Positions 1 through 64,000 of a DNA stretch of 64,000 nucleotides are shown here, in pieces. Within the stretch, counting starts at the first letter, position 1; the number at the start of each line of letters is the position of its first letter. The stretch comes from a virus. The DNA is taken from IMG/VR virus record IMGVR_UViG_3300035670_000096. One strand, written 5' to 3'. The translations under genes and the position numbers were made by a program. The notes beneath the pieces are model-generated. The model saw nothing but the letters and a program-made list of their open reading frames with translations. It did not search any database and had not been told where the DNA came from.

Positions 1-126
1 GGGATAACTCAGACTACAGGTGGCAACTTGATCCCAATGGAATACCGGCAGAGTGGAGAAATGACCAAGTTCAAGAAAACCAAGTCGAGATCAGGCCAGC
101 GCCATCTTGGTCTGGCAATAGCGTAA
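1..126 (+). CDS. 3' end of an upstream rightward gene (partial, runs off the window start)
   Basis: Frame 1 is open from nt 1 to TAA at 124-126 (...GQRHLGLAIA*). Same strand as the following structural operon. Too short to assign. Confidence 0.3.
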   Translation, partial: GITQTTGGNLIPMEYRQSGEMTKFKKTKSRSGQRHLGLAIA

Positions 127-161
127 CTTGCTCAACTGGTCTGTACGGGACTATCTCATCG

Positions 162-542
162 GTGAGCGGCGTAGTTGATTTTGACATAACTGTATCCGCC
201 CCTTTGTATGGAACGATTTCATCTACTTACACTGGCCCGGTGTATACAGATGTTACCTCTCCTATGGCCGGGACGATTGCGGCCTTACTGTGCTCGGCGA
301 CAAACCTCACCCAGATATTCACATACACTCTCGAAAGGGAGATTACTAGTCTTGATGACTATATCCCAGATATCCAAGACACATTTAAGCCGTATATCAA
401 GTTCATGATCCTGTCTCGCATATTTGGCATGGATGGCGAAGTAAAAAATACAACCCTTCAGAAGTACTACCTGAACAGGTCTCAAGAGGCCGTTCGCATA
501 CTACGCGCCGTAGCGCAAGAAATCCTACTAGAGGTCGCATAA
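162..542 (+). CDS. hypothetical virion-module protein (GTG start)
   Basis: 126-aa ORF. Its stop overlaps the next start (TAATG at 540-544). Lies directly upstream of the giant tail gene. Confidence 0.6.
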   Translation: MSGVVDFDITVSAPLYGTISSTYTGPVYTDVTSPMAGTIAALLCSATNLTQIFTYTLEREITSLDDYIPDIQDTFKPYIKFMILSRIFGMDGEVKNTTLQKYYLNRSQEAVRILRAVAQEILLEVA

Positions 543-805
543 TGCCTTCTTCGGTCACGATTACCCCTCGCAAGCTTTTCAAGGAAGACTTGCAGTTGAC
601 TACCAGCCCTAATGCCGCTACGTCTAACCAGACCGTGCTTGGCCTTGGTTCGGTCGCTCTCAATCCGATTGACGCAGTTCTTTACTCTGCCTTTATCCAA
701 GCCGCAGACGACCAAGCAGCTCATAACGCAGGAGTTGACAAAGGATATCTCTACTACAATACATCTACCAGTAAGCTGAAGACCCAGATGACCCACGGCA
801 ACTAA
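542..805 (+). CDS. hypothetical virion-module protein
   Basis: 87-aa ORF, translationally coupled to the previous ORF. Ends 2 nt before the start of the 1774-aa gene. Confidence 0.6.
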   Translation: MPSSVTITPRKLFKEDLQLTTSPNAATSNQTVLGLGSVALNPIDAVLYSAFIQAADDQAAHNAGVDKGYLYYNTSTSKLKTQMTHGN

Positions 806-807
806 TC

Positions 808-3800
808 ATGGCTCAAAACGTAACGCAGAGATTCCCATTTTCAAATAAAGGTGTCGTTCAAAAGATCGACATCAACCAACTGCAAGATGGTCAGTACTCA
901 TTCCTTTTGAATACTGTTTCCGAGCAGGAGGGGTCTCTGTCTCCTCGTTACGGACATCTTAATCTGACTGGTTCTTGGCCTAGCGGGACTCCGGCTTACG
1001 CAACTTCACTCCATGTATCCCAAATAGGAGCCACGTCAACTCCGACGTTTTTTCTTTCTGAAGGCACTAATATATACCGCAAGATCGGACCTTCGGGAAA
1101 CTACGAACTGATAGCTTACAATGTATCTACCTCAAACAAGCGACCCGGCATAGCTACGTACAAAACAGATCAAGTCGGAACAACCGGCATGACTTATATC
1201 GCCACAGGGTATAATGCATATCCTGGCGGCGACTACACAAGGGGGATGATCCGCAATAACGGCGTTGCTGCATCGACCGCTAAGTACTGGGGTATAATCC
1301 CGCCAGCCAAGCCAGCCTTGATTACGCCCAGCACTATGACTATCAAGGATATAGTCGTGACTGGATCTTCCGGCACTATCAACTTGGCTAATAATCGCGC
1401 TACAAACAACATCGCAAGCGCCACTGAAGAGCCTTCAGGTTCTAAGTTCTGGAAGATAACATTGTCTGGATCTCCAAGCCCCCAATGGCTCCCTGGCGTA
1501 TATATCACGGATGGATCCGGGCAGGCGTCTGTCATAGAGAAGGTTGACAAGAACGGAGTCGTTTACGCTTACTTCGCCAATCAGCCAACTACATCCATCA
1601 CGGCAAAGGAAACCGCTACTATTACAGCCTCTAGTGCGGGTGTTCCCTTTTCTGTGTCTTCTGCGACATTTTCACCCCTTGTTGACTTGTCATTTGGGCA
1701 ACAAAACGAGGACGAGGGGTATATCAGCGACGACACAGTTGCCTTGTCCTTTTATACCCAGTACCCTGAGAGGATATACGACATCAGGCTTAGGTTGTAC
1801 GTATCGAATGATGACTACTATGAGAAGGCTATCTCTCCGGGGGAGGCTCAAAATCTCCAAAACGCAGCCACGTCAAACTCCACAACAGACCCAGACAACC
1901 CAGAAGCCGCTTCAGAACTATGGAACTACGGCAGGGCGCTAGAGTCTAATGACTACACTATCCCTACAGGAGTAAAGATTAACTACGACCAGACTCAAGC
2001 CGGGTTGAACCCAGCGTTCCTTACGCCATCAAAATCTGGCGTCGGAGGGTGGAGTCAGGTAGAGATATCCAAGCGGTCATTCGTAGCCGTTGGCGGCTCC
2101 GGCAGTCCTGTAGACGGATCCGGAAGACTTAGCTGGGCTAATATCACGAAAGTCGAAGTGCTAGTCCGCCCGGTACTAGCTACCGATGTAGTGTCTTTCA
2201 AGCTAGGCGCAATCTTCGCTTACGGCGGCAAGGGTATTAACTCGAACTACAACGCAAAGCTAACTCCTTATCGCTATGTCTACACGTACAAGAATAGTGC
2301 TACAGGAGCAGAGAGCAATCCCTCTATCGAGATGGTTCCGGAAAACGGTCTAAACCTAATCCGGCAGGGCATTAACGTGAACATGCTCGGAATAGACCAG
2401 ACGGACACGCAAAGCTTCAGTTCTGAAGTGGATAAGATTTATGTGTATAGGTCTGGAGGTTCGTTTGTTGACGGATTCTACCGGCGAGTAGGTATTATCA
2501 ATAACGTTGATGCCGGGGCAGTGAATTTCATAGATACCGCTGACGATATCTCGATTGCGGGAGCGCCTATTGCGGAGTTCGACAACGATGCTCCCGTTAC
2601 TTCTGATATAGGCTTCGAGTATCGAGCAAAAACGAGCGGCGCTATAACCAGGAATGTCTTGTCAACCATCACACTTACTGACATCACATACCCTGGTGGC
2701 GGCGATTTAAGGTCTATCCTTACCCCCGGAACGGTAGTAAATATCGGAGGTGCTTCCGATCTAGCCACCGCTGCCAACACAACAGGCAAGCAAGAGTCCT
2801 GCATCGTTCTCTCTGTTGGCGCTTCTTCTTTTACGACCTATACTCAGTACGATCACGTAACCGGGGAATACATTACATGGGATACCAACGCCGGTAAATC
2901 CTGCGATGTGCTCTGCTCCGCTCTTAACCGCATGTGGGTATCTGGAGACACGGCCAACCCGCATATTCTGTATTCGTCAAAGACGGGAAGGCCGGAATCA
3001 TTTCCGGTGATTAACGAGATAACTGGTAATCCTCACGTAATAGCAGTATCATCTCCTGATAATCCGATAAACGGCATTGCTGAGTTCAATAGCGAGATTG
3101 TCTGCCTGTGCCAGAACGGGATCTATACTGTAAGGCTCGACAACGGAAGGCTCATTGGGCCGTTCAAGACTCCAGCTAATAGAGGGCTAGTGCTCAAGCA
3201 CGCATGGGGATACGTCGATAACGAGATATGGTTCCTTAGTAACGACGGCATCTACGCTTGGGGCGGCGGATCGGTACGGAAGGTTACATTTGCGATTGAC
3301 TTCATCTTTAACCGAAAGAAAGTTAACGATATCGCCTTTTTCGACCGAAGCAACTCTACATATTACCCGCTTTGCAATATCCAACAAAAGAACAATGAGG
3401 TGTTTTTCAACTACATCAACTCGGATGGCTGGTTCTTTATCCTTCGATACAATCTCTTGTTTGACCGATGGAGCCTTGACGAGGTGTACGATCCAGCTCA
3501 GTTGCAATACCCAAACGGAGAGTCTACCAGAAACGGAATCAACCTAAGGCCGACAGCTATAACTGCACTTGCGGCGGAGAAGGCAAGTGGTAAATTGTAT
3601 GCGTCTAAGACGATAGCCACAGGAGACTGGAACGACCCAGGCGGTGCTTCTTTTGGGATGTCCTTAATCGACTACGACGAAGTTTCCACCTATACCGATA
3701 ACGGAGAGCCAATCTACTATCAAGCGGAAACAAAGTTCTACGACATGGGCGCTGCCTTGGTGAAAAAGAACTTCACCGATATTGGCCTTGAGTTCACGTC

Positions 3801-6132
3801 AGGGACTGGCACTGACGCTGGGAACACTTTCTTCTACCGGGTTTACTACGACTACCTAGCTAACGCCATAAATGCAAGCACGCTGACGGCAGCCGACAAC
3901 GGGAAGACTTACGAGATATTGTTTGCAGGGACGACCGACTTTACCACTATCGGTGCGGCAAGCAGTACAGTGGGACTGACGTTTGTGAAGTCGGGCGCTG
4001 GAGCTACGGGAACTGGCTCAGTAATAGAAGTAGACGCTGGCGCTATATCAAACGCATCTTCTGGCCGTCAAATCGCAGAGTTTCCACTTCAACAATTAAG
4101 TAACGCTTCTTCAGGAAGAGAGGCTCGCGCCGCCTTATTCAGCCTTCATGGGTTATCGAAGGCATACAACACATTCCACAACTTTGCCTACACATTCATA
4201 CCTCTTTCCGATGTAATCAAGGGCAGGGTAACGGACTGGGACGACCTGGGCCACCCATTTGATAAGAGGCTCTTCAACGTAACCATTGAGTACGACAACA
4301 ACAATACAAACCTAGTCTTACTACTAGATACCATTAGTGGATTAAATAGCGCCACTACAACCCTTGGAGCGCAGACTATCACTCTTCCGGCCAAGGTCGG
4401 CAGGGCTAAGAGCAGTATCCCCATTACCGCCGATATCATCGCCAAGATGGTAAGGATCCGCCCTCAAGTAGCTACAACTGATTACCAGATATTCAACTAC
4501 TCCTTCCAGAAGGAAGACTACCCAAGGGATATCGTCAATAACACCGACTGGTCGGACCTTGGTTATGCATACGAGAAGAGGCTGTATCAGTTGTATATCA
4601 ATTGCGACACCAACAGTCAGAACGTCAGTGTCGCCATTGAAGCAGACGGCGCTGTGCTTCAGACTGTCACTGTAAACGGAAGCGCGACGAATCGTATGCA
4701 GACGATTCCGATCAATAAAGACCTGATCGGAAAGCTAATCAGGCTAAAGGTGTCCGGTGCTATCCCTTCTGGAGGAAAGTTCCAGTTATTCGACTTCAAG
4801 TTTGATTACGAGAAACTCCCCCAGCCTGCCGTCCTATCTACTCCGTGGACGGACTTTGGATACGACTACTTGAAGTACGCCGAGCAAGTCAGCTTCGATG
4901 TGAATACGAACAATCAGCCTGTTCCTGTTTCAATCTACGGAGACGGCGTACTAATGCAGACCGTGACCGTGACCGGCACTCAGGCTAATAGGAACCAGAT
5001 TATAACACTGGATCCGGGGCTTACTTTCCGTACAATGAGGCTTGAAGTTGGTGTTATTCCGGCAGGCGGAAGGTTCCAGTTATGGGATTATAGGCCAATC
5101 TTCCGACCAGCGGATAAGGGAGAGGTTTACCACACGTTCGACTGGGACAACCTTGAGCATCCATACGACAAAAAGATCAGCGAAGTAACCATTGAGTTCG
5201 AGACTACTACCGCTGACGTAAGAATAGCTATCGACACGCTATCAGGCATAGACGGGAACACCAGAACCACTCCCTTCCAAACCCTAACCCTACCCAACAC
5301 TAGCGGGAATAGAGGCTTTAAGACGTTCCCGATCAACGAGACGATATGCAAGATGGTTCGGGTCCGTGCCCTTGGACAGCTATCTGACAACAAACTGCTT
5401 GCCTCGTTCAAGATGTGGGGATATAGGTTCGGCAACACGATCCCGTATCCTCCCGATATTCAGCGGTTTTCTGAATGGACCGACTTGGATTACCCTTGCG
5501 ACAAGATATTCCGTGGAGTCGGCCTTACGATTGATACTGGCGGCGTGAACTGCACTGTTAATCTTGAAGTCGATGGAGTCATTAAAGAGACTTTCACGGT
5601 CAACACTACAAGCGCGTCCCGGCAGGTATTTCTGACCGCACAAGACAATGTGGAAATCATTGGGAAGATGTATCGCCTTACCTTCATCCCAGGAGTTAAC
5701 GGCAAAGCGCAAGTATTCGGCGTGCCGCAATTTAACACGGTAAAAGACTCTTGCCCATTTGTCTTTCTTGACAGCTACGAGCAAGGTCTAGGAAGCGCGG
5801 GGTATTCGGCATTGAAGCAGTTCTGGGCTGATTACAAGTGCGCTGGGAGCATAATCATTAAGTTCTACAACGAAGAAAATGTCTTGTTCTATTCCAAGAC
5901 GCTTCCGCCACACGCATCTAGGGACGTGCAAAGATTCTACTTGCCATCGAAAAATGGTAACGTGATAAACAAGAGCAAGAAGCATCGGATAACGATTGAG
6001 TCCGCAGACCCGGCTCTGCCGTTTAAGTGGTACAGGGACACCTCCAGGCTGGAGTACATTAACCTGTCATCCGATCAGCGCCAAGGGTATTATCAATTTA
6101 TCCCGTGGACCAATATGCAATTGCCGGTATAA
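808..6132 (+). CDS. giant tail protein (possible tail-tubular-B/nozzle-like N-terminus fused to repeat domains)
   Basis: Uninterrupted 1774-aa ORF. The N-terminus (NKGVVQKIDINQLQDGQ...EQEGSLSPRYG) weakly resembles, from memory, the T7-type gp12 N-terminus. The C-terminal third is five tandem ~100-aa repeats. Confidence 0.55.
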   Translation: MAQNVTQRFPFSNKGVVQKIDINQLQDGQYSFLLNTVSEQEGSLSPRYGHLNLTGSWPSGTPAYATSLHVSQIGATSTPTFFLSEGTNIYRKIGPSGNYELIAYNVSTSNKRPGIATYKTDQVGTTGMTYIATGYNAYPGGDYTRGMIRNNGVAASTAKYWGIIPPAKPALITPSTMTIKDIVVTGSSGTINLANNRATNNIASATEEPSGSKFWKITLSGSPSPQWLPGVYITDGSGQASVIEKVDKNGVVYAYFANQPTTSITAKETATITASSAGVPFSVSSATFSPLVDLSFGQQNEDEGYISDDTVALSFYTQYPERIYDIRLRLYVSNDDYYEKAISPGEAQNLQNAATSNSTTDPDNPEAASELWNYGRALESNDYTIPTGVKINYDQTQAGLNPAFLTPSKSGVGGWSQVEISKRSFVAVGGSGSPVDGSGRLSWANITKVEVLVRPVLATDVVSFKLGAIFAYGGKGINSNYNAKLTPYRYVYTYKNSATGAESNPSIEMVPENGLNLIRQGINVNMLGIDQTDTQSFSSEVDKIYVYRSGGSFVDGFYRRVGIINNVDAGAVNFIDTADDISIAGAPIAEFDNDAPVTSDIGFEYRAKTSGAITRNVLSTITLTDITYPGGGDLRSILTPGTVVNIGGASDLATAANTTGKQESCIVLSVGASSFTTYTQYDHVTGEYITWDTNAGKSCDVLCSALNRMWVSGDTANPHILYSSKTGRPESFPVINEITGNPHVIAVSSPDNPINGIAEFNSEIVCLCQNGIYTVRLDNGRLIGPFKTPANRGLVLKHAWGYVDNEIWFLSNDGIYAWGGGSVRKVTFAIDFIFNRKKVNDIAFFDRSNSTYYPLCNIQQKNNEVFFNYINSDGWFFILRYNLLFDRWSLDEVYDPAQLQYPNGESTRNGINLRPTAITALAAEKASGKLYASKTIATGDWNDPGGASFGMSLIDYDEVSTYTDNGEPIYYQAETKFYDMGAALVKKNFTDIGLEFTSGTGTDAGNTFFYRVYYDYLANAINASTLTAADNGKTYEILFAGTTDFTTIGAASSTVGLTFVKSGAGATGTGSVIEVDAGAISNASSGRQIAEFPLQQLSNASSGREARAALFSLHGLSKAYNTFHNFAYTFIPLSDVIKGRVTDWDDLGHPFDKRLFNVTIEYDNNNTNLVLLLDTISGLNSATTTLGAQTITLPAKVGRAKSSIPITADIIAKMVRIRPQVATTDYQIFNYSFQKEDYPRDIVNNTDWSDLGYAYEKRLYQLYINCDTNSQNVSVAIEADGAVLQTVTVNGSATNRMQTIPINKDLIGKLIRLKVSGAIPSGGKFQLFDFKFDYEKLPQPAVLSTPWTDFGYDYLKYAEQVSFDVNTNNQPVPVSIYGDGVLMQTVTVTGTQANRNQIITLDPGLTFRTMRLEVGVIPAGGRFQLWDYRPIFRPADKGEVYHTFDWDNLEHPYDKKISEVTIEFETTTADVRIAIDTLSGIDGNTRTTPFQTLTLPNTSGNRGFKTFPINETICKMVRVRALGQLSDNKLLASFKMWGYRFGNTIPYPPDIQRFSEWTDLDYPCDKIFRGVGLTIDTGGVNCTVNLEVDGVIKETFTVNTTSASRQVFLTAQDNVEIIGKMYRLTFIPGVNGKAQVFGVPQFNTVKDSCPFVFLDSYEQGLGSAGYSALKQFWADYKCAGSIIIKFYNEENVLFYSKTLPPHASRDVQRFYLPSKNGNVINKSKKHRITIESADPALPFKWYRDTSRLEYINLSSDQRQGYYQFIPWTNMQLPV
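4226..5760 (+). repeat. five tandem ~100-aa (about 300-nt) domain repeats inside the giant tail gene
   Basis: Each unit starts with a related motif: TDWDDLGHPFDKR, TDWSDLGYAYEKR, TPWTDFGYDYLKY, FDWDNLEHPYDKK, SEWTDLDYPCDKI. Each ends with a hydrophobic F/W-x-Y/F strand such as FQLFDFKF, FQLWDYRP or FKMWGYRF. Confidence 0.8.
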
Positions 6133-6135
6133 CAC

Positions 6136-6756
6136 ATGGAAACCAAAGAACCAGATAGCAGATTATCAGTTCGCAAGGAAGACTTGGACGACCAAGAGTT
6201 ATACCGCCTAAATCAAGTCATAAGCGATCTGTACTCTAAGATAAACTCCGCTCGGGATGGCGCTGGAGATGGGTCTTCGAGGAACTTCACGCGATCTGGC
6301 GTTAAGCCTTCTGATGGAGTGACTTCCTCTCTCCCGCCTCCGGCTCCTCCTGGATCTACTGGCGCAGGAGAGTACTTTATTCGTTTTGTGGATGAAAGCA
6401 ATTCGGTAGCGGCTGGCACTGACATCGGAACTACTTGGGGTAGGATTGATTGCGCCACTGGAGAGTCAGTAAAAGTTCAGGAGATCGGAATCGTTTCCAG
6501 GATACCTCCATCCGGTGCCTCTTTTATCGTAGACATACTTTACTCAATAGACTCCGGGGCGACGTGGACTAGCCTATTCCCATTAGGAACCGCCAACAAG
6601 CTAGTCTTGCCTTCCGGTTCGAGGGTAGCAACAAATACCAACTTTGCAGTATCCGTACTCCCGCGAAATGCCCTACTGAGGACTGATTACCTTCAGGTAG
6701 GTTCTAGTATCAGTGGAGGCGGTATTGTGATAACCTTAAACGGAGAGATAATCTAA
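6136..6756 (+). CDS. hypothetical virion protein
   Basis: 206-aa ORF starting 3 nt after the giant tail gene. Has a charged helical N-terminus followed by a beta-rich-looking C-terminus. Confidence 0.6.
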   Translation: METKEPDSRLSVRKEDLDDQELYRLNQVISDLYSKINSARDGAGDGSSRNFTRSGVKPSDGVTSSLPPPAPPGSTGAGEYFIRFVDESNSVAAGTDIGTTWGRIDCATGESVKVQEIGIVSRIPPSGASFIVDILYSIDSGATWTSLFPLGTANKLVLPSGSRVATNTNFAVSVLPRNALLRTDYLQVGSSISGGGIVITLNGEII

Positions 6757-8186
6757 TGAATATTCCCTACGCTTCACCTATTGAGTTTGTCGCTATAAAT
6801 GGATCGGACGCGGCAACCCACATTGATGAGCTGTATGACGTGTTAGATGATTGCCAGTGGGTGTTGTCGGACACGACTGGAACCGCAGTTGCGACCATTA
6901 CTAGTACAAATGCTTCTAATGGCGATACCGTAACCGTTGGGACGATTGTATACAAATTTGTAAACACACTCGCAGCCGCGTACGACGTTCTGATCGGAGC
7001 TACGGCGGATGATACGGCAGATAATCTTGCCGCCGCGATCAATGACACTTCCGGAGAGGGCGTTCAGTACGGAACGGGGACAGCGGCGAATCCGGATGTT
7101 ACTGCTGTGTCCAGTGTGGCGACCGTTACCGTCACCAACATATCAACAGGGGCTGTGTCGGTCTCTTTGAGCGCGAATGCCTCATTTCGCGTAACGTGGT
7201 CAAGTCTATTCACAACAGGGGGTGGATTTGCGGCATACAGCAGAGCGGATCACCCATGCGGATATCAGGTTAGGCTTAATGCTTACATAGGATCCACTTC
7301 TCCTTCCTCTACTGTTCGAAATGTCTTTTATCGAGTTTCAAGCGCAGACGTAAGTAGAAATATAAATAGAGTATTCGTCACAATGGCTGCCACCAGGACG
7401 TACAGGGTAAGGGCAACTCCTTACGATTGCTTTGTGTTTCGAACTGGAACTACAAGTGATAATTTCTATTGTGGCGCTTTGTGGAATCCTGTCGAGTGGG
7501 CACCACCTGCAATCACCGCAATTACAACCGGATCGCCAACCACCATAACCCAGACAGCACACGGATTAAGCACTGGACAAGATGTAACTCTTTGCGGTAT
7601 TACTGGATCTGCTTCATGGGAAGGAACAACCGGAAGTCCCTACCCTGTTAATGTTGTAGACGCAGACAACTATACTATACCGCTCGACTCCACTTCCTTT
7701 GGAACTCCTGTTTCTCTTGGAACAGCCGGAGACAACTCCCAAATAAGCCTAGCTATACTCGTAGCAGGAGTAGGGTCTAGTAGTAATAACTTTAGAAGCG
7801 ATATATCTTTAGAATTATTCGACCCTTCTCAAGTGTCCTCAGGCTGGGCACACCTAAATGGAACTGTCTATTCAGATAGGTCCATAGCCAGCACGATAGC
7901 ATGTTGCGCTATAACTCCTCTCACTAATTCATCGCTTAGGGTTGGAGATTCTAACTACTATGTATATCAGCCAGCGATAGTATCACTTGCTGGACAAACA
8001 TTGACGTTCCCAAAACTAATGGGGTGTATATGGAACGCTGTCATGTATCAAGCGCCGGGAGCGGTCGAGACCGACCTAGACCAAATACCATTAGATTCAA
8101 GAAAGTTTTACAACCTCAAGATAGGCAATATCTCTCCCCTCGCACAGAGAGGCGCGCTCTTCATAGAGGTTCCAGCGGCTCCATAA
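6756..8186 (+). CDS. putative tail fibre/spike-like structural protein
   Basis: 476-aa ORF with a TAATG overlap to the previous gene. Ala/Thr/Val/Gly-rich N-terminal segment (TAVATITSTNASNGDTVTVGT...). Function inferred from position in the tail module only. Confidence 0.45.
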   Translation: MNIPYASPIEFVAINGSDAATHIDELYDVLDDCQWVLSDTTGTAVATITSTNASNGDTVTVGTIVYKFVNTLAAAYDVLIGATADDTADNLAAAINDTSGEGVQYGTGTAANPDVTAVSSVATVTVTNISTGAVSVSLSANASFRVTWSSLFTTGGGFAAYSRADHPCGYQVRLNAYIGSTSPSSTVRNVFYRVSSADVSRNINRVFVTMAATRTYRVRATPYDCFVFRTGTTSDNFYCGALWNPVEWAPPAITAITTGSPTTITQTAHGLSTGQDVTLCGITGSASWEGTTGSPYPVNVVDADNYTIPLDSTSFGTPVSLGTAGDNSQISLAILVAGVGSSSNNFRSDISLELFDPSQVSSGWAHLNGTVYSDRSIASTIACCAITPLTNSSLRVGDSNYYVYQPAIVSLAGQTLTFPKLMGCIWNAVMYQAPGAVETDLDQIPLDSRKFYNLKIGNISPLAQRGALFIEVPAAP

Positions 8187-8196
8187 GGTAAAGACC

Positions 8197-8523
8197 ATGC
8201 CAAGAGTAACGTTTGAGCAAGTGCAGTGGGGCGATCTGTCCAGCAAGAACTACGGATCCGGTAGCGGAATCGGAAGCTTTGCCGAAGACGTAATTCAGCA
8301 CGAGATAGAATACGAAACCGATGGAAAATTTGGCGGACCAGAAAGCTTTACGGACTCTACGCCAAATACATACAACGCCGCCATGCTTGACGTATCGGTT
8401 TCGTCTCTAAGGAATGAGATAGTAAGGGCTGCTAAAATCGAACCAAGGGTGATAGCTGGTGCCGTCATCATATACGACGGTGCACTAATATTCGGTAATT
8501 GTTACTCTGTTGGGTGGCGGTAG
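8197..8523 (+). CDS. hypothetical protein
   Basis: 108-aa ORF in the operon with no recognisable motif. Confidence 0.55.
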   Translation: MPRVTFEQVQWGDLSSKNYGSGSGIGSFAEDVIQHEIEYETDGKFGGPESFTDSTPNTYNAAMLDVSVSSLRNEIVRAAKIEPRVIAGAVIIYDGALIFGNCYSVGWR

Positions 8524-8553
8524 TCAACTGCAATTTCTTCAGTAAGGAATCGA

Positions 8554-9102
8554 ATGATAGCAATAGAGCCAATTAACAAATTCCCCGACCTAATCGGATT
8601 ATGGTATCTGACGATGGCCCACTCGGGACGGGCAAGCAGCGTCTTTTACTCGTTCCCTCACGACCTTAAAACATCTCTCGACTGGGCGATGAACACGACG
8701 GCCTTCTATGGGGCTTTCCGAGGTAAAGAACTGATCGGCGCTGGCTGGGTGGATAATCTACTGGTAATCGGATCCGATCCTCCAATGACCAAGGCAGAAC
8801 TAGGGTTTGGGTTCATGCCTAGCTGTAGTATATTCGAGGCTTTACACGCTGGCCGTCTCATGTTAGACTATACCTTTGACGTGTACGGTATCGACTTCCT
8901 GTTTGGTACAACTCCTTTATCAAATAAAGCCGCACTCGCATACGCCAAAAGATTAGGGCTAAGGCAATACGAGCCAGTCGATAATTTCTGTACCTACCAA
9001 GGCAAGATCGACGCTTGCGTAACCTCAGCCGTATCAAAGGAGGCATGGATTGAGCGAAGAAACAAAGAAGAATATCGAGTCGTTTCTAAAGTCGGCTCGT
9101 AA
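8554..9102 (+). CDS. GNAT-like N-acetyltransferase (tentative)
   Basis: 182-aa ORF. The segment ...AELGFGF...GRLMLDYTFDVYGIDFLFGTTPLSNKAALAYAKRLGL... looks like the GNAT beta4-alpha3 / alpha4 region. The 3' end overlaps recA by 53 nt. Confidence 0.4.
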   Translation: MIAIEPINKFPDLIGLWYLTMAHSGRASSVFYSFPHDLKTSLDWAMNTTAFYGAFRGKELIGAGWVDNLLVIGSDPPMTKAELGFGFMPSCSIFEALHAGRLMLDYTFDVYGIDFLFGTTPLSNKAALAYAKRLGLRQYEPVDNFCTYQGKIDACVTSAVSKEAWIERRNKEEYRVVSKVGS

Positions 9103-10027
9103 GGAATTTGGCGATGAGTCTGTAATCACCGCCAAGGATAAAAAGACCAACGTAGATGTCATATCAACTGGCTCTGTGAAGATAGACATCGCTACCGGAA
9201 TCGGCGGAATCCCTCGTGGAAGGATTACGGAAGTCTTTGGAATGGAATCGTCTGGCAAGACTACGCTTGCCCTGCAAGCCGCCGCAAACTGCCAGAAAGC
9301 AGGCCATAGCGTCCTGTTCGTTGACGTAGAGCACGCCCTCGACCCGAAGTACGCCCGTAACCTCGGTATCGACATGGACGAGTTGATTATAAGTCAGCCT
9401 GATAACGGAGAGCAGGCGTTGGACATCATCAAGTTCGGCTTGCAGTCTAAGGCCTTCGGTATGATTGTACTTGACTCAGTAGCCTCACTGGTTCCCCGAG
9501 TGGTCTTCGAGGGCGACATGGCAGATGCTAATGTTGGCATAGTGGCAAGACTAATGTCTAAGGCTTGTCCGCTCTTTGCTGACCTAGCATCTGACGCCAA
9601 CACAGCCGTTTTAATGATTAACCAGATACGGTCTACCATCGGAATATCGTACGGAGATCCCACGGTCACCAGCGGAGGAAAGGCGCTGAAGTTCTACGCT
9701 TCAGTCCGTATGCAAACGTTCCGCTCTACTCTTCACAAAGATGGCGAGCTGGTGGTGGGTAATACTGTAAAAGTGAAAGTTGTAAAGAACAAGCTGGCCC
9801 CGCCTTTCCGTGAGTGCGAAACCGAAATAGTTTACGGCGAAGGGTTTAGCCGGGAAAGCGACCTGATTGATCTTGGTCAAGAAAAGGGATTTATCGAACG
9901 AAGCGGGGCTTGGTACACGATAAACGGAGAGCGATTGCAGGGCAAGGAGAAAGCAACTCAGTACTTGTTAGTTAACCCGGCTTACTGTTCTGAGTTGGAA
10001 GCGCAAGTTATCGCAACCCTCGGGTAG
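9050..10027 (+). CDS. recA: RecA recombinase (TTG start)
   Basis: Walker A GMESSGKTTLAL, plus VLFVDVEHALDP, IVLDSVASLVPR, LMINQIRSTIG, GGKALKFYASVRM and KNKLAPPFRE. AAGGAGG lies 6-7 nt upstream of TTG at 9050. No in-frame ATG preserves the N-terminus. Confidence 0.95.
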   Translation: MSEETKKNIESFLKSARKEFGDESVITAKDKKTNVDVISTGSVKIDIATGIGGIPRGRITEVFGMESSGKTTLALQAAANCQKAGHSVLFVDVEHALDPKYARNLGIDMDELIISQPDNGEQALDIIKFGLQSKAFGMIVLDSVASLVPRVVFEGDMADANVGIVARLMSKACPLFADLASDANTAVLMINQIRSTIGISYGDPTVTSGGKALKFYASVRMQTFRSTLHKDGELVVGNTVKVKVVKNKLAPPFRECETEIVYGEGFSRESDLIDLGQEKGFIERSGAWYTINGERLQGKEKATQYLLVNPAYCSELEAQVIATLG

Positions 10028-10044
10028 TATTTTACTTTGATATT

Positions 10045-10092
10045 GGGAGACTCCAAAACCTACAATCTAGGTAGAGGAGTCTCCTTTTATTT
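10045..10092 (+). terminator. possible rho-independent terminator after recA
   Basis: GGGAGACTCC (10045-10054) pairs with GGAGTCTCC (10076-10084) and is followed by TTTTATTT. The loop is unusually long (21 nt). Confidence 0.4.
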
Positions 10093-10773
10093 ATGGGCGG
10101 CGGAAAACAGCGCAAAGAAACACAGCAACGGCACCAAGCACTTAGCCAACAGCAAGAAGAACTTGGCAAGTACTTTATCGAGCAGTCCAAGGAAGGACTT
10201 GCTCAACGTCAAAAACTCCAGGCCCCGGTAGTAGACCGCTATACTCAGTTAGCATCCGGCGACCCGACAAAGATCATGTCGGCATCGGCTATTCCTCTAG
10301 CCAACCTGACAAGGATGACTCAGCAGGCTCGTGGCAATATTATGGAGATGGCCCCTGGCGCTGCGCGTACAGCCGCGCTTGGGCAGTTGAGCCGAGAGGC
10401 GGCAGGCCAGCAGTCGTCGATGCTGAACCAAGCTTATCTATCTGCTTTCCCTGCCCTTCAGGGACTTGCTTCAGATGCTGGCGGTATCGGGCTTCAGGCG
10501 GCTGGCGCTGGCTATCGTGGAGTAGAGGGCGCTGGAGCAACCAACCAGCAAATCATGCAGATGCAACAACAGCAGAAAGCATCTCAACTCGGGCTGATTG
10601 GCAGCCTTGCTGGTGCGGCTGGAAATATCGCAACTGGCGGCATGTCTGGCGGACTGTCTGGGCTTAGTGGCTTATTCAGTAGAGGAGGTGCGCCATCCAT
10701 GACCGGATCACAGGTATCTAATCTAATTGGAGGTCCTACTTCCGGTGGCTTCCTTCCGTTCATGAGGCAATAA
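10093..10773 (+). CDS. internal virion/ejection-type protein (Gly/Ala/Gln-rich)
   Basis: 226-aa low-complexity ORF. It is first in a run of four ORFs of increasing size, resembling the T7 gp14-16 layout. Call is by position only. Confidence 0.4.
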   Translation: MGGGKQRKETQQRHQALSQQQEELGKYFIEQSKEGLAQRQKLQAPVVDRYTQLASGDPTKIMSASAIPLANLTRMTQQARGNIMEMAPGAARTAALGQLSREAAGQQSSMLNQAYLSAFPALQGLASDAGGIGLQAAGAGYRGVEGAGATNQQIMQMQQQQKASQLGLIGSLAGAAGNIATGGMSGGLSGLSGLFSRGGAPSMTGSQVSNLIGGPTSGGFLPFMRQ

Positions 10774-12725
10774 TGGCACAACAAGATCAACTAGGACCGT
10801 TCTCTGAGTACCTGACCAAGCCAGCGGCTGCTTCGATGGCTCCTTTCCCGCTGCCGCCCGTGACAGGACTAGAGGGTACTGGCGCGGCCATTGGCAATAT
10901 TGCAATGAACTTTATTAACGGCTTACGCCAAGGCCGTATGCAGAAGTATGCAATGCAAGAGGCTGAGCGTGAGAAGCAGTTCAACGCTTACCAACAGGCA
11001 ATCAAGACGGTAGCGGCAAGCGACCTACCGGATCAGCAAAAGCAAATGCTTCACGCCAAGCTGTCTGTTCCGTTGATCCAGAGTATTGCTGGTGACAAAG
11101 AAGCTACTTCTAAGCGAACCGGGAACCCTTTAACCGACGTAGTAAAGAACATCGCAACTGGACTAGTTGGCGGCAATATCCCAAAGAAAGGCCAACCTCT
11201 TTCCATGGAGCCGGTGGTTGAGGCTTTACAGATGGCGAGTGATCCGTCCCTGTCGAGAACTAGAATACAGTCTCAGCTAGACAGTCAGGCTGGTTCAAGG
11301 ATATCGGAAATTCTAAAGTCTCAGCCCGGCGCTGACGTAAAGACATTCATGACCGACCCAGAACTGCGGTCTATCTACTCGCAGGCTCAGCAAATTCTTG
11401 GCCCTTCTGTCAGGCTCCCTTCCGTGGAAAAGGCCTACTCTGAATTTAGGCCAATGACCGAAATGGAAAGGCTGGCCGTAGAGAAAGAGAAGGAAAGACA
11501 GGCAGCGGCAAAAGAGTACGTTAGCGGCGCTCCCGCCCAGCCTACTACTGCAATTCCTTCAGTTGCTCCAACTGAACAAAGAACAGCCGCTCCGCCGACA
11601 GAAGCGCCTCCGCCTGTGGCTCAGAGGACTGAAGGGTTCACGCAGGTCCCCATGGAAACACTAGAGCAAGACAGGATGCTTGCCATTAGGGCGGGGATGC
11701 CTACCAGGGAGTCTCGCGGGGAACCCAAGATGTATATCGACCAATCCACAGGTGAGACATTTCAAGGCTTCACGACAAGCGGAAAAAGTGGCTTTGGCGT
11801 ATACCGACCCGATAAGCAGGCTTTGTATTCAAGTGGGGTTAGAGAACTTGCTGCGTCCGAGTTAACCCGACCTACTCCTCAGCAGGTCGAGAAAGTATAC
11901 AACACTTCTCTAAATGCCCTAAACGCTTCTGTATCGCCAAAGATATTCCAAGCCTACAAAGGACTCCTTGACTCCATGAAAGATCAGGGGGACATGAAGG
12001 GAATGGATAATGTCATGGCTCAGGCAATATCCGCAGATAGGAGCGAAAAAGAACAGCAGAGCAGGATGGCCCTAGCATACGACGCCGCAGAATCCAGGAA
12101 AGATGCTAAGTCTGCTCAGTATATCCAGTATATTAACAATCAGCTAGATAAAAACATGGTTGCAAAGCACTATCGGACCACCATGTCGTCTGTTGACGGC
12201 GCTATGAAAGCCTTGGAAGACGCAAAGAAGGATGGAAATTACAGCTTGGCAGACATGCTCATCATAAGAGCAGTTGCTAAGCTGACTGATATTACCACTG
12301 GCGTGAGAGAAAACGAATACGAATCTTTCGCGGCGGCGCAGGGAAGACTCTCTAGTGTTAGTACACAGTACAGAAACTTACTAAAGAACCAAGCGGATAA
12401 GTTTGATGCTCCTACAAGAGCGAGATTTGTCAACGTACTCAACAGCCTAACAGGGAAGGCGAGGTCAGAATACTCCGAAGAGTTGAACAGGCTGAGGGCT
12501 GTTGGCTCGGAGATGAATATACCGGGCAAGACTCTTGACGCAGTACTGCCAAAGGTTGCCACTATAACTCGACCGGAAAGGGATAGAAGCGCTGTCGCCC
12601 CTGGGGCTGGTATCGGCACCGCTGGAGGCAAGGTGCTTATGCGCTTACCTGACAACACCTTGGTAAACATTCCTGAAGCAAACGTAAAAGAAGCTGAAAA
12701 GCGTGGGGCCGTAAGGGCGCAGTAA
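10773..12725 (+). CDS. internal virion/ejection-type protein
   Basis: 650-aa ORF with a TAATG overlap to the previous gene. Helical and Pro-rich segments, no enzymatic motif seen. Confidence 0.4.
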   Translation: MAQQDQLGPFSEYLTKPAAASMAPFPLPPVTGLEGTGAAIGNIAMNFINGLRQGRMQKYAMQEAEREKQFNAYQQAIKTVAASDLPDQQKQMLHAKLSVPLIQSIAGDKEATSKRTGNPLTDVVKNIATGLVGGNIPKKGQPLSMEPVVEALQMASDPSLSRTRIQSQLDSQAGSRISEILKSQPGADVKTFMTDPELRSIYSQAQQILGPSVRLPSVEKAYSEFRPMTEMERLAVEKEKERQAAAKEYVSGAPAQPTTAIPSVAPTEQRTAAPPTEAPPPVAQRTEGFTQVPMETLEQDRMLAIRAGMPTRESRGEPKMYIDQSTGETFQGFTTSGKSGFGVYRPDKQALYSSGVRELAASELTRPTPQQVEKVYNTSLNALNASVSPKIFQAYKGLLDSMKDQGDMKGMDNVMAQAISADRSEKEQQSRMALAYDAAESRKDAKSAQYIQYINNQLDKNMVAKHYRTTMSSVDGAMKALEDAKKDGNYSLADMLIIRAVAKLTDITTGVRENEYESFAAAQGRLSSVSTQYRNLLKNQADKFDAPTRARFVNVLNSLTGKARSEYSEELNRLRAVGSEMNIPGKTLDAVLPKVATITRPERDRSAVAPGAGIGTAGGKVLMRLPDNTLVNIPEANVKEAEKRGAVRAQ

Positions 12726-12736
12726 AGGATCCGGTA

Positions 12737-14695
12737 ATGGCAGACGAGAAAAAAGGCTTAAAGTATTTTGAGGATTTAGGCGCTACTATTGCTGAGACGG
12801 CTCCGCCGCCAAGCGGCAAGGTCCGGCAAGGAGCGACTCCGCAAGCAGGAGGAGCTGGGCCTGCGTGGGTTCGTCCGGTAGCTGAGCACGGAAAGAAGGT
12901 CGGCAAGGGAATAGCTGGAACAGTTGCTAATATTGTAGCGGTTCCACTTTCGGCAACCGGGGAATTTGCGGCTGGATATGCCGCTGAAATGTACGGATCT
13001 ATACCTGCCCAGATCGGCAGGCTTACTGGATTATACGACCCGAGTAAGGTTTCTACTGGACTAGAACTAAATGGACGCCCAGGCGAGAAACCAACAATTC
13101 AATCTGTGTCTTCTCCGATCCCGGTTGGAGGAGCACCGGCCCCACTGCTGAATGTACCAGGATTCACGTACAAGCCAAAAACAGTAGAGGAAGGTGGAAT
13201 ATCTATTGCTGATATCAAGGCACCTGAAACACTTGCTGGCCAAGCCGGAGGGATAGCCGGTACCGTAAGGCAGTTCAGTAAAGCGTATGGGCCTTTAACG
13301 GAAATGGCCAAGTCGGTACCGTGGGTGGCTAGTCTAGCGGCAAAGCATCCAAAGATAGCGACGGCTTTCGGTATAGGTTCAGGCGCTACTGCTGGAGCAA
13401 TGCAAGAAGTGTCTAAAACAGAAGACCCAGTAGGGTTTTTTAACTCTTTACTATGGGGAGCCGGTACAGATCTGACCTTAAAAGGTCTTGGGTGGGCCGC
13501 AAGAACGTATGGCCCAAAGATAGCTAAACGACTGGCTCAGATTACCATTCCAATGCGAGACACTCTTAATCCGGCATTTGGAGATGATGTTAGATATCAA
13601 CGAGAAACAACCGACAGGATGGTAAAGACAGGAAGCGATTTCACAGAAAAAGGTGCTCAAGCAATTAACGACAGGTTCTACCAGTCGGTTGATGCGCTCA
13701 AAAACGCTTCAAGAGACGCAGATATAACAGCTAGTGAGTTGGTGAAACTAGGCAAGATTCTGCCATCTTCAGCGCGTATGGTAGATTACAAGAAAAAAAC
13801 AGATGAAACCATTGCTAAATTCATCAAAGATAAGTCAGTAGGAGAAAGCCATAAAAATAGAATTATCAAAGCAAAAATGGATTTATACAAAGAACTTCCA
13901 AAAGAACTAAAGCTTGACGCAAACGGAAACCCAATCCCGAAAATTGACCCTAAAACCGGGAACCAGATAATTGATGAGCATACGCTTGAGCCATTGTTTG
14001 AAGATACGGGAAAAATTAGAGAGAAGATGACTTTTGAAGAGGCCGAAAAATGGAAGGTCAAGTTAAATGGAGTGCTAAGGGATCTTTATGAAAGTGGGGA
14101 TTTGTCTCCGAGCGATAAAACAGATAAGCAAGTATTTTTGAAATTTAAGAACGCGCTTGCAGATGCAATGGACGAGGGGTTTAACGATATCAAGCACTTA
14201 GTAGACCACTATGGGCCAAGTATACCTGCAAACTCACCAGCAAAAAATTTGAGAGCATGGGAATTGACAGTCCCAGGAGAAGCCGGGAAAAAGACTTATC
14301 GAGAGGCCACTCACATAACCCGTATAGACGCAGATTTGTCAGAGGCAGCAGAGGCATGGAGGAAGATACTAGAGCCACAAGCGAAAGGCAAGACAGTGTT
14401 CAATGAAGCGGCTGCGTCTATCGGTGTGGGTCAGGCGATACACGGCAGTTTTTTGACACCATCGCAACTAGCTACTGGAGTTACTTTCCTTAGGCACCCA
14501 GCAAGGCTAACTAGAATATCAAAAGGCATACAAAGTATGTCAACAGCCCAGCCCCCCACTGGCACCGCTGCTACCGCTGGCAGGGCGGTTGGAGTCCTAA
14601 CAAGGCCATCCACTACCCCGCCTAGTATGGCTGAATGGGTCCAACAGCAAGCCGCGCCCGCGTCTCAAGACAACCAGTGGACCATTGAACAGTAA
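12737..14695 (+). CDS. internal virion/ejection-type protein
   Basis: 652-aa ORF with a Gly/Ala-rich hydrophobic N-terminal half (possible membrane-active segments). No enzymatic motif seen. Confidence 0.4.
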   Translation: MADEKKGLKYFEDLGATIAETAPPPSGKVRQGATPQAGGAGPAWVRPVAEHGKKVGKGIAGTVANIVAVPLSATGEFAAGYAAEMYGSIPAQIGRLTGLYDPSKVSTGLELNGRPGEKPTIQSVSSPIPVGGAPAPLLNVPGFTYKPKTVEEGGISIADIKAPETLAGQAGGIAGTVRQFSKAYGPLTEMAKSVPWVASLAAKHPKIATAFGIGSGATAGAMQEVSKTEDPVGFFNSLLWGAGTDLTLKGLGWAARTYGPKIAKRLAQITIPMRDTLNPAFGDDVRYQRETTDRMVKTGSDFTEKGAQAINDRFYQSVDALKNASRDADITASELVKLGKILPSSARMVDYKKKTDETIAKFIKDKSVGESHKNRIIKAKMDLYKELPKELKLDANGNPIPKIDPKTGNQIIDEHTLEPLFEDTGKIREKMTFEEAEKWKVKLNGVLRDLYESGDLSPSDKTDKQVFLKFKNALADAMDEGFNDIKHLVDHYGPSIPANSPAKNLRAWELTVPGEAGKKTYREATHITRIDADLSEAAEAWRKILEPQAKGKTVFNEAAASIGVGQAIHGSFLTPSQLATGVTFLRHPARLTRISKGIQSMSTAQPPTGTAATAGRAVGVLTRPSTTPPSMAEWVQQQAAPASQDNQWTIEQ

Positions 14696-14710
14696 GGGTA
14701 CTATATAAAC

Positions 14711-17700
14711 ATGGCCGAACAACAACTTCCTGACATCAACGGATACATTAACGCCCTTCCGATTGGCGTCGATAAACAGGACAAGCTTTTCGACGCCTTC
14801 TATTCGGACAACCCAAAATCCGCACTTGAGGCGATTCAGGATGTACCAAAAGAAGTCAGGCAGTCGCTTCTTACTATTCGAGGGAAAATCCACAAGGGAG
14901 AACAGTATGACTTGAATGATATCGTTAAGTCATACGTCCAGACGGAGAAGCCATCTAAGGCAGAAGTTCCGCAAAAGAGTGAAGCCACCGGCCTTAGCGC
15001 AAGGGAAGAAGGCGAAGCTGAGTCTAGGGTGCAGTCAGCAAAAGCAGCAAGGGAATTAGCCCTAAAGAGGTGGGAGCAAAGCATTTCTAAGATTCCTACT
15101 CCTAGCAAATCCCCTAAAGTAACGCCTAGTCCGTTTGCAAGGAAGGCAGAGCCTGAAGTCGATGAATTTGGTCGGCCAGCCACAAAGCCTGGGCCAAGGC
15201 TTGTTCCATCTCTTCCTAAGTTCGGACAGTCCGGAGAACGGGCGACAGAGCCACCCCCAACTGTTAAACCTTCAGTAAAACCAACAGAAACCACTGAGGC
15301 TCCTCCGGCGATTCAAGTGAAGAGGCCGCCAGTCGAAGAGGTGTACTCACCATCAGTTGCTCGTGATGTGTTCAATGCTACCGTTAGGGGCGTTGCATCT
15401 GGCCTATTCGCTATCCCGAGGGTTCTTAGCCGTGTTCCTGGTGGACTCAGGGAAGACTTAGAGGCCCTACGTCCGGTTGAATCGGACACCCAAAGAGGCG
15501 GCGGATTTATTGGCAAGGAAGCCAGGGAAAGAGAAGACGCACTTAACCGTCAAAAGACCGCTCGCTTAATCGCTAAAACAGAGCAGGAAGCACTCCCGGA
15601 GGCCCCGCTCTCTGCGCCTGGGAAACTAGCTGAGGCAGTCGGGTCTACCGCTCCTTACATCGTCGCCGGAATGGTTGGCGGAAAGCCAGCCTCCGCCGCC
15701 CTTGGCGCTGCCGCTGGTGCCGAGGAAGCCCTCACTCGCGCTGATATAAGCGGGAAACCATTGACAGAGGGGCAGAGGAAGGCTATCGGAACGGCTGGAG
15801 CCGGTATTGGGCTTACTGAAGCCATTCCGATTGAGCGGATTGTCTCTAAGTTAAAGGGCGCTGGTGTTGCCGGTAAGTCCCTGGCTGAATCAGATATCGT
15901 CAAGCTTTTATTCCCCAAGCTAGGTGACTTCTTAAAGAGCGGCGCTACCCAGGCAGGCACTGAGGCGTTCCAAGAAGGACTATCTGGATTAGCGCAAGAC
16001 GCGCTTGAGTCGATGTATGGCGGAAGGCCGATTAGCGAGATTGGCTCAGACGTTTTAGAGCAAGCGGCTACCGGAGGTGGTGCTGGCCTTGTAATCGACA
16101 TGCTAAGCACTATTGTTGGCTCTCGCGCAGGCAGAAGGAAGCTGAAGAGTATTGGCGTTGATCCTAAGGCTTTCAAGGATTGGGTTGAGTCAGGCGGAGC
16201 GGACAAAGCTAAGGCCGAGGCCCAAGAGTACGCAAGAAAAGCCTTGACGCCAGCGGCTCAATTAGAGGCCCCCGCTCAAGAAGTATCACCTGAGCCGCCG
16301 CCAGTAGTGCCTGAGCCGCCGCCCGTGGTGGACAAAGCTAAGGTAGTAAAGCCACCAAAGGTTAGCACGGAACCTCCTCCAGTAGTTACGGCTACCGCAG
16401 AGCCGCCAATAGTAGAGGTAAAAACGGTCGAGGAAACTACAGAGCCAAAAGTTAAAGACTTAGAAATCACTGATCCTTTCAGCGGAACAACAGAAACGAT
16501 TCAAGTCCCATCTTCTATTGCCGATAAATACGAAACCCTGACGGATTTGCAGAAAGAAGCTGCTGCTGGAAATTTTCTATCTATTGCGCTTATATCCCCG
16601 GATGTTATAAGCAACGAAACAAATCAGATCGACGTTATAAGTAACGAGATAAAGTCGATCAAGGACAACCTTGCAGCTTTTGAACAGGATCCAGAATCTA
16701 TTACCGGATTAGAGCCGTACTTTGACAGCTTAGAAGATTATAAATCGTTCGTAAACGAAATCACTATTCCGTATCTTGAGTATGTCAAGAGCGCTAAAGC
16801 GGCCTCTGAACCCCTTGTTCAACCCTCCGTCACTCAGCCTACAACTACGCCCCCTCCTCCGGCAGCGACAGCAATAGAGCCTGAACCTCAGGTTATTACG
16901 ACTGCACCACCTCAACCCGCCGCACCAACCGTAGCCGCACAGATCGCCCACCCTAAACTTAACAACCAAGGCCAGCCGGTCATCATCAACACTCCATCTA
17001 CACCAACACCGGACACTACATGGACAGACCCAGGCACTACCGCTGTGTTTGTCCCGTACGGGGATGCTCCTGACTCAATAGGAGGCACTAAGATCGAGCC
17101 TTGGAGTCCACCTCAGGAAGGATGGTCTAAGGTAAGTGGTGTAAATGAAAGACTAGATACCCGCAAGCCATTCACTCCAAGTCCAAGTAAGCAGTCAGCA
17201 TCTGGCGTAATCGTGGTGGAAGACGACGGGAGGGTTTGGCTGATCTCGCCTACGAATCAGTTTGGCGGATACGACAATACATTTCCAAAAGGGAAGTTGG
17301 ATCCAGGTCTGACTATGCAGGAAAATGCAATCAAAGAGGCGTGGGAGGAAACTGGCCTCAAGGTGGATATCATCGGCGTAGTTGGGGATTACGAAAAGAG
17401 CACGTCTAAGGTTAGGTATTATCTAGCCAAGAGGACTGGCGGAACCCCTAAGAACATGGGATGGGAGGCGCAGGCAGTCAAGCTCGCCACGTTAGACGAC
17501 GCTAAGAGCCTATTAAACCAGCAAATCGACAAAGACATCATTAGCGACCTTGAGAAGATGATTTCTTCTGGTAAGCTTGCAGAGATTAAAGACGGGACAC
17601 CTAGAAAGCTATCCACTTACGGCCAGGAAGTCGCGCCGAAAACAGGCGGAAGCAATCCGGGCGGATGGTACAAGGATGGAAGTACAGAATGGCTTGTAAA

Positions 17701-19930
17701 AGGGAACAGCAAGAAGGTCTCTGGAGCCGTAACCCCAGAACAAAGCGACAATAGAGCGGCAAACGAAGTGTTGGCGTCGAAGCTAATTCGATCTGTATTT
17801 AAGGTTGGCGCTCCAGAAATGAAGCTGATTGATCTCGAAGGAAAGTATGGAGGTGGGCTTGGGGTGGCGAGTAAAAAAGTTCCGTCTCTATACTACTTCA
17901 ACCCGAACAACTCTGAGTACCTCAAAGCGGCGCAAAAGGCGTTCGCTATCCACGCTTGGCTTGCTAACTACGATGTACTCGGAATGGGGTACGATAATCT
18001 ATCCGTCAACCAAAACTATGAGGCAGTCAATATTGACCCAGGCGGGGCTTTGCTATTCAGAGCGCAAGGACTGCCTAAGGGAGCGTCTCATGGGGTGGTC
18101 AACGGCCTATTGGATCCGTCCGCCCCAGAGTTTGAATCAATGCGGACGACCACTCCGGAACAGAAGGCTGTTTTCGGAAAGATGACAGCTTCTCAGTTGA
18201 AAGACAGTGCTAAGTCCCTGGAATCCATCACTGATGAAAAAATCAAGAAACTAGTGAATACATACGGATGGGGAAGCGATGCAGATAAGGCTGCCCTGGC
18301 CGAAAACCTCATTCAGAGAAAGAATTCCATTCTCCAAAAGGCCGGTGTTACTGCAACTTCTTCAGTACCGCAGGCTACCGCACAGCCACCGATACAGCCA
18401 TCAGCAACGCAGCCGCTCCCCGCTTCCCCACAAGTCTCGCAGCAGGCCACTACCGCAATGCAAACTTCACCTACGCCATCGCAAGTCACCGCCGCGCAGC
18501 CTGCCACTCAAATAGCAACAACGCAAGCCGCAACTACTCCAGTATTAACTCAGATGGCTGATCTTTCCACGAATCAAGGCAAGTTCTCTATTCCCCAGCA
18601 ATTCTTGGATAAGTACAACCAGATGACGCAAGACAACAAGAACTCGTTCGTTAAGGTTCTTAATAAAGTGGCTGGGAGTAGGACATCGACAGGAAGCAGT
18701 GCGGCCTCAATGCCCTACGTACAAGACCAGATAAGCATAGCTAATCAGAAGATATCTGAGTACGACCAAAAGATCACCTCTGGAACAGCTACTGATTTTG
18801 ACAAGGAGAGAAAGAAGTATTACTCGGAGCTAGTAAAGCCATATCTGGAGTATATCGTAAGCAGCGGGAAGATAGCCAAAGCAACCGGATACGTCGCGCC
18901 TTCTGGCGCGGCGCTGGCAAGTATAAGTGCTATTCCGCCGAGACCGCAGTGGGTGCAGAGCTACAAAGCCCAAAGCAAGGGCATAGTCACGAAGGGCAGT
19001 ATATCGAATGAAGACGCACTGAACAACTACGCTTTCTTGGCAGGATTGTTTGGCAAATCCCACAGCGAGGCAAAGAAGGCCAATACCATACTGAAGAATG
19101 CCCAGAAGAAAAACGGCAACATCCAGCCATCTATTATCGACCAAGCGATCCAAGAAGCCAAGCAGAAATACCTACAGTTCCAGCCATTCTTACAGGTAAT
19201 AGACAAGAAGTGGATCGGGCCGATCTCTCAGTACTTTACTGAAAAACAGCCAGGGGATGAATTCAAGTTCCCTTATTCCAGCCAGCCTGCATCTGTCCCA
19301 GCAAGCGACATAGACGCAGGGAAGAAAGATAAATTCAAAGTCGCTCAGACTGCTGTTATCTCCAATCTAAATACAACCCAAAAGAACACGCTTAAAAGCT
19401 ATACCGGAACCATGGCTAATTCGGTGAATACGGCCCTTGGTGAGTACTTTAATTCAGGGAACTCGATATCGGAAGCCAATAAGAAGCGCATAAAGACGAT
19501 GGATGCAGCGTTCAAGAAGTCGAAGCTTGGCGAGAATGTTAAGCTTGTCAGAAATATTGGGTCTAAGTATTTCTGGAAATGGTTCGGAATGGATGAGGGT
19601 GGAATCGCTGATAGCAACCTTGACCTACTTAAAGGAAAGTCGTATACTGAGATTTGCTATGTGAGCACAAGCAAGAACCCTGATAGCTCGATATGCCTTC
19701 AGGATACAAGTAAAGGCAAAATCAAGTTCATCATAAACGCTGGAAAAAACTTCCACGGCATAGATGTGAGTTCCCTATCAAGCCACCCAGAAAGCGAGGT
19801 AATTCTTTCTCGCGGGACTACTTACGTAATCAGGGAGATAAAACACACTCAGAGCGGCTATTCGCCATCGTCAAATGTATGGGAAGTGTTCGTCGATATC
19901 GTTGACCAAACGCCAGGAGAAATACAATGA
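14711..19930 (+). CDS. polyvalent ejected virion protein with NUDIX hydrolase and C-terminal ADP-ribosyltransferase domains
   Basis: 1739-aa ORF with Pro-rich linkers (PEPPPVVPEPPPVV). NUDIX box GKLDPGLTMQENAIKEAWEETGL at about nt 17290-17360. R-S-E ART triad LVRNIG / YVSTS / ESEVILSRG at about nt 19350-19927. Confidence 0.75.
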   Translation: MAEQQLPDINGYINALPIGVDKQDKLFDAFYSDNPKSALEAIQDVPKEVRQSLLTIRGKIHKGEQYDLNDIVKSYVQTEKPSKAEVPQKSEATGLSAREEGEAESRVQSAKAARELALKRWEQSISKIPTPSKSPKVTPSPFARKAEPEVDEFGRPATKPGPRLVPSLPKFGQSGERATEPPPTVKPSVKPTETTEAPPAIQVKRPPVEEVYSPSVARDVFNATVRGVASGLFAIPRVLSRVPGGLREDLEALRPVESDTQRGGGFIGKEAREREDALNRQKTARLIAKTEQEALPEAPLSAPGKLAEAVGSTAPYIVAGMVGGKPASAALGAAAGAEEALTRADISGKPLTEGQRKAIGTAGAGIGLTEAIPIERIVSKLKGAGVAGKSLAESDIVKLLFPKLGDFLKSGATQAGTEAFQEGLSGLAQDALESMYGGRPISEIGSDVLEQAATGGGAGLVIDMLSTIVGSRAGRRKLKSIGVDPKAFKDWVESGGADKAKAEAQEYARKALTPAAQLEAPAQEVSPEPPPVVPEPPPVVDKAKVVKPPKVSTEPPPVVTATAEPPIVEVKTVEETTEPKVKDLEITDPFSGTTETIQVPSSIADKYETLTDLQKEAAAGNFLSIALISPDVISNETNQIDVISNEIKSIKDNLAAFEQDPESITGLEPYFDSLEDYKSFVNEITIPYLEYVKSAKAASEPLVQPSVTQPTTTPPPPAATAIEPEPQVITTAPPQPAAPTVAAQIAHPKLNNQGQPVIINTPSTPTPDTTWTDPGTTAVFVPYGDAPDSIGGTKIEPWSPPQEGWSKVSGVNERLDTRKPFTPSPSKQSASGVIVVEDDGRVWLISPTNQFGGYDNTFPKGKLDPGLTMQENAIKEAWEETGLKVDIIGVVGDYEKSTSKVRYYLAKRTGGTPKNMGWEAQAVKLATLDDAKSLLNQQIDKDIISDLEKMISSGKLAEIKDGTPRKLSTYGQEVAPKTGGSNPGGWYKDGSTEWLVKGNSKKVSGAVTPEQSDNRAANEVLASKLIRSVFKVGAPEMKLIDLEGKYGGGLGVASKKVPSLYYFNPNNSEYLKAAQKAFAIHAWLANYDVLGMGYDNLSVNQNYEAVNIDPGGALLFRAQGLPKGASHGVVNGLLDPSAPEFESMRTTTPEQKAVFGKMTASQLKDSAKSLESITDEKIKKLVNTYGWGSDADKAALAENLIQRKNSILQKAGVTATSSVPQATAQPPIQPSATQPLPASPQVSQQATTAMQTSPTPSQVTAAQPATQIATTQAATTPVLTQMADLSTNQGKFSIPQQFLDKYNQMTQDNKNSFVKVLNKVAGSRTSTGSSAASMPYVQDQISIANQKISEYDQKITSGTATDFDKERKKYYSELVKPYLEYIVSSGKIAKATGYVAPSGAALASISAIPPRPQWVQSYKAQSKGIVTKGSISNEDALNNYAFLAGLFGKSHSEAKKANTILKNAQKKNGNIQPSIIDQAIQEAKQKYLQFQPFLQVIDKKWIGPISQYFTEKQPGDEFKFPYSSQPASVPASDIDAGKKDKFKVAQTAVISNLNTTQKNTLKSYTGTMANSVNTALGEYFNSGNSISEANKKRIKTMDAAFKKSKLGENVKLVRNIGSKYFWKWFGMDEGGIADSNLDLLKGKSYTEICYVSTSKNPDSSICLQDTSKGKIKFIINAGKNFHGIDVSSLSSHPESEVILSRGTTYVIREIKHTQSGYSPSSNVWEVFVDIVDQTPGEIQ

Positions 19931-20193
19931 GCAAAGAAGAGAAAAAGAAGTTCCAAGAATTTGGAGATTCAGGCGTAGCCCTTAACACGCTATGCGAAAC
20001 ATGCGCCCACCGGGACCCGGACGAACCTTACGTATGCAAGGCATTTCCTGAGGGGATACCAACAGCCATCTTCCTTGGCTTGTTTGACCACAGGTTCCGA
20101 TGGCTGATAGGCGACGGAGACAACGGAATCGTATACGAGCAAAGGCAGATTGACCAGCCGGAGCCGTTGAATAAAAAAGGAGAGAAAGAATAG
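19927..20193 (+). CDS. hypothetical protein
   Basis: 88-aa ORF with an ATGA overlap to the polyvalent protein gene. Contains a single CxxC (CETC) plus one further distant Cys. Confidence 0.55.
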   Translation: MSKEEKKKFQEFGDSGVALNTLCETCAHRDPDEPYVCKAFPEGIPTAIFLGLFDHRFRWLIGDGDNGIVYEQRQIDQPEPLNKKGEKE

Positions 20194-20194
20194 G

Positions 20195-20515
20195 ATGTGG
20201 ATTTTCACCAGATACGGCTTTTATAGCCTATCTGTAAATGGGGATATTGCCTGGATTAGAGGTCGGAATAAAAACCACCTCCAGTCCCTAAAGGACCGTT
20301 TTCTACTTGAAGGTACAATCGAAGAAAACATCGGCACGGACTACAAGTACAGGATCAAAACAGACAAAAGCACGGCTTGCTCAATGATGTACGAAATTGC
20401 TCATGAGCAAGACTGGAGCAACTTTAAGAACGAAGTCTCCAGGTACAGTAAAGACAGGACATACACCAGAACACTTCACGATGTCTGGGATATAATGCAC
20501 GGAATCCAAGAATAA
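20195..20515 (+). CDS. hypothetical protein (last rightward gene)
   Basis: 106-aa ORF that ends immediately before the bidirectional terminator. Confidence 0.55.
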   Translation: MWIFTRYGFYSLSVNGDIAWIRGRNKNHLQSLKDRFLLEGTIEENIGTDYKYRIKTDKSTACSMMYEIAHEQDWSNFKNEVSRYSKDRTYTRTLHDVWDIMHGIQE

Positions 20516-20516
20516 G

Positions 20517-20547
20517 AAAGGGGGCCTAAGCCCCCTTTAGTTTTTAT
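20517..20547. terminator. bidirectional rho-independent terminator between convergent operons
   Basis: Perfect 9-bp stem AAAGGGGGC / GCCCCCTTT with loop CTAA. Flanked by AGTTTTTAT on + and by a T-rich run (TTCTTATT) on -. Confidence 0.8.
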
Positions 20548-20564
20548 GTGTACAGGATCGATAT

Positions 20565-22460
20565 CTAGACCCAGACATCTCCCCATGAGCCAGTCAACGC
20601 TCCCTTGGAGTAAGAAATAGCCCTATTCTCAAAGAAGGATGTATGAATAGGGGCGTTAATGATTTCTTCTACCCACGGGAGGGGGTTCTTTTTGACTTTG
20701 AAGATTCCTTTTAAGCCGAGAGAGATCAGCCGCCTGTCGGCAATGTAACGGATGTACTGCTTAACGTCATCCGCTGACAATTGCTCCATTGGCCCCATAG
20801 AGAAAGCAAGGTCGATAAACCTGTCCTCTAGCGAAACCATCGTTTCAGCGACGGTGTAAATCTCTTTCTTTAGCTCGTCCGTCCATAATTGGATGTTTTC
20901 CTTTATATAGGAGCGGAATAGTTGAATCATTGCTTCACAATGTAGGGATTCGTCCAGCAACGACCATGAAATTATCTGCCCCATACCTTTCATTTTCCCG
21001 TGGCGGGGGAAATTCAGAAGCATGATAAATGACGAGAACAACTGCATCCCTTCAGTAAACGCAGAGAAGCAAGCAATTTGCTTAGCAATCTGAGATTGAT
21101 CTAAAGAAGACACCTCTTGCACGTACTCATGCTTTTCCGCCATCTCTTTATATTGCAGAAATTCGTTGTAAGTGCTTTCCGGTAGCCCTAAAGTCTCTAC
21201 TAGGTGGGAGTAAGCCGCGATATGAAGAGCCTCTCTAGCGGCAAAACTAGATAGCATCATCCTTACTTCAGGGGCCTTAAACATCGGGAGGTAATTAGTT
21301 ACGTAAGCACTTGCAACATCACAGTTCCCACTAACTACGCTTTTACCATTGGCCCGAATTAGGATCTTCCCAGTGGGTACAGTGACGCAATACACTTTTC
21401 CGGAGTACGCTTCAGGAATCATATCTACATGCTGACAGTCAACTGCCCCATCTCCGTCAATATCCAGAGAGAGAGTATAGCAGTCAGAGAACAACTCACT
21501 TCGCTCGTCTGTCTTTTGGAAAACAAAAGAAGCGATACCCGATAAGCAAGCGACAGCATGGGCGACATCCATCGCCTTTTTGTTAGTGCTGTAGTAGTAA
21601 TGCTTATTGTAACTATCAGGCTTATGGCCGTCCCACTCGACCAACTCTTCACAGAATTCCTTCGCCCAATGCTTGCTGATTTCGTCTAGCTTCACCCACG
21701 AGAAATCCTTGCACATCCTCACTGGAGACTCGACGTAAAATTCAACATATTCGCCATCGACTGATTCATGGAACCTAAGATCGGTTTTAGTGATTATGTC
21801 GCGGAACCGCTCAATCTTGCGCTTCTTCTTGAATTTGAACCGATGAGGGATAAAGCCAAGTTTGGATCCATCTATGCCATCCTTGACGTTTCCATCCGCC
21901 TGAAATGCGATCCAGACTCGTTCTATTGGGGTCAGTTCATTCTTGCCGCCAGCACCATTCCCAGAAACAGCTAACTTCTTTCCTTGGTATAGCTTGGCAT
22001 CTTTCGCTAAGGACTCCTTCCAGTCTCCTTTGTACTTATAGACAACTCTATGAGTTGGTGTCACGGCATGGTTAACCGCGACACGATCCGCCTTTAGTCG
22101 AATCAATTCTCCATCGAAGTTATTGCAGATTATTCGGCTTGGGCGGACGAATGTAACCTTTTCGTCGTCATCTACTTGGGCGACTTTATCGCCTTCAGTT
22201 AAATCGAAAAAGAACTTCCACCCACTATCCGTAAGGATCTCCGTCTCAGAATGAAAGCAATCCCCCTGCGTGAAAAAGCGAAAAATCTGAGTCAGGAAGT
22301 ATTTTTCTTCGTCTGTTAACTTCTGTTTCCAGTCGTTGACATCCTGTATCATCTCCACTTCCGTGTGAAGCCAGTGAGACTGCTCACTCATGAGCCAGTA
22401 ATCAAAAGCCCAGCCGTAAGAGAATGGCTTAAACGCTGCACGATTGTCAGTTAGTTTCAT
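20565..22460 (-). CDS. nrdB: ribonucleotide reductase small subunit (R2) interrupted by an intein
   Basis: Di-iron ExxH motifs (AAREALHIAAYSH and LLDESLHCEAM) plus FTEGMQLFSSF. ATG at 22460 lies 4 nt after the nrdA stop. The track start at 22475 is a GTG inside nrdA. Confidence 0.85.
   Translation of the reverse strand: MKLTDNRAAFKPFSYGWAFDYWLMSEQSHWLHTEVEMIQDVNDWKQKLTDEEKYFLTQIFRFFTQGDCFHSETEILTDSGWKFFFDLTEGDKVAQVDDDEKVTFVRPSRIICNNFDGELIRLKADRVAVNHAVTPTHRVVYKYKGDWKESLAKDAKLYQGKKLAVSGNGAGGKNELTPIERVWIAFQADGNVKDGIDGSKLGFIPHRFKFKKKRKIERFRDIITKTDLRFHESVDGEYVEFYVESPVRMCKDFSWVKLDEISKHWAKEFCEELVEWDGHKPDSYNKHYYYSTNKKAMDVAHAVACLSGIASFVFQKTDERSELFSDCYTLSLDIDGDGAVDCQHVDMIPEAYSGKVYCVTVPTGKILIRANGKSVVSGNCDVASAYVTNYLPMFKAPEVRMMLSSFAAREALHIAAYSHLVETLGLPESTYNEFLQYKEMAEKHEYVQEVSSLDQSQIAKQIACFSAFTEGMQLFSSFIMLLNFPRHGKMKGMGQIISWSLLDESLHCEAMIQLFRSYIKENIQLWTDELKKEIYTVAETMVSLEDRFIDLAFSMGPMEQLSADDVKQYIRYIADRRLISLGLKGIFKVKKNPLPWVEEIINAPIHTSFFENRAISYSKGALTGSWGDVWV
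21324..22259 (-). mobile_element. intein (312 aa) with LAGLIDADG-like endonuclease region in NrdB
   Basis: FFTQGD|CFHSETEIL ... KSVVSGN|CDVASAYV. Starts with Cys1, ends with Asn, +1 residue is Cys. Dodecapeptide-like WIAFQADGNV and ELVEWDGHK. The penultimate residue is Gly rather than His. Confidence 0.75.
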
Positions 22461-22464
22461 ACTG

Positions 22465-24249
22465 TTAGCCCTCACACGCCAAGCAGCCTTCTCCGTTCGC
22501 CACTTGATTCATGTCTATGTCCTCGATCCTCTTCCTTTCGATTTTTTGAGAAACCTTATCCGCCTTCCTGATACTCTCGGATCGGCAGTAGTAAAGAGTC
22601 TTTAGCCCCAACTTCCAAGCCATGAAATGAACAGTATGAAGATACTTAATGCTCTCGTCAGGCTTAAAGAACAAATTCAGAGACTGACCTTGATCGATGA
22701 ATTTCTGTCGGTCGGCAGCGTGCTCTATCACCCATCTCTGGTCGATCTCGATAGCGGTCTTAAAGACTTCCTTTTCTTCGTCAGTCAACTCTTTGAGGTG
22801 CTGAACTGATCCGTTGTTAGCAATGATGGAAGACCAGATTTCTTGCGTATCGTCTCCGACTTTTTCTTTTAGCAGTTTTTCGAGATGCTTATTTTTGTTC
22901 ATGTAAGAGCCGGAAAGGGTATCCTGCCTGTATGCGTTTGCCCTATAAGGCTCTATTGAAGGGCTAGTGTTGCCCATTATGATAGAGGTCGTCGCATTTG
23001 GCGCAATAGCCATCACATGACTAAATCTAAACCCAGTCCCTGCGGCGTCAGGAGCCTCCCCCCTCTTTTTTCCAAGCTCCAAATTAGCCTTATCCATCTC
23101 TGTCCTGATGTGCTTTATAATCTGTTTATTGCAAATCTTAGCTGCAAGAGACTCAAACGGGATCATCTTGGACTGCAAGTAAGAATGGAATCCTAGTTCT
23201 CCAATGCCGATTGACCTTTCGCGCATGGCAGAAAATTTAGCCCTTGAGATTTCATCTGGAGCACGCTGAATAAAGCAATCCAGTACGTTATCCATGAACT
23301 CAGCAATATCCAGGAAGAACTGGCTGTCTTTCGACCACTCATCGTAATAGTCGATATTGACAGACGAAAGGCAACAGACTGCCGTTCTGACCTCACTAAC
23401 TGGGAGAATCACTTCGGCGCAAAGGTTGGATTGCTTAATGCTTAAACCTTTTTCTTTCAAGAACTTAGGCATCTCACGATTTGAAGTATCAATGAAATGG
23501 ATATACGGCTCACCCGTCATCATTCGAAGTTCAATGATTTTCTGCCACAGATACTTAGCAGATACGACTTCTTTCGCTACTTTAGAGGCGGGATCAATTA
23601 ACGCCCATGAGTCGTCGGTTTTTGGGTTCTTCATACAGTTCTCAATTATTTGCATGAAGTCGTCTGTGATATTGACGCCGTGGTGAAGATTTAAGCATCG
23701 CTGGTTTGGGTCGCCAGTAGGTTTTCTCATCTCAAGAAACGGGATAATGTCTGGGTGAGATATATCGAGGTACATAGCATAAGAGCCTCGACGTGTCCTA
23801 CCCTGCCTGTAGGCCAAGCAAGAAGCATCGTATGTCTTCATGTGCGGCATGATCCCGGTTGACTTATCATCTGACGACCGGATCCCAAGCCCGATCCCAA
23901 CCCCGCCGCCAAGCATAGAAAGCCAGTTCACTTCGGATAGAGTATCCACCAACCCCTCTGAAGTGTCTGGCAAGTATGATAAGTAACAGCTTATAGGAAG
24001 ACCTTTTTTGGCTCGACCAAATGAAAGGATAGGTGTCGAAGCAGAAAACCATTGTTTCGACATATACTCGTACATCCTTTGGGCGTGATCTTTATTCGAC
24101 CCAAAAGCGTTTGCCACGTAAGCAAATCTTTCCTGGGGGCAGTCCTCTTCGTCGCGCATGTAAGACTCTTTCATGCGCTTGATACCCAAGCTATCAAACA
24201 AAAGGTTTCTCTCTCGGTCTATTTCAATGCCGAGGTATTTCTCTCTCAT
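22465..24249 (-). CDS. nrdA: ribonucleotide reductase large subunit (R1), no ATP-cone evident
   Basis: Active-site SNLCAEVILP, GEPYIHFIDTSN, TLYYCRS, and a C-terminal redox pair CLACEG. 594 aa. Confidence 0.9.
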   Translation of the reverse strand: MREKYLGIEIDRERNLLFDSLGIKRMKESYMRDEEDCPQERFAYVANAFGSNKDHAQRMYEYMSKQWFSASTPILSFGRAKKGLPISCYLSYLPDTSEGLVDTLSEVNWLSMLGGGVGIGLGIRSSDDKSTGIMPHMKTYDASCLAYRQGRTRRGSYAMYLDISHPDIIPFLEMRKPTGDPNQRCLNLHHGVNITDDFMQIIENCMKNPKTDDSWALIDPASKVAKEVVSAKYLWQKIIELRMMTGEPYIHFIDTSNREMPKFLKEKGLSIKQSNLCAEVILPVSEVRTAVCCLSSVNIDYYDEWSKDSQFFLDIAEFMDNVLDCFIQRAPDEISRAKFSAMRERSIGIGELGFHSYLQSKMIPFESLAAKICNKQIIKHIRTEMDKANLELGKKRGEAPDAAGTGFRFSHVMAIAPNATTSIIMGNTSPSIEPYRANAYRQDTLSGSYMNKNKHLEKLLKEKVGDDTQEIWSSIIANNGSVQHLKELTDEEKEVFKTAIEIDQRWVIEHAADRQKFIDQGQSLNLFFKPDESIKYLHTVHFMAWKLGLKTLYYCRSESIRKADKVSQKIERKRIEDIDMNQVANGEGCLACEG

Positions 24250-24266
24250 GAGTTCTCCTTGATTAG

Positions 24267-24309
24267 CCTATCTGTAGCGGTGAATCTACAGAATACCACT
24301 ACAGATAGG
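24267..24309 (-). promoter_or_regulatory. 11-bp perfect inverted repeat immediately upstream of nrdA
   Basis: CCTATCTGTAG (24267-24277) and CTACAGATAGG (24299-24309), with a third CTACAG copy in the 21-nt spacer. Lies 18 nt upstream of the nrdA ATG. Confidence 0.4.
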
Positions 24310-24326
24310 GTAGGTCAAGTTAAGAG

Positions 24327-24578
24327 CTACTCCTTCTCCATGCTTGCAATCTTGCGGTCCAGATACCACCGGGCCTTCTTCAAGTCTTGCAGCGGCGTGC
24401 CTTTCAGGCTGTGCCGGAACAGGTACTTAATGCAGTTGCCAAGCCGGAAGTCATTACAGAAACCATACTGCTCAATGATGTCGATAACATCCATTGGCCC
24501 TTTCGTGTAGTGGCTAGGATAGTTTACAGGATCGTGTCCGCCTACCCACTTGTTTTCCATTTTCACTTGAGATTCCAT
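24327..24578 (-). CDS. DUF3310-like small phage protein
   Basis: HYTKGPMDVIDIIEQYGF...GNCIKYLFRHSLKG..DLKKARWYL matches my recollection of the DUF3310 signature. Confidence 0.6.
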   Translation of the reverse strand: MESQVKMENKWVGGHDPVNYPSHYTKGPMDVIDIIEQYGFCNDFRLGNCIKYLFRHSLKGTPLQDLKKARWYLDRKIASMEKE

Positions 24579-24583
24579 CTTTA

Positions 24584-25405
24584 TTATCCCTTTCCTTTCA
24601 AGAATTCAAGGCTCTCTTCCTCTGCGAACCAGCGGAGTTGCGCCCATCCGTTGAAGTTCCTTTCACCCATGCCGTCATACGGGCAAGCGACGTGCTCCAT
24701 GGGCGACCAGTGCGGCGGGTTAGCCGAAGCTAACTTATCAAACAACTCGATATCTTTTCCCATGTCTCTCTTTCCATCGTGATTCAGGTAAGAAACCCTT
24801 GCACATCGGGCGGCGGAAATCTTCAGCCTCACAGACAGAGGCAGAGTCCGCTCTTCGTCAAGCAAGTAGGGGGTGTGCCATTGGAAGTACTTCTTTTCCA
24901 CTGGCCTGCTGCCGTTCAGCGCCTCTCTCATTGCGCAGGCCAGGGCGTTGATCTCAAGCTGAGCAAGGGGACTGCATCTTTGAGAGAAGAAGTTATCCCA
25001 TTCAGTCGAAGAGACAATCGCCTTATGCCAGAGAAAAGGTTCAAGCAGTCGATTCACTACCTGCTTATGGATTCCTAGTCCTTGGAGTTCTGCGGCCTTA
25101 TAGCAAGCGTAATTAGCGTAATTCTTCCACAGATTAACCGCCGTCTCGTAAGCCTCGCCTGAAAGCGGTTTCCCGGCCTGCATTCCTTTCTGGTTTGTTC
25201 CGAATTCAATCGGGATGGCTGGGTCCTTCTGAACCCGCTCAATCATCTTGTGAATCGGGATAGCCCTGGAACTTGCTGAATTGCGCGAGAAGGCTCTATG
25301 TGTGTTGAACTCGGCCAGGACATAGCGGTGCATACAGACTTCCATCGTCGTCAGCCTATCGCCGTAAGCGTTGATAGAGTCTTCAATTACCTTTGCGTAA
25401 ATCAT
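24584..25405 (-). CDS. thyX: flavin-dependent thymidylate synthase
   Basis: ThyX motif (R)HRxxSxxxxSxR is present as THRAFSRNSASSR. 273 aa. Confidence 0.85.
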   Translation of the reverse strand: MIYAKVIEDSINAYGDRLTTMEVCMHRYVLAEFNTHRAFSRNSASSRAIPIHKMIERVQKDPAIPIEFGTNQKGMQAGKPLSGEAYETAVNLWKNYANYACYKAAELQGLGIHKQVVNRLLEPFLWHKAIVSSTEWDNFFSQRCSPLAQLEINALACAMREALNGSRPVEKKYFQWHTPYLLDEERTLPLSVRLKISAARCARVSYLNHDGKRDMGKDIELFDKLASANPPHWSPMEHVACPYDGMGERNFNGWAQLRWFAEEESLEFLKGKG

Positions 25406-25696
25406 TCACTTCCCTTTCTCAAACCACTTCATGCACATCCATTGTGACGCTGAAGCGGTTATCGTCATTGTTACAACGTAAATTAAGCCTAACGCTAAAG
25501 CGTGATTCATGTCGGCAGACCTAATGATCTTCATGAATTGATCGACCATTAGAATCTGCCCCACGAAGTAGGTTACGTTAGCTATTACGGAGCCGATTGT
25601 CCCATAAAGGATACTGCTACTATTCCTCGCCCTGCTTACCAGTACGTAGCTAAACTGCTGCGCTATCAGTACCGGAATCAGAATCCAATAATTCAT
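25406..25696 (-). CDS. small integral membrane protein
   Basis: Start trimmed to MNYWILIPVLIAQQ.... About three hydrophobic helices. Its stop abuts the thyX start (TCAT). Confidence 0.5.
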   Translation of the reverse strand: MNYWILIPVLIAQQFSYVLVSRARNSSSILYGTIGSVIANVTYFVGQILMVDQFMKIIRSADMNHALALGLIYVVTMTITASASQWMCMKWFEKGK

Positions 25697-26042
25697 GCCG
25701 ACTATCTCTCTCTTTAGTGTGTTCCGGGCATAAGGCGGTAAGCCAGTAGTCACCGCTAACCTTTCCCGGCTTGCCGCAAATCATGCAGGTCTTTTCCGAC
25801 TCTGATTCGGCCCTGGCGATTCGGTCGTATATCTCATCCGTGCCAACATCAATATAGAATCGCAGGCCGCCGAACTTCTCTTTGATTTGAAGCAGGCTCC
25901 CGTCCCACCCCATCGAGAAAAGGTCGTTTATGAGGTCGTTCACAATAGAACGCCAGCCTTCCATGCCGCCAATGATGGCGTCAGGCCATTCCCCCTCTTT
26001 TATCCTTTTAGCCTGGAAGCCGTAGTAGATAGATCGAATCAT
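25650..26042 (-). CDS. hypothetical phage protein with C-terminal CxxC...C..H knuckle
   Basis: 130-aa ORF containing KEKFGGLRFY and CMICGKPG...ALCPEH. The 3' end overlaps the membrane ORF. Confidence 0.5.
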   Translation of the reverse strand: MIRSIYYGFQAKRIKEGEWPDAIIGGMEGWRSIVNDLINDLFSMGWDGSLLQIKEKFGGLRFYIDVGTDEIYDRIARAESESEKTCMICGKPGKVSGDYWLTALCPEHTKERDSRHELLDSDSGTDSAAV

Positions 26043-26043
26043 T

Positions 26044-27282
26044 TCAGTCCTCCATTATCGAATATTCAACCGTGCCAAGCAAGCCATCTTCCTTATGCCA
26101 GATAAATCCTTGCGCCCCGAGGACGTTCCCAATATACCCATGAGAAGAGTGATAATAGTCCGGTGGGCATAGAGCCGGAATAATTCTAACCTTAACTCCC
26201 ATCTTTTCATAGACTCGTTCCTGATGAAGATGTCCAACGTGCGCCTCCCTGATTCTTGACTTGGCCCATAGCTCGGGCTGTTCGACGGCCATCATTAACG
26301 GGCGGTCCTTGTGAGCGCCTTTATCGCCATGCTCGAACATGACTAAATTCTTTCCCCAGGTCCAATACTTCCTTTGCACTGGGTCGTTATAGACAGTTAC
26401 ATTTGGCTGCTTATCGTAGATAATCGAGATGCAATTACCCAAGTGCCAGACAGATAAATCGTCGTGATTTCCGCTCACCATCACAACATCGACTTGCGCG
26501 ATCTGCCGCATCTTCTCAATCTGCTTTACTACCGTTTTAAGAGTAGTTGAGAATACTTTGTGATAGCGCGAGTCGTTTGACTGAGGGGTTCCCTTTGTCG
26601 TTGTACCCTCCCGGTTGTCTGAGTTCAGAATGTCATTCCCCACTACATAGACAATCTTCGAGAAACCTAGAGGGCACCGGCTCAGGATGGTATCGACAGC
26701 TTTTTCATATTCAGCCGTTGCGATACTGGTATCATAGTTCCCCCAACCAGTCTCGTCCGACCAAGCCAGCTTGCCAAAGTGGGCGTCATAAACGCTTACT
26801 TCAAGAGCGGTCTCTTCGTTCGGAATCGGCGAGAAAGACCTGCTAAACGAGAACGGCTTGCTGAAGAACTCTTTCCTTACCTCTTCGACTGCCTTCTTTA
26901 GTCCCTCTATATTGATAGAGGAGACGCGCTTGAAAGTAGCTTTTACCTGATAAAGAGGAGAGGTTCGAAGTTGGCCGTCTTTATCCTTAGCGCCAACCTC
27001 CCAAGAGTTGCAGATAAACCTTTCGACTTCCCACTTAGAAGTGTCAACCTCAAAGAACTTGATTAGCTGCTCAAGGGTGTGGATCCGGGTTTCCTTTAAG
27101 GAAATGTTCCACTTATCTCCAACGTATTCATGGCTTACTGCCGGATTTTCAGTTGGGATACGAAGAGTGGCGAGAATCTTCCGGGCCTTCTTTTCTCCGC
27201 AATTGAGAAGAGCGGCCAGCTTGTATCGGCCTATCGTGTCAACCGTGTAACCGGCGTCGGTGATGATTTTTCTGTAATCCAT
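26044..27282 (-). CDS. calcineurin-like metallophosphoesterase with N-terminal extension
   Basis: Ordered motifs DAHFG (DxH), VVGNDILN (GDxxD-like), VSGNHDD (GNHD/E), HGDK and VGHLHQ (GHxH). Confidence 0.7.
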   Translation of the reverse strand: MDYRKIITDAGYTVDTIGRYKLAALLNCGEKKARKILATLRIPTENPAVSHEYVGDKWNISLKETRIHTLEQLIKFFEVDTSKWEVERFICNSWEVGAKDKDGQLRTSPLYQVKATFKRVSSINIEGLKKAVEEVRKEFFSKPFSFSRSFSPIPNEETALEVSVYDAHFGKLAWSDETGWGNYDTSIATAEYEKAVDTILSRCPLGFSKIVYVVGNDILNSDNREGTTTKGTPQSNDSRYHKVFSTTLKTVVKQIEKMRQIAQVDVVMVSGNHDDLSVWHLGNCISIIYDKQPNVTVYNDPVQRKYWTWGKNLVMFEHGDKGAHKDRPLMMAVEQPELWAKSRIREAHVGHLHQERVYEKMGVKVRIIPALCPPDYYHSSHGYIGNVLGAQGFIWHKEDGLLGTVEYSIMED

Positions 27283-27288
27283 GTCAGT

Positions 27289-28383
27289 TTATTGTACCCG
27301 AACCTTTACCATTGCATCGTAAAGAGAGTTTGCCGTGTCTTCCCATTTGAACTTCTGGCCGAACTTCGAGATAGCCTTACGTCGAGAGGCGAGTTCATCT
27401 CTCTGTCGATAAGCCTGCTCTAGTTTCGACACGACTTCATCCAAGCATGGGTCGTGCCAGTTTCCTAGCGGGTAATCGCCTTGGTAGAAAGTCTTAGGAG
27501 ATCCGCAGGTCAACAGCAGGTCTTTGCACGGATATTCCTCATCCCTCGTGATGTCCGTATGTCCAGTAGCGTCCGTAGCGATGCAAGGAACGCCGCAGGC
27601 AAGCGCCTCCATTAGGCATAGATTAGTTCCAGCCTCACAGCGATTAGGAAAGAGAATCACGTCGCACGAACGATAAGCGTAACTAATCCACAAATTACTG
27701 ACATTCTTTCCGTTTTTTACCTTTGCGTTTTCAAGGATATGTTCAAAAAATCTGAACTCGTTATCCCTGTACCACCTGTCTTCAAGAGAATAAGACATCC
27801 TGACTTTAGAGTGGGCGTTCCAAGCGAATTGCCGCATTAAAGCAGGCCACTGATTGTGCCAGTTGTAGTTCAGGCAAACCTCAGGATGCCGCTCCTGGAA
27901 GATAGACATGGCCTTAATCACGATGTCTTGCCCCTTGCGGAACTCAAACTTACCGAATGACCCGACCGTGAAAGGATTTCCTCCTGGCTTGGCCGCATAA
28001 GGGAAATCGGATAGACGAACTCCTTGAATGGCTACGGAAACAGGGATATCGACAAGCGGCTCAAGCCATTCTTGCATCCATGTACTGCCGCATACAATCG
28101 AATCCCAAAGACGGTTGGCGTAGTAGGCCATCTTCTCGCCAGCTATGTTGTTCTCAATGAAGCCATAGCCAACGTTCTTCTTACCCATAACATTGCTGGT
28201 GTATTGAAACCTATGGTCAGATAGGGCAGAAAGAACGACGTTGGCCCCAACCTCAATTGAGTCCGATTGCTGACTGTTATGGCACTCGACTTTTTTATCT
28301 GCAAGATAAAGGCACACCTGCTCCGAGCACCTGCCCCAACCATAAGCTCCGGGTTCCGGCAGGTAACAAGCAAAATCAACCAT
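27289..28383 (-). CDS. GT-B glycosyltransferase (family 1/4 type)
   Basis: C-terminal E-x7-E region PNRCEAGTNLCLMEALACGVPCIATDATGHTDI. Confidence 0.7.
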   Translation of the reverse strand: MVDFACYLPEPGAYGWGRCSEQVCLYLADKKVECHNSQQSDSIEVGANVVLSALSDHRFQYTSNVMGKKNVGYGFIENNIAGEKMAYYANRLWDSIVCGSTWMQEWLEPLVDIPVSVAIQGVRLSDFPYAAKPGGNPFTVGSFGKFEFRKGQDIVIKAMSIFQERHPEVCLNYNWHNQWPALMRQFAWNAHSKVRMSYSLEDRWYRDNEFRFFEHILENAKVKNGKNVSNLWISYAYRSCDVILFPNRCEAGTNLCLMEALACGVPCIATDATGHTDITRDEEYPCKDLLLTCGSPKTFYQGDYPLGNWHDPCLDEVVSKLEQAYRQRDELASRRKAISKFGQKFKWEDTANSLYDAMVKVRVQ

Positions 28384-28416
28384 TCACTACCTCCTTTTAT
28401 TCACCGATTCGGAAGT

Positions 28417-29739
28417 TTAATGCTCGTTCCACACCATAGAGCAAGCCTCTACTACCGTATCGCTCCACCCTCCAATCTTTCGCTGAAAAACTGTGTGGTG
28501 GATAGAAGGATTATAGAACTTATTGGCCGCTGGAGTCAAACCCCAGCGCCAGTCTGAGTTCACCGGAACCATTGTATAGCAAGGAGTACCAAGCACGCCT
28601 GCTATGTGAGAGATAGCGGTATCGACCGTAACTACACACTTCAAATTGCTAATAATCGCAGCCAGTGAAACGAGGCCCTTCCGGTCCCACGCCTTCACAT
28701 CATTAACTCCCAAGAACTCCCGCTCCCTATCAGTCAACCCTATCTGTAGAGAGATGCACTTCCTTGATTTAATCAATGGCAAGAACTCCTCTGCCTGAGT
28801 GCTTCGCCAGTGATCATTTTGATGATCCGGATTCCCTCGCCAGCAGATGCCGACATACCCATTGAGATCAGAGGCAAGCGCAGCTATCTGCGGTTCCACT
28901 GAAAGGCACTTCGAGTCGATTTCCGGCGCGTTCCTCATTAGGTCAAACATCCAGATCATACTAGACGCTTTGTAACGCTCAAGTTCAGAAGACCTAATCT
29001 TCTCGGAGAAGATGTTCTCGTATCCTTCATATTGGGCAACGATGTCATCTACAAATGCGTCGTGGCGACCGTCTAGGGAGGTTACAGTAACTTCTACTCC
29101 ACGACGAGACAACTCCAGGATAGCAGGCATCATCATAAGGCAGTCGCCAAGGCCCTGCTCAAGGATTACGCGAACCCCGAGCACCTCAATCGCTTCGTCC
29201 CATCCAGAGAGAAATCGCAGCTTCTCGTAGCCAGGAATCATCTTCGCGTATTGCTCCTCTCTCTTAGCGTACAGCTTGGTCCCGTTTTCGTAGTCCCCAA
29301 GCTGCATTAGCTTCATCCCTAGGTAGACACCTCTCTCATCTCTTAAAAACTGCCTTGCCCTCTCGTAAAACCCGAGCATATCGCAGGCGCTCGCCGCCTT
29401 CAGCTTAACTAGACCGCAGTTCTCGTTATTAAACTTCTCGATTGCCTTATCGCATACCTGAAGGGCCGAAGCAGGATCAAAGTTGAACATATAAGCTTGG
29501 GCTATATTTGCTGCATATTCAGGAATGGGATTCTTGTCGTAAGCAGAATAGAAGTACGAGATAGCGCGATCGTAGTTTTTCTTGTTGAGTAAAACCGAAC
29601 CGAGCGCACTGTGGATAACGTCGATATCGACGCCTCCAAACTTAGTGTCCTCTATTGTCTTGAGGAGGCGGAAAGCCCTATCGTAATCCTTTAGATGAAT
29701 AAAGTTTACGGCAGCTAGATAAACGTCAGAGGTCAGCAC
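28417..29739 (-). CDS. TPR-repeat protein fused to a GT9-like (heptosyltransferase-fold) glycosyltransferase
   Basis: The N-terminal ~170 aa has TPR-like A/Y/F periodicity (YDRAISYFYSAYDKNP..., YERARQFL). The C-terminal part has GLGDCLMMMPAILEL and VVTVDTAISHIAGVLGTPCYTMV. Confidence 0.6.
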   Translation of the reverse strand: MLTSDVYLAAVNFIHLKDYDRAFRLLKTIEDTKFGGVDIDVIHSALGSVLLNKKNYDRAISYFYSAYDKNPIPEYAANIAQAYMFNFDPASALQVCDKAIEKFNNENCGLVKLKAASACDMLGFYERARQFLRDERGVYLGMKLMQLGDYENGTKLYAKREEQYAKMIPGYEKLRFLSGWDEAIEVLGVRVILEQGLGDCLMMMPAILELSRRGVEVTVTSLDGRHDAFVDDIVAQYEGYENIFSEKIRSSELERYKASSMIWMFDLMRNAPEIDSKCLSVEPQIAALASDLNGYVGICWRGNPDHQNDHWRSTQAEEFLPLIKSRKCISLQIGLTDREREFLGVNDVKAWDRKGLVSLAAIISNLKCVVTVDTAISHIAGVLGTPCYTMVPVNSDWRWGLTPAANKFYNPSIHHTVFQRKIGGWSDTVVEACSMVWNEH

Positions 29740-30148
29740 TGATTTTCAATTCTCCATTCGGGTAGATTCGCACTCGAAACCTCTTTACTACCGATTCTTC
29801 AGTAGGATGAAGGTATACCGGAGCGTTGAAGTTCCTTACGTTGTCGTCTTTAAGCACCCCGGCCTTGACGAGATAATCCAGCACTGTCGTCCACGCGCCG
29901 TCTCTATCCATAGCCCAAGACTTCTTTGGCAGGTAAGCCTTGAATTCGACCGCTGGGTGCTTTAACTCAAGGCCAAAGTATTCGGCGGGGATTTGGAGAA
30001 GGGCGTCGTTCTCGGCGTCTACAACCCTGGTCGGCTTAAATCGCCTGCCGCCCCTCCCTGATCCGTATGCGTTCTTCTTGGAGATAACGTCCGCTTCTAT
30101 CGTTATATCTAAACACGCATCGTCTTTGAATAATGGCATTGAGCACAC
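29726..30148 (-). CDS. RusA-like Holliday junction resolvase (tentative)
   Basis: DRDGAWTTVLDYLVKAGVLKDDNVRNF resembles the RusA D-x-D-N...DD catalytic region. 140 aa. Confidence 0.4.
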   Translation of the reverse strand: MCSMPLFKDDACLDITIEADVISKKNAYGSGRGGRRFKPTRVVDAENDALLQIPAEYFGLELKHPAVEFKAYLPKKSWAMDRDGAWTTVLDYLVKAGVLKDDNVRNFNAPVYLHPTEESVVKRFRVRIYPNGELKISADL

Positions 30149-30444
30149 AAAGTTTGAAGGTTGTCCATGTCGTGAGTCCCGCCAGAACTCCTATTCACGA
30201 TATGGTCACACTGTAGTTGAAGTACGCTAGAGCAAAACCGGCACCGCCACTTATCCCGCTCAAACACCTGCCGCTTCCTCATTTCCCAAAACAAGCGGTG
30301 AAGCTTGTCGAATACAAGAGATTCTTTCTTCCCTTTCTCGACGAAAACAGGCTCACTTCCCTCCGCTTCGGCTAAACCGAACGACTCCCGGCTTAGCTTA
30401 ACGACTTTCCATCCAGTAACACGCTCAAGAGAGGACTTGTTCAT
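30109..30444 (-). CDS. HNH endonuclease
   Basis: CRFCSSV..LQCDHIVNRSSGGTHDMDNLQTLCAQCH. Confidence 0.85.
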   Translation of the reverse strand: MNKSSLERVTGWKVVKLSRESFGLAEAEGSEPVFVEKGKKESLVFDKLHRLFWEMRKRQVFERDKWRCRFCSSVLQLQCDHIVNRSSGGTHDMDNLQTLCAQCHYSKTMRV

Positions 30445-30445
30445 G

Positions 30446-31243
30446 CTATTCCTCTGCTGTATAAACAGCGATCCAGGTAGTAAAGCACTCGGCCATCATA
30501 GCGTCAAAGATAACGCCCTCGTTCTCGGTCCCGACATAAGATCGAACCCGTGGGTCTTCCTTGAACTTCTCCCACTTCTTAGCCACTTCCTCACTGGCGC
30601 GAATTACCACCTTAGAGGGCATAACTACTTCCTTATCCACAATGCCTTGGTCGTGCATGTGTTCAATAAGGCCCTCGTAGTTCAGGTCTTTAGCCTTATT
30701 GACTAGTTCATTTCTGACGCTCATCTGGCGGTCTGAGATGAAGCCATTGTTATAAGGAATCGCACGGGCAATCGCCTTCAGCTTTGCGATGGTCAGGCCA
30801 TCGAAGGTGTTTACCGTGATCTGCGGGAACTCTCTCGCAATTCGCAGACATGAATAAGCATCGTTCCGGTTTATGCGGAATACCTTCGGAACGAGGTTGT
30901 CCATGAAGTCGGTGAAGTTCTTGCAGCCAAGGATGTCCAATACATCCTTCCGATACTGCAACACGCTGAACATTCGCCCAAGAATAGGGACCATTCGCCT
31001 ATGGGCACGCCCGACCCGGCTAAACACCTTCGTACAAGCAACGACTTGAGCCGCTAAGTCGTCGGCCTTGATGTTGTCCGGGATAACAACATCAATCTGA
31101 TCGTCAGGGTGTCGGAACACCGTGGCGATAATCTCTTTCTCCTGATCCGTTACATCATCCCCGATAAGGATCTCGGACAAGCTGTTCTCCAATTCGGCAG
31201 CTACCTGATGAACAGGACGCTTTAATACCTGAAATTCGCTCAT
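30446..31243 (-). CDS. hypothetical protein
   Basis: 265-aa ORF, tightly packed in the operon. No motif recognised. Confidence 0.6.
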   Translation of the reverse strand: MSEFQVLKRPVHQVAAELENSLSEILIGDDVTDQEKEIIATVFRHPDDQIDVVIPDNIKADDLAAQVVACTKVFSRVGRAHRRMVPILGRMFSVLQYRKDVLDILGCKNFTDFMDNLVPKVFRINRNDAYSCLRIAREFPQITVNTFDGLTIAKLKAIARAIPYNNGFISDRQMSVRNELVNKAKDLNYEGLIEHMHDQGIVDKEVVMPSKVVIRASEEVAKKWEKFKEDPRVRSYVGTENEGVIFDAMMAECFTTWIAVYTAEE

Positions 31244-31251
31244 GATCTCCT

Positions 31252-31527
31252 CTACGAAATAAGCACTGACTGCTTGGCGAATACCAAAGGCTCTTCAATC
31301 TCCTTGTCCCTTGGAACGAACTCCATCGAGTTAACGCATGTGATGACCGTCCCCTCAGGCAAAGTCGTCACCGACTCCATCTCGATTTCCAGATTAGGGA
31401 AAACCTTCTCTGCAAACTCTTGGGATTGCGTGATGGCCTCATCCCGATCCGCCGACTGGATATACAGGCTATCAAGGTCCTTCTTTTCTTTCGGCTTGCC
31501 GATCAGGAAATTCACTCTATAAAGCAT
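31252..31527 (-). CDS. hypothetical protein
   Basis: 91-aa ORF. No motif recognised. Confidence 0.5.
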   Translation of the reverse strand: MLYRVNFLIGKPKEKKDLDSLYIQSADRDEAITQSQEFAEKVFPNLEIEMESVTTLPEGTVITCVNSMEFVPRDKEIEEPLVFAKQSVLIS

Positions 31528-31553
31528 TCTGTCCTCTTGAAGATGTTACCACA

Positions 31554-33671
31554 CTATACCTTCTCTACAAACTTGTAGTAAGGCCCATTATACTGAACCT
31601 GGATAACACCCGTTCTCCCTTGGCGGTTCTTTACCACGATCAGTTCATCAGGCGGCGGCGGCTGACCTGCCTTCTTCCAGTATAAACTAGGCCGGTGCGG
31701 AAAAACGATCAAGTCGGCATCTGCTTCAATATCTCCCGACTCTCTCAAGTCGCTCATCTGTGGTCGGTTATCCCCACCTGGACGATTCTCCGCCGCACGG
31801 CTGACCTGAGCAGCCACGATCATTCGAGTATTGAACTCCATGGCGATGTCTTTAAGGGAGCGAGAAATCTCTGATACCTCCTGGAATCGGTTACCAGACT
31901 TGTTCGGGCACTTCATTCGTTGCAGGTAATCCACGACCACCATATCCGGGTTTCCGTGCTTCGCCTTGTATCGGGCGAGTTCTGCACGCAGAGAAAGAGG
32001 GGTCTTGCCGCCGCTATCAGAAATCCGCAGACTCCTCGGGGCGGAATGCCTTACAAACTCAATCACCCTCGCCTTCTCGTCTTCACTCAAACAGTTATGC
32101 AAGAAGTCGTCGCCCATGATCCCGACCTGCTGGCAAAAGATGCGAGTCCACATATCCTTCGCCCACATTTCGTGGCTATAAAAGAGCACTGACCGTTGCT
32201 TGTTGGCGGCTTCAAAGGCTAACTGACATAACAGGGCGGTGTTATGCGTTACCGTAAACCCGTCAGTGATATACAACTGGCGCGGATGGGACACGCTAAT
32301 GCACTGCATCTCCTCGAACGTCCCGGTTGACTCTACGCCAACAACTCCAATAAAAGGCTTATCTAGTTCGATATAAAGACAGTAGCTATATCCGCTCTCG
32401 GTGCGATGCCCAATAGCTACATTGCACGTTCCGCCTAGTGATCTGACTAGGTTTCGGATATCATCCGCAAGATGGTAGTCATCGGTGTCGTACCTGATGT
32501 ATCCAATCTTCTCAATGGCCTCCGCCCCGAAGCCAAGAACGCTGGATAGAGCCTCAAGTCGGGTACGCCTACCGGCTTGATAGTATTTCAACGGGATCCT
32601 GTTGCCATTCTCTTTGACGATATCCAAGATGCTGCGATCTTGATTGAACGACTTAAATCCAAACTCTCCACAGAACCTTGGCACGCCTATGGAACCAAAC
32701 CTTGCCTCAGGCTCACGAAGCAACTCTTCCAGCTTCTCGGTCGTCACGGTTGAGGACTTGCCGGTTTTTCTGTTCTGTACTCGCCACAGATGATCCCGGC
32801 AGCATTCAACACTCCTCCCGTCTTCAAACCAAACCTTAAATACTTCCTTCTTGCCTTGAGGGAAAATTCCGGTAACCTCAGATCGCCATCCGTCTACAGA
32901 TGCCAAGGTATCACCAACCTTAATGTCGCCCATCTTAACCCAAGAGCCATCAGACTTCAGAATCAAAGAACTGAGAGGCTGCGCCTTCCCGGTCGCAGGC
33001 CTTGCTCCAATAATCACAAGTTTTCCAGGCTCAAACCCGTTAATGTACTCGTTCAAGGTCGGGAACGGAGTAGTGATGGTATCCCGTTCGTTCTCGATAA
33101 AGTCGTAAATACCCTTAGGACTGCTCTCAACAATATCGTCGATTGTCTTTAAGGTATTAGCCTTGATAGAGTCCGTTGCAACGCCACGGATAAACTCCTC
33201 AGCGTGCCCGATAAGGTCGGCGGTATCAGCACCTTCGGAGATATTGGAGTCGATGCGTTTAGCGAACCCGAGGATCTTGCGGACAATATATAGATCGTGA
33301 AGCAGGTGGCAAGCGGCCTCTACGTCGATTTCGTCTTCCGACTCAAGCAGGTCGCGCATCCCGGATTCATAGTCATCCGGATCTACCTCGAACTCAACGC
33401 TCCGCTTGGCAGTCGCAAGACAGACTGACGGGTCTGGCAGGCGGCCTTGCTCGTTCGAGTTCAGGATGTACTTGTAGAAAATCTTGTGACGCACATCAGA
33501 GAAGTCGTCAACTGTTAAATTTGCAGTAATTACCTGAAGATTGAACGCTTTACGGAAACACTGGTAGAGAATCTTTCTTTCCAGATCGACGTTCTTAGTC
33601 CTGAATGTTCCGTCTCCAACCGACTCAGCGATTGTCGCGGCGATACTCTGCTTAACTTTCTTCTTATCCAT
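31554..33671 (-). CDS. DnaB-family replicative helicase interrupted by an intein in the P-loop
   Basis: Walker A is split as GARPATGK | intein | TALLCQLAFEAA. Downstream RecA-fold motifs: VVVDYLQRM, IVAAQVSR and DLRESGDIEADADLI. Confidence 0.85.
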   Translation of the reverse strand: MDKKKVKQSIAATIAESVGDGTFRTKNVDLERKILYQCFRKAFNLQVITANLTVDDFSDVRHKIFYKYILNSNEQGRLPDPSVCLATAKRSVEFEVDPDDYESGMRDLLESEDEIDVEAACHLLHDLYIVRKILGFAKRIDSNISEGADTADLIGHAEEFIRGVATDSIKANTLKTIDDIVESSPKGIYDFIENERDTITTPFPTLNEYINGFEPGKLVIIGARPATGKAQPLSSLILKSDGSWVKMGDIKVGDTLASVDGWRSEVTGIFPQGKKEVFKVWFEDGRSVECCRDHLWRVQNRKTGKSSTVTTEKLEELLREPEARFGSIGVPRFCGEFGFKSFNQDRSILDIVKENGNRIPLKYYQAGRRTRLEALSSVLGFGAEAIEKIGYIRYDTDDYHLADDIRNLVRSLGGTCNVAIGHRTESGYSYCLYIELDKPFIGVVGVESTGTFEEMQCISVSHPRQLYITDGFTVTHNTALLCQLAFEAANKQRSVLFYSHEMWAKDMWTRIFCQQVGIMGDDFLHNCLSEDEKARVIEFVRHSAPRSLRISDSGGKTPLSLRAELARYKAKHGNPDMVVVDYLQRMKCPNKSGNRFQEVSEISRSLKDIAMEFNTRMIVAAQVSRAAENRPGGDNRPQMSDLRESGDIEADADLIVFPHRPSLYWKKAGQPPPPDELIVVKNRQGRTGVIQVQYNGPYYKFVEKV
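32241..32984 (-). mobile_element. class-3-type intein (248 aa, Ala1, WCT triad) with degenerate LAGLIDADG region
   Basis: GK|AQPLSS...FTVTHN|T. First residue is Ala. Block B is RDHLW (Trp two residues after His), block F is MQCISV (Cys where Asp is usual), block G is THN (Thr). Endonuclease-like segment HLADDIRNLVRSLGG. Confidence 0.7.
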
Positions 33672-34317
33672 TAACCAGCCTCATTAGATCGACTCCACTG
33701 TTTTTCTGAACGTAATCATCCGGGTCCATCCCCTCGGGGAGCGTGACCACTTTAATCGGAAACCGCTCTTCGGCCAGTCCTTCCGCCGCACGCAATGCGG
33801 CACGAGAACCAGCAGAATCTCCGTCATAACAAAGCGCAACCCAATCAGCATACCGCTTCAACAGCCTCAACTGATGCCTTGTCATTGCCGTCCCGCAAGT
33901 AGCGACAACGTTCCTGATCCCGCACTCCCACAAAGCAGCTACGTCAAAATACCCCTCGACAACAATAGCGTAACCCATATCGAGGATATGGTCTTGCGCT
34001 TTGTCCAAGTTGTACAGAGTACGGGACTTAGAGTACAGAGGGCTTTCCGGCGAGTTGATATACTTGCTTTCGTCTTGCCCTAGTGTCCTTCCGCCAAACG
34101 CAATCAAGTCGCAAGCCGCGTTGAATATCGGAAACATCACCCTGTCGCTAAAGCGGTACATATAGCTGTCGCTAATCCTGCCTGCGTATCCAATCTCCAA
34201 CTCCTCAATCGTTTCATCAGACAACCCTCTGTTGATGAGGTATTCATGAATCTGCGCGTTTCTCCTCAAGTTTTCCTTGAACTCATCGAGATATTTCAGT
34301 AGCATCGGCTGGCTCAT
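33664..34317 (-). CDS. DnaG-type primase, RNA-polymerase/TOPRIM part only
   Basis: EYLINRGLSDETIEELEIGYA, RVMFPIFN..LIAFGGRTL, KYINSPESPLYSKSRTLYN, and TOPRIM VVEGYFDVAAL...DGDSAG. No zinc finger in this ORF. Confidence 0.8.
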   Translation of the reverse strand: MSQPMLLKYLDEFKENLRRNAQIHEYLINRGLSDETIEELEIGYAGRISDSYMYRFSDRVMFPIFNAACDLIAFGGRTLGQDESKYINSPESPLYSKSRTLYNLDKAQDHILDMGYAIVVEGYFDVAALWECGIRNVVATCGTAMTRHQLRLLKRYADWVALCYDGDSAGSRAALRAAEGLAEERFPIKVVTLPEGMDPDDYVQKNSGVDLMRLVNG

Positions 34318-34504
34318 CGACTTCGACTATTCTTTCAATCTTATCGAAGTTGAAAATCTTGACGTGATTTCTAAGATCGAAAAAGTACCCACTCGTTCCA
34401 TCCGGGTAATCGTGCTCCATGTACGAGCAAAGTTTCCACTTGCCGTTTTTCTTTATCCAATAAACTCGATCCTTGCAAACGTCTTTCAGCTTAACATCAC
34501 GCAC
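34283..34504 (-). CDS. hypothetical 73-aa protein between the two primase parts
   Basis: ORF overlaps the zinc-finger gene by 8 nt and the TOPRIM gene by 35 nt. No motif recognised. Confidence 0.45.
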   Translation of the reverse strand: MRDVKLKDVCKDRVYWIKKNGKWKLCSYMEHDYPDGTSGYFFDLRNHVKIFNFDKIERIVEVDEPADATEISR

Positions 34505-35138
34505 TCGAACGCCCCCTTTCTTCTTTTGCCATCGCTAATCGTTTACCAGATAAAAACCACGGAGGGTTCATCGCTCCTGCCCACGACTTTTGGGTTCGGT
34601 AGTATTCCATGAGGTCCTTTTCCGGCATACTCTCCAAGTCGCCAAGGGCTTTCTCTTTTGCCGACGCCTCGATGAAGAACTCATCTCCCTCCTCCCCTTC
34701 CCGCCTAGCTTTCCGATAGTTCCGCCAGACTGCGTTGGTGTAGCAGATCAGAGACTCAATCAGTCCTAGCCGCCACTTCTTGAAGTCCGCCGACTCAGCC
34801 GCCCGTCGCCTAGCCTGAGCCTCGTAAATCTTTCTCTGCTCCGGGCTTAGGTACTCGTCCCTGATTCCGGCCACCTGCTTACAATGCCCGATTGCTTCCT
34901 TAAAGTCAACCCCGTTGATCTGCTGCAAGAAAGAAAACACATCCCCCTTCGCCCCGCATCCGAAGCAGCGAAAGTACCCATGGTCGTCACTGACGCAAAA
35001 CGATGGCGTCCGCTCCTGATGAAAAGGGCAAAGGCCGACCCAGCGATTGCCAGAGGACCCGCTCTTCTTTAGTTCGACATACTCTTTGACGATATCGGAA
35101 AGCCGGATGCACTCCTTCACGTACCCAGCGTCTAGCAT
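34497..35138 (-). CDS. DnaG-type primase zinc-binding domain as a separate protein
   Basis: CPFHQERTPSFCVSDDHGYFRCFGCGAKGDVFSF, followed by a ~120-aa charged helical tail and a stop codon. Confidence 0.8.
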   Translation of the reverse strand: MLDAGYVKECIRLSDIVKEYVELKKSGSSGNRWVGLCPFHQERTPSFCVSDDHGYFRCFGCGAKGDVFSFLQQINGVDFKEAIGHCKQVAGIRDEYLSPEQRKIYEAQARRRAAESADFKKWRLGLIESLICYTNAVWRNYRKARREGEEGDEFFIEASAKEKALGDLESMPEKDLMEYYRTQKSWAGAMNPPWFLSGKRLAMAKEERGRSSA

Positions 35139-36541
35139 AGCGGCGTCGTTCCCCCGGTAGGCTCATACGGCCCACGAACCTCGTGCCACTTCTCGGAGGC
35201 AATCTTGTACCAGTGCTCGATTCTCTCCGGCGTCATTGCGTCCAGATTGCTTGCCTCAAGCAGGAACTCTTCCACCGCCTCCGGCAGCACTTGCCTGAGC
35301 ATACTCTCAATCGCCATCTTGCGGCGGTTCTTCTTTCGCTTCATCGCCCTCCACTGCTCCTCTTCTGGCGGCCTCCCTTCTGCCTGCTGGATAGTGTTTG
35401 TTTGAGCGGAAACGGCCCGTGGTGCGATTTTTTCTTCTTTCCCTACCCCGTGGTACCCCCCAGGGTTCTGATTCGTGTTTTTTGAATAATTACGTGCCCG
35501 GTAAGCAAACAGCCTTAATGGGAATCCTTTATCATCGCAGTAGGGGTCGCGCTTAAAATCTTCCAAGGCGGAGAGTATTTCTTCAAGCCCTTGTTCGTTG
35601 ATTAGTTTTTCTATTGCGTCTCCGTATTGCCTGTAGAGGGAGAGAATGCTTCCTCGGGAGTTTTTGTCTCTTTTGTTCTTTGGAATTTTATCGTAGGACT
35701 TTAGTACCGCACGGACATCTTCGTTCATGGTGTTTTCTTTTTCCTCGTTCTGAATGCTTTCTGTTTCAGTTGATCCTTCGGTGTTCCCGTGATCTTTCGT
35801 TTTGACAATTAAGGGAGCGAGGTTGCCAGACTCTTTCTTCTTTTCTTGTTCTTCTTGTTTTCTCTTCTTGTCATTGTCTACTGCTTTTTCGGAGTTCTCT
35901 GTGTTTGAGGTTTTTCTTCCTCTAAGAGGGAAAGAAGGATTCTCTACTGTTTCAATTACTAGAGTGTTTATGTTTACCTCTTCTTCTTTTTCTTTCTCTA
36001 TATATATATAAGATAGCCCTCCTTTGCCGGAGGAGGGTTGAGGCGCTACTGGAGGAGGGTCTACTGATAGGCCATCCTCTACGGTAGGAGGGTTTAAGAG
36101 GTACCCCTCCTTTACCGGAGGAGGGTTTTGGGGTTCAAATTCGGCCGCTGGTTCACGGTAAATGCTATTACCCTCCTTTGCTAGAGGTGGGTGCAGGAGG
36201 GAATCTTGCGTCCTGCAAGACCTAGTTTTGCCAGCCATCTTGATAATATTTTCTCGTTTAACCCTAAACAGAGGGGTCCTTCCGTTATCAAGTTCAACCT
36301 CAATCAACTGTAGTTCCTTCAGTTGGCTGACTTTCTTGGAGACTGTTTTCTTGGCCACGATCCAGCAAGAGAGCCTAGAGATTTCTTGCGCACTCACGCT
36401 TACCCAGCCTCCTGGACCGCCCGTGTTTATATTCGATAACCTCTCTATTACGGCTATAACGGCAGCCATTGCCACATCTCTGCCAGTGGCAAGCATACAG
36501 TCTTCGTGGATTTGTACGAAAGTATTTGGTACAATGTTCAT
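35132..36541 (-). CDS. replication-initiator-like DNA-binding protein (origin embedded in its own gene)
   Basis: 469-aa ORF with a winged-helix-like N-terminus (ISRLSCWIVAKKTVSKKVSQLKELQLIEV). A PP-x-x-EG repeat linker is encoded by the iterons. Lys/Glu-rich middle region. Lies directly upstream of the primase and helicase genes. Confidence 0.5.
   Translation of the reverse strand: MNIVPNTFVQIHEDCMLATGRDVAMAAVIAVIERLSNINTGGPGGWVSVSAQEISRLSCWIVAKKTVSKKVSQLKELQLIEVELDNGRTPLFRVKRENIIKMAGKTRSCRTQDSLLHPPLAKEGNSIYREPAAEFEPQNPPPVKEGYLLNPPTVEDGLSVDPPPVAPQPSSGKGGLSYIYIEKEKEEEVNINTLVIETVENPSFPLRGRKTSNTENSEKAVDNDKKRKQEEQEKKKESGNLAPLIVKTKDHGNTEGSTETESIQNEEKENTMNEDVRAVLKSYDKIPKNKRDKNSRGSILSLYRQYGDAIEKLINEQGLEEILSALEDFKRDPYCDDKGFPLRLFAYRARNYSKNTNQNPGGYHGVGKEEKIAPRAVSAQTNTIQQAEGRPPEEEQWRAMKRKKNRRKMAIESMLRQVLPEAVEEFLLEASNLDAMTPERIEHWYKIASEKWHEVRGPYEPTGGTTPLC
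35999..36201. repeat. putative origin of replication: (TA)6 tract plus four 21-bp palindromic iterons and two half-sites
   Basis: CCCTCCT-N7-AGGAGGG at 36017-36037, 36072-36092 (1 mismatch), 36105-36125 and 36171-36191 (1 mismatch). Extra AGGAGGG at 36053 and 36195. TATATATATATAA at 35999-36011. Spacings between full sites are 55, 33 and 66 bp. Confidence 0.6.
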
Positions 36542-36632
36542 GTATATAAGTTGTCCGTTCTGCGGAGGCTATGGCGCTAACCTAATGCCTCCGCATTTCT
36601 ATTGTATATCCAGCAGCCGGTTAAAACAGTAC

Positions 36633-36658
36633 CCCCGGCCAGATTTCTCCAGCCGGGG
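36633..36658 (-). terminator. possible terminator/hairpin downstream of the 36687 gene
   Basis: CCCCGGC / GCCGGGG 7-bp stem with a 12-nt loop. On the - strand it is followed by GTACTGTTTT. A second 9-bp inverted repeat, TGCGGAGGC/GCCTCCGCA, lies at 36559-36597. Confidence 0.35.
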
Positions 36659-36686
36659 TTCCTTTCCCTGGGTTACTGCCCAACCA

Positions 36687-36989
36687 TTACGCAGGTTGGC
36701 CGCTAGATTCCGATGGTGTTCCATCGGGAGCCTGTTCCTTCTTGAAGTAGACACTACCGCAATGCTCGCAGGTCTTGTACTCCCCGAGTCTGATGTATGA
36801 TCTCGCGTCAATCCATCCTAGGTTCATCGTCTCTGGGGACAGCCGATGCTTTCTGTTGCCGTCGTGCCGGTACGGAACATAGGAGACGTGAATGGATCCG
36901 TATTCGTCTTCGTAAGACTCATCCTCGATAGTGAATCGAGTCATCTTTACGCCCTCGCGCCGCATTATTTCATCGGTAACTTTCCCCAA
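36687..36989 (-). CDS. hypothetical protein (true start probably an internal Met, e.g. MTRFTIEDES at 36944)
   Basis: 100-aa ORF with a GAGGG RBS before Met16. C-terminal CEHCGS motif. Confidence 0.5.
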   Translation of the reverse strand: MGKVTDEIMRREGVKMTRFTIEDESYEDEYGSIHVSYVPYRHDGNRKHRLSPETMNLGWIDARSYIRLGEYKTCEHCGSVYFKKEQAPDGTPSESSGQPA

Positions 36990-37110
36990 CCCGGAACCCC
37001 TTTCTCATCGACTGCAATTTCTTCAGTAAATCATCCATTTTCTTCTGGTTATCGACAATAACCTCATCTGTTACTGGAATGATTACACCGTTAGTTCTTG
37101 GGTATTTCAT
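36970..37110 (-). CDS. hypothetical 46-aa protein
   Basis: Trimmed from the 36970-37236 ORF to MKYPRTNGV.... GGAG lies 6 nt upstream of ATG at 37110. The longer version would overlap the upstream gene by 146 nt. Confidence 0.4.
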   Translation of the reverse strand: MKYPRTNGVIIPVTDEVIVDNQKKMDDLLKKLQSMRKGFRVGESYR

Positions 37111-37483
37111 TGTCGTCTCCGGTGATCTGATTGAGAGCCTGCGATGCGATATAAAGCTGGCATGACTCATCATGGCCTTGGGACAACTGGCAGCAAGATA
37201 AGCATACTTGATCCCCGTTGCTATTCCAGGTCTCAACCGAGGAGAGATAGGCGTCTTTGTTGGCTATCTTCTTGAGGGCCTCAATTGCTATCGTTAGCTT
37301 GTCATTGGTGGGCGAATCGCTGTATTCCACAACCCACCCTAGTTCGATTGCTGAATTAACTAGATCGTTAGCACATTGGCAAGCTAGGTAGCTAGGCAAG
37401 CCTTCCCCTCCAGCATTGCCAAACGAAGCAGAGTAGATTTGCTTGGCCGCTTCCCATCGAACTTTATCAATTATCTTTAGCAT
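37091..37483 (-). CDS. hypothetical protein
   Basis: 130-aa ORF packed in the leftward early region. Confidence 0.55.
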   Translation of the reverse strand: MLKIIDKVRWEAAKQIYSASFGNAGGEGLPSYLACQCANDLVNSAIELGWVVEYSDSPTNDKLTIAIEALKKIANKDAYLSSVETWNSNGDQVCLSCCQLSQGHDESCQLYIASQALNQITGDDNEIPKN

Positions 37484-37934
37484 CTTCTTCCTTCCTTCCC
37501 ATGGCCGCTGCTGTTCCTGCTGTAGCCTCTTCCTCTGTTAGCCCGTCGTAGGCGCGACCGCCGCTGTCTCGTGCCCAGATTGTCTTATCAATGCATTGGT
37601 TAGGCTCTATTCCAAGCCGCAGCATATCCCGCACATGGTCGTTAAATAGTCCGGTTACATAGGAACTCCTCCCGTCTACGTATCGCCGCGCCATCCAGTG
37701 AAAATCCCTTACGATCCCTCGCAGTATTTCGTTTTCCCGCTCCAAGGTTTCGTATGCGGTAGAGTCCTGGTGCTCTACCGAGACCGCCTCTAGCGCCGAC
37801 ATCAGCCTCTCTTTTTCGGCCCTATTCCGCAATAACTCTTCTTGTAATATCCGAATCGAATATTCAGCCGCCTCTAGCGCCGCATTATCCTCTATGTCTT
37901 TCCAGAACCTCTCGATGAAATCATTAGGCATCAT
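37467..37934 (-). CDS. hypothetical protein
   Basis: 155-aa ORF, helical/coiled-coil-like. Confidence 0.55.
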   Translation of the reverse strand: MMPNDFIERFWKDIEDNAALEAAEYSIRILQEELLRNRAEKERLMSALEAVSVEHQDSTAYETLERENEILRGIVRDFHWMARRYVDGRSSYVTGLFNDHVRDMLRLGIEPNQCIDKTIWARDSGGRAYDGLTEEEATAGTAAAMGRKEEDAKDN

Positions 37935-37943
37935 TCGTCCTTT

Positions 37944-38171
37944 CTACGTCCAAAAGTATTCATACGCTCTTCCGCAAAACTCAGCCCACTCATACCGAAG
38001 CTCCGCCCTAGCCTTCTTGTCCCTGTACCCACGGTATGAACTACAGAAACTGCACGAGTCTATCTTAGGCGCATCAGAATTGCAAACCGGACAATGGCCC
38101 CAGTAGACTCTCCAAAGTCCTCTGCGATAAACAAGCCAATCAAGCATTCTTGTCCTCCATGTCTTTGTCAA
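37944..38171 (-). CDS. hypothetical Cys-rich small protein
   Basis: 75-aa ORF with CPVCNS...CSFCSS (zinc-ribbon-like). Confidence 0.5.
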   Translation of the reverse strand: MTKTWRTRMLDWLVYRRGLWRVYWGHCPVCNSDAPKIDSCSFCSSYRGYRDKKARAELRYEWAEFCGRAYEYFWT

Positions 38172-38514
38172 TCACCAATCGCGCCCACTTCTGCATGCCG
38201 TCAGCCTCGTCGCGATCATATTCTTCCAAGTAGTAAACTTCGACCAATACATAGTCCTGTAGCCAACCATTCCGGCTACTGGATTGACGGATGATGTGAG
38301 ACAGCCGCTCGGAGTCCTTCCGCGCCTCGGCCAGCTCTTGTTCCAGTTCCTTTACCCGCTGCATCGCCTTCGCGCCAGCCATGAGAGTCTTTATGTCATC
38401 GGCGTGCTGGGTTAATACTTGTGGACTCAAACGCGGATCGTGATTCATGAGAAAATCTCTCTTTTCATGCGCCATCTCCCGCATCCGATCCGCATGTTTG
38501 CTTAGTTCGCTCAT
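38140..38514 (-). CDS. hypothetical protein
   Basis: 124-aa helical ORF. Confidence 0.55.
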   Translation of the reverse strand: MSELSKHADRMREMAHEKRDFLMNHDPRLSPQVLTQHADDIKTLMAGAKAMQRVKELEQELAEARKDSERLSHIIRQSSSRNGWLQDYVLVEVYYLEEYDRDEADGMQKWARLVIDKDMEDKNA

Positions 38515-38629
38515 CCCAGTCTTCTCCTTTCCTAATTACCGACACTCCGATAAACGCCCTCTGCCTCCACCAGCACCCCCCCACAATCGCCACACGCTCA
38601 TCTGCTTATTCCAGAATCACCGGGTCGGT

Positions 38630-38848
38630 TTACTTATGACGGATCCCTTTCCTAATTACTCTTAGCTTCTTCGGTTGCGTGTACCAAGGACCGTTGCAAC
38701 CGTCAACCTCTACTCTGTGCAGTGGTACAGATTTAACGTAATTCTTCAAAAGAACCATTCCTGCCGGGTAGAAAATAATACTCACTACCCGACCTTGCAT
38801 TTCCGGTACTTCTTTAAGCTGTACCCAATCGCCCTTACTGATGTTCAT
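38630..38848 (-). CDS. hypothetical protein
   Basis: 72-aa ORF. Confidence 0.5.
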   Translation of the reverse strand: MNISKGDWVQLKEVPEMQGRVVSIIFYPAGMVLLKNYVKSVPLHRVEVDGCNGPWYTQPKKLRVIRKGIRHK

Positions 38849-39014
38849 TGATCGACTCCTTCTCTCTCTGTTCCATTCGGTCTACGATTTTCTGTATGAG
38901 CGCAAACTGATCTTCGATAATCGGCAGAGCATCATGACTCCAACCGTGATACCGACCTGTTTGATACGCTGCAAACAAGGACGACGCTACCGCAACTGCC
39001 AAAGCTATTTCCAT
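38835..39014 (-). CDS. 59-aa protein with N-terminal hydrophobic helix (below the ORF-track cutoff)
   Basis: Read by hand: MEIALAVAVASSLFAAYQTGRYHGW...EKESINEHQ*. TAATG overlap with the upstream gene and a 14-nt overlap with the next. Confidence 0.45.
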   Translation of the reverse strand: MEIALAVAVASSLFAAYQTGRYHGWSHDALPIIEDQFALIQKIVDRMEQREKESINEHQ

Positions 39015-39496
39015 TACTCCTTACCTCTATTCTCCCGCGAGTTGCGGATGGTTTCGGCGCGAAGTCTGATTTCAGCCTGCGCCCGTTGATCTAAATACTC
39101 TTCAGTCCATCCCTGAAGATCACGCCAATCCTTTCCATCGGCGTACCGCTGCCGCCACTCCAAACAAGCAGGAGACAATGGCTCACGCGACGATCTGACG
39201 ATAGCGTGCTCCAGCCGCGCTCCGGCCTCCGTCCCTATGAGGTCTACGCACTCCTCCATCGCGTACATCGCCGCCGCCCGGAGCCGCGCGTTCTGCTCCG
39301 CCAGGGTGTCTCGCTCGGCTACTACCTGCTCCAAGGACTGTTGAGCATACCCTATGTACCGCTTGAGATCGGCCAGTGCTAAATCCCATCCGCCGTCTAG
39401 CTTGTAACCCTTCTCTGGCGTAGGCCATCCGTTTTCTCGGCACAGCGCCGTAACGTCGTCGAGAATCCTCCATACCCAATCTTGCTCGTTAGTCAT
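39014..39496 (-). CDS. hypothetical protein
   Basis: 160-aa ORF with an ATGA overlap to the upstream gene. Confidence 0.55.
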   Translation of the reverse strand: MTNEQDWVWRILDDVTALCRENGWPTPEKGYKLDGGWDLALADLKRYIGYAQQSLEQVVAERDTLAEQNARLRAAAMYAMEECVDLIGTEAGARLEHAIVRSSREPLSPACLEWRQRYADGKDWRDLQGWTEEYLDQRAQAEIRLRAETIRNSRENRGKE

Positions 39497-40281
39497 CGCT
39501 GTTCCTTTCCGTGCCGCAGTTCGGCGGCGAGTTCCTTAATCTGCAGGACGGCATTTCCACGACCGTCCCACCTGCCTATCTCAAGCGGCCACAACTCTAC
39601 TTCGCCTGGGCTTGGTGTCGTTTGCCTGATTAGATCCGCCGCCTCCTCTAGCGCTTTGGCCGCCGCTTCCCGCTTCTGATCTTCTAGCCAGTCAAGGGGA
39701 GGCTTGGTGCTTAAAGGAAAGTAGTTATGACGGATACGGGATACAAATTCGACTAATGCCGGACCTTGATATGTCGAACCGTTTTCGATTATCCAATCAA
39801 GTTGCTGCCCGACTCGCTTCAGAGCCTCCGCTGATTTTGCTTCTCCGGCTAGTGCGGCAACCGATTCGTTGCGGTGCTTCGTCATTTCATATAACTCATG
39901 CTCCGCTTTCTCCGCTCGTTCGGTCACGGCGATGAAGTGCGATTCGCCGTTTTCGAACGCTGCCCTAATAGCGTCAGATAGCGATTGCCCAAGTAGGGGC
40001 GCAACATGACGACGGCGAAGTTCCTCAGTAGCGGCGGAAATCGTGGCGCGAAGGTCGGCGAGTTCTCCGCGTAGTTCTTCGACCTCAATCTCGGCAACAT
40101 ATTTTCCATCTACAATCGGATGGAAGTATTCAGGTTCGCTTTGCTTTTTTGCCTTCGCCAGTTCTTCGGCGTGCTCGATCTCTTTTTCGGATTCTCGCAC
40201 ACACCGCTTGCAATCGTTTTGATACGACGGGTAATCTGGACTGTACATTCTATCTCCGCATGTGTAGCAGTTACGATACAT
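39493..40281 (-). CDS. hypothetical protein with N-terminal zinc-ribbon-like motif and coiled coil
   Basis: Start set to ATG at 40281 (MYRNCYTCGD...CKRC), which has GAGGTGGG about 10 nt upstream. The track start at 40293 is a GTG. Confidence 0.55.
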   Translation of the reverse strand: MYRNCYTCGDRMYSPDYPSYQNDCKRCVRESEKEIEHAEELAKAKKQSEPEYFHPIVDGKYVAEIEVEELRGELADLRATISAATEELRRRHVAPLLGQSLSDAIRAAFENGESHFIAVTERAEKAEHELYEMTKHRNESVAALAGEAKSAEALKRVGQQLDWIIENGSTYQGPALVEFVSRIRHNYFPLSTKPPLDWLEDQKREAAAKALEEAADLIRQTTPSPGEVELWPLEIGRWDGRGNAVLQIKELAAELRHGKEQR

Positions 40282-40409
40282 TATTGCACCCACCTCACAT
40301 GCTGAATTAACCTATAGACAATAAAAGGCAACGCGAGCAATGTGAGTACAATTGAAATTGCGCCAATCGCGGCCAATACCCCGACTCCTCGAAACATTCC
40401 GCTAGTCAT
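40281..40409 (-). CDS. 42-aa single-pass membrane peptide
   Basis: Trimmed to MTSGMFRGVGVLAAIGAISIVLTLLALPFIVYRL.... ATGA overlap with the upstream gene stop at 40406-40409. Confidence 0.45.
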   Translation of the reverse strand: MTSGMFRGVGVLAAIGAISIVLTLLALPFIVYRLIQHVRWVQ

Positions 40410-40849
40410 TGTTTTGCACCTCCATTGTATAGAATCTCGGCCTCGATCTCGATTTCTTCTGCTTTCTTCAAACACTCTTTATTGGCTTTATCAAAATAAC
40501 CCTCCAAGCGGGATGCGTCTTCCCTAATCCACTCCGCTGCGCCCATTGCTTTCATGTACTTGTCGCGGGAGTCAAGCCAAATAAGAGAGTCGAGGCAAAT
40601 AGCAGCCGCCTCCATTGTCTTCAGTTCCTCGTTCCCCTCGTTCCACACCCGCGCCAGTTTCGCGTTGGCCGCTCTTAACTCATCTATGTCCTTCCTCGCC
40701 TTGCTTAGTTCGGCTTTAAGTCTATTCATTTCCTTGACTAGATCGATCCTGGCCCTCTCTTCTCCTCGGTGAAACTCGGTTTCTAATTTAGGTTTCATGG
40801 CCTCATTGATTGCTTCATTGATAACCACTTGCCAGTCAATGCTAATCAT
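40406..40849 (-). CDS. hypothetical coiled-coil protein
   Basis: 147-aa ORF. Confidence 0.55.
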   Translation of the reverse strand: MISIDWQVVINEAINEAMKPKLETEFHRGEERARIDLVKEMNRLKAELSKARKDIDELRAANAKLARVWNEGNEELKTMEAAAICLDSLIWLDSRDKYMKAMGAAEWIREDASRLEGYFDKANKECLKKAEEIEIEAEILYNGGAKQ

Positions 40850-41147
40850 TGCTTATGTCCTCCTTGTCTTTCCTTAGTCCGTCTTCTACTTCTCTGGTAG
40901 CTCTTAGCGCCGTCTGCCTTGCGGCTTTAATCTCTGACCTTAACCGCTTTAACTCTTCCTTCGCTTCCTCGTGACAACACGTTTCTTCTTTTAGCATCCT
41001 TGAGAGCCTGTCGATTGTCTCTACGGCGTCTAGGAAAGCATTGCATAAGAGAGGAATTTTGTCTTCCTTCGGCCATTCGTGAGGGGAGGCGTCGATATGG
41101 ATCGCTTCGTTGATGGCTAACTGGTACTCATCGAGCTTGAGTCTCAC
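40842..41147 (-). CDS. hypothetical protein (GTG start)
   Basis: 101-aa ORF with AGGGGA about 8 nt upstream of GTG at 41147. Confidence 0.5.
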   Translation of the reverse strand: MRLKLDEYQLAINEAIHIDASPHEWPKEDKIPLLCNAFLDAVETIDRLSRMLKEETCCHEEAKEELKRLRSEIKAARQTALRATREVEDGLRKDKEDISND

Positions 41148-41355
41148 CCTGCTTCCCCTTTCTTATGTCCGCAATCTTCATTTCAATACATCTCGCCAGG
41201 GCCTCGGCTACTTCAATGGTGATAGTATTTCCAGGCCCCTTGTCAAACCGAAGGCAAACCATCCCAAGGCCGTCTTCGTCGCTCGAAACGACTGCCGCCT
41301 TTACGCCATGTTGATCGAAGATGTCGTAACTGCTCTCGATCTCTACCTTTGCCAT
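41128..41355 (-). CDS. hypothetical protein
   Basis: 75-aa ORF whose start abuts the upstream stop. Confidence 0.5.
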   Translation of the reverse strand: MAKVEIESSYDIFDQHGVKAAVVSSDEDGLGMVCLRFDKGPGNTITIEVAEALARCIEMKIADIRKGKQGETQAR

Positions 41356-41637
41356 TTAATTCGCCTCTCTTTCGCTAACCACTTCAAGGTCGAAATCTTC
41401 CTCTTCGATCTCGATACTGTTCTGATTGAATCCGTGAGCGCCAATCTCGTCAAAGAAACGATCTGACAGTTCGCTATCCGAACTAAGCATCAGGTGAAGA
41501 AAGTCTGACTTGCTAATCTTGATCTTCAGCTTGCCGCTTCTTTCGACATAGGTAACCCTGCCAGTGAATTGACCTTTGATTGAACCTGGGTGTTCTTCTG
41601 TGATTTCCCTAAAGATGACTTCCCCGGTGACCTTCAT
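41356..41637 (-). CDS. hypothetical protein
   Basis: 93-aa ORF, first gene downstream of the tRNA cluster. Confidence 0.5.
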   Translation of the reverse strand: MKVTGEVIFREITEEHPGSIKGQFTGRVTYVERSGKLKIKISKSDFLHLMLSSDSELSDRFFDEIGAHGFNQNSIEIEEEDFDLEVVSEREAN

Positions 41638-41656
41638 TTCATTCTCCTTTTTTAGT

Positions 41657-41730
41657 TGGCTGGCGGAGGAGGAATCGAACCTCCATACCGGGAGTCAAAG
41701 TCCCGTGTTCTGCCGTTGAACTATCCGCCA
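41657..41730 (-). tRNA. tRNA-Gln (anticodon TTG), CCA encoded
   Basis: Folded by hand: acceptor TGGCGGA/TCCGCCA, D stem GTTC/GAAC, anticodon stem CGGGA/TCCCG with loop CTTTGAC, T arm GGAGG-TTCGATT-CCTCC, then G-CCA. Confidence 0.85.
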
Positions 41731-41734
41731 ATTT

Positions 41735-41811
41735 TGGTACTCCCGATAGGGTTCGAACCTATGGCCTTTCGCTTAGGAGGCGAACGCTCTATCCGGCTGA
41801 GCTACGGGAGT
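41735..41811 (-). tRNA. tRNA-Arg (anticodon CCT), CCA encoded
   Basis: Acceptor ACTCCCG/CGGGAGT, D stem GCTC/GAGC, anticodon stem TTCGC/GCGAA with loop CTCCTAA, T arm ATAGG-TTCGAAC-CCTAT, then A-CCA. Confidence 0.85.
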
Positions 41812-41817
41812 TGAAAC

Positions 41818-41893
41818 TGGTGGTCCCACTAGGACTCGAACCTAGAACTGACAGATTATGAGTCTGCTCTTCTGCCGATTGAAGTATGGGACC
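41818..41893 (-). tRNA. tRNA with CAT anticodon (elongator Met or Ile2), CCA encoded
   Basis: Acceptor GGTCCCA/TGGGACC (G1-C72, so not initiator-like), D stem CTTC/GAAG, anticodon stem GCAGA/TCTGT with loop CTCATAA, T arm CTAGG-TTCGAGT-CCTAG. Confidence 0.8.
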
Positions 41894-41935
41894 GTGTGAA
41901 AGATAAGCTTATTCCTTCTTGGCGTTTAAGTCAAG

Positions 41936-42100
41936 TCAGAGATCGACGAACTTCTTCTTCTTGAAGTTCCACTGAATTGCTCTACCGTCCTCTAGTGTAA
42001 TCCTGTAGTGGTAGAGCCAGAGGTTCTTCTCGTAGAGCCGCCCGAAACACCACCCAAACAAGGCAGATACAGCAACGCCAGTAAGCATTAACGCAATCAT
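41936..42100 (-). CDS. 54-aa membrane peptide (below the ORF-track cutoff)
   Basis: Read by hand: MIALMLTGVAVSALFGWCFGRLYEKNLW...KKKKFVDL*. ATGA overlap with the upstream stop at 42097-42100 and a GGAGGTGGAGA RBS. Confidence 0.5.
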   Translation of the reverse strand: MIALMLTGVAVSALFGWCFGRLYEKNLWLYHYRITLEDGRAIQWNFKKKKFVDL

Positions 42101-42294
42101 TCTCCACCTCCGAACAGTCCGCTCACGCTCTTTAGTCTTTTGCCTTTTGTCATTGTCTCAACAACTCCTGAATCTTCAGTTCCCTGCTCTGCCCGGTATA
42201 GCGGTGTATCCGTAGCGCACTCTTCGCATTGATTGATAAAACCCGGCTTCCCCGGCGTCAGTTGGAACTCCTCGTTACAATCCTTGCAAGTCAT
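42097..42294 (-). CDS. small zinc-ribbon protein
   Basis: 65 aa. CKDCNEEF...NQCEECA. Confidence 0.55.
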   Translation of the reverse strand: MTCKDCNEEFQLTPGKPGFINQCEECATDTPLYRAEQGTEDSGVVETMTKGKRLKSVSGLFGGGE

Positions 42295-42296
42295 GT

Positions 42297-45143
42297 TCAG
42301 ATCCTCTTTTTAGCTAGTAGTGAAGATATCAAGGCTTGAGCCTGCCCAGCGTTCATGGAGTGGCGAAGAACAGCCTTGTATTTATTTATATCGCCATTCA
42401 TCTTCGCTACGCCACTTCTATCTATCTTGGCAAGCAAGGCGATCTGCTTATCAGATATAGGATTCCCTCTCCAAGCCGCACTGCTGCTGCCAGCTTTCTT
42501 CTCTTCCGAGGTAAGCCGCTTTTCCGCCTTGCCGATAGCCTCTTCCAGTGTGCTGCCGACTCCCGCGAAGGAACTAACCCCGTTTGTGTTTATCTTAACG
42601 TCGTACATCCCCATCGAGTTCGGCCTGACCGTCATGGTCCTGGTCGGCATATTAAGGATGTATGTGTCGTCTTTCTTGATCCATGACATATCAGAGCACT
42701 TCCCTACTTCCTGGGGCGTCTCAGGAATGGATACCAGATCGACTTTCTCGATAATCCCGGTCAACGTGGTCGGGTCCTCGATCTCCTCAAGGTTGGTTTT
42801 CTTTTTGATCTTATCCGGCAGCTTATCAACTAGGTTCTCCAAGTCCTTTGTGAACTCTTCCAGTCTCTTGCCTTTGGTGTCGATCTTTGGATTAAGGCCA
42901 AACAGGGTTGGAACAGATATTAGGTTGTGCCGGGAGGAAACGTCAACGAAGTCGATGATAATGGCCGTGTCTTTAATCCAGTCAGGTTCTTTCCCGGCTT
43001 CCCGCATTGCGTTTAGCGTCTCTGGGGCAGGGCAAGGACGAAGCACTCGCCCAACGGCTTGACGGTAGATGAGGCCGGAGCGGAAAGGGCGAACCATGCA
43101 GCCGACTTCTACCGTAGGGTCGTCGTAGCCTTCGCAGAACAAGAGAGCTGACATAAGCGCAGTTAGTTCTCCTCGCTTGTGCATGTCTATTATCTCTTTG
43201 CGTGTTTGCGCCGGAGTCCTCGATGATACCGCCATCGCTTTAACCCCTTGCTTGTTAGCCTCAGCCGCCAAGTCTTCAGCGTGCTGAATATCCAACGTGA
43301 AGAATAGGGCCTTCTTCCCCTCGGCTATCTCCTTGTACTTACTTATGACGAGTTCGTTCCGGGCCGGAGTGTTGATCTTCTTTTCAAGCTGTCTGTGGTT
43401 GAAATCTCCAGCGGTGATCTTGACATCAGAGATATCAACCCTTGTCTCTACTCGGTAGGCTTCGATGTCGGTCAAGTATTTGTTCTGGATGCCCCACCGG
43501 ATGTCTCGGCTGGCGGTTATCCTGTTGAAGAACTCGTTAAGACCTTTGTTGTCGGAGCGATTCGGTGTGGCGGTCAGTCCGAAAAGTATCTTAGATTCAT
43601 CGTTATACCGCTCATCGCTAAGGTAAACCTTGAAGTATTTCAAGGCGTTTCTGAACGTGTCAGAACTAGCTCTGTGGCAGTTGTGTACTAGTACTCCGTT
43701 GGCGTAGTAGTTGTTGTTTCCTTCAACCTCGAAATTGTAGACAAAACCACCTGGACACATTCCTCCAAATGTCCCATCACTTGTTTGTTCGTGAATCTCA
43801 ATACCGACCACCCTCGCTGTTCTAGGAAATCCTGTTTCTTTCTGTCTTGAATTTGCCTTGATATCGCACAATGAGAATTCCCGTCCACTTCGATTGCTAT
43901 CATTAGTTCTGGAATAGCCACGTCGATCTTGTAGTGGGTCGGGTATCCACTTGAACGTCCGGTCATTGTTCTGTATGGATACTGAGGCGATAGTTTTAGT
44001 GTCGTACATGTGGCCAATCCGTGAAGGATCTTCTCTTCTGCTGCTGTTAACCCGTGACCGTTCCCGCCTTGGATTCTCGGCTTGTGCCCCATTTCTGTAA
44101 GCTTCTTTGAGACGAGATCCCTGATTTCTTTTTTGTGCATGGGGTTCTGTTTCTTCATTCTCTCTGAAGCATACTTCCGGTTGTATTCCGCTAGGTATTC
44201 CCCGCCTTTCTTGTGGCGAAGATAATGAACCGCCTTGTCGCACTCTTTCGAACAAGTGAATACCGCGTTTTTTTGCTTCAACAGACCCTTCCCTGACAAC
44301 TCCACTTCTTTGTTGCAGTGTTGGCAGTTCATGTAGACTCTTTTCCTTCGGGCCTCCCTCGCTACCTTCTTGCAGTCCTCTCCGCAGTATGGAACCATAT
44401 TTTTGTTCCATGATCTTGGCATGTACGTCTTCTCGCAGACTGAGCAGTTCTTTGGCTTCACGGTTCTCCTCTTCCTTGCTGTCGCATAGAGTAAGTATAT
44501 CATTGTACGCGATGCGATTGGCAGGAACATATTCGCCGTTGACAAAAAAGGGATGTTCTTCTGTGCATGTGATCTTTTGCCCATTGGACAGGCTTATTGT
44601 CATTAGAGATGAAGGCTTACTCTTGAACAGCCTAACGACTGGGCGTAGTTCTTCCGTTTTGGCTTCGTGGTTGAATGAACTAACAAGATCACCCGGCCTG
44701 ATTAACTCAATCGGCCTGCCGTCGATCAGTGTCCCGGCGACGAAACACTCATCTACAATTACTATGTCGAACGTATCCGGGTCTATTGACTTGAGCCTTT
44801 CGCTAAAAATAGGCGTCCCGTCCTCCTCTTCCCGCGTTGATCCGATTGTCTGGATACTAGCCACGACGACTTCAGAATCGGGAGTTGAGCGGTGCTCTGC
44901 TTTCTCCACACTTACGGTTAGCTCCGGGTAGGACGCCCTCACTTTATCAACTGTCTGCCATACCAGCTCCTCTCTGTTGACGATAATCAAGGCACGCTTC
45001 TTGCGGAGCCTGCCGACGATATGAGCCATGAGGACAGTCTTGCCTAAGCCAGTGGCCCAAACGATCAGGTTTCTGTTTCGGCCAGCCATGATATCCATCT
45101 GGCACTTAACCAAGTCTTCTCTCTGGTATTGGCGTAGTTTCAT
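42297..45143 (-). CDS. superfamily-2 (DECH-box, ResIII/UvsW-like) helicase interrupted by an intein in motif II
   Basis: Motif I ATGLGKT. Motif II is split as IVIVDE | intein | CHRASS. Motif III GLTATPNRSD. Motif VI QAVGRVLRP. Confidence 0.85.
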   Translation of the reverse strand: MKLRQYQREDLVKCQMDIMAGRNRNLIVWATGLGKTVLMAHIVGRLRKKRALIIVNREELVWQTVDKVRASYPELTVSVEKAEHRSTPDSEVVVASIQTIGSTREEEDGTPIFSERLKSIDPDTFDIVIVDECFVAGTLIDGRPIELIRPGDLVSSFNHEAKTEELRPVVRLFKSKPSSLMTISLSNGQKITCTEEHPFFVNGEYVPANRIAYNDILTLCDSKEEENREAKELLSLREDVHAKIMEQKYGSILRRGLQEGSEGGPKEKSLHELPTLQQRSGVVREGSVEAKKRGIHLFERVRQGGSLSSPQERRGIPSGIQPEVCFRENEETEPHAQKRNQGSRLKEAYRNGAQAENPRRERSRVNSSRREDPSRIGHMYDTKTIASVSIQNNDRTFKWIPDPLQDRRGYSRTNDSNRSGREFSLCDIKANSRQKETGFPRTARVVGIEIHEQTSDGTFGGMCPGGFVYNFEVEGNNNYYANGVLVHNCHRASSDTFRNALKYFKVYLSDERYNDESKILFGLTATPNRSDNKGLNEFFNRITASRDIRWGIQNKYLTDIEAYRVETRVDISDVKITAGDFNHRQLEKKINTPARNELVISKYKEIAEGKKALFFTLDIQHAEDLAAEANKQGVKAMAVSSRTPAQTRKEIIDMHKRGELTALMSALLFCEGYDDPTVEVGCMVRPFRSGLIYRQAVGRVLRPCPAPETLNAMREAGKEPDWIKDTAIIIDFVDVSSRHNLISVPTLFGLNPKIDTKGKRLEEFTKDLENLVDKLPDKIKKKTNLEEIEDPTTLTGIIEKVDLVSIPETPQEVGKCSDMSWIKKDDTYILNMPTRTMTVRPNSMGMYDVKINTNGVSSFAGVGSTLEEAIGKAEKRLTSEEKKAGSSSAAWRGNPISDKQIALLAKIDRSGVAKMNGDINKYKAVLRHSMNAGQAQALISSLLAKKRI
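43680..44747 (-). mobile_element. class-1 intein (356 aa) whose central ~220 codons are the out-of-frame read-through of a nested endonuclease gene
   Basis: VDE|CFVAGTLIDG (block A), ITCTEEHPFF (block B, TxxH), GFVYNFEVEGNNNYYANGVLVHN|CH (blocks F/G). The middle is R/S/E/G/Q-rich with no endonuclease motif visible in this frame. Confidence 0.8.
43688..44584 (-). CDS. Vsr/DUF559-type (PD-(D/E)XK) endonuclease with CxxC zinc modules, encoded in an alternate frame entirely inside the helicase intein
   Basis: 298-aa ORF in a different frame from the helicase (44584 mod 3 = 1 versus 45143 mod 3 = 2). YKIDVAIPELMIAIEVDGNSHC...QDRKKQDFLEQRGWSVLRFTNKQV, plus CSVCEK..YCGEDC and CQHCNK..FTCSKEC. The true start may be an internal Met. 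Confidence 0.7.
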   Translation of the reverse strand: MGKRSHAQKNIPFLSTANMFLPIASRTMIYLLYATARKRRTVKPKNCSVCEKTYMPRSWNKNMVPYCGEDCKKVAREARRKRVYMNCQHCNKEVELSGKGLLKQKNAVFTCSKECDKAVHYLRHKKGGEYLAEYNRKYASERMKKQNPMHKKEIRDLVSKKLTEMGHKPRIQGGNGHGLTAAEEKILHGLATCTTLKLSPQYPYRTMTGRSSGYPTHYKIDVAIPELMIAIEVDGNSHCAISRQIQDRKKQDFLEQRGWSVLRFTNKQVMGHLEECVQVVLSTISRLKETTTTTPTEY

Positions 45144-45805
45144 CGAATTACCAAGTTCTGTTCCTGATATGCCTCAACACCGGGGATCGACATCATTGCG
45201 CCCATACTGCGGGCCTTGGCGTCGAGCGCCTTCTGGTCTGGGATAAAGTATTCCCGGTAGCGCGGGTCCTTAACAGCAGCCGCCCAGAGTTCGTCGAGGT
45301 TAGTAATCCGCGCCTTGAACGGACTCTTGCGCGTGCCAGCGCCCGACTTGCTGACGGTCTTCGTAAACACGGGCATCTCAGGCTCCGGCGTGTCGTCGAG
45401 CGGTGTCCATTCCGCCTTGGCCTTACGCGCTTCTTCAATGAGTCGATCACGCTCTTCCTTGAGCCGCTTCTCTTCAGCCACCCGCCATTCAAGGCACCGT
45501 TTGCGGAGATTAGACTTGGTAATCTCCGCAGGTTCCTTTAGTTCCTTGATTAGCGAGTTGAGGGACTTGACGGCACTGTTGAGAGGCTCCTTGATAGAGG
45601 AGAATTTGTCGTCCACTCGCTTGATGTAGTCGTCCGCCTTCTTGATAATGGAAACCGCCATATCATGAGTTGACTCGCTATCAACGGCAAGGTCTAAGCA
45701 GGCGATTGTCTCGACCTCTTGAAGTTCCTGGCCGATATCAGGCATGGTGATCTCAGGAACTAATACCTCGCTCTTTTCCAAAACGTCTTGCATGTGTTCT
45801 CCCAT
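45140..45805 (-). CDS. hypothetical protein (start uncertain; ATG at 45793 has the better RBS)
   Basis: 221-aa ORF, coiled-coil and charged. Sits between the exonuclease and helicase genes. ATGA overlap with the helicase start. Confidence 0.55.
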   Translation of the reverse strand: MGEHMQDVLEKSEVLVPEITMPDIGQELQEVETIACLDLAVDSESTHDMAVSIIKKADDYIKRVDDKFSSIKEPLNSAVKSLNSLIKELKEPAEITKSNLRKRCLEWRVAEEKRLKEERDRLIEEARKAKAEWTPLDDTPEPEMPVFTKTVSKSGAGTRKSPFKARITNLDELWAAAVKDPRYREYFIPDQKALDAKARSMGAMMSIPGVEAYQEQNLVIR

Positions 45806-46323
45806 TCCACGAAGTCGTAGGGGTCTTCGTATCCCTTTATCTTGTAATTCTTCAGCTTAGGGTTGATGTTAAGGCAGTATCGCTTTACTGTCTCATACGT
45901 TAGCGGAAATCTCATCATAGCGTAAGCCGCTGTTTGCAAGCGTGCTGACTCCGGGATGGTTCCGGTTTTTATGTCCATGATGAACTCAGGTTCAATTCCG
46001 GCCCTATCTACAGTGCCGCAAACGTCCAGCACTTCATCGTAAAGCAAGCACTCGATGTCTGTAAAGGTAGGCTGAACATCCCTGAGATAGTTCTTGTACT
46101 GGTTAATACACTTTGCCATGCCTTCGTCTAGTCCATCGGTTACTAGCAAGCCTTTATCGAATTCCTCTAGTGCCAAGTGGATCTCAGAGCCTCGGCTGGC
46201 GGCGGTGTCCGATTTACAGAACGGGCTAATATAACCCATGATGTCTAGCACCTGGGTTACGGAGGGCTTGATTAGCCCTCCGACCTTGTAGGTGTGACTC
46301 TCTTTATCGAAAGAGATCATCAT
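45760..46323 (-). CDS. PD-(D/E)XK (RecB/Cas4-like) exonuclease
   Basis: HTYKVGG..KPSVTQVL, GSEIHLALE, D..GTVDR....IMDIKTG and LQTAAYAMM. This is the ordered motif set of phage RecB-family nucleases. Confidence 0.7.
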   Translation of the reverse strand: MMISFDKESHTYKVGGLIKPSVTQVLDIMGYISPFCKSDTAASRGSEIHLALEEFDKGLLVTDGLDEGMAKCINQYKNYLRDVQPTFTDIECLLYDEVLDVCGTVDRAGIEPEFIMDIKTGTIPESARLQTAAYAMMRFPLTYETVKRYCLNINPKLKNYKIKGYEDPYDFVEWENTCKTFWKRARY

Positions 46324-46325
46324 TA

Positions 46326-47342
46326 TTAAGCCGCCCGAGACTCCATCATCTCCTTGAGGGAGAACCCGGCACTGGCGTTGGCCTTGGCTTCCTCGAACAC
46401 CTCGGCGTTATCCGTGTAGGCAATCAGGAAAGCCTTGGTGGTCGCTTCGTCCGTGTAGTCAGGCACGGCCTTGAACAGCTTGTCCAGGGTCTTCAAGAGA
46501 AGTACGCCTGTCCCGATGTTGTGCTTCTTCGCCGCAGCGTCCGCTAGTTCGCCGATACTCATCTCTTGGGTGGTAGCCGTGTCGGTCGCAGGCTCATTGC
46601 TGTTCATGCTGTTGGCTTCCGCCCACCGCTTGCCAGCACCTGTCGGGTCAGCCTTAAAGAACTCCTTCTGTTTCTCGCCGCCGCTGACGTAGGCGATAAG
46701 GTCTTGCAGGGGCTTGATATATGCAGAGGAGTCCTTGGGGGAGCCGCTCGGCCAGATTCCGCTAAAGAACTGCTTTACTGAAGAAATGTCAGTTCCAGTA
46801 AGTTCGATCAGCTTATTCCGCAGGTCTCGGGCGAGTTCCGTGTCGCTGGACGGCTTGGCCTGCTGAGCGGCAGGTTCCGCCTGTTTAACGGGTGCTGCCG
46901 CCTGACGTGACTGGTAGTTGCGCTGAACGCGCTCCGCGCTCACGCCGCTGCCGGAGTTGCCGTCGTCATCTTCTTCCGCGACAAGCCCAAGCATGGAGCC
47001 AAGGGCGTAGCGGCGAAGATAAGTGATCGTCGCGCCGATGGTCTGAGGCTTTCGGTCAACCGCCGACATAGAGAACTCGCTCATCATATACTGCCCGGAC
47101 GAGTGCATGATGTAGGTCTCGACCGTAGCGCCAGGATCGGAACTGGTGTTGTCCTTCACTGGCTGGAGGACCGCTAGGTCGTTATCGGCCAGCGGCTTCT
47201 TTACCGCGTCCATGACCGATGCAAGGTCCGCGTAGTGATTCTTGAGATGGGGGTTAACGCTGTCTTTAACCGCCGCCTTAATGCCTGACCATGCCTTGAT
47301 AACCGCAGGCATTAGCTTGTCTGTCTGTTCTGAGAAAATCAT
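46326..47342 (-). CDS. erf: ERF-family single-strand annealing protein
   Basis: NPHLKNHYADLASVMDAVKKPL, YIMHSSGQ, KPQTIGATITYLRRYALGSMLGLVAEEDDDGN. Confidence 0.8.
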   Translation of the reverse strand: MIFSEQTDKLMPAVIKAWSGIKAAVKDSVNPHLKNHYADLASVMDAVKKPLADNDLAVLQPVKDNTSSDPGATVETYIMHSSGQYMMSEFSMSAVDRKPQTIGATITYLRRYALGSMLGLVAEEDDDGNSGSGVSAERVQRNYQSRQAAAPVKQAEPAAQQAKPSSDTELARDLRNKLIELTGTDISSVKQFFSGIWPSGSPKDSSAYIKPLQDLIAYVSGGEKQKEFFKADPTGAGKRWAEANSMNSNEPATDTATTQEMSIGELADAAAKKHNIGTGVLLLKTLDKLFKAVPDYTDEATTKAFLIAYTDNAEVFEEAKANASAGFSLKEMMESRAA

Positions 47343-47382
47343 CTTGATTCTTTCCTTTCAGTTTTATTGATTAAACCACAAT

Positions 47383-47655
47383 TTAGTGGTCGTCGCCAGA
47401 GGACCACTCGTATCCAAATCCAACTACCGACCCTCTGCCGCTGCCTCTGCTGTGCTCTCCATGGATGGAGTCATCACCAGCTCCGTTCCCATGATTGTAT
47501 CCGCAGCCTTCGCTAATGCCAAGGCCGTCGCCGCTGCCGTCGTTAAAGCCTCCGCCGTCGCTGTAATCGTTTCCGTATCCGTAGCCTATGCCACCTCCTC
47601 CTCCGCTCCCGCCGCCGTAGTTGTTTCCGCTACCAAAGCCGTTGTCTTTAGCCAT
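47383..47655 (-). CDS. Gly/Tyr/Asp-rich low-complexity mini-protein (array A, member 9)
   Basis: Trimmed to MAKDNGFGSGNNYGGGSGGGGGIGYGYGNDYSDGGGF.... ATG lies 6 nt after the upstream stop. Confidence 0.6.
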   Translation of the reverse strand: MAKDNGFGSGNNYGGGSGGGGGIGYGYGNDYSDGGGFNDGSGDGLGISEGCGYNHGNGAGDDSIHGEHSRGSGRGSVVGFGYEWSSGDDH

Positions 47656-47660
47656 TAGTC

Positions 47661-47939
47661 CTAGATTCCGCTCCCTTCTGCGCCACCGCAGCCGTAGCCG
47701 CATAGGTGGTTGCTTTCGATCCGCTGCCAAAGACTTCGTGGCCAGTGCCCCCCGCTGCCGTCCCTCGCGCCGTGGCCGATGCTACAGCCATTACCGTATC
47801 CTCTCTTATTTCCGCTGTCTTCGCAAGTGAAGTCACTTCCGAATCCACACCCGTCGATAAAGCCAATGCTATCCGGGTTCATGTCGCCACCGATAGGGGT
47901 AGTTCCATGGATGTTATTTTCAATCGCTCTTGTATTCAT
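47661..47939 (-). CDS. Gly/Cys/Asp-rich mini-protein (array A, member 8)
   Basis: MNTRAIENN...GFIDGCGFGSDFTCEDSGNKRGYGNGCSIGHG...CGYGCGGAEGSGI. GGGAGG RBS. Confidence 0.6.
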   Translation of the reverse strand: MNTRAIENNIHGTTPIGGDMNPDSIGFIDGCGFGSDFTCEDSGNKRGYGNGCSIGHGARDGSGGHWPRSLWQRIESNHLCGYGCGGAEGSGI

Positions 47940-48165
47940 TTAACCTCCCGGCGCTCTCCTTTTCGCCGTTATCCTCTCCTGCTTGTTCTGCCCTCTCCCC
48001 GCAATCAGTACAGCGTCCATCTTCGAAGGCATGGCCGTATTTTTCGCAAGGTGTCCATTCGTCGTATTTGTTTTCTTCTCCACCACCGCCGCCACTGTAA
48101 GAGTCGTTCCCAAATCCGTCTCCGAAACCGGAGTCATATCCGAATCCGTATTTCCCGTTATTCAT
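47920..48165 (-). CDS. Gly/Tyr/Asp-rich mini-protein with C-terminal Cys knuckle (array A, member 7)
   Basis: MNNGKYGFGYDSGFGDGFGNDSYSGGGGG...CEKYGH..GRCTDCGE. AAAGGA RBS. Confidence 0.6.
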   Translation of the reverse strand: MNNGKYGFGYDSGFGDGFGNDSYSGGGGGEENKYDEWTPCEKYGHAFEDGRCTDCGERAEQAGEDNGEKESAGRLNEYKSD

Positions 48166-48177
48166 ACAGCATCCTTT

Positions 48178-48423
48178 CTACCCATTCCCATCCCCTTCTC
48201 GTTGGCTGGAGCCATATTTACGCCCACCTCCAAAGCCGGAATTAGTGCCGAAGCCGCAGTCTTTGCCACTGCCGTATCCCTCGCTTTTGTCTGTGCCTTT
48301 GCCTATACCTTCGCCGTAGCCGTAACCATCTTCTCTGCCGTCTTCGCCGCCGTAGCAGCCGTTTCCGCAGCCGTATCCCCAGCCGTCTCCGCATTCGTTC
48401 GTCTTGCCGGTTATATATTTCAT
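48178..48423 (-). CDS. Gly/Tyr/Cys-rich mini-protein (array A, member 6)
   Basis: Trimmed to MKYITGKTNECGDGWGYGCGNGCYGGEDGREDGYGYGEG.... ATG lies 2 nt after the upstream TAA. Confidence 0.6.
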   Translation of the reverse strand: MKYITGKTNECGDGWGYGCGNGCYGGEDGREDGYGYGEGIGKGTDKSEGYGSGKDCGFGTNSGFGGGRKYGSSQREGDGNG

Positions 48424-48424
48424 C

Positions 48425-48703
48425 TTACCCGTATCCATCGTCTTCTCTGTATCCGGAGCCGTCGCCGTCTCCATGTCCGTAGCCGCTCCCGTAACTAATC
48501 CCGCATCCACTCACGCAGCCGCCGCCGCCGAATCCTTCGCTGTTATCGGATCCATACCCTCCGCCTTCGTCGTCGTATTTACTCCCGCCGCCCCCAGAGC
48601 CGTAGTCGTCGCCGTATCCATGACCGCTTCCCCAGCCATCCCCGGTGCCATACCTGTCGCCCCAGCCGTCGCCGTATCCGTATCCGTACTCTTCTTTACC
48701 CAT
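48425..48703 (-). CDS. Gly/Tyr/Asp-rich mini-protein (array A, member 5)
   Basis: MGKEEYGYGYGDGWGDRYGTGDGWGSGHGYGDDYGSGGGG.... AGGGAGGA RBS. Confidence 0.7.
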   Translation of the reverse strand: MGKEEYGYGYGDGWGDRYGTGDGWGSGHGYGDDYGSGGGGSKYDDEGGGYGSDNSEGFGGGGCVSGCGISYGSGYGHGDGDGSGYREDDGYG

Positions 48704-48714
48704 GCGTCCTCCCT

Positions 48715-49028
<314 letters not shown>

Positions 49029-49032
<4 letters not shown>

Positions 49033-49285
49033 ACTTCATCCTCTTCGATCTCTCCTGCGCCGTCACTGGAACCGCAGCCGTGACCGTCTTTGTATTCGTC
49101 GCTTAAGCCGTCGCTGTCGCCGCAGCCGTATCCGTCTCCGTCTCCGTCGCCGCCTCCGTCGCTGACTCCGCCGCCTGAGCCGCGACTATCTCCCCAGCCG
49201 TCTCCAATTACGTAGCTGTAGCCGTAGCCGTAAACGGAGCCGCCACCTAGGTCTATGCCGTATCCGTAGCCGTAATCCTCCTTAC

Positions 49286-49289
<4 letters not shown>
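49029..49289 (-). CDS. Gly/Tyr/Asp-rich mini-protein (array A, member 3)
   Basis: MSKEDYGYGYGIDLGGGSVYGYGYSYVIGDGWGD...EIEEDEV. ATGA overlaps at both ends. Confidence 0.7.
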
Positions 49290-49567
<278 letters not shown>

Positions 49568-49594
49568 TTACAATCCCTCCCGTTTATGAATACC

Positions 49595-49627
49595 ACCAGC
49601 GGATTCCTTACTGGCTGATCCGCTGGT
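49595..49627 (-). other. perfect 10-bp inverted repeat (hairpin) between array A members 1 and 2
   Basis: ACCAGCGGAT (49595-49604) and ATCCGCTGGT (49618-49627) with a 13-nt loop. No U-tract follows on the - strand. Confidence 0.5.
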
Positions 49628-49654
49628 GTCTCTAACACTGGCTACAAGTCGTTT

Positions 49655-49927
49655 TTAATTCCCTCCTCCTATGTAGCCGTATCCATCGGACTCCGCGCCT
49701 CCCCTGCCGAACGTTAGGCCGTTCCCAGCCCCGTCATCGCCGATCTTTTCTGCGTTATCCATGCCAAGAATTGCCTCTCTGACATGGCCGAAGCCCCCTT
49801 CCGTTTCCATTATTCCTGTCTGCCCGCCTCCATCGCCATTAGTTTCCTTGCTGCCGAATCCGCTGGCTCTTCCAAAGGTGATACGAGAAACCTTCTCTTC
49901 GTACTCTCTAATGCCTTTGTTTGTCAT
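49655..49927 (-). CDS. Gly-rich mini-protein (array A, member 1, divergent)
   Basis: MTNKGIREYEEKVSRITFGRASGFGSKETNGDGGGQTG...GRGGAESDGYGYIGGGN. Confidence 0.55.
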   Translation of the reverse strand: MTNKGIREYEEKVSRITFGRASGFGSKETNGDGGGQTGIMETEGGFGHVREAILGMDNAEKIGDDGAGNGLTFGRGGAESDGYGYIGGGN

Positions 49928-49939
49928 AATGAATTTCCT

Positions 49940-50122
49940 TTACGCCAGTTTGGAGAACTCCTTCTGGGCTAGTTTCTTGGTTGCGCCTTTAGCTTCCCAG
50001 GACCGGGCATCAGCGAGAAGCCAACGCGCTATTGTTCTCTCGATTGCAGGAAGCCCGATAGTCCTAACCTTGTAGGCCGCTACCATCGAAAGGATGACGA
50101 AGCCGCCGATTACTACCTGCAT
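49940..50122 (-). CDS. 60-aa protein with N-terminal transmembrane helix
   Basis: MQVVIGGFVILSMVAAYKV.... TAATG overlap with the ParB-like gene stop. Confidence 0.5.
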   Translation of the reverse strand: MQVVIGGFVILSMVAAYKVRTIGLPAIERTIARWLLADARSWEAKGATKKLAQKEFSKLA

Positions 50123-51066
50123 TACTCCTTACCTCCCATGATAGCCTCAAGAGCCTCCACCGCTTCGCTGTCGTCATGAATACCGCCGCTCATGATAGCA
50201 AGCATGACCCCGGCCAGCTTCTGAAGTTCGTCACTGATTGCCGGAGAGCCGACCATGACATCGAAGAACGAATACATTTCGCCCCAGGTGCGCTTGTTAT
50301 TCTTGGGAGTGTCGGAGAGCTTGCGAATGATCTCCTTGACGGCACGCTTCTTCTTGGCCGGAGTGGTTTCCTCCGGCTGATCTGCTTCGTTCTTGGTGAT
50401 GGTGGTGGTGTCGGTGTTGTCGTCTTCGTTGTTATCGACCTCAGCGGGAGCCGGAGCCGTTACGACCGATTCAATCTCTTTCACCGCAACTTTCTGTTTG
50501 TCCGCGCTCATCTTGGCGATAGAGAGGGCATCGGTAAAGTTGATCTCGCCGCTGTGGACCTTCTGCTGGATGTTGTAGTCCAGGCTCAGGAGGCTCCGGT
50601 GCTGGCTCACCCATCCGCCCGTGCGCCCGAAGAAGCTGGCGATCTGGGAGTCCGTCTGCCCGTAGTTCTCGCTCATTCGCCGGATGGAGAGAGCATAGTC
50701 CATGTGAGAAAGGTTATTCCGGTGGGCGTTCTCGGCCAAGTTGCGAAAGAACACGTCGCGGTCGTTGCCGTCAAACACGACGACCTTAATCTTCATGCGC
50801 TGGTCTTCCTGGACGCCAGCGTTGATCCGTTTAATCGCTTCATAGCGGCCAAACCCGTAGGCCAGCCGAAGGGTGTTATTGGGCTTTTCGCGCACCGCGC
50901 CAACGGCCTCAAGCTGCCCGTACTGGCTGATGGACTGAACCAAGACGCCGATATCGGACTGGCTGAAGCGATTATTAGATGCGTGATCGACGGCGATATC
51001 GTCGATATCGACGAGGTATTCAGCACCGCGCTCGGGCTTAATGGTGCTCTGGAATTTCAAAGACAT
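50122..51066 (-). CDS. ParB/sulfiredoxin N-terminal-domain protein
   Basis: ParB-N box GQLEAVGAVRE...LRLAYGFGRYEAIKR, followed by an HTH-like middle region and an acidic Thr/Asp/Asn-rich linker. Confidence 0.65.
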   Translation of the reverse strand: MSLKFQSTIKPERGAEYLVDIDDIAVDHASNNRFSQSDIGVLVQSISQYGQLEAVGAVREKPNNTLRLAYGFGRYEAIKRINAGVQEDQRMKIKVVVFDGNDRDVFFRNLAENAHRNNLSHMDYALSIRRMSENYGQTDSQIASFFGRTGGWVSQHRSLLSLDYNIQQKVHSGEINFTDALSIAKMSADKQKVAVKEIESVVTAPAPAEVDNNEDDNTDTTTITKNEADQPEETTPAKKKRAVKEIIRKLSDTPKNNKRTWGEMYSFFDVMVGSPAISDELQKLAGVMLAIMSGGIHDDSEAVEALEAIMGGKE

Positions 51067-51149
51067 TCTGTTTTCTCCTTTTGCCGCAACAGCGACAAGA
51101 TAATGCTACTATAGTGTGGAAGAGTTTGCAACCCCAAATTTGAGGAAGC

Positions 51150-51479
51150 ATGAAAAGGATTACTCAAAAAGAGCAAATCATTGAATTGATGAAGGCTGGA
51201 CTCTCGCCTAAAGAGATAATCTCTACTGTTGGATGCCACTTCACTTATGGCTATAGAGTTATCGAGGAAGAAAAGCTACGCAGTGGGCTAGAGCCTGCCG
51301 GGAACCCAAAGCTAAAAAGCCTTGAGGCTAGGGTTAAGAACCTAGAGAAGATCGTCGCCTCTCTCGCCGCCATGAAACGGTTTGGAGGCTCCGGCGCTAC
51401 TTCTCCACAAGAGAGTCCAGAAGTTCGACTTCAGAGACTGCTCGCTGACAGTGAACGCCAATCGCAAACGCACGGATGA
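51150..51479 (+). CDS. small HTH DNA-binding protein (only rightward gene inside the leftward block)
   Basis: MKRITQKEQIIELMKAGLSPKEIISTVGCHFTYGYRVI is helix-turn-helix-like. GAGGAAG RBS. Divergent from the ParB-like gene. Confidence 0.55.
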   Translation: MKRITQKEQIIELMKAGLSPKEIISTVGCHFTYGYRVIEEEKLRSGLEPAGNPKLKSLEARVKNLEKIVASLAAMKRFGGSGATSPQESPEVRLQRLLADSERQSQTHG

Positions 51480-51780
51480 TCGCTGTGGTGATAAGGTCCA
51501 GGTAGAGAAGGGAAGCCGTCGTTTCGTAGTGTTCGTCTCGCGGGAGGCTGCTCACTTTGTCTACGGTTTCCGAAAGCGATATCATAAACCCTTCCGACAT
51601 CAGGGCGATCTGGCTCATAGATTCGGGGTTGGATTGAAACTCTCTCTGGATTTCCAGTTCGATATTGCCCCACTTATCCATTACCCCTTGTCTCGTTACT
51701 TCTTCATTGCCGTCTGGATCGAATCCAAGCATTACTTCGATGGCTTTGGGGAAGTGCTTTGCTGCCTGTGAGTATTTCAT
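51397..51780 (-). CDS. hypothetical protein
   Basis: 127-aa ORF. Its 3' end overlaps the convergent HTH gene by 83 nt. Confidence 0.5.
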   Translation of the reverse strand: MKYSQAAKHFPKAIEVMLGFDPDGNEEVTRQGVMDKWGNIELEIQREFQSNPESMSQIALMSEGFMISLSETVDKVSSLPRDEHYETTASLLYLDLITTAIIRAFAIGVHCQRAVSEVELLDSLVEK

Positions 51781-51791
51781 AGTTTTATCCT

Positions 51792-52025
51792 TTATTCGTT
51801 AATCACCCAGGCCCACTTTATTCCTGAGTCTGGGGTTAGTTGATCTTTCCAGGGCAATCCCCCGGTGAAATGTGCGGACACGGAGCCGTGTAGGTCATGT
51901 CCGATTAGGACTGGCTCCCCGTCTGGCATTAGTAGGACGACTCCTGCCGGGATAGAATCCTGTCGCCACGGAAAGCTGTCAATTGAACTGAACTGAAGGT
52001 TTAACAGTCGATCCCTGATGTTCAA
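51792..52025 (-). CDS. hypothetical protein
   Basis: 77-aa ORF. Confidence 0.45.
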   Translation of the reverse strand: MNIRDRLLNLQFSSIDSFPWRQDSIPAGVVLLMPDGEPVLIGHDLHGSVSAHFTGGLPWKDQLTPDSGIKWAWVINE

Positions 52026-52281
52026 TTTGTTTTACCTCTATGATATTGCCGTTTGCCGCCACTCTGAGGTTATCGAGTTCCCAGGTCTTTACCTGTTTCC
52101 AGCGGCCTCCCTCTTCGGTCTCAAAGATAACGACCTTGCTGTAGGCCCTCATTCTGTGATTGCGAAGAGAGAGCTTTATGTAGCAGCTAACTATTAGCTT
52201 AGACTTGCCGCTGCCAAGTCCCACGCGCTCACTGCTCCAGCCGCGCGTCTTTGCCCATTTAATGAATTCTTGCCGCGTCAT
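51979..52281 (-). CDS. hypothetical protein
   Basis: Trimmed to MTRQEFIKWAKTRGW.... ATGA overlap with the upstream stop at 52278-52281. Confidence 0.5.
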   Translation of the reverse strand: MTRQEFIKWAKTRGWSSERVGLGSGKSKLIVSCYIKLSLRNHRMRAYSKVVIFETEEGGRWKQVKTWELDNLRVAANGNIIEVKQIEHQGSTVKPSVQFN

Positions 52282-52694
52282 GATCCACCCCTTAGCTTGC
52301 TTGCTTCCTTGGTCCACCCATCCCTGACTAGCTTGAGGGCATCAGGCAGTTGCATGGCGCACCACTCGATGCCGTCTGCCATTGCTGAGTGCCTGATCTT
52401 TTGCACAGCGGCAAAAGATGCGACTACTGGCTTCTGATCTCTATGCTCATGCTGTCTGATATCCCTGTTTTCATGGTCTCTCAGCAAGGTCCATCCGTTC
52501 CTGGCGGCCTTCCTTCGGGTTGTGACGTACACCCTGCCGCTTTCGTCTTTAGCAGATACAGCGAAGCGTAGCTGGCTGCTGTACAGCTTTACCTCTGCGA
52601 TAGGGGAGGCGGCGGCAAGCGCGATTGGCCGCTTGTCCGCCCCCACATACATATTGCCGTTGAAGTCTGCGATTACGGTTACTCGATATGACAT
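52278..52694 (-). CDS. hypothetical protein
   Basis: 138-aa ORF directly downstream of GATase-II copy a. Confidence 0.55.
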   Translation of the reverse strand: MSYRVTVIADFNGNMYVGADKRPIALAAASPIAEVKLYSSQLRFAVSAKDESGRVYVTTRRKAARNGWTLLRDHENRDIRQHEHRDQKPVVASFAAVQKIRHSAMADGIEWCAMQLPDALKLVRDGWTKEASKLRGGS

Positions 52695-52699
52695 GACTG

Positions 52700-53668
52700 T
52701 TAGTTCCGCCCCTCGTAAGCCTTACGGACAACGGCGATGCTCTCGTCCACGTCGTCCCAAGAGTAGGGGACTCCGTTGCTGTCGTAGAAGACTCCGGCGT
52801 TAAGGCCCTCCGGCTGATCGGCTTGGAACAGCGGGGTTAGCACCTTGCGGCATGGGACACAGAGCGCCATATCGTCGCACTCCGTAGCAATATCCAGCCA
52901 ATCTAGTTCATTGCAATACTCGCAATGCGCCCAGATGTCGGAGCCGTCCTCCCAGGTCTTCAGGTCCTTAGCTGTGATGATGTCGCCTTCGGCCATCTTT
53001 CGGCTGCTCTGAGTAGGGATATTCCACCCACAGTTAGCATCCTTGTCTTCTTCATAGTACTTATCCCAGTCCCAGCTCGTCTGCCGCTGCTGGTAGTTGC
53101 GCGAGTAGTATTTGTTGTATCGGGTGTATCCGACCTGCTCGTAGAACGAGTGCGTATTGCTGTACCAGATGCCGTTTTTCCAGGTGCCTGACTTCTCGTT
53201 AACTAGTGTGATGCTGCCGGAGTCAGCGAGGAAGGCGAGCTTGTTATAGCTGCCTACCCAAGTGCCCAGCATAGCGACAATCTCCTCGTCGCTGATGTTG
53301 TCTTGGTCGATTCCAAGCTGTCGCAACTCTTGGGCGTAATGCCATGTGTCGGACATCAGCTTGTTCTTCTGCTCGATTGCAATGATGCCGTTGTGCGCCA
53401 TGTAAAGCCGCTTGGTGACGCGGAACGGGTGGCAGTTGTCGAGGTTCTTGGTGCCGTGGGTAGCGAAACGATAGTGCAATACGTAGGGGTTGCCCTTCGC
53501 TTTCTCAAGCAGCGGTTCCAGTTCGCTGAACTTCATGCCTTTATTGATTATCAACCCGGAACCGTCCGAGTGCATGAGGCCCCAGCCATGCGGGTTATCG
53601 CTCCAGCCGCGCTCGATTACCCCGCACGTAGGGACTTCTCCGGTAGGTGATGCAATGATTAAGCACAT
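52700..53668 (-). CDS. class-II glutamine-amidotransferase-type Ntn hydrolase (copy a) with C-terminal Cys-knuckle extension
   Basis: Start set to Met-Cys (MCLIIASPTGE) with a GAGGAG RBS. GWGLM, VLHYRFATHG, NCHPF, MAHNGII. C-terminal CEYC...CVPC. Confidence 0.75.
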   Translation of the reverse strand: MCLIIASPTGEVPTCGVIERGWSDNPHGWGLMHSDGSGLIINKGMKFSELEPLLEKAKGNPYVLHYRFATHGTKNLDNCHPFRVTKRLYMAHNGIIAIEQKNKLMSDTWHYAQELRQLGIDQDNISDEEIVAMLGTWVGSYNKLAFLADSGSITLVNEKSGTWKNGIWYSNTHSFYEQVGYTRYNKYYSRNYQQRQTSWDWDKYYEEDKDANCGWNIPTQSSRKMAEGDIITAKDLKTWEDGSDIWAHCEYCNELDWLDIATECDDMALCVPCRKVLTPLFQADQPEGLNAGVFYDSNGVPYSWDDVDESIAVVRKAYEGRN

Positions 53669-53681
53669 ATTCTTTTCTCCT

Positions 53682-54983
53682 CTATTTCTCTGTGGTTCTT
53701 GTCCCGACATAGCGGGGGTTTGGGTGGAACGCTCTGCTCGATAGGTACTCATCGAGGTTAGGAAATTCTTTCCGGTTAGCTTTGACGAATTCCAGGAACC
53801 GCCCAGCCGACAACTCCCTGTAGCTACGGTCGCGCGTGAAGTCGATTGTGGCTTTGACGAACTCTAGATTTTTCAGAATCCGGTCCTTTCGCATGTTGCC
53901 GCGAAAGATGCGAAACTCGATAGTCTGCCTGTTCTCCAGGTTGACGGCCTCATATCTCTCTTCGCTGTGGGCGCAATGACCGATCTTCTTATCCGCCTTC
54001 AGTATCCCCCACTTATTGCAAGCCCGTTGCGCTACGGTCTTCACTAGGTCGTGGTTTTCCGGCGCGTTAACGAAGACGACGATCTTCTGGATGTGCATCT
54101 TCGTTAGTGGTGCGCGGGATACGTGGACGTGAAACCCGCAGGTCCCTGAGGTATGGGAGGACAGTCCCGGAATATCTTCGTTCCACTGGTCCTGCCATAG
54201 CTTGCGAATCTCTTCCCAGGTGTGCGGGTGGGTGACGATCTCGAAGCCGCGACCGATACTGGAGTCCTTCTTTAGGTAGGCCCGGTCTTTCATTAGCGCC
54301 GCGACTTCTACGGCTTTATCTTCAACGTCTTCATCGTCGTCCACTGCTACCTCTAGCTCGCAGCCGAAGTAGAGAATCTTGTCCTTGGGCTGCTGCTTGG
54401 TCCCGAAGAACCTAGGCTTAGGCTTAAAGCAGTATCCAAATATGGGATTACCTTCAACCACGGAGTCGTAGCAGTTCCCGCAATACCCATGGCCTTCAAA
54501 TATCTGTAGGTAGGCAATCCTCACGCAGTTACCGCAACTATGGCAATCGCGGTAGTATTCTTCATGGCATCCGTTACAGATAAGGCCCAGATGTCCAGTC
54601 ACCGAGATACCCTGGTTCTCCTGTCTGCTGACATGATCCCCGCAACTATAGCACTGAAACGTGTTTTCACTGAAGCAGCGCTCGCAGGCTACGCGGACCC
54701 CTGGATGAGTGTTAGGCATTAGCTCGGAGCTTCGATTGTAGCTTAGAGACGAAACCGGCACCTCTCTCTGGCAGCAAGGGCAGGCCGCCCGTGTTTCTCG
54801 TCCGTGATACGAATTGTAGCAATTGTCGCAGATGAACCTGCTGGGTCCATTCAGCGGTCGAAAGCTGCCGTCTTCGTTCACGGCTACCGCATCGCCATAG
54901 CCAGCGTAAGCCGTCCAGGCCCAATCTTGGCTTCTCACGCTGCGTTCCGTCCCGCAAATGCCGCATTGATAATTGAATGGCAT
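53682..54983 (-). CDS. multi-zinc-ribbon protein fused to an Amidoligase_2-type COOH-NH2 ligase domain (copy a)
   Basis: The N-terminal ~190 aa carries about 8 CxxC pairs (CGIC, CDNC, CPCC, CERC, CYSC, CNGC, CHSC, CGNC). The C-terminal part has GCELEV, KKDSSIGRGFEIVTHP, GTCGFHVHVS, RYEAVNL and TIEFRIFRGN. Confidence 0.75.
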   Translation of the reverse strand: MPFNYQCGICGTERSVRSQDWAWTAYAGYGDAVAVNEDGSFRPLNGPSRFICDNCYNSYHGRETRAACPCCQREVPVSSLSYNRSSELMPNTHPGVRVACERCFSENTFQCYSCGDHVSRQENQGISVTGHLGLICNGCHEEYYRDCHSCGNCVRIAYLQIFEGHGYCGNCYDSVVEGNPIFGYCFKPKPRFFGTKQQPKDKILYFGCELEVAVDDDEDVEDKAVEVAALMKDRAYLKKDSSIGRGFEIVTHPHTWEEIRKLWQDQWNEDIPGLSSHTSGTCGFHVHVSRAPLTKMHIQKIVVFVNAPENHDLVKTVAQRACNKWGILKADKKIGHCAHSEERYEAVNLENRQTIEFRIFRGNMRKDRILKNLEFVKATIDFTRDRSYRELSAGRFLEFVKANRKEFPNLDEYLSSRAFHPNPRYVGTRTTEK

Positions 54984-54984
54984 A

Positions 54985-55122
54985 CTATTCTCCTTTCTTC
55001 ATTCTCCAGCAGAGTAGAACATAGGATACACCAGTCGCCATGATTGGCGCAAGTGTCGGCCAGTTCCGGGGAGAGAAAACTCCATGCACCGGGCAGAAAA
55101 GAAATTCATAGGCGTCATTCAT
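54985..55122 (-). CDS. possible 45-aa ORF (below the track cutoff)
   Basis: Read by hand: MNDAYEFLFCPVHGVFSPRNWPTLAPIMATGVSYVLLCWRMKKGE*. It fills the gap between two genes exactly but has no clear RBS. Confidence 0.25.
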   Translation of the reverse strand: MNDAYEFLFCPVHGVFSPRNWPTLAPIMATGVSYVLLCWRMKKGE

Positions 55123-55124
55123 GA

Positions 55125-55355
55125 TTAGGTCCTTTCGATTTTGGTAATGATTCCGTTATCGCTAACGTAGAGGTTAGTCCGGTCGAGTACGTCCAGCGCA
55201 CCAGTGATAAACATATCCGCCTTTGCCTTGTTACGGGGGTAGACCCTCTCTGCCTCCGGCCTGCATCCGGGGAAGTAGTCTCCGGCGCACAAGGTAGCCG
55301 CCCATAGCTTACCGCTTACCATTGCCTTATGTAGGCTATCCGCTTGATTGTTCAT
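55125..55355 (-). CDS. hypothetical protein
   Basis: 76-aa ORF. Confidence 0.5.
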   Translation of the reverse strand: MNNQADSLHKAMVSGKLWAATLCAGDYFPGCRPEAERVYPRNKAKADMFITGALDVLDRTNLYVSDNGIITKIERT

Positions 55356-55411
55356 TCATTCCTCCTATATGTAGAATCTTATCACTGATTTAGTTGTTCT
55401 GTCAACGCTGT

Positions 55412-55654
55412 TTACTGAATTTTGTGCAGTAACCACTCCCTGTCAAAGCGTGTCTTGTGGGTTAGTTCAATCGCCCACTGGCTCCAGCCCATCGCTTTAG
55501 CCGTCTCCGCTGCCGCGAAGTCATGATTAGCATCTTTATTCAATCCCTTGTAGGCAGTTAGCCTGTACCACTGGACGCCGTTAACGTACACAGCGATCCA
55601 TTTCAGTTTGCCTCTGAGTTTGCGGTCTGCGGTCCTGATGTTGATTGATTCCAT
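55412..55654 (-). CDS. hypothetical protein
   Basis: Trimmed to MESINIRTADRKLRGKLKW.... GGGAGA lies 6 nt upstream. The longer track ORF runs through the preceding repeat gene. Confidence 0.5.
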   Translation of the reverse strand: MESINIRTADRKLRGKLKWIAVYVNGVQWYRLTAYKGLNKDANHDFAAAETAKAMGWSQWAIELTHKTRFDREWLLHKIQ

Positions 55655-55667
55655 GATCATTCTCCCT

Positions 55668-55979
55668 TTATTGGTAATTAGCGCTGCCGTGTCCCCGTGT
55701 TCCATTGCCGCCGCTTTTGTTGCCGGAGCCGTAACCGTCTCCGCATCCGGAGCCGCAGCCGTCGCAGGAGTTGGAGTCGTAACCCACATGGCTTATACTG
55801 CTACCGCCTCCGTCGCTGTAGCCCCTGCCGCTACCGGAGCCGTGGCTATATACTCCGCCGTCTCGGTAGCCCCAGCCTTCCCCGTAGCCGCAGCCGTATC
55901 CGTATCCGTCGCCGCAGCCGCAGCCGCAGCCGTAGCCGCAGCCGTATCCGATTCCTTTGTTGAATTCTTCGTAAGTCAT
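55668..55979 (-). CDS. Gly/Tyr/Cys-rich mini-protein (array B, member 6)
   Basis: Trimmed to MTYEEFNKGIGYGCGYGCGCGCGDGYGYGCGYGEGWGYRDGG.... AGAGGGG RBS. Confidence 0.65.
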   Translation of the reverse strand: MTYEEFNKGIGYGCGYGCGCGCGDGYGYGCGYGEGWGYRDGGVYSHGSGSGRGYSDGGGSSISHVGYDSNSCDGCGSGCGDGYGSGNKSGGNGTRGHGSANYQ

Positions 55980-55989
55980 TGTCCCCTCT

Positions 55990-56097
55990 TTATTTGTGTT
56001 GGCCGCCGAAGCCGTCGCCGGAGCCGCCGCCATAACCTCCGCCTAGACTTCTACCGTAGCCGAAGCCGAAGCCGGAACTGTAATCCTCCTTACTCAC
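55990..56097 (-). CDS. 35-aa Gly/Phe/Tyr-rich peptide, GTG start (array B, member 5; below the track cutoff)
   Basis: Read by hand: (M)SKEDYSSGFGFGYGRSLGGGYGGGSGDGFGGQHK*. GTGA overlap with the upstream stop. The N-terminus matches MSKEDYGYGYG of the 49029-49289 gene. Confidence 0.45.
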   Translation of the reverse strand: MSKEDYSSGFGFGYGRSLGGGYGGGSGDGFGGQHK

Positions 56098-56378
56098 ATC
56101 CCGATACCGCTGCCGTCGCCGTCGCCGCTGCCGTAGCCGCTGCCGCATCCGTCCCCGTCGCCGTCGCCGTAGCCGGAGCCTTCTCCGCAGCCATAGCCGT
56201 GATCGTAGCCGCCTCTGCCGTCGCCGTATCCGCTACTGTCGCTGTATCCGTTACCGTCCCCGCCGCAGCCGTAGCCTTTGCCGTCGCCTTCGCCCACTCC
56301 TCCGACGTGGCCGGAGCCGGAGCCGTAGATCCATCCATGGCTGTAGCCGCCGTAATCATACCTGATTGATTCGTCCAT
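56094..56378 (-). CDS. Gly/Tyr/Asp-rich mini-protein (array B, member 4)
   Basis: MDESIRYDYGGYSHGWIYGSGSGHVGGVGEGDGKGYGCGGDGNGYSD.... GGAGGGG RBS. Confidence 0.7.
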   Translation of the reverse strand: MDESIRYDYGGYSHGWIYGSGSGHVGGVGEGDGKGYGCGGDGNGYSDSSGYGDGRGGYDHGYGCGEGSGYGDGDGDGCGSGYGSGDGDGSGIGM

Positions 56379-56380
56379 GA

Positions 56381-56629
56381 CTATTCCCCTCCGTCGTCTT
56401 CGTCGCTTCTTCCGTTTCCGTCTCCGTCTCCGTGGCCGTAGCCAGTTCCGTAGTCGCTGCCATCGCCGCTGCCGTAGTCTGTTCCGTAGTATTCTCCGCC
56501 GCCGTAGCCTTTCCCGTAACCTGAACCGCTGCCGCTGCTGTCGCCGTGGTAGTAGCCAGGGCCATATCCTTCTCCAGATCCGTAGCCTTCAGCGCATCCG
56601 CCGTAATCATAACTGATTGATTCATCCAT
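56381..56629 (-). CDS. Gly/Tyr/Asp-rich mini-protein (array B, member 3)
   Basis: MDESISYDYGGCAEGYGSGEGYGPGYYHGDSSGSGSGYGKGYGGGEYYG.... GAGGAGAA RBS. Confidence 0.7.
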   Translation of the reverse strand: MDESISYDYGGCAEGYGSGEGYGPGYYHGDSSGSGSGYGKGYGGGEYYGTDYGSGDGSDYGTGYGHGDGDGNGRSDEDDGGE

Positions 56630-56644
56630 TATCGTTTTCTCCTC

Positions 56645-56899
56645 TCACCCATCTCCGCCGCAGCCGTCGCCGCAGGCTCTGCCGTTACCGTAGCCGTATC
56701 GTTCTCCGTAGGCTCTGCCGTAACCGTCGCCGTCACCTTCGCCGCGACCATAGCTGTCGCCGCAGCCACTGCCTCCGCCGTCGCTGCTTCCGTATCCGTC
56801 GAGGTAGCCGTCTCCGAAGCCGCCGCTTTCGCCTCTTCCACGGCTGGAGCCGTGGCCATCGGCATATCCGCCATAGTTATACTTTGCTAATTCATCCAT
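56645..56899 (-). CDS. Gly/Tyr/Asp-rich mini-protein (array B, member 2)
   Basis: Trimmed to MDELAKYNYGGYADGHGSSRGRGESGGFGDGYLDGYGSSDGGGSGCGD.... Start overlaps the stop of amidoligase copy b by 8 nt. Confidence 0.65.
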   Translation of the reverse strand: MDELAKYNYGGYADGHGSSRGRGESGGFGDGYLDGYGSSDGGGSGCGDSYGRGEGDGDGYGRAYGERYGYGNGRACGDGCGGDG

Positions 56900-58094
56900 C
56901 ACTTCTCTCGGCCTCCTTGATAAAAGCGTGCAGCTCAGGGTAAGCCTTGCGGTTGGTTGATACAAATTCAATGAACTTACCGGATGACAGATCCCGATAG
57001 CTACGATCTCGCGTAAAGTCGATTGTCGCCTTCACAAACTGAAGATTCTTCAGTATCCGGTCTCGCTTCAAGTTTCCCTTGAAGATGCGGAATTCGATAG
57101 TGTGATCGTTGCAGACATTAACCGCTTCGTATCGGTCGTAGCTGGTCCCGCACTTACCTATCGTCTTGCCCATTTTGAGAGCCGCCCAGCCGCTTGAATC
57201 GCGCTGGGCTATCCGTCTGACAAATCCCCAATTTTCCGGCGCATTGATGAAGACGACGATCTTTTGTATGTGCATCTTGGTTAAAGCCTTGCGCGAAACA
57301 TGAACATGGAAGCCGCAGGTGCTAGTGTCGTGGCTCTTTAGCCCCTTCACCCCGTCGCCCCAGTCCTCTTTCCACAGCCGCGTGATAGCCTCCCAGGTGT
57401 GGGGATGGGTTACGATCTCGAATCCGTGGCTAATGCTGCCGTCCTCTTTGAGATACACGTGATCCTCGCCCAGCTTGTCGAGGACCTCCTCTGCTTTCTC
57501 ATCCAGGTCTGCGTTGTTTGCTAGCTCCACCTCTAACTCACAACCATAGTAGATCCTGTTGTTTTCCGCACGCCCATTAGGTGAGCCGTGGAACACGGGC
57601 AGCGGCTTATAGTCGTAACCGTGAACGTGTTCTGATTCCGGCCTGTTACAACCGCTGCAATAGTATTCTCCGTTTCTTTCGGAATAATAGAGTTCGTCTG
57701 TCGGTTGCACATCGCCGCAGGAATCACAGCATCCGTATTCGTCGGAGCAATTCGTACAGATAGGCCCGTTGCCCGAGTGCGCCCAGATGTCGTTCTTGTT
57801 CTGTAACTCATCGCAGGCTATACAGGTGAACAGGTTGTTCCTGACACAGCGGGAACACATAATACTCTCGCCTGTTACTGTCGCCGGAGTGTCTGAAAGG
57901 TTGTTCTCACTCACTAGCTGTACACAAACCGGGCAGTTAGCTAGTTCGGACCCTTTGTTGTATCGGTCGCTGCAATCGTCGCATACTAGCGTGCAGACTA
58001 CTAACTCTTCGTCCTCGTTCAGCATTACCGGATCGCCGTTATTGGCATAGATACGGTGAGTTGTTGATGTTGCATCACAGCGTTCGCAGGGCAT
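56892..58094 (-). CDS. multi-zinc-ribbon protein fused to an Amidoligase_2-type COOH-NH2 ligase domain (copy b)
   Basis: N-terminal CxxC pairs (CERC, CDDC, CPVC, CSRC, CIAC, CTNC, CDSC, CSGC). C-terminal GCELEV, LKEDGSISHGFEIVTHP, STCGFHVHVS, RYEAVNV and TIEFRIFKGN. AAGGAGGA RBS. Confidence 0.75.
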   Translation of the reverse strand: MPCERCDATSTTHRIYANNGDPVMLNEDEELVVCTLVCDDCSDRYNKGSELANCPVCVQLVSENNLSDTPATVTGESIMCSRCVRNNLFTCIACDELQNKNDIWAHSGNGPICTNCSDEYGCCDSCGDVQPTDELYYSERNGEYYCSGCNRPESEHVHGYDYKPLPVFHGSPNGRAENNRIYYGCELEVELANNADLDEKAEEVLDKLGEDHVYLKEDGSISHGFEIVTHPHTWEAITRLWKEDWGDGVKGLKSHDTSTCGFHVHVSRKALTKMHIQKIVVFINAPENWGFVRRIAQRDSSGWAALKMGKTIGKCGTSYDRYEAVNVCNDHTIEFRIFKGNLKRDRILKNLQFVKATIDFTRDRSYRDLSSGKFIEFVSTNRKAYPELHAFIKEAERSDG

Positions 58095-58120
58095 GGGTAT
58101 CCTCCTTTGCTCGTTATCGG

Positions 58121-58774
58121 TTAGTTGTCGCCGCCGCTAATCACTATGTCGATAGCGCGGAATGTCTGATACTCGTTCGTCACCCAGTCTAGCTGTCGCT
58201 GGAGATAGGCCGCCTCCTCGCGCCAGTAGGCAGCTTCGTCGATGGCAAGGTTGTTGCTGTACCAGATATCGCCCACAGCCTCCCCCATATCCTCGTTAAT
58301 GATGGTTATGCGACCTTGGGCGTCCATAAAGGCGAGCTTGTTGCTCCAGCCTACCCAATCGGCGATGCAGTCCTGTACGCCTTTGTCTTGCAGTGTCTCC
58401 TCATCTAGCCCGATCTCCGCTAGTTTAGATGCGAAGTGGTAGGAGTCAGATCGCGCCTCATCGGTTATCTCGATGCCGCCAATGATGCCGTTATGCGCCA
58501 TGTAAAGGTATGGCGTTACCTCGAAGGGATGGCAGTTATCCCGCGTCTTCGGTCCATGAGTCGCCCATCGGTAATGGAGGACGTAGGGCGTGCCGGGGAC
58601 TATCTGCTGTTTGATGGCCTTGTCCAGGTCGTCTTTGGATAGCCCCTTAGTGATCTTTAGCTGGTCCTCCTTTGCCGTCATTAGGCCCCAGCCATGCGGG
58701 TTTCCATCCCATGCGCGGGTTAGGATGTCCTGCTTGGGCAGTTCTCCCGTCTTAGATGCAATGATTAAGCACAT
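58121..58774 (-). CDS. class-II glutamine-amidotransferase-type Ntn hydrolase (copy b)
   Basis: Start set to Met-Cys (MCLIIASKTGE) with an AGGGAGGA RBS. GWGLM, VLHYRWATHG, NCHPF, MAHNGII. Confidence 0.75.
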   Translation of the reverse strand: MCLIIASKTGELPKQDILTRAWDGNPHGWGLMTAKEDQLKITKGLSKDDLDKAIKQQIVPGTPYVLHYRWATHGPKTRDNCHPFEVTPYLYMAHNGIIGGIEITDEARSDSYHFASKLAEIGLDEETLQDKGVQDCIADWVGWSNKLAFMDAQGRITIINEDMGEAVGDIWYSNNLAIDEAAYWREEAAYLQRQLDWVTNEYQTFRAIDIVISGGDN

Positions 58775-58793
58775 ATTCGATCCTCCCTTTGTC

Positions 58794-59057
58794 TTAGCTT
58801 TCGCTGTCGCTGTCGCCGTCGCCGTCGCCGCTGCCGTCATAGTAGCCGAAGCCGCCGCAATCCCCCCTGCCGCTGCCTTCAAACAGGTCTCGACTGTTTC
58901 CTCTCCCGATCATATCGCCGGAGCCGACACTGAAGCCGTTGCCATAGCACCATATGTAGCCGTCGCTGTCGCTACAGCCTGCTCCGCTGCTGACTCCGGA
59001 GGTCAAGAAGCCACCTGATTCAACGCTTTCATCGAAGAAGCTTATGCTCTCGTTCAT
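58794..59057 (-). CDS. Gly/Ser/Asp-rich mini-protein (array B, member 1)
   Basis: MNESISFFDESVESGGFLTSGVSSGAGCSDSDGYIWCYGNGFSVGSGD...GGFGYYDGSGDGDGDSDSES. AAGGAGAGGA RBS. Confidence 0.6.
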   Translation of the reverse strand: MNESISFFDESVESGGFLTSGVSSGAGCSDSDGYIWCYGNGFSVGSGDMIGRGNSRDLFEGSGRGDCGGFGYYDGSGDGDGDSDSES

Positions 59058-59136
59058 TAGATCCTCTCCTTTACTGGTTAATGCTAATCCCGCTATCCCC
59101 GCACACTAGCCGGAGCTAATATGCGGGAGGGAGGGA
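59058..59136 (-). repeat. conserved intergenic element, diverged copy C
   Basis: Shares GGTTAAT and CCCGCTAT with copy A and GGACTAG with copy B. Contains a CCCGCA...TGCGGG hairpin. Precedes a gene start. Confidence 0.4.
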
Positions 59137-59430
59137 CTAGGCCGACCAGACCGGGACCGATTCGATGCTGGCGCGTGCCGCGTCGGTGCAGGGGATGATC
59201 TCGACCGCTTCGGTCAAGAGCACCTCGCTAACCGGGCAAGGGAACTTGCAGTTTCCCGGCTTCTTCGTGCCTTCCATGGCGAGCTGGGAGAGGCTGGCAG
59301 CCCCATCCCAATACCAGATCCGCCGCGCATCGGCCAGCGTCACCTCGCGGCCTTCGCGGGAGACGAGCGTTCCGGCGAAGACCCCGGCGCTGTAGGTGCG
59401 AACGATCACGTACTTGTTATTCATGTTCAT
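59137..59430 (-). CDS. hypothetical protein (locally GC-rich gene)
   Basis: 97-aa ORF. Two 60-nt lines counted by hand gave 39/60 and 36/60 G+C. Confidence 0.55.
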   Translation of the reverse strand: MNMNNKYVIVRTYSAGVFAGTLVSREGREVTLADARRIWYWDGAASLSQLAMEGTKKPGNCKFPCPVSEVLLTEAVEIIPCTDAARASIESVPVWSA

Positions 59431-59543
59431 GAGTAGTAGTTTCCTTTTCTTTTCTTCCTGGTTACGTCCAGGCCCGTTTGTTATGCTTCTATGTTAGCGT
59501 AGAATTGAGTTGTTGTCAATAGCTACCCCGAAAAAAAGAGAAC

Positions 59544-59744
59544 TTATTTTTCCGCTTCCCGGTAGTACTGCTCGATCCAATAGCGGTTGGCGAAGTAGGC
59601 GAGAAGGGAGATCCCGGCGACGGCCAGAGCTTTTTCGGCATTGGTCGCGTGCATCTGGAACGTGGCGTAAACGCCAATGATCGAGTTAATGACGATCATG
59701 GAGATTGCTTTGGCCGCTGCTTTGGTTTCTTGTCTCATGCTCAC
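59544..59744 (-). CDS. small membrane protein (two hydrophobic helices)
   Basis: 66-aa ORF: AISMIVINSIIGVYATF...LAVAGISLLAYFA. Confidence 0.5.
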   Translation of the reverse strand: MSMRQETKAAAKAISMIVINSIIGVYATFQMHATNAEKALAVAGISLLAYFANRYWIEQYYREAEK

Positions 59745-59788
59745 CTTTCTATTCTATTATGCGATAGAACTTTTCCGTTGTCAATCGG

Positions 59789-60010
59789 TTAACGGTTAAT
59801 CTCCGCGTGAGAGTTACTGTTAAAATTGCAGTTGGTCCGGACGGTGAGCAGGTCGCCGTTGCGGACGGTTAGAGTTACGGTCACGCCGCTGCCCTCGTTA
59901 GCGCGGCAAAGGCCCGCATACATGGACTCGGCAAGCGAGACATCGGAGCCGCGCCACACTGTACCCTTGTTTCCCATCGAGATAAAGCACTGGTTAGGAA
60001 TCGTTGCCAT
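59789..60010 (-). CDS. hypothetical protein
   Basis: 73-aa ORF with its start coupled to the upstream EEA-stop junction. Confidence 0.5.
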   Translation of the reverse strand: MATIPNQCFISMGNKGTVWRGSDVSLAESMYAGLCRANEGSGVTVTLTVRNGDLLTVRTNCNFNSNSHAEINR

Positions 60011-60013
60011 TGG

Positions 60014-60223
60014 TTAGGCCTCCTCGTTGATTTGGTCAATGCCGCGCTTTATGTCATCCACGCCCATGTTGATCGAGTCTAGGCCAATGTCCAGGTTCTC
60101 CAGGATGCTCGATAGTCTGTCAGACTTATCTCTGATTCGGTCGCGCAACTCGGAGAGTTGAGAGATCAGCTTTTCGACCTCCCGCAGGCTCTCACATGCC
60201 TTGATTATCGCTTGATTGTCCAT
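60014..60223 (-). CDS. hypothetical helical protein ending ...NEEA
   Basis: 69-aa ORF. The conserved 3' junction GAGGAGGCCTAACCAATG also serves as the RBS for the next gene. Confidence 0.5.
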   Translation of the reverse strand: MDNQAIIKACESLREVEKLISQLSELRDRIRDKSDRLSSILENLDIGLDSINMGVDDIKRGIDQINEEA

Positions 60224-60226
60224 TGG

Positions 60227-60475
60227 TTAAGCCTCCTCTTTCCTGATCGCTTCCATCACTTCCCGGAGCCGTGAGTTAGTTTCTGACAGAGAGTGACGCA
60301 AGATCTCTGTCAGTCTAATCAATTCGCACTCGGCCTCCTTTGCACGCCTCTCCGCCTCTGCTAGTTCAGCGGAGAGCTTAGCTACTTGGTCTGGAAGCCC
60401 TTCTAGGTACTCTTGCCACTCCGCATCCGCGTCTGCGGAGTCCTTAATGCTATCCATGTAATCGTTGTAGTCCAT
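60227..60475 (-). CDS. hypothetical acidic coiled-coil protein ending ...KEEA
   Basis: 82-aa ORF with the same 3' junction cassette. Confidence 0.5.
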   Translation of the reverse strand: MDYNDYMDSIKDSADADAEWQEYLEGLPDQVAKLSAELAEAERRAKEAECELIRLTEILRHSLSETNSRLREVMEAIRKEEA

Positions 60476-60477
60476 GG

Positions 60478-60771
60478 TTAGGCCTCCTCTTTTCCAGCCG
60501 CCAGCCGCCGCGCAAACGTCTTAGCTCGGTATGCCGTGGGGAATTGCAGGAAACCGGAGACCGTGGTTATAGTGCCGTCATCATTGGCACGCCGGACGGT
60601 ATAGGCGCGGATAGTGGAACCGGAACCGGCCTTTTCTGAGGTGATGAAGTAGCGGCCCCCGTAGACCTCACTTGAGACGCGGGATCTGAAGAAGCGGAGT
60701 GTATCAGGGGCAAAAAACTTGTAGCCTGCCGCTTGATTGGCGTCTTTAATTTGCTCGATTGTGCTAAACAT
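60478..60771 (-). CDS. hypothetical protein ending ...GKEEA
   Basis: 97-aa ORF with the same 3' junction cassette. Confidence 0.5.
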   Translation of the reverse strand: MFSTIEQIKDANQAAGYKFFAPDTLRFFRSRVSSEVYGGRYFITSEKAGSGSTIRAYTVRRANDDGTITTVSGFLQFPTAYRAKTFARRLAAGKEEA

Positions 60772-60774
60772 TGG

Positions 60775-61038
60775 TTAGTTCTCCCTTTCTTTGAGTTCGA
60801 TATTGGGTTGCCCCGCAACGAAAATATACCCCTTCGGGCCTTCCCCTGCCGTTAGCGGCAGCGGGATGCCGTGAGCGTTGGCGTATTCGATGGCCGCGAC
60901 CTCATGGTTTTGGTACACGCCCCCCAGGTCGTAGCTCCATGCGTAATAGCGCCGCTTGTGTCCTTTGGCAGTTACGCTGATCCGGGCTGGTAGCGTGTTT
61001 GTCGGGCCGTGGTAGCGCGTCTCGATTGCTGCGTGCAT
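60775..61038 (-). CDS. hypothetical protein
   Basis: 87-aa ORF preceded by intergenic element copy A. Confidence 0.5.
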   Translation of the reverse strand: MHAAIETRYHGPTNTLPARISVTAKGHKRRYYAWSYDLGGVYQNHEVAAIEYANAHGIPLPLTAGEGPKGYIFVAGQPNIELKEREN

Positions 61039-61113
61039 GGTTATTGCTCCTTTAATGATTCGGTTAATCCGATCATCGCAGCCCGCTATGCGCTAGCGAG
61101 CTGAGGGATAGGA
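61039..61113 (-). repeat. conserved ~80-nt intergenic element, copy A
   Basis: Shares TAATCCGATCAT (12 nt) and GATAGGACTA (10 nt) with copy B in the same order and orientation. Has an internal hairpin (CAGCTCGCTAGCGCATAGCGGGCTG on the - strand). Confidence 0.55.
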
Positions 61114-61239
61114 CTAATCGCCAGCCGCGAGAGTGAACAGGCAGAACAGCAAGAACGCTATCGCCATTGCATCGAGCAAGATATCCTTGATCCGTCTCAT
61201 TTTTGCGCCATTAAACAGGGGCTTCTTTGTGTCGGTCAT
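61114..61239 (-). CDS. 41-aa membrane peptide (below the track cutoff)
   Basis: Read by hand: MTDTKKPLFNGAKMRRIKDILLDAMAIAFLLFCLFTLAAGD*. AAGGAG lies 7 nt upstream. Confidence 0.45.
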   Translation of the reverse strand: MTDTKKPLFNGAKMRRIKDILLDAMAIAFLLFCLFTLAAGD

Positions 61240-61313
61240 GATTGATCTCCTTTACTTGGTTACAGTATGCGCCGATTTCGGCAGAGGGTCAACTGGTTTC
61301 TGCTGGTTAACGG

Positions 61314-61766
61314 TTAGTCTTCTTCGTCGCCCTCCTCCTCCTCCCGATCTCGCCCTGCGTCATATTCTGCCATGGAATAGGCGGCAATAGCGGCAGATTT
61401 CGCGTCATCATAGATATGGGAGTCCAATGCGGCGAGCATCCCTTCCCCCATTGTCCAACCGGCAAGAAATCCTCGATTGGTTGGCAATCGTGCGATGATC
61501 GGCATAAAGACGGTATCGCCTGATCCGTACCAGCCCGTTATATACCGATCACGGTTATAGGTCGGCAGGTGGCCACTTGCGGATTCAAGGCGCAGGCGGA
61601 ATGTGGAGCCGATGCGGTCTACTTCCAGCCCTTTCGAGGATTGATAGAACCCCCTGCCTATTCCAGGTGTCGCCGGAGTCCATCGGTAGGGGCCTACTAT
61701 TTTCCGCATCTTTGCACGGTCTGCGAGTGGACGCGAGTAGTCGATCATCGTAATTTGAGCAAACAT
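61314..61766 (-). CDS. hypothetical protein with acidic C-terminal tail
   Basis: Trimmed to MFAQITMIDYSRPL... (AAAGGA RBS). The longer track ORF overlaps the upstream gene. Ends in DREEEEGDEED. Confidence 0.5.
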   Translation of the reverse strand: MFAQITMIDYSRPLADRAKMRKIVGPYRWTPATPGIGRGFYQSSKGLEVDRIGSTFRLRLESASGHLPTYNRDRYITGWYGSGDTVFMPIIARLPTNRGFLAGWTMGEGMLAALDSHIYDDAKSAAIAAYSMAEYDAGRDREEEEGDEED

Positions 61767-61852
61767 GGTTATCCTTTCATTTGGTCGCGCAATGCTCCCA
61801 GCCCCGCGCCTTATCTTTATTCGGTAAGGCGCGGAATCGAAGCACTGCTGAG

Positions 61853-62113
61853 CTATTCGTCGCCGTATGTGTCGGTTAGGTACTCCGCCGCCTCCTCCTC
61901 CGAGTCGAATGGACCCGCCCAGTCTGTACAGTCCATGTATCCCGGCATGGAGAGCCGCGCATAGTAGCCTGTCAGTGTCTCCACGTCTTCTTTCTCGCAC
62001 TCGCACTCCCGCATGACCTCAGTGAGAGTGAAACAATCATCAGGGAACAACTCAGTATCGCCGTGCTGGTTGGTAGCGTGGTGGAACGTTCCGTAAACTA
62101 TCTCAGGTTTCAT
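61853..62113 (-). CDS. hypothetical acidic protein
   Basis: 86-aa ORF. Confidence 0.5.
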   Translation of the reverse strand: MKPEIVYGTFHHATNQHGDTELFPDDCFTLTEVMRECECEKEDVETLTGYYARLSMPGYMDCTDWAGPFDSEEEAAEYLTDTYGDE

Positions 62114-62194
62114 GCAATTCTCCCTTTATCGGCGCAATAATGCCGTCCCAATACCCTATCATGACGGGCGATAAGGCATTGAATGGAATCACTA

Positions 62195-62785
62195 CTAGGC
62201 TGCGATGCGGCGCGGACGGTTAGCACGGATGAAGGCTGCTAGCTCTTCCCTCGTGATGTCACGGACGGCGAGATCGGTCCTGAAACCATAGGACTCACAG
62301 TAGTGGTCGCCGGAGGTGACGTGCGACTCGTAGAAACTCATCAGCTTCCAGGTATCGATATCCCGCATGGTATGCTTAGTTTCCCACTGAAGGCTAAAAC
62401 GCCGCGCTAATTCATCGCAGAAATCAGCATACCCCCATGACTCCCAGGCTTTGATGTATGCTTCATGCTCCCGTTCGCTCAGGTCGGTATCGTCCAAAAC
62501 GGGATAGTCTTCAAGCGACGCTTCTATTTCTTCCGCATCGCCGGCCCGGTCGGGATGCACCAAAATAACCTCATACCAACCCGGCCCCCAATGGCCGAAG
62601 CGATGCACCTCGACAGTATCGGATTCGCCGCCCAGGATGCGTAGCGCGGCCGCAAAGTTAGACTCCTCCAATGAGCCGGAGTCACGAGTTTGGATTAAAC
62701 CTAGTACTAGCCAATCTTGGCGATCCGGAAGCCCCAGGCCCCGACAATCGACCCTCGTAGGTTGATACTCTTTGTAAGTCTGCAT
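62195..62785 (-). CDS. hypothetical protein
   Basis: 196-aa ORF preceded by intergenic element copy B. Confidence 0.55.
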   Translation of the reverse strand: MQTYKEYQPTRVDCRGLGLPDRQDWLVLGLIQTRDSGSLEESNFAAALRILGGESDTVEVHRFGHWGPGWYEVILVHPDRAGDAEEIEASLEDYPVLDDTDLSEREHEAYIKAWESWGYADFCDELARRFSLQWETKHTMRDIDTWKLMSFYESHVTSGDHYCESYGFRTDLAVRDITREELAAFIRANRPRRIAA

Positions 62786-62871
62786 TGTGCAATTCTCCCT
62801 TTATTGATTCTGTAATCCGATCATTCTAGCCTGCTATTCGCTAACAGGCTAACCTGATAGGACTAGCGGGA
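62786..62871 (-). repeat. conserved ~80-nt intergenic element, copy B
   Basis: See copy A. On the - strand it has the hairpin TAGCCTG-N10-CAGGCTA, followed by a possible TAGAAT -10 element. Confidence 0.55.
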
Positions 62872-63039
62872 TTAGATCTCCTCAATCCACAGCTCAGCGC
62901 CGCGCATGATCTCTAATTCGTCCTCTGCGTCCTCAAGCGAATAGCACGTTACAGGGTCCCATTCGCCCAGTGAGTCCGATACAACCCACTTGAATAGATC
63001 TTTTCCGTATTGGATCTCTGTAATGCTGTAGCGCTCCAT
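62872..63039 (-). CDS. 55-aa acidic protein (below the track cutoff)
   Basis: Read by hand: MERYSITEIQYGKDLFKWVVSDSLGEWDPVTCYSLEDAEDELEIMRGAELWIEEI*. AAGGAG lies 8 nt upstream. Confidence 0.5.
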   Translation of the reverse strand: MERYSITEIQYGKDLFKWVVSDSLGEWDPVTCYSLEDAEDELEIMRGAELWIEEI

Positions 63040-63072
63040 GGTTCGATGCTCCTTTAAGGTTGGTTGGTTGTA

Positions 63073-63114
63073 GCGGTAGACTAGTCAGACTAGTTAGGTG
63101 GACTAGTCTACCGC
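63073..63114. other. perfect 14-bp inverted repeat (hairpin or protein-binding palindrome)
   Basis: GCGGTAGACTAGTC (63073-63086) and GACTAGTCTACCGC (63101-63114). The loop holds a third GACTAGT. No U-tract on the transcribed (-) strand. Confidence 0.6.
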
Positions 63115-63124
63115 AAATGGATGA

Positions 63125-63340
63125 TCAGTCTAGGGCGATAATCCTACACTCGCCGTCCACCGTGATCGAATTGGGCAGGTGCCCTAGGGCGGCCGCAACA
63201 AACAGGCGGTTTTCTACGGTATCCCGCTTGTATCCATAGTCCTTTGCCGCTTCCATAGCCCCGTAGAACGTATCGCCAATGGACAGGGCCTCTGCCCAGG
63301 CGATGCCGCAAATGACGGCATTAACGTAACTATCTTTCAT
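63125..63340 (-). CDS. hypothetical protein (first gene of the leftward block)
   Basis: Trimmed to MKDSYVNAVICGIAW... with AAGGAG 8 nt upstream. Confidence 0.5.
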   Translation of the reverse strand: MKDSYVNAVICGIAWAEALSIGDTFYGAMEAAKDYGYKRDTVENRLFVAAALGHLPNSITVDGECRIIALD

Positions 63341-63362
63341 GTTCGTAACTCCTTTCTTCAGT

Positions 63363-63390
63363 AGAATACCACAGTGACAGGGGAAGTCAA
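63363..63390 (-). promoter_or_regulatory. candidate sigma70-type early promoter for the leftward block
   Basis: On the - strand: TTGACT (63390-63385), a 16-nt spacer ending in TGG, then TATTCT (63368-63363). This gives an extended -10-like TGgTATTCT about 22 nt upstream of the ATG at 63340. Confidence 0.45.
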
Positions 63391-63486
63391 GCTCTAATCG
63401 CAATTAGAAGTATTAAACCTTCTTAATGTTCCCCTAGCCTATCCTTATTATATATGGGACGTGCGGCGGCGGGGCGGCTCGACTTA

Positions 63487-63710
63487 GCTAGGGTGTACGG
63501 GCTAGGGTGTACGGGGTAGAGTGGACGGGGTAGAGCGTACGGGCTAGCTTGGACAGGCTAGGGTGTACCGGCTAGCTTGGACAGGGTAGGCGGTAAGGTG
63601 TAACTCGCACTAGATAGCTTGCACAGGGTAGCTTGGACAGGGTAGCTGGTACGAGATAGCTTGGACAGGGTAGAGTGGACAGGCTAGCTTGGACGGGGTA
63701 GCTTGGACAG
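63487..63710. repeat. 16 in-phase copies of a 14-bp tandem repeat (consensus GGTAGCTTGGACAG)
   Basis: Units read in register include GCTAGGGTGTACGG x2, GGTAGAGTGGACGG, GGTAGAGCGTACGG, GCTAGCTTGGACAG and GGTAGCTTGGACAG. Only one unit (63599-63612) is degenerate. Confidence 0.9.
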
Positions 63711-63736
63711 GCCGGCGGCCGGCGCTTAGGCGCAGA

Positions 63737-63772
63737 GGGTGGGGGTGGCCAGGGACGGGACGGGCATGGGGG
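63737..63772 (+). other. G-run cluster (potential G-quadruplex motif) followed by a G-poor CA-rich tract
   Basis: GGG, GGGGG, GGG, GGG, GGG and GGGGG runs lie within 36 nt. From about 63815 the + strand becomes nearly G-free (CCACAAACAACAACCACCAACCCAACCAAC...). Confidence 0.5.
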
Positions 63773-64000
63773 TGGCGGCCTCCACAACCATATTTTGAAT
63801 TTTTTTTTAGAAAAATGGCCACAAACAACAACCACCAACCCAACCAACTAACCCTCTCAACCACACATCTAGCAACCATTTAGAAAAACTACCCCAATAT
63901 TTCTAACCCATAAACCAAACTTATACCAGCCTCAATCCCCCCTAGCTACGGAAACGACACTTATTCATCCTTAGCGTAGAACCGTTATCTATCGACCTAT

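Follow-up and report, generated by a model that had tools for sequence, protein, structure and literature searches.

Can a phage helicase gene interrupted by an intein conceal a second, complete gene on the same strand, and are both readings of the shared DNA kept by selection? The question is raised by a 64,000-nt stretch of a single metagenomic contig (IMG/VR record IMGVR_UViG_3300035670_000096; "the window" below is this whole stretch), for which a preliminary description had proposed that the intein of an SF2 helicase is overprinted by a nuclease gene. The features of the locus are collected in Table 1.

Table 1. Features of the helicase–intein–nuclease locus, in window coordinates.
Feature	Position	Strand	Basis
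SF2 (ResIII/DEAD-type) phage helicase precursor ORF, 948 aa	42297..45143	-	ORF list, Pfam, PHROG
N-extein, aa 1–132, ending in motif II (...IVIVDE)	44748..45143	-	Alignment with intein-less P0124, P0126
Class-1 intein (splicing predicted), helicase aa 133–488, 356 aa	43680..44747	-	PF14890, intein-less alleles
C-extein, aa 489–948, first residues CHRASS (remainder of motif II)	42297..43679	-	
N-terminal splicing (HINT) half, intein residues 1–90, blocks A and B	44478..44747	-	AF2 pLDDT 88–97
Host-frame interior, intein residues ~91–309, R/S/E/G/Q-rich linker, predicted disordered	43821..44477	-	AF2 pLDDT 34–58
C-terminal splicing half, intein residues 310–356, blocks F and G, ...FVYNFEVEGNNNYYANGVLVHN	43680..43820	-	AF2 pLDDT 85–96
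Longest ATG-to-stop +1-frame ORF, 298 codons	43688..44584	-	ORF list
Probable true nested gene, GTG start at 44461, 257 aa (M/V-KPKNCSVC...)	43688..44461	-	SD and GTG, homologues
Shine-Dalgarno (SD)-like AAGGAAGAGGAG, 4 nt upstream of GTG	44466..44477	-	Sequence
Nuclease residues 1–78, two Cys4 zinc-ribbon modules, MYM-like type	44228..44461	-	Near-invariant Cys, 2DAS profile match
Nuclease residues 158–249, DUF559/Vsr-like catalytic domain (YKID, IEVDGNSH, QDrKK, LRFTN)	43715..43990	-	PF04480, 3HRL

A class-1 intein in motif II of the helicase

The helicase ORF runs without an internal stop through the whole intein, as had been claimed, and its product matches PHROG 16 DNA helicase (7e-65) and carries the Pfam domains ResIII (aa 1–133), Intein_splicing (aa 152–488) and Helicase_C (aa 605–702). 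Two alleles without an intein, P0124 and P0126 (573–591 aa), read VDE|(C/T)HR across the insertion site; aligned with them, the insert is delimited as C133..N488 and falls at DE|CH of motif II. The insert matches PF14890 (39.8 bits, cutoff 35.8; 5e-10), has C133-FVAGTLIDG as block A and TCTEEH as block B, and ends in ...VLVHN488, followed by the +1 residue C489. Intein residues C1, T62, H65, H355 and N356 show no variation among 43 homologues, nearly all nested loci surveyed have HN[CST] at the end of the intein, and AF2 models a beta-rich HINT fold at both ends (pLDDT 85–97). In sequence, profile match, modelled fold and insertion site, the insert is a class-1 intein, predicted to splice, which agrees with its initial identification.

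The host-frame interior is of another kind. A Pfam scan found no domain in it and AF2 no fold (pLDDT 34–58), consistent with the earlier remark that no endonuclease motif is recognisable there in the helicase frame. Its sequence is set by the overlapping nuclease frame, and the C-terminal splicing half is itself almost entirely co-read as the nuclease C-terminus. A disordered insert of 220 aa might slow or impair splicing.

The nested gene and its start

The longest nested ORF is offset by 559 nt from the helicase ORF and thus lies in the +1 frame. Its stop (TAG, 43690–43688) is formed across two codons of block G (VLVHN), CTA GTA, 4 codons ahead of the terminal Asn of the intein, and in nearly all of 82 loci the nuclease stops 4–18 codons before the intein end. 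The nuclease tail ETTTTTPTEY* is the GNNNYYANGVL of the intein in the shifted frame, just as first noticed for TTTTTPTEY. The stretch that is open in both frames, originally put at about 220 codons, counts 298–301.

The functional nuclease start is probably GTG 44461 rather than ATG 44584. Nuclease homologues of 250–256 aa begin at the matching point, locus L007 has an ATG at the equivalent codon, other loci start 2–5 codons ahead of the first CxxC, and start codons of nested loci fall 2–11 codons before the first zinc-ribbon Cys (median 5 for SD-like starts). The GTG of the window follows its SD-like motif, which the host frame reads as (S)KEEE(N), at a short 4-nt spacer. An SD-like motif precedes the equivalent start in 55 of 92 distinct nested loci, vs 15% for internal start-like codons; by our simple rule, the other 37 have no obvious SD-like start. 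We looked at the locus for an internal promoter and for an RNA structure masking the RBS and found neither. Initiation at GTG 44461 would give a nuclease of 257 aa whose 5′ end is clear of the N-terminal splicing domain, so that, of the overlap with both splicing domains initially described, the C-terminal one holds (~43 codons) and the N-terminal one is probably nil.

Selection on both reading frames

A host-frame stop is possible only where a T-ending nuclease codon precedes AA, AG or GA, and because T-to-C is always synonymous, the host frame can stay open without any alteration of the nuclease protein sequence. Such third-position T is absent from the nuclease at each of 16 nested loci (0/42 to 0/95), and all 16 have 0 host-frame stops against 4.9–13.6 expected. 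For the window, synonymous-codon permutation of the nuclease gives a mean of 11.6 host-frame stops, and none of 2000 permutations reaches the observed 0, which bears out the early estimate that a doubly open frame would be improbable by chance. A free-standing nuclease, taken as control, has 9 stops in the equivalent frame vs 10.8 expected.

Substitutions between the window and L007 number 41/16/16 at host codon positions 1/2/3 of the interior, vs 11/4/50 and 50/29/221 in the exteins and 13/7/36 in the intein N-half; i.e., interior changes concentrate on the nuclease third position, the codon-position pattern that had been proposed as a check. Seven independent locus pairs give 147/142/388 substitutions at nuclease codon positions 1/2/3. 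Neither frame is interrupted by stops in the homologues, and window and L007 show no indels across the intein. The doubly constrained C-splice stretch differs between these two by a single substitution in 123 nt, where the exteins differ by 20–22%; compared with the mini-intein allele that has no nuclease, its identity falls to just 80%, where the exteins are 94–96% identical. The open host frame is kept by selection, and the nuclease frame is under purifying selection. We saw no sign of recent horizontal transfer between window and L007, as the divergence of the intein N-half is about that of the exteins, and active homing in this lineage is therefore putative.

A zinc-ribbon, DUF559/Vsr-like nuclease

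The nested ORF matches DUF559 (PF04480; 38.8–39.3 bits, cutoff 20.6), and its AF2 model (pLDDT 91.5) resembles 3HRL and 3R3P (I-Bth0305I) in Foldseek (TM normalised to target, 0.81 and 0.72–0.75, respectively), which upholds the Vsr/DUF559 type first assigned to the second frame. Profile searches returned 3HRL (2.9e-9), the MYM zinc finger 2DAS (E=0.0036) and 3R3P (E=0.1). An alignment of 51 sequences at ~40% identity has 14 invariant and 27 nearly invariant columns; K178, D180, D193, G194, H197 and D206 are invariant among homologues, and C46, C49, C70 and C74 are nearly so. Along D...H...D, intervals of 17 and 9 residues match those of D196/H213/D222 in I-Bth0305I, and on the basis of this spacing the conserved acidic and His residues are candidate catalytic residues. 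The two Cys4 zinc ribbons, modelled as beta-hairpins, are presumed to be the DNA-binding part. Sequence and model together suggest that the nested product is a putative zinc-ribbon and DUF559/Vsr-like homing endonuclease that would cleave and home. An equivalog identity with NCBIfam PRK09767 was rejected (24.7 vs a cutoff of 218), and the assignment is to the DUF559/Vsr-like superfamily only.

Distribution and relatives

The same +1 nesting lies under annotated helicase CDSs of five cultured, independently sequenced phages (CP-T1, MR14, phi673, 159E43-1b and 1.088.O), with the host frame open in each; the phages with nested loci infect Vibrio, Pseudomonas and Corynebacterium, and many uncultured viruses carry such loci as well. 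Of 20 loci in a first scan, 17 have an open host frame with DEC upstream and HN[CST] downstream; in a wider survey the same holds for 79 of 80 contigs from viruses and, among full-length matches in genome contigs, for 21 of 24. The nested ORF is intact in ~100 loci, at identities down to 34%, and more than a hundred related viruses share the arrangement. At 50% identity and E<=1e-30, the nuclease family falls into ~920 clusters. The best 150 of the 920 strong representatives all measure 500 aa or less, so none of these 150 can be part, in frame, of a helicase of at least 800 aa.

Relatives of the nuclease are also free-standing, adjoining intein-less helicase genes, and a split intein marks one locus (L037) as a true fractured gene, with the same nuclease family and the same frames, which gives substance to the link with "fractured genes" suggested at the outset. 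Both the free-standing and the fractured relatives have their own ATG at the equivalent start position. One near-identical helicase has a mini-intein from which the nuclease is absent. The varying presence of the element among helicase alleles (intein-less, mini-intein, nested) and the free-standing relatives beside intein-less helicase genes are indirect signs that the nuclease may home.

Alternative explanations

Errors in a single metagenomic contig could in principle shift a frame, and two compensating indels might have moved an ordinary in-frame endonuclease domain out of frame. We consider the chance of this negligible, as the identical +1 offset and open host frame recur in the five cultured phage genomes and ~100 independent contigs, window and L007 are colinear across the intein, and no in-frame fusion to a helicase occurs among the best 150 of 920 family representatives; these comparative data dispose of the paired indel errors against which the preliminary description had cautioned. 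Decay of the endonuclease is a prediction of the homing cycle, and the mini-intein allele fits it; the +1 ORF might then be a decaying relic, open by inheritance or chance, with only the helicase/intein frame functional. This is highly improbable, however, given the concentration of interior substitutions at nuclease codon position 3, the 14 invariant and 27 nearly invariant columns among sequences of only ~40% identity, the confident AF2 model and an ORF that stays intact in ~100 loci down to 34% identity.

Both frames lie on one strand and one mRNA, 37 of the 92 loci are without a clear SD-like start, and some codons ahead of the proposed start are open in the nuclease frame as well, all of which would suit programmed +1 ribosomal frameshifting to an N-extein–IntN–nuclease fusion, with no independent initiation. 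The clustering of starts just before the first zinc-ribbon Cys, with an SD-like motif in 55 of the 92, the ATG of free-standing and fractured relatives, and a +1 sequence that is not conserved upstream of the start nevertheless make frameshifting unlikely; of the two routes first envisaged, the internal SD+GTG start is the better supported. We also give little credence to a function of the host-frame interior itself (e.g., a regulatory one that makes splicing conditional), by which two selected proteins would extend over the whole overlap. Conditional inteins are already known, and host-frame motifs such as PDxLQDR recur across loci, but these motifs are shifted reads of conserved nuclease motifs (e.g., GYPTHYKID), interior substitutions strike host positions 1 and 2 freely, AF2 shows no structure, and a mini-intein does without the whole interior in a nearly identical helicase.

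Proposed mechanism

From the architecture, the selection on both frames, the folds and the distribution established here, we infer with considerable confidence that the intein is mobile and that its homing endonuclease is encoded by overprinting and not by fusion; splicing, the initiation site, the target and homing are part of the inference. The helicase mRNA would be read in two ways. Ribosomes in frame 0 would read through the N-extein, the HINT N-half, a disordered "nonsense" linker of ~220 aa, the HINT C-half and the C-extein, and protein splicing would then remove the 356-aa intein and restore the DECH helicase. Separate initiation at the internal SD+GTG (44461), just past the N-terminal splicing domain, would yield, by +1-frame reading, a zinc-ribbon/DUF559 (Vsr-like) nuclease of 257 aa as a separate protein. 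Its presumed target is the intein-less helicase allele, cut near DE|CH, and repair of the cut would copy intein and nuclease together. If overprinting is moreover a stable outcome in its own right, as is tentatively suggested below, read-through by helicase-frame ribosomes would throttle nuclease initiation—a built-in low-expression control—and the nuclease family would long have been carried in the +1 frame only. The +1 frame would be favoured because a synonymous T-to-C change can always remove a host-frame stop, and the other same-strand frame disfavoured because conserved Met-Lys/Thr/Ile dipeptides (e.g., in the RMK motif) would force stops.

Relation to known systems

Out-of-frame homing endonucleases in inteins have already been published for other nucleases, orientations and host genes. 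In actinobacteriophages, a recent preprint describes inteins whose homing endonuclease lies antisense or in a frame other than that of the intein. Its types are LAGLIDADG and VSR-like nucleases, both antisense, and a "frame 3" endonuclease VII-like nuclease on the same strand, besides in-frame HNH; the host genes are those for DNA polymerase, minor capsid, terminase and thymidylate synthase (ThyX), and the out-of-frame cases are termed rare (63/784; Gosselin, Arsenault and Gogarten, bioRxiv 10.1101/2025.01.02.630785). Those inteins and the window have in common a contiguous intein, an endonuclease in a non-intein frame, an intein frame without stops and an in-frame interior without recognisable fold; we also count as a likeness the origin that these authors propose, a free-standing endonuclease gene invading an intein. 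The window nevertheless falls outside their four architectures and host genes, with a same-strand +1 zinc-ribbon/DUF559 nuclease in motif II of SF2/SNF2 helicases, phages of Vibrio, Pseudomonas and Corynebacterium plus uncultured viruses in place of an actinobacteriophage survey, a nuclease gene that necessarily overlaps the C-terminal splicing blocks, and selection quantified in two frames. Our literature search found no report of a +1 same-strand zinc-ribbon/DUF559 nuclease overprinted in a helicase intein, and we rate the arrangement as a new, very abundant and barely described form of the recently described out-of-frame endonuclease inteins. The initial suggestion of an intermediate or alternative solution is supported; its central idea, an out-of-frame homing endonuclease, now has published precedent.

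In fractured genes, a free-standing endonuclease gene, Vsr-like or GIY-YIG, lies between the halves of a split intein (Dassa et al., 2009; PMC2677866). Common to these and the window are the strand order (N-extein–IntN, endonuclease, IntC–C-extein), a Vsr-like nuclease and an endonuclease 3′ end that overlaps the IntC coding region, by 6–69 bp in fractured genes and ~130 bp in the window. The window differs in its unbroken host frame and contiguous, predicted cis-splicing intein, with no split into two ORFs, and is without their 27–51 nt non-coding spacer. The model of Dassa et al. foresaw "fractured" or "in-frame" outcomes and not an overprinted one; we suggest, tentatively, that overprinting could be a stable third outcome when an endonuclease invades an intein, beside in-frame fusion and the fractured gene, and the dominant intein form in phage SF2/SNF2 helicases. 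Found free-standing, overprinted, fractured and lost from a mini-intein, the nuclease family supplies a missing piece in the account of how endonucleases and inteins are joined.

With I-Bth0305I of the EDxHD homing endonuclease family (Taylor et al., 2011; PMC3239194; PDB 3R3P), the window nuclease shares a Vsr-like catalytic fold and an association with self-splicing elements, but sequence similarity is marginal (DUF559, as in 3HRL, is the closest family), its N-terminus has Cys4 zinc ribbons instead of NUMOD/HTH, and it is nested in an intein rather than intron-encoded. The hidden out-of-frame HNH endonuclease insertions of ShiLan type in phage methylase genes (Arsenault et al., 2025; PMC11855218) likewise conceal an endonuclease in another frame of an insertion that is stop-free in the host frame; the hidden gene begins at a GTG close to the 5′ border of the insert and terminates close to the 3′ border. 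They have no detectable splicing domains and the insert stays in the host protein, whereas canonical intein blocks flank the overprinted gene of the window.

The locus is a long natural dual-coding region (~257 codons) with clear selection on both frames, in which ~43 codons specify parts of two folded domains at a time: blocks F and G of the intein, and the C-terminal helix of the nuclease. As regards annotation, a second gene is concealed in hundreds of phage "helicase" genes, and gene callers either miss it or call it at the cost of truncating the helicase; if overprinting is such a third outcome, these loci are systematically mis-annotated, entered either as "helicase" or as a small gene of its own. 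Potential tools include inteins that tolerate a disordered insert of 220 aa and a compact, putatively site-specific zinc-ribbon/Vsr-like nuclease.

Organization of the Helicase, Intein and Nested Nuclease

The helicase precursor, which PHROGs calls a DNA helicase, carries an intein in motif II, within which a nuclease with zinc ribbons and a DUF559/Vsr-like domain is encoded on the same strand. In an alignment with two intein-less alleles (P0124 and P0126; 573–591 aa, 74–83% identical) motif II is split by the insert precisely between DE and CH, so the intein extends from C133 to N488, the same limits as those proposed in the preliminary description. That description had also reported a continuous helicase ORF and, on the same strand but in another frame, a 298-codon nuclease ORF; both stand, the nested ORF being offset by 559 nt and hence in the +1 frame. 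Its tail (...ETTTTTPTEY) is, as had been noticed, GNNNYYANGVL read in the shifted frame, and its TAG stop is formed by the CTA GTA codons of VLVHN.

Features of the locus, with substitutions between the window and L007, an 86%-identical viral relative
Feature	Position	Strand	Description and source	Substitutions at host positions 1/2/3
Helicase precursor ORF	42297..45143	-	948 aa, no internal stops; ORF list and sequence	
ResIII/DEAD domain	aa 1-133 of helicase ORF	-	Pfam	
Helicase_C domain	aa 605-702 of helicase ORF	-	Pfam	
Intein_splicing match	halves at ~152-215 and 445-488 aa of helicase ORF	-	Pfam	
Intein C133..N488	43680..44747	-	Alignment with intein-less P0124 and P0126	
Nested ORF	43688..44584	-	298 aa; ORF list; DUF559 (PF04480) above curated threshold, Pfam	
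N-extein				11/4/50
Intein N-half				13/7/36
Interior				41/16/16
C-extein				50/29/221

Structures were predicted for both frames. In the host (helicase/intein) frame, a model with 43 homologues gives a HINT fold for intein residues 1–90 and 310–356 (pLDDT 85–97) and pLDDT of only 34–58 for the interior, residues ~91–309, where Pfam found nothing besides the split Intein_splicing match; 44076–44477 translated in one further frame gave a sub-threshold Pfam match only. The host-frame motifs that recur, PDxLQDR among them, are nuclease motifs (here GYPTHYKID) read in the shifted frame. The AlphaFold2 model of the 257-aa nested protein (51-sequence alignment, mean pLDDT 91.5) comprises two hairpin modules of zinc-ribbon type, a helical central part and a C-terminal alpha/beta domain. 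Foldseek against the PDB ranked the DUF559 protein 3HRL first (TM 0.81 on target), followed by 3R3P (TM 0.72–0.75), the catalytic domain of the homing endonuclease I-Bth0305I (Taylor et al., 2011; PMC3239194); the family profile matched 3HRL at 2.9e-9, a MYM-type zinc finger at 0.0036 and 3R3P at only 0.1. Invariant nuclease residues include GNG, K178/D180 (YKxD), D193-G194, H197 and D206, and the D180-H197-D206 spacing is that of D196-H213-D222 in I-Bth0305I, from which we infer that these residues are probably equivalent. Membership in the EDxHD family was ruled out by sequence and N-terminal architecture.

Recurrence of +1 Nesting

Megablast of the helicase locus against GenBank phages gave no match—that is, the phage has no close cultured relative—and tblastn was used instead. 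The nested protein then matched 41 GenBank phage records at 38–45% identity; the 30 of these 41 that were listed lie under CDSs named helicase, P-loop NTPase, “coil containing protein” or hypothetical protein. In the five compared loci, from Vibrio phages CP-T1, 159E43-1b and 1.088.O, Pseudomonas phage MR14 and Corynebacterium phage phi673, the helicase ORF is stop-free, the match is offset from the helicase start by 1 (mod 3), and a +1 nuclease ORF of 215–263 codons sits inside a DEC...HNC intein.

Scans of viral contigs returned the source contig, L007 and many distant relatives. The preliminary description had named stops in homologues as a possible objection; no stop interrupts the host-equivalent frame anywhere along the nuclease in 17 of the first 20 loci (spans of 687–1101 codons), in 79 of the 80 viral loci scanned next or in 21/24 genome-contig loci with a full-length nuclease relative. 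In nearly all of these, DEC precedes and HN[CST] follows. The third same-strand frame of the surveyed loci holds 3–36 stops. The nested arrangement is neither artefact nor chance. One contig locus, L019:131–2637, has a host frame that ends at 1642 inside intein block F and a C-extein that resumes in another frame, an apparent deletion or frameshift relative to locus L018; it would be either a dead helicase or an assembly error.

Constraint in Two Frames

Stop expectations were obtained by permuting synonymous codons within each nuclease ORF (2000 permutations). All 16 nested loci tested have zero host-frame stops against 4.9–13.6 expected (P <= 0.0025 per locus; mostly 0/2000 permutations), and the control, the free-standing relative L015, has 9 against 10.8 expected. 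Specifically, nuclease codons ending in T before AA, AG or GA number 0/42 to 0/95 per locus, compared with ~20% of other codons ending in T.

Substitutions were also sorted by codon position, a comparison that the preliminary description had proposed and that bears out selection on the nuclease frame. Between the window and L007, with no indels in the intein, changes in the exteins and intein N-half concentrate on host position 3 and those in the interior on host position 1, i.e., nuclease position 3; over seven independent close pairs, nuclease positions 1/2/3 have 147/142/388 substitutions. The lower divergence of the interior is due to dual coding. Over the last ~41 codons, where the nuclease C-terminus overlaps blocks F/G, 1/123 nt differs, compared with 20–22% divergence in the exteins. 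Divergence of the intein N-half is about that of the exteins, so there is no signal of recent homing between the window and L007.

Why only the +1 frame is used admits two explanations. Met before Lys, Asn, Thr, Ile or Met forces a stop in the alternative same-strand frame, and such dipeptides occur in 50/51 family members, often in a conserved RMK motif; in the +1 arrangement, a synonymous T-to-C change can always remove a host-frame stop. This genetic-code argument may explain the exclusive +1 arrangement, and common descent explains it equally well.

Start and Expression of the Nuclease

Homologous proteins called as genes of their own measure 200–260 aa, with N-termini a few residues ahead of the first CxxC. 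The window has a GTG (44461) at the equivalent position, with AAGGAAGAGGAG ahead of it, and in L007 this codon is ATG. The Vibrio phages, including CP-T1, and MR14 have ATG 2–5 codons before the first Cys and GAGGT 10–13 nt upstream, encoded by the intein D-E-V codons. An SD-like start precedes the first Cys in 55 of 92 distinct nested loci (ATG in 43/55; median distance 5 codons), and an SD-like motif accompanies only 15% of start-like codons inside the nuclease gene. The start position and the SD-like motifs thus favor internal initiation on the helicase mRNA as the probable source of the nuclease; frameshifting, which would yield it instead from ribosomes in the host frame, is less favored. 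We found no RNA structure masking the nuclease RBS (44421–44520, z = 0.37) and no internal sigma-70 promoter or terminator above shuffle expectation.

Initiation at 44461 would place the nuclease N-terminus directly behind the N-terminal splicing domain. The earlier interpretation of an overprinted nuclease is supported with its start site and overlap extent corrected: of the overlap proposed with both splicing domains, that at the 3′ end (C-terminal domain) holds and that at the 5′ end probably does not. The nuclease stop lies 4–18 codons before the intein terminal Asn in nearly all of 82 loci, making the 3′ overlap a family constant.

Other States of the Family

Among close relatives of the helicase, some alleles have no intein, some have a mini-intein and some carry, at another position, a LAGLIDADG intein that is unrelated. 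One allele (P0122/L181:3001–5205) has exteins almost identical in protein to those of the window and a 142-aa mini-intein without nuclease at the same site (junction ...GEILTPYDDNPTNDFVYVSGFDIH...). Its splicing halves are 80–89% identical in DNA to the window's, which rules out an independent intein and places it, on sequence, in the same lineage, the nuclease lost or never gained. Over the stretch in which the window's nuclease C-terminus and blocks F/G overlap, the allele is only 80% identical to the window, though the exteins are 94–96% identical in DNA; this divergence fits a double constraint relaxed once the nuclease is absent. A further relative, P0130 (989 aa; also P0137), is intein-free at DE/CH and carries, at a second site (...GATIF/CEGYDD, near motif V/VI), a different intein of ~400 aa whose LAGLIDADG domain (PF14528) is in frame; at least two insertion sites are thus used in this helicase lineage.

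Free-standing nucleases also occur. Two (L028:3498–5427 and L170:3355–5623) lie immediately upstream of, and slightly overlap, an intein-less SF2 helicase gene with motif II DESH or DEAH, the layout expected of a free-standing homing endonuclease adjoining its target gene; L015 and L044 hold free-standing nuclease genes elsewhere. With E <= 1e-30 as the limit, an exhaustive profile search returned 920 cluster representatives; the best 150 of these are all 500 aa or shorter, so none of them is part of a helicase-length protein (>=800 aa).

The link to fractured genes—host genes broken into two ORFs, each with a split-intein half, and an endonuclease gene between—drawn in the preliminary description is strengthened by L037:1759–3396 (Lutibacter sp. 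MAG contig JBAZGP010000440.1; coverage very low, 0.7x according to its name), a genuine fractured helicase gene with a nuclease of the same family. Its N-extein-IntN ORF ends TAA TAA right after ...SSDELQVV, the nuclease starts inside those codons, and the IntC-C-extein ORF starts from an ATG and shares sequence with the nuclease 3′ end; in what was once the host frame there are 19 stops.

In the viral contig L018, the host ORF (604–3891) is a SNF2-type helicase with a second intein downstream (CLAEGTEVL...FIAHN/C) whose interior is R/S/G/E-rich. The +1 frame of this intein contains a 223-aa ORF (2639–3310, plus strand) that matches an HNH endonuclease in PHROGs (phrog_374, 6e-59) and nothing in Pfam; +1 overprinting is thus not limited to the DUF559 nuclease.

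Relation to Previous Work

Dassa et al. (2009; PMC2677866) described fractured genes in which a Vsr-like or GIY-YIG endonuclease gene separates the two halves of a split intein, its 3′ end overlapping IntC by 6–69 bp; their model foresaw fracture or in-frame insertion. Actinobacteriophage inteins in polymerase, capsid, terminase and ThyX genes carry an antisense (LAGLIDADG, VSR-like) or “frame 3” (endonuclease VII-like) endonuclease, cases termed rare and predicted to be overlooked (Gosselin, Arsenault, Gogarten; bioRxiv 10.1101/2025.01.02.630785); the same group reported a hidden out-of-frame HNH in a methylase insertion without splicing domains (PMC11855218). The out-of-frame principle is thus known, recently and in preprint form, and these 2025 reports reduce the conceptual novelty. 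In open-access papers and bioRxiv we found no description of a DUF559 nuclease encoded in the +1 frame of the same strand within inteins of helicase motif II; this nuclease family, its abundance, the constant splicing-block overlap and the co-existence of all evolutionary states appear new. We infer splicing, initiation, cleavage and homing for this intein and its nuclease. The arrangement would come as a surprise to most annotators and be of interest to specialists in inteins and homing endonucleases, and the overprinted locus is a clean natural system in which to study dual coding.

Neighboring Genes and Records

The helicase is flanked by an Erf-like annealing protein and exonuclease-like proteins, a phage recombination/replication module. 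On the minus strand, the 221-aa exonuclease-like gene upstream of the helicase shares 4 nt with it (45140–45143), its stop overlapping the helicase ATG, and shares 46 nt (45760–45805) with a 187-aa exonuclease gene; these overlaps suggest translational coupling in an Erf/exonuclease/helicase operon. A second IMG/VR record (L006; IMGVR_UViG_3300002220_000288), otherwise 100% identical to the window, has ...RSHAPKN... as its +1 translation against ...RSHAQKN... in the window (44584–44560), a difference of one base or more that lies 5′ of the GTG proposed as start.

Follow-up and report, generated by a model that had tools for sequence, protein, structure and literature searches.

A module of phages and mobile elements that combines Amidoligase_2 with a class-II GATase (GAT-II) was reportedly described by Iyer, Abhiman, Burroughs & Aravind in 2009 (cited through PMC10580990). 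Phages carrying an Amidoligase_2 plus GAT-II module include phiEco32, LUZ24-like phages, mycobacteriophage Marvin and the OM43 phages MEP401/402. We analyzed a 64,000-nucleotide viral sequence (IMG/VR record IMGVR_UViG_3300035670_000096; its full length is referred to here as the window) that holds two amidoligase and glutaminase pairs among short Gly/Tyr-rich (GY) ORFs. As in the known module, the two families are encoded side by side on the same strand of the early region, and the partner protein carries Cys1. Unlike the known module, the window subfamily has ~4 LIM-like zinc fingers arrayed at the N-terminus and is duplicated with inverted gene order, and none of the ATP-grasp, COOH-NH2_lig and GGCT genes of LUZ24-like clusters was seen in the window. 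The enzyme pair is a member of this already known phage module, in which its function is uncharacterised. The preliminary description of the window had proposed a candidate undescribed system; this does not hold for the enzyme pairing, which is already known in phages, whereas a module made of DUF6948 and the GY genes does look undescribed. We consider it likely that the early-gene region interleaves two phage modules that are independent of each other. Of the two, the DUF6948-GY module is the more interesting lead.

Table 1. Coordinates of the enzyme genes, GY ORFs and neighboring features in the window.
Feature	Position	Strand	Description
GY cluster, nine mini-ORFs	47383-49927	minus	second, larger cluster; between 60-aa ORF downstream of ParB and ERF recombinase
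gatA	52700-53668	minus	322 aa; class-II glutaminase (Ntn, Cys1) that pairs with amidA; C-terminal extension; Shine-Dalgarno present
amidA	53682-54983	minus	433 aa; N-terminal eight CxxC pairs (LIM-like zinc fingers) and C-terminal Amidoligase_2
Three small ORFs	54985-55660	minus	45, 76 and 82 aa; between GY6 and amidA; not Gly-rich
GY6	55668-55979	minus	103 aa; MTYEEFNKGIGYGCGYGCGCG...; Cys-containing
GY5	55990-56097	minus	35 aa; VSKEDYSSGFGFGYG...; GTG start overlaps GY4 stop as GTGA
GY4	56094-56378	minus	94 aa; leader MDESIRYDYGG
GY3	56381-56629	minus	82 aa; leader MDESISYDYGG; net charge -15
GY2	56645-56899	minus	leader MDELAKYNYGG; start overlaps amidB stop
amidB	56892-58094	minus	400 aa; amidA paralogue, architecture as amidA
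gatB	58121-58774	minus	217 aa; gatA paralogue, upstream of amidB
GY1	58794-59057	minus	87 aa; Gly/Ser/Asp-rich, leader MNESISFF; canonical place downstream of DUF6948
DUF6948 gene	59137-59430	minus	97 aa; predicted Sm/LSm-like fold; Pfam PF22253 5.1e-33; directly upstream of GY1

The enzyme pairs and their predicted folds

Both paralogous pairs reported in the preliminary description were present on the minus strand, with the gene order of pair a (amidA, gatA) inverted in pair b (gatB, amidB) (Table 1). The two amidoligases are 46% identical and the two partners 45%. AmidB is collinear with its counterpart in L001, a related phage (83% nucleotide identity), in which the three small ORFs upstream of amidA are also conserved (87% nucleotide identity); Pfam and PHROG searches with these three gave no match.

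AmidA and AmidB have in common the motifs GCELEV, GFEIVTHP, CGFHVHVS, RYEAVN and TIEFRIF(R/K)GN, and the eight CxxC pairs of each fall within the N-terminal ~190 aa. Pfam Amidoligase_2 (PF12224) matched both above the cut-off (amidA, 1.3e-10; amidB, 2.9e-6). A Foldseek search with the AF2 model of AmidA (pLDDT 89.3) found Dop/PafA, glutamine synthetase (GS), GmaS and YbdK, with TM-scores so low (0.2-0.36) that the likeness is at the level of fold only. In an alignment with 32 homologues, E209, E211, E248, H285, H287, R320, E356 and R358 were invariant, as were the zinc-finger cysteines across the family. These results support the assignment, already proposed from the motifs, of both proteins to Amidoligase_2 with a predicted GS-like carboxylate-amine ligase fold. 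The best Foldseek matches to the catalytic domain, PafA/Dop (Pup ligase; deamidase/depupylase), also have a GS-like fold and offer a precedent for such a fold acting on the terminal Glu/Gln of a protein, at ~12% identity and TM-scores of 0.2-0.26. Unlike the phage module, PafA/Dop have neither zinc fingers nor an Ntn partner, and no Pup-like conserved small protein accompanied the module at 82 amidoligase loci. Between the window and a sister phage the zinc-finger array is ~42% identical, versus 86% for the catalytic domain. A role of the array in substrate recruitment is plausible, with no pointer to the GY leaders as its ligand.

Both partner proteins begin with MCLIIAS and contain GWGLM, HYR(F/W)ATHG, NCHPF and AHNGII. 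The profile matches foreseen in the preliminary description were obtained in part: in contrast to Amidoligase_2, GATase_6/GATase_4 matched gatA and gatB below the Pfam gathering cut-off (gatB GATase_6, 2e-5), and the glutaminase fold was recovered through a profile of 22 partner proteins, whose PDB matches included the glutaminase domains of GlmS (3.4e-13) and PurF. Local NCBIfam matches of gatB were likewise to GlmS (5.3e-11) and PurF. The partner alignment showed C2, R67, N93 and G94 (gatA numbering) to be invariant and D107 to be at least 90% conserved, the latter four corresponding to the Arg in HxR, the Asn-Gly in HNG and the Asp in SDT, and a Met-Cys start was found at 74 of 76 loci. Judged from sequence, the second motif set thus supports gatA and gatB as putative Ntn Cys1 class-II glutaminases, as had been claimed. 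GlmS, PurF and AsnB have the same N-terminal Cys nucleophile and the same conserved residues; they are fused to a synthase domain, whereas the phage glutaminase stands alone, and the acceptor enzyme of the phage module differs from theirs in having a GS fold. We know of no characterised amidotransferase that combines a class-II glutaminase with a GS-fold acceptor.

Possible chemistry of the enzyme module

Each pair is probably a self-contained two-gene module, a type recorded before in numerous phages. The Ntn Cys1 glutaminase would hydrolyse L-glutamine via a gamma-glutamyl thioester, and the GS-fold amidoligase would use ATP and metal to convert a carboxylate to an acyl-phosphate; going by family logic alone, the ammonia released by the former might then amidate the activated carboxylate. 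The fast-evolving LIM-like zinc-finger array may pick a macromolecular target, which would not be encoded by a gene travelling with the module.

With the modules still independent, another chemistry is possible, although we think it rather unlikely: the amidoligase would join a Glu gamma-carboxylate to a target amine, and its Ntn partner, acting as a gamma-glutamyl amidohydrolase and not as an ammonia donor, would mature this mark or take it off, by analogy with PafA/Dop and EgtA/EgtC. All solved relatives that we found (GS, GmaS, YbdK/GCL and PafA) activate the Glu gamma-carboxylate, and EgtC, an enzyme of class-II GATase fold, hydrolyses gamma-glutamyl amides. In LUZ24-like phages, Amidoligase_2 and GATase adjoin ATP-grasp, COOH-NH2 ligase and GGCT-like gamma-glutamyl cyclotransferase genes; however, neither an ATP-grasp nor a GGCT gene was seen beside the pairs in the window, and the partner retains the residues with which class-II amidotransferases hold free glutamine (the HxR Arg, the Asn-Gly and the SDT Asp).

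We regard a function in DNA base hypermodification, e.g. amidation of a carboxylated side chain, as improbable. On viral contigs, amidoligase and glutamine-amidotransferase genes (Pfam) were found to be co-associated with 5-HMUDK/aGPT-Pplase clusters of thymidine hypermodification (Lee et al. 2021; PMC8989533). However, a Pfam search of ~40 of the window ORFs found no 5-HMUDK, aGPT-Pplase or dUMP hydroxymethylase, such genes were not recurrent beside the 82 amidoligase loci, and the phage has ordinary ThyX and RNR.

GY mini-genes and DUF6948

The six short Gly/Tyr/Asp-rich ORFs noted earlier around and between the enzyme pairs were all found. G, Y, D, S and C make up 50-81% of their residues, and most have a GGAG-type Shine-Dalgarno sequence 6-10 nt upstream. 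Each protein has 2-16 [GS][YFW][GS] motifs. Five are acidic, with net charges of -4 to -15; for the sixth, the charge was computed from a longer ATG reading only. GY5 could also be read from an ATG at 56148 (52 aa), but this is probably incorrect. The GYGxGxGYG codon pattern occurred 12 times in the window versus 0.00 expected (100 shuffles), and the GY1 leader MNESISF resembles the leader MDESISY of GY3/GY4. The larger cluster of nine GY ORFs had gone unmentioned in the preliminary description, and the DUF6948 gene lies just beyond the coordinates that it covered.

We found DUF6948 to be the true, near-obligate partner of the GY genes. Among 120 viral GY loci retrieved by the GY codon pattern, DUF6948 was directly upstream in 59 after three rounds of searching, and in 81 of the 100 loci with upstream room after six rounds. 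Conversely, a GY ORF followed DUF6948 in 72 of 75 genes by automated criteria and in 74 of 75 by eye, its start at a fixed overlap phase (offset -13 in 52/62). The pairing is widespread and apparently undescribed; PhiPLPE, Pectobacterium phage Ymer and NK-7 are cultured phages that carry it.

It is very hard to view the GY ORFs as open frames of GC-rich repetitive DNA that are not genes. All frames of the repeats are indeed open, including a 253-aa Ala/Val-rich plus-strand frame (55608-56369), and profile and family searches with the GY ORFs gave no match. However, at loci retrieved through DUF6948 alone, an ATG in the GY frame follows at this regular spacing with conserved ME(E/K)(V/I) leaders, GY sequence is fused to DUF6948 in a single ORF (L129) and elsewhere to a ~150-aa C-terminal domain, and Gly and Tyr are encoded by codons differing in the third base; the Shine-Dalgarno sequences before most window copies also argue against this reading.

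The AF2 model of DUF6948 (pLDDT 95.4) had only Sm/LSm proteins among its best 50 PDB matches and superposed on archaeal and eukaryotic Sm/LSm with TM-scores of 0.65-0.74 (target length) and rmsd of ~2-2.7 A; membership in the LSM/Hfq families was not found at the sequence level. Its gene differs from the L001 copy at 24 codons, every one of them synonymous. Several eukaryotic Sm/LSm proteins have Gly-rich low-complexity tails, whereas in the phages the low-complexity sequence mostly has an ORF of its own that is translationally coupled. In motif the GY proteins resemble FUS-like [G/S]Y[G/S] low-complexity domains, but they are strongly acidic and not RG-rich.

Distribution of the enzyme and GY genes

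The 82 amidoligase loci had no universally recurring genes other than the amidoligase itself (82) and the GATase (72), and 8 of the 10 loci without an adjacent GATase were cut by a contig end. A survey of such loci for adjacent GY ORFs, named beforehand as a check on the proposal that the enzymes act on the GY mini-proteins or produce them, found none within +/-10 kb at the 81 non-sister loci. In the other direction, neither enzyme was present at any of the 120 GY loci (988 kb), and the enzymes occurred at only one of 80 DUF6948 loci (62-100% identical to the query), which was the sister contig; the loci compared are not independent, as many share metagenomes, and +/-4 to 10 kb around each match was covered. 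A phage database gave 25 amidoligase and 16 DUF6948 records with no overlap. Within the syntenic clade, DUF6948 and GY ORFs occur in the window, L001 and L286, while L003, L287, L288 and L289 keep two amidoligases with neither DUF6948 nor GY ORFs, and the interval between ParB, the 60-aa ORF and ERF in L286-L289 holds no GY cluster like the nine-ORF one.

Because co-occurrence is absent in both directions and within this clade, the substrate link is not supported. We therefore consider very unlikely a RiPP-like scheme in which the pairs act on or produce genetically encoded GY/Asp-rich mini-proteins whose leaders the zinc fingers recruit. There are short ORFs with shared leaders beside enzymes on one strand, but this likeness to RiPP systems is superficial, since the precursor-enzyme co-occurrence across genomes that defines these is absent and the would-be precursors track DUF6948. 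Some features fit a substrate: the GY peptides are carboxylate-rich, the amidoligase fold resembles PafA/Dop, which target a protein, Pup, and GY3 ends in GGE, as does deamidated Pup. Against this, the GY proteins have no conserved C-terminus, the blocks that encode them are hypervariable (the only unalignable parts between the window and L001) whereas the enzymes are conserved, and the largest GY cluster sits beside ERF, with the closest enzyme gene ~3 kb away. Interleaving of enzyme and GY genes on one strand is kept in the three related phages, so a lineage-specific coupling is possible.

With two independent modules, the GY mini-genes are probably an expanded paralogous family, of ~15 copies, of the Gly-Tyr low-complexity partner that in other phages nearly always comes after the Sm-like DUF6948 gene. 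In this lineage, copies would have come to occupy gaps between genes of the early operon, the enzyme genes among them; in L286, a GY ORF lies between gatB and amidB.

Two amidoligase/glutaminase pairs

The preliminary description had placed in the window two pairs of an amidoligase and a class-II (Ntn) glutaminase, with their motifs, eight CxxC pairs, MCLIIAS starts and six Gly/Tyr-rich ORFs, and each of these features was found where it had been reported. The amidoligase paralogues amidA and amidB are 46% identical, and the motifs and the eight CxxC pairs are present in both. Their identification as Amidoligase_2 proteins (PF12224) was borne out by Pfam scores of 42 (amidA) and 27.8 bits (amidB), above the cut-off of 22, and by an AF2 model of amidA (pLDDT 89.3), in which the catalytic domain is predicted to adopt a GS-like carboxylate-amine ligase fold. 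In Foldseek, this model matched Dop, PafA, GS, GmaS (gamma-glutamylmethylamide synthetase) and YbdK with probabilities of 0.95-1.0; because the TM-scores were low (0.2-0.36), the likeness to Dop, PafA and GS holds at the level of fold only. In the PDB, neither sequence nor profile searching found anything for the catalytic domain, and the fold search alone gave relatives.

Among 32 amidoligase sequences, including both window paralogues, residues E209, E211, E248, H285, H287, R320, E356 and R358 were invariant, as were most of the zinc-finger cysteines. By analogy, the invariant acidic, His and Arg residues would bind metal or ATP/phosphate. The N-terminal array weakly resembled LIM-type double zinc fingers in PDB sequence and profile searches (E 0.002). 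Comparison with the sister contig L001 showed protein identities of ~42% for the amidA array and 86% for its catalytic domain, with corresponding values of 77% and 88% for amidB. The amidA array has diverged but kept its cysteines, suggesting that it is a fast-evolving recognition module.

The partners gatA and gatB are 45% identical and both begin MCLIIAS; a Met-Cys start was also present in 74 of 76 partner ORFs of other loci. Their assignment to the class-II glutaminases stood with respect to Cys1, the Arg and Asn-Gly residues and a profile match to GlmS, but not with respect to the curated Pfam families, as the two proteins scored 21.7 and 25 bits for GATase_6 (cut-off 27) and 18.7 and 15.7 bits for GATase_4 (cut-off 23). 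NCBIfam gave local matches only. A profile built from 22 partners matched GlmS (3.4e-13) and PurF in their glutaminase domains, and thus gatA and gatB belong to the superfamily as divergent members and fall outside its curated families. In the partner alignment, Cys1, R67, N93 and G94 were invariant and D107 was at least 90% conserved; the Arg and Asn-Gly residues align with HTR and HNG of GlmS, and D107 is the likely equivalent of GlmS Asp123. At these positions, the partner retains the residues with which true amidotransferases bind glutamine.

The most likely reading of the enzyme pair is a putative two-component glutamine-dependent amidotransferase, in which the Ntn glutaminase would supply ammonia to the GS-fold ligase, the ligase would activate a carboxylate with ATP, and the zinc-finger array would pick the target. 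A close rival is that the pair carries out gamma-glutamyl ligation and removal, as PafA/Dop or EgtA/EgtC do, instead of ammonia donation; every solved relative acts on the Glu gamma-carboxylate, and GGCT and ATP-grasp genes are neighbours of the pair in LUZ24-like phages. In some viral contigs the same pair lies near thymidine-hypermodification genes (PMC8989533), but a role in DNA hypermodification has no support in this genome, where the marker genes were absent among the window ORFs scanned.

Coordinates of features in the window
Feature	Coordinates	Strand	Remarks
RecA homologue, full-length	9050-10027	+	Pfam 3.9e-101; inside plus-strand block of large virion-type genes
Polyvalent effector candidate, 1739 aa	14711-19930	+	Virion-gene block; NUDIX domain, residues 828-945; C-terminal ADP-ribosyltransferase exoenzyme domain, residues 1551-1720
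RNR small subunit, 636 aa	20565-22475	-	Family match in two stretches; best, residues 387-598
Two glycosyltransferase-like genes	27289-29739	-	Within replication module; one GT4, one with TPR repeats and a weak sub-threshold GT9 match
DnaB, 705 aa	31554-33671	-	C-terminal domain matched in two stretches
DnaG-type primase, split	33664-35138	-	CHC2 zinc-finger ORF 34497-35138; catalytic-core/Toprim ORF 33664-34317
Three adjacent tRNA genes	41657-41893	-	Gln(TTG), Arg(CCT), Met(CAT)
SNF2/ResIII helicase, 948 aa	42297-45143	-	Intein_splicing/PT-HINT matches at residues ~144-488
Nine further tandem Gly-Tyr mini-ORFs	47383-49927	-	Between 60-aa ORF downstream of ParB and ERF recombinase
gatA	52700-53668	-	Directly after amidA
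amidA	53682-54983	-	gatA comes next
amidA zinc-finger array	54434-54852	-	Residues ~44-183; not alignable at DNA level with L001
amidB	56892-58094	-	Preceded by gatB
gatB	58121-58774	-	Followed by amidB
DUF6948 gene	59137-59430	-	Directly upstream of first Gly-Tyr ORF

The enzyme pair is a two-gene module

A profile search for zinc-finger amidoligases yielded 80 IMG/VR loci with +/-10 kb flanks, to which the sister contig L001 and a GenBank phage record (L002) were added, for a total of 82. A GATase adjoined the amidoligase on one strand in 72 of these, and contig ends cut 8 of the 10 exceptions. Neighbour clustering over the 82 loci found no third gene travelling with the pair that could be a candidate encoded substrate; the remaining recurrent neighbours reflected lineage synteny. 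The amidoligase/GATase pair is strictly a two-gene module. Earlier literature lists it, without experimental function, for phiEco32, Marvin, LUZ24-like phages and OM43 phages, and so the assignments, which hold for both enzymes, place the pair in a kind known before. Since the zinc-finger array evolves fast and no third gene is conserved, the target may belong to the host or be a generic one.

Multi-copy arrangements of the module were observed in unrelated phages (L028, L035, L042, L071 and L014/L015), some with two amidoligases and one GATase and others with one amidoligase and two GATase-like genes, and so duplication is not unique to the window.

Gly-Tyr genes occur apart from the enzymes

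The enzyme genes are surrounded by six Gly-rich ORFs (GY ORFs), most of which are preceded by GGAG-type Shine-Dalgarno sites and whose starts and stops are closely packed or overlapping; the fifth most likely begins at a GTG that overlaps the preceding stop as GTGA. The GYGxGxGYG codon pattern occurred 12 times in the window and never in 100 shuffles. Searches with several of the GY ORFs against Pfam, PHROGs and NCBIfam, and with GY3 alone against PADLOC, found nothing, and the literature searched contained nothing relevant on GY repeats, on glycine-rich Sm-like proteins or on phage proteins termed 'fibroin heavy chain-like'. A Pup-like reading of the C-terminal GGE of GY3 was rejected, as C-termini are not conserved among the paralogues or in L001. 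A homology search with GY4 gave 704 word-sharing candidates, none significant, because composition filters remove candidates. A scan for a degenerate codon pattern (GYGxGxGYGxG) was therefore used in place of homology, and it retrieved at least 120 viral loci. Strict GY mini-ORFs of 60-130 aa were present in 52 of the 120 pattern loci listed, with short unique leaders and often in tandem paralogous arrays.

The preliminary description had hypothesized that the GY proteins may be substrates or products of the enzyme pairs, which would amount to a RiPP-like system, and had named co-occurrence across phages as a check. Among amidoligase loci, GY-rich ORFs were found in the sister contig only (71% amidA identity); they were absent from the other 81 within +/-10 kb, even under relaxed criteria. 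In the reverse direction, neither the amidoligase nor its GATase partner was found in any of the 120 GY-pattern loci among the matches listed (988 kb). Furthermore, seven syntenic phages share the gene order amidoligase/GATase - ParB - 60-aa ORF - ERF - SNF2, and within this group the DUF6948 gene and GY ORFs are both present in the window, L001 and L286; in four relatives (L003, L287, L288 and L289) two amidoligase copies persist, with neither DUF6948 nor any GY ORF. The window and L001 align collinearly, at 83-89% nucleotide identity, through the enzyme genes and DUF6948, and their GY blocks are unalignable. Finally, there was no overlap between 16 phage records with DUF6948 and 25 with the zinc-finger amidoligase. 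These results count against GY proteins as substrates or products of the enzymes, and a coupling of enzymes to GY peptides specific to this lineage is highly improbable. An attractive but unsupported hypothesis of a RiPP-like system is removed, and the picture of a common phage enzyme pair is sharper: two genes, glutamine-binding residues kept, and a zinc-finger array.

The nine further GY mini-ORFs (leaders include MSKEDYGYGYG, MGKEEYGYGYG and MNNEEHGYGFGYG) are an insertion into an interval, from the ParB side to ERF, that is compact in the syntenic relatives L286-L289. Neither this cluster nor the DUF6948 gene had figured in the preliminary description.

DUF6948 is the usual partner of Gly-Tyr genes

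Neighbour clustering of the GY loci brought out a protein of ~100 aa, of the same family as the window DUF6948 ORF, which matched DUF6948 (PF22253) at 113.5 bits (cut-off 27; 5.1e-33) over 84 of 85 profile positions. A 3-round search placed DUF6948 immediately upstream, in the same orientation, at 59 of the 120 listed GY loci; with 6 rounds it was so placed at 81 of the 100 listed GY loci with upstream room. Of 80 loci retrieved via DUF6948 alone (62-100% identical to the query), 75 had room downstream for a further ORF; automated scoring called the next ORF GY-rich in 72 of these, and inspection by eye in 74. Many DUF6948/GY loci share their metagenome of origin. The GY start overlapped the DUF6948 end at one fixed offset in 52 of 62 cases, with leaders ME(E/K)(V/I), and this fixed offset and the conserved leaders argue strongly that the GY frames are coding. 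The low-complexity GY protein encoded next to DUF6948 appears to be translationally coupled to it.

DUF6948 and GY sequence are fused in L129. In ~20 loci the GY tract varies in length from about 14 to 100 aa and serves as a linker, joined at its far end to a C-terminal domain of ~150 aa that is conserved and had no Pfam match. In L221-L275 (e.g. L223:410-982 and L221:4276-5082) the linker follows a conserved leader, MDSLTVQEFLKVEF or MEVLTREAFLHTDF, and its length varies between otherwise near-identical proteins. The DUF6948-GY pair is also found in three cultured phages, Iodobacter phage PhiPLPE, Pectobacterium phage Ymer and Ralstonia phage NK-7, in which the GY ORF is respectively unannotated, a hypothetical protein and a 'fibroin heavy chain-like protein'. 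In the lineage of the window phage, the GY partner has expanded to ~15 copies.

DUF6948 homologues comprise at least 8000 protein clusters at 90% identity, all significant, and the gene differs between the window and L001 by 24 synonymous and 0 non-synonymous codons. Its AF2 model (pLDDT 95.4) predicts a bent five-stranded beta-sheet of the Sm/LSm fold: the best 50 PDB matches were all Sm/LSm, and in BFVD the model matched uncharacterised phage proteins named 'DUF6948' and 'Sm-like'. The usual neighbourhood of DUF6948 consists of early recombination and replication genes, with a YqaJ-like exonuclease, RecT, ERF, SSB and an XRE regulator as the usual neighbours (named by sequence resemblance). 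The literature searched contained no mention of DUF6948 or of its pairing with GY genes, and this near-obligate gene pair appears to be undescribed.

We give an even chance to the proposal that DUF6948-GY is a widespread undescribed two-gene phage system of the early recombination/replication module, consisting of a conserved Sm-fold protein and a low-complexity partner that is acidic and hypervariable and has FUS-like [G/S]Y[G/S] sequence. The pairing of the genes is observed, and the mechanism is speculative: in this reading DUF6948 would probably form a ring and bind RNA or ssDNA. We speculate that the GY partner could scaffold a condensate or serve as a polyanionic decoy, and hypothesize that the Sm-like nucleic-acid binder and its acidic low-complexity partner act as a working unit. 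The pair is worth follow-up. A counterpart, in prokaryotic viruses, of Sm proteins that bear low-complexity tails would offer a tractable way in, with cultured systems at hand in the Pectobacterium, Ralstonia and Iodobacter phages, and it could reveal the role of low-complexity proteins in phage infection.

Genome setting

The window is a portion of a tailed-phage genome. A 94,370-bp JGI contig encodes a protein 100% identical to amidA across the aligning 65%, and another fully identical to the window DUF6948 protein. Megablast of positions 52000-60000 against phage genomes gave no match, and the phage seems, on its sequence, to be without a close cultured relative. From ~20.5 to 64 kb, nearly all genes lie on the minus strand, including RNR, ThyX, two glycosyltransferases, DnaB, a split DnaG, an intein-bearing SNF2 helicase, ERF and ParB; the enzyme pairs and GY ORFs sit within this early/replication arm. 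On the plus strand, the 1739-aa NUDIX/ADP-ribosyltransferase protein is probably an injected polyvalent effector.

The window copy of the SNF2/ResIII helicase carries an intein, given its intein-domain matches and the length of only 591-592 aa of its orthologues in L286 and L289, and the RNR small subunit and DnaB may both contain inserts such as inteins. A 73-aa ORF (34283-34504) lies between the two halves of the split DnaG-type primase.

Follow-up and report, generated by a model that had tools for sequence, protein, structure and literature searches.

Tandem repeats are common in the non-coding DNA of phages. In T7, the short-repeat arrays SRL and SRR reportedly flank the terminal repeat, and at replication origins of the lambda ori, P1 oriR and iteron-plasmid kind the iterons are usually 17-22 bp long, are set at a pitch of approximately two helical turns and co-vary with the neighbouring initiator. 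The lambda tR1 site is a Rho-dependent terminator with a rut region. Contiguous-repeat centromeres that are bound by ribbon-helix-helix proteins and positioned just upstream of a promoter have been described for omega/parS of pSM19035 (PMC9499535) and for ParG/parH of TP228 (PMC3130281).

The repeat array analyzed here lies near the end of a window of 64,000 nucleotides (the window being the whole stretch of DNA that was analyzed), which represents about 64 kb of a ~100-kb uncultured phage genome. Reading of the sequence and phasing reveal 16 units of 14 bp that run head-to-tail, in phase and with zero spacers, and TRF returns a period of 14 together with higher-order periods of 28, 42 and 56. 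The first-pass annotation had described sixteen contiguous in-phase repeats at this position, and both its coordinates and its consensus are right; two of its three counts of exactly duplicated units also stand, whereas the unit at 63627-63640 occurs twice (the second copy at 63697) rather than three times. Four columns of the unit are invariant in 16/16 copies (T3, A4, G9 and A11) and four are nearly so (G1, G5 and C12 in 15/16, G14 in 14/16), which amounts to about 18 bits of information; columns 2, 6, 7, 8, 10 and 13 are variable. The degenerate units 8 and 9 (63585-63612) agree with the consensus at 9/14 and 8/14 positions, respectively. The units fall into three linked haplotypes and 42-bp block duplications are present, as expected of amplification. 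Three units, or 42 bp, correspond to four helical turns, and the earlier remark that 14 bp is a non-integral number of turns is correct. Dyad symmetry relates the invariant T3/A4 and the G9/C12 positions, and direct reading shows a 12-bp near-palindrome in several units.

Nine matches to the unit with two mismatches or fewer are present in the 64-kb window, every one within the array, and the four matches outside it each carry three mismatches, which is about chance level. These 13 matches compare with 5.2 expected, and 13 was reached in 0/100 shuffles. The in-phase core of the unit has zero matches among 2.9 million viral contigs. No ORF crosses the array, and TAG occurs in every plus-strand frame within three units. 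The minus-strand ORFs between 63341 and the window end are without conservation in the two relatives described below, and no conserved ORF was found within this ~660-bp stretch, in agreement with its earlier description as a non-coding region.

The minus strand of the window encodes, between ~63.3 kb and 20.5 kb, functions of phage replication and nucleotide metabolism, among them a ribonucleotide reductase, a DnaB-type primase-helicase, Erf, amidoligase/GATase pairs and a ParB-HTH protein. A UvsX-like recombinase and giant proteins are encoded on the plus strand between 1 and 20 kb, and capsid or terminase genes are absent from the 64-kb window. A blastn search of 62800-64000 against cultured phages gave no match, and an exact 31-mer taken from the end of the window matched none of the viral contigs. 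The comparison set consists of two relatives from IMG/VR, the only two that could be found: G002 (97,490 bp), with an amidoligase 83% identical and a primase-helicase 93% identical to those of the window, and G001 (102,748 bp; CheckV completeness 100%), with a primase-helicase 83% identical. Both assemble as circles whose breakpoints lie away from the locus; the ends of G001 overlap imperfectly in the helicase region, and those of G002 join inside the ParB gene. At the contig ends of G001 (1-2100 and 100652-102748) the helicase region is present in two diverged versions that agree fully over the first 100 nt, and this overlap suggests circular assembly through a strain-variable, intein-bearing segment.

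The map of G001 comprises two large divergent gene blocks. The leftward block is the minus-strand block of the window, and the rightward block contains, in order, two DNA methyltransferases and the endolysin, then the tail spike, large terminase, portal and major head protein; the distance from the divergence point to the large terminase is 20 kb. The array is located in the main divergent intergenic region, which separates the early/replication block from the methyltransferase-lysis-structural block. This region measures about 650-760 bp in the relatives and is cut by the window end at 64000; the DNA past that point was viewed in the relatives only.

Other routes to relatives were less productive. 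The 196-aa and 230-aa neighbour genes led to 14 loci that are non-syntenic because these genes are mobile, an 18-base pattern gave 120 chance matches and no relative in a metagenome scan, the pattern being too short, and the invariant 18-mer had eight matches in genome_contigs, all by chance. In two unrelated phages that carry the mobile 196-aa gene, L002 (7000-7320) and L001 (7400-7680), about 10 copies of a 7-9-bp motif (GGAACAC-type and TTCCA-type, respectively) occur in both orientations at a pitch of ~11 bp around an AT-rich promoter-like stretch, which looks like a real operator or iteron cluster.

The anatomy of the region, obtained from a three-way alignment of the window, G002 and G001 together with BLAST, is given in Table 1.

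Table 1. Features of the divergent intergenic region and its first gene, in window coordinates.
Feature	Position	Strand	Remarks
Conserved inverted repeat with three ACTAGT sites, between genes 1 and 2	63073-63115		One of several stem-loop-plus-RBS intergenic cassettes
First gene of the leftward block	63125-63340	-	71 aa, ATG at 63340, acidic, no Pfam match
Sigma70-type promoter-like site	63363-63390	-	TTGACT, 16-nt spacer, TATTCT, TG before -10
Conserved AT-rich spacer, slot to promoter	63391-63456		UP-element-like position
Variable slot (array plus short GC-rich ends)	63457-63723 (267 bp)		Sharply bounded by conserved flanks
14-bp direct-repeat array, 16 units	63487-63710	G-rich on +, C-rich on - (early-gene sense)	Three linked unit haplotypes; units 8-9 degenerate
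Conserved non-coding block	63724-63815		92% to G002, 78% to G001; G-runs on +
Canonical G4 motifs in the conserved block	Starts 63737-63752, last ends 63772	+	Main plus-strand G4 cluster of the window
A/T tract where strand skew flips	About 63788-63818		Composition
Window-private low-complexity insertion	63819-63906 (approximate bounds)	CA-rich on +, GT-rich on sense strand	Not in G001 or G002 (alignment)
Second conserved non-coding block	63909-63964		86% to G002, 89% to G001

Read along the early-gene sense strand, the order is the conserved block 63964-63909, the private GT-rich insertion, the A/T tract with the C-rich block 63815-63724, the slot, the AT-rich spacer, the promoter and the first gene. 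The flanks and the promoter are conserved in both relatives, at 78-92% where BLAST aligns. The block adjoining the slot (63724-63815) is conserved at or above the BLAST level across coding DNA, and the second block contains an 18-nt stretch that is invariant in all three phages. The private insertion includes a duplicated T-run/A-run motif, and G makes up only 5% of 63801-63900. At the early promoter, the -10 element and the spacing are kept in 3/3 phages, and the -35 element reads TTGACT in both the window and G001, but TTGCAA in G002. The end of the array is 97 bp upstream of this hexamer, close to the 100 bp or so first estimated. The gene that follows, a different one in each of the three phages, had been termed the first early gene; it is the first gene of the leftward block, and the term early is to be read as presumptive.

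Further features of the neighbourhood were recorded. In each intergenic cassette of the early block (minus strand; 63040-63124, 62786-62871, 62114-62194 and 61039-61113), a GC-rich stem-loop precedes a conserved A-rich stretch and an RBS; one pair of cassettes shares 79% identity, and two cassettes have conserved counterparts in G002 despite different flanking genes. The cassettes resemble the conserved regulatory cassettes of T4-type phages that are thought to promote gene shuffling. A search of Rfam found nothing in the region of the window or in those of the relatives, apart from one match to a miRNA family on the inverted repeat 63073-63114 (E = 0.07) that amounts to chance. The tetranucleotide CTAG occurs at 15 per kb in 63000-64000 and at 2.7 per kb in the rest of the window, which makes it about five times denser there; the count takes in three ACTAGT and three GCTAGC sites, and the divergent neighbour gene in the relatives encodes a DNA methyltransferase.

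Beyond the window end, direct reading of both relatives (L008 3392-3700 and L166 1700-1900, minus strand) identifies a second promoter-like site with an extended -10 (TTGACC, 15 nt, TG-n-TACTAA) that lies ~450-600 bp upstream of the early promoter and points in the same direction. Past this site, ~170 nt of highly conserved non-coding DNA contain three hairpins and four AGTAC(T/C) palindromes. This stretch holds a 45-codon ORF in G002 that is not open in G001, five tandem TTGACA-like hexamers stand just upstream of it in G002, and it could be a small RNA or an operator region.

A comparison of the three phages reveals that the slot between the conserved flanks has been replaced. The equivalent slot is 186 bp long in G002 and 175 bp long in G001, and its repeats are unrelated to the 14-mer, which was found in neither genome: in the G002 slot a 9-bp unit is present three to five times and a 14-bp motif twice, and in the G001 slot a 16-bp motif is present about three times and a 9-bp unit twice. 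The slots differ in sequence, unit length and regularity, the repeats of the relatives being less regular, and those of each genome are confined to its own slot. Apart from GC-rich 4-5-mers, the three slots have no k-mer motif in common, and they share no more 6-mers than shuffles do. Position, size (175-267 bp) and composition polarity are what the slots have in common. A C-rich region of the unrelated phage L005 seemed similar, but the resemblance was loose and probably compositional, and it was set aside. Head-to-tail units within the 10-60 bp range, higher-order duplications and turnover between close relatives, the marks of a minisatellite or VNTR, are all found here, and the array looks like a lineage-specific, fast-evolving tandem expansion (minisatellite) in a compositionally constrained spacer.

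The shared polarity is pronounced. On the early-sense strand, the slots of the window, G002 and G001 contain 44%, 36% and 53% C and 19%, 26% and 27% G, respectively, giving C/G ratios of 2.3, 1.4 and 2.0 over 175-267 nt. The plus-strand skew is +0.3 to +0.5 across 63501-63800 and reaches -0.74 past the A/T tract. By a G4Hunter-type score, the slot and the adjoining conserved block form the strongest G-run asymmetry of the 64-kb window, and in G001 they stand ~7 SD above the mean of the 102.7-kb genome; G4Hunter windows scoring at least 1.5 are 14- to 68-fold enriched in slot plus block in all three phages. The only canonical plus-strand G4 motifs of the window start at 63491 and at 63737-63752; the second cluster is kept in G002, and none with loops of 7 nt or less is present in G001.

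The sense-strand RNA shows no excess folding relative to shuffles, with z = -0.3 for the array and z = -0.2, +0.7 and +3.2 for the slots of the window, G002 and G001. The plus-strand RNA of the array appears strongly folded against dinucleotide shuffles (z = -7.2), an excess that shrinks to p = 0.03 when the same column permutation is applied to every unit and the periodicity is kept. This excess is mostly that of one self-complementary unit amplified 16 times, and it was looked for and found absent in the slots of the relatives; a structured RNA on either strand was rejected accordingly. A similar correction applies to the columns of the unit. Naive permutation of the mismatched cells indicates position-specific constraint at P < 5e-5, and recounting the changes as 26 events on the minimum-spanning tree of the 13 distinct units yields P of about 0.05. 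These values hint, not strongly, at some sequence-level constraint in the array, tied to the dyad-symmetric TA and G...C positions.

The complete replacement of the slot between conserved flanks in syntenic phages, together with the composition shared by the slots, points, as the preferred reading, to a slot that would act through its composition in the transcriptional insulation of the early promoter, with the array as the lineage-specific minisatellite that fills it. A probability of roughly 0.4 is assigned to this reading. The slot would work through composition and length, the 14-mer itself being read by no protein, and the repeats would be by-products of replication slippage and block duplication under a constraint on composition. 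Transcripts from the upstream promoter-like site, which is a sequence match seen in the relatives only, past the window end, would cross the slot as untranslated, C-rich, unstructured RNA. Such RNA has the signature of a Rho-loading (rut) site, for which at least about 80 nt of C-rich, G-poor and unstructured sense strand is present here, and the transcripts would thus end before they disturb the early promoter and the early genes. The G-run-rich, G4-prone template strand may add to the block.

Several observations weigh against insulation by composition. The shared C-richness could be inherited passively, with the neighbouring C-rich conserved block supplying the seeds that slippage amplifies, and the four never-varying positions, the non-uniformity at P of about 0.05 and the self-complementarity at p = 0.03 hint at constraint on sequence. 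Additionally, G001 is without a canonical G4 motif (loops of 7 nt or less), and the comparison extends to only two relatives. The proposal of the first-pass annotation that the array is a regulatory or insulator element is compatible with the composition evidence and comes near the preferred reading, although a sequence-specific site is not indicated.

An array without function, that is, a neutral minisatellite in tolerant non-coding DNA whose composition is simply whatever was amplified, is a rather unlikely account. It would fit the full replacement of the slot between flanks that are 78-92% identical and the haplotypes and block duplications typical of slippage, and the second private low-complexity insertion nearby shows that this lineage tolerates such expansions. 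However, a length of 175-267 bp and an equally oriented, extreme strand polarity have been retained in all three lineages, and this polarity is the strongest one in the window and in G001; phage genomes are compact, and the neighbouring block, which is similar in composition, shows 92% and 78% conservation.

Similarly doubtful is an operator, iteron or centromere-like site for a lineage-specific DNA-binding protein that polymerizes along its sites, with successive sites rotated by 120 degrees and every three units completing four helical turns. The contiguous in-phase units with four invariant and four near-invariant positions, the dyad-symmetric T3/A4 and G9/C12 with the 12-bp near-palindromes, the promoter just downstream (as at omega/parS and ParG/parH) and the lineage-specific character of the neighbouring genes are consistent with such a binder. 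A candidate reader is lacking, however: no DNA-binding domain was found in the small early proteins, and the window-private ones are acidic or membrane-like. The ParB and HTH proteins are conserved and the repeats are not, the slots of the relatives hold only 2-5 irregular repeats and would make a poor cooperative platform, the unit occurs nowhere else in the window, and the constraint becomes marginal once the haplotype structure is allowed for. As in centromeres of Types Ib, II and III (omega-parS, ParG-parH, ParR-parC and TubR-tubC), contiguous short direct repeats lie upstream of a promoter, but an adjacent operon with a partition NTPase of the ParA or TubZ kind and a small binding protein was not found.

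A packaging or terminus-associated repeat, with the neighbouring conserved block as part of a terminal repeat or pac site, has a slim chance of being correct. Much as at the left end of T7, a repeat array is followed by AT-rich DNA, a strong host-type promoter and the first gene; the adjacent non-coding blocks are 78-92% conserved as a terminase recognition site would be, and the arrangement of G-runs, T-runs and G-poor DNA at 63737-63900 is unusual. Against a terminus at this point, both relatives are circles that are broken elsewhere, in the helicase gene (G001) and in the ParB gene (G002), and their assemblies run through the region. The TerL gene is 20 kb from the slot, whose neighbours encode methyltransferases and the endolysin, and the terminase is conserved whereas the array is not. 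Arrays on both sides that are conserved among close relatives, as in a T7-type end, are not found: there is one regular array, on one side only, the other side carries the private CA-rich insertion, and the unit is in neither G001 nor G002. The nearest cultured TerL proteins are 23-27% identical, too distant for a packaging type to be inferred.

An iteron-type replication origin located between the diverging gene blocks, for which the AT-rich neighbour would serve as unwinding element, is very improbable. The array does sit at the strand-switch point of the genome, and its direct repeats adjoin a 65-bp AT-rich stretch (63391-63456) and the A/T tract (~63788-63818), so that an AT-rich element beside the repeats is present. 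However, the repeats are not conserved together with an initiator, the replication genes being shared by phages with unrelated slots; the contiguous 14-bp pitch is atypical of iterons, which are spaced by about two helical turns; and the local skew flips opposite to the expectation for an origin. A better candidate is formed by the palindromic repeats (family D12) inside an initiator-like gene at about 36.0-36.2 kb. The equivalent position in G001 (93989-94071) carries the only other strong tandem array of that genome, 3.9 copies of a 21-bp unit, and the pair is a conserved, origin-like feature.

Binding by the ParB-like (50122-51066) or HTH (51150-51479) protein of the phage, as first proposed, can hardly be upheld even though both are encoded in the same gene block (Pfam E = 6e-8 for the HTH domain of ParB, a weak HTH_23 match for the HTH protein), because proteins as similar as those of the window and G002 (ParB 93% identical with an identical HTH segment; HTH protein 94% identical with 3 differences in its N-terminal HTH stretch) cannot each read slot repeats that are unrelated and share no motif. 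The site thus fails to co-vary with the DNA-reading domain of ParB as a parS site would. The G001 orthologues of the ParB and HTH proteins are 67% and 47% identical. No ParA partner above threshold was detected in G001 and G002, where only sub-threshold P-loop matches of 13 bits occur, and a search for tubulin/TubZ in the same genomes found none.

If the slot does act through its composition in insulating the early promoter, it would be a clear natural case of a phage control element under selection for strand bias, length and position but not for sequence, and would have implications for the insulation of early transcription units in large uncultured phages. For annotation, the locus is a caution that a regular repeat array need not be a protein-binding site. 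The present work removes a parS-like misannotation for the ParB-like protein and maps the main divergent control region of this phage group.

A comparison with the described systems reveals partial likenesses in each case. Like the array, SRL and SRR of T7 are formed by many short direct repeats in non-coding, strand-asymmetric, low-complexity DNA just upstream of strong host-type early promoters and the first early gene. They are, however, heptamers with variable spacers that bracket the terminal repeat and have been retained in close relatives, whereas the present array consists of contiguous 14-mers on one side with a unit not found in close relatives. The iteron origins (lambda ori, P1 oriR and iteron plasmids) share the direct repeats beside AT-rich DNA, but the array differs in its 14-bp pitch, in having no adjacent initiator and in the presence of a separate origin-like site. 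The omega/parS and ParG/parH sites (PMC9499535, PMC3130281) also have unspaced short repeats in 7-10 or more copies directly upstream of a promoter, with a protein that is expected to spiral round the DNA; their units are only 7-8 bp, and they adjoin genes for the binding protein and a ParA ATPase, neither of which was found here or in G001.

Like the array, bacterial and viral VNTRs in promoter-upstream DNA are built of head-to-tail 10-60 bp units, contain higher-order block duplications and are replaced completely between close relatives, although a plain VNTR need not keep its size and extreme strand composition across lineages as the slot does. Rho-utilization regions such as lambda tR1 resemble the slot in presenting a long untranslated, C-rich, G-poor and unstructured sense strand in a phage early leader, but known rut sites are not regular tandem repeats. 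It is conceivable, if rather doubtful, that the locus represents a composition-encoded element of fixed position and polarity that insulates or times the first promoter (acting by Rho loading, a G-quadruplex or R-loops) and whose sequence is free to slip, giving each lineage its own repeat, or else that the 14-mer is the site of a lineage-specific filament-forming protein. The array itself belongs to a known kind, the tandem-repeat arrays of phage control regions.
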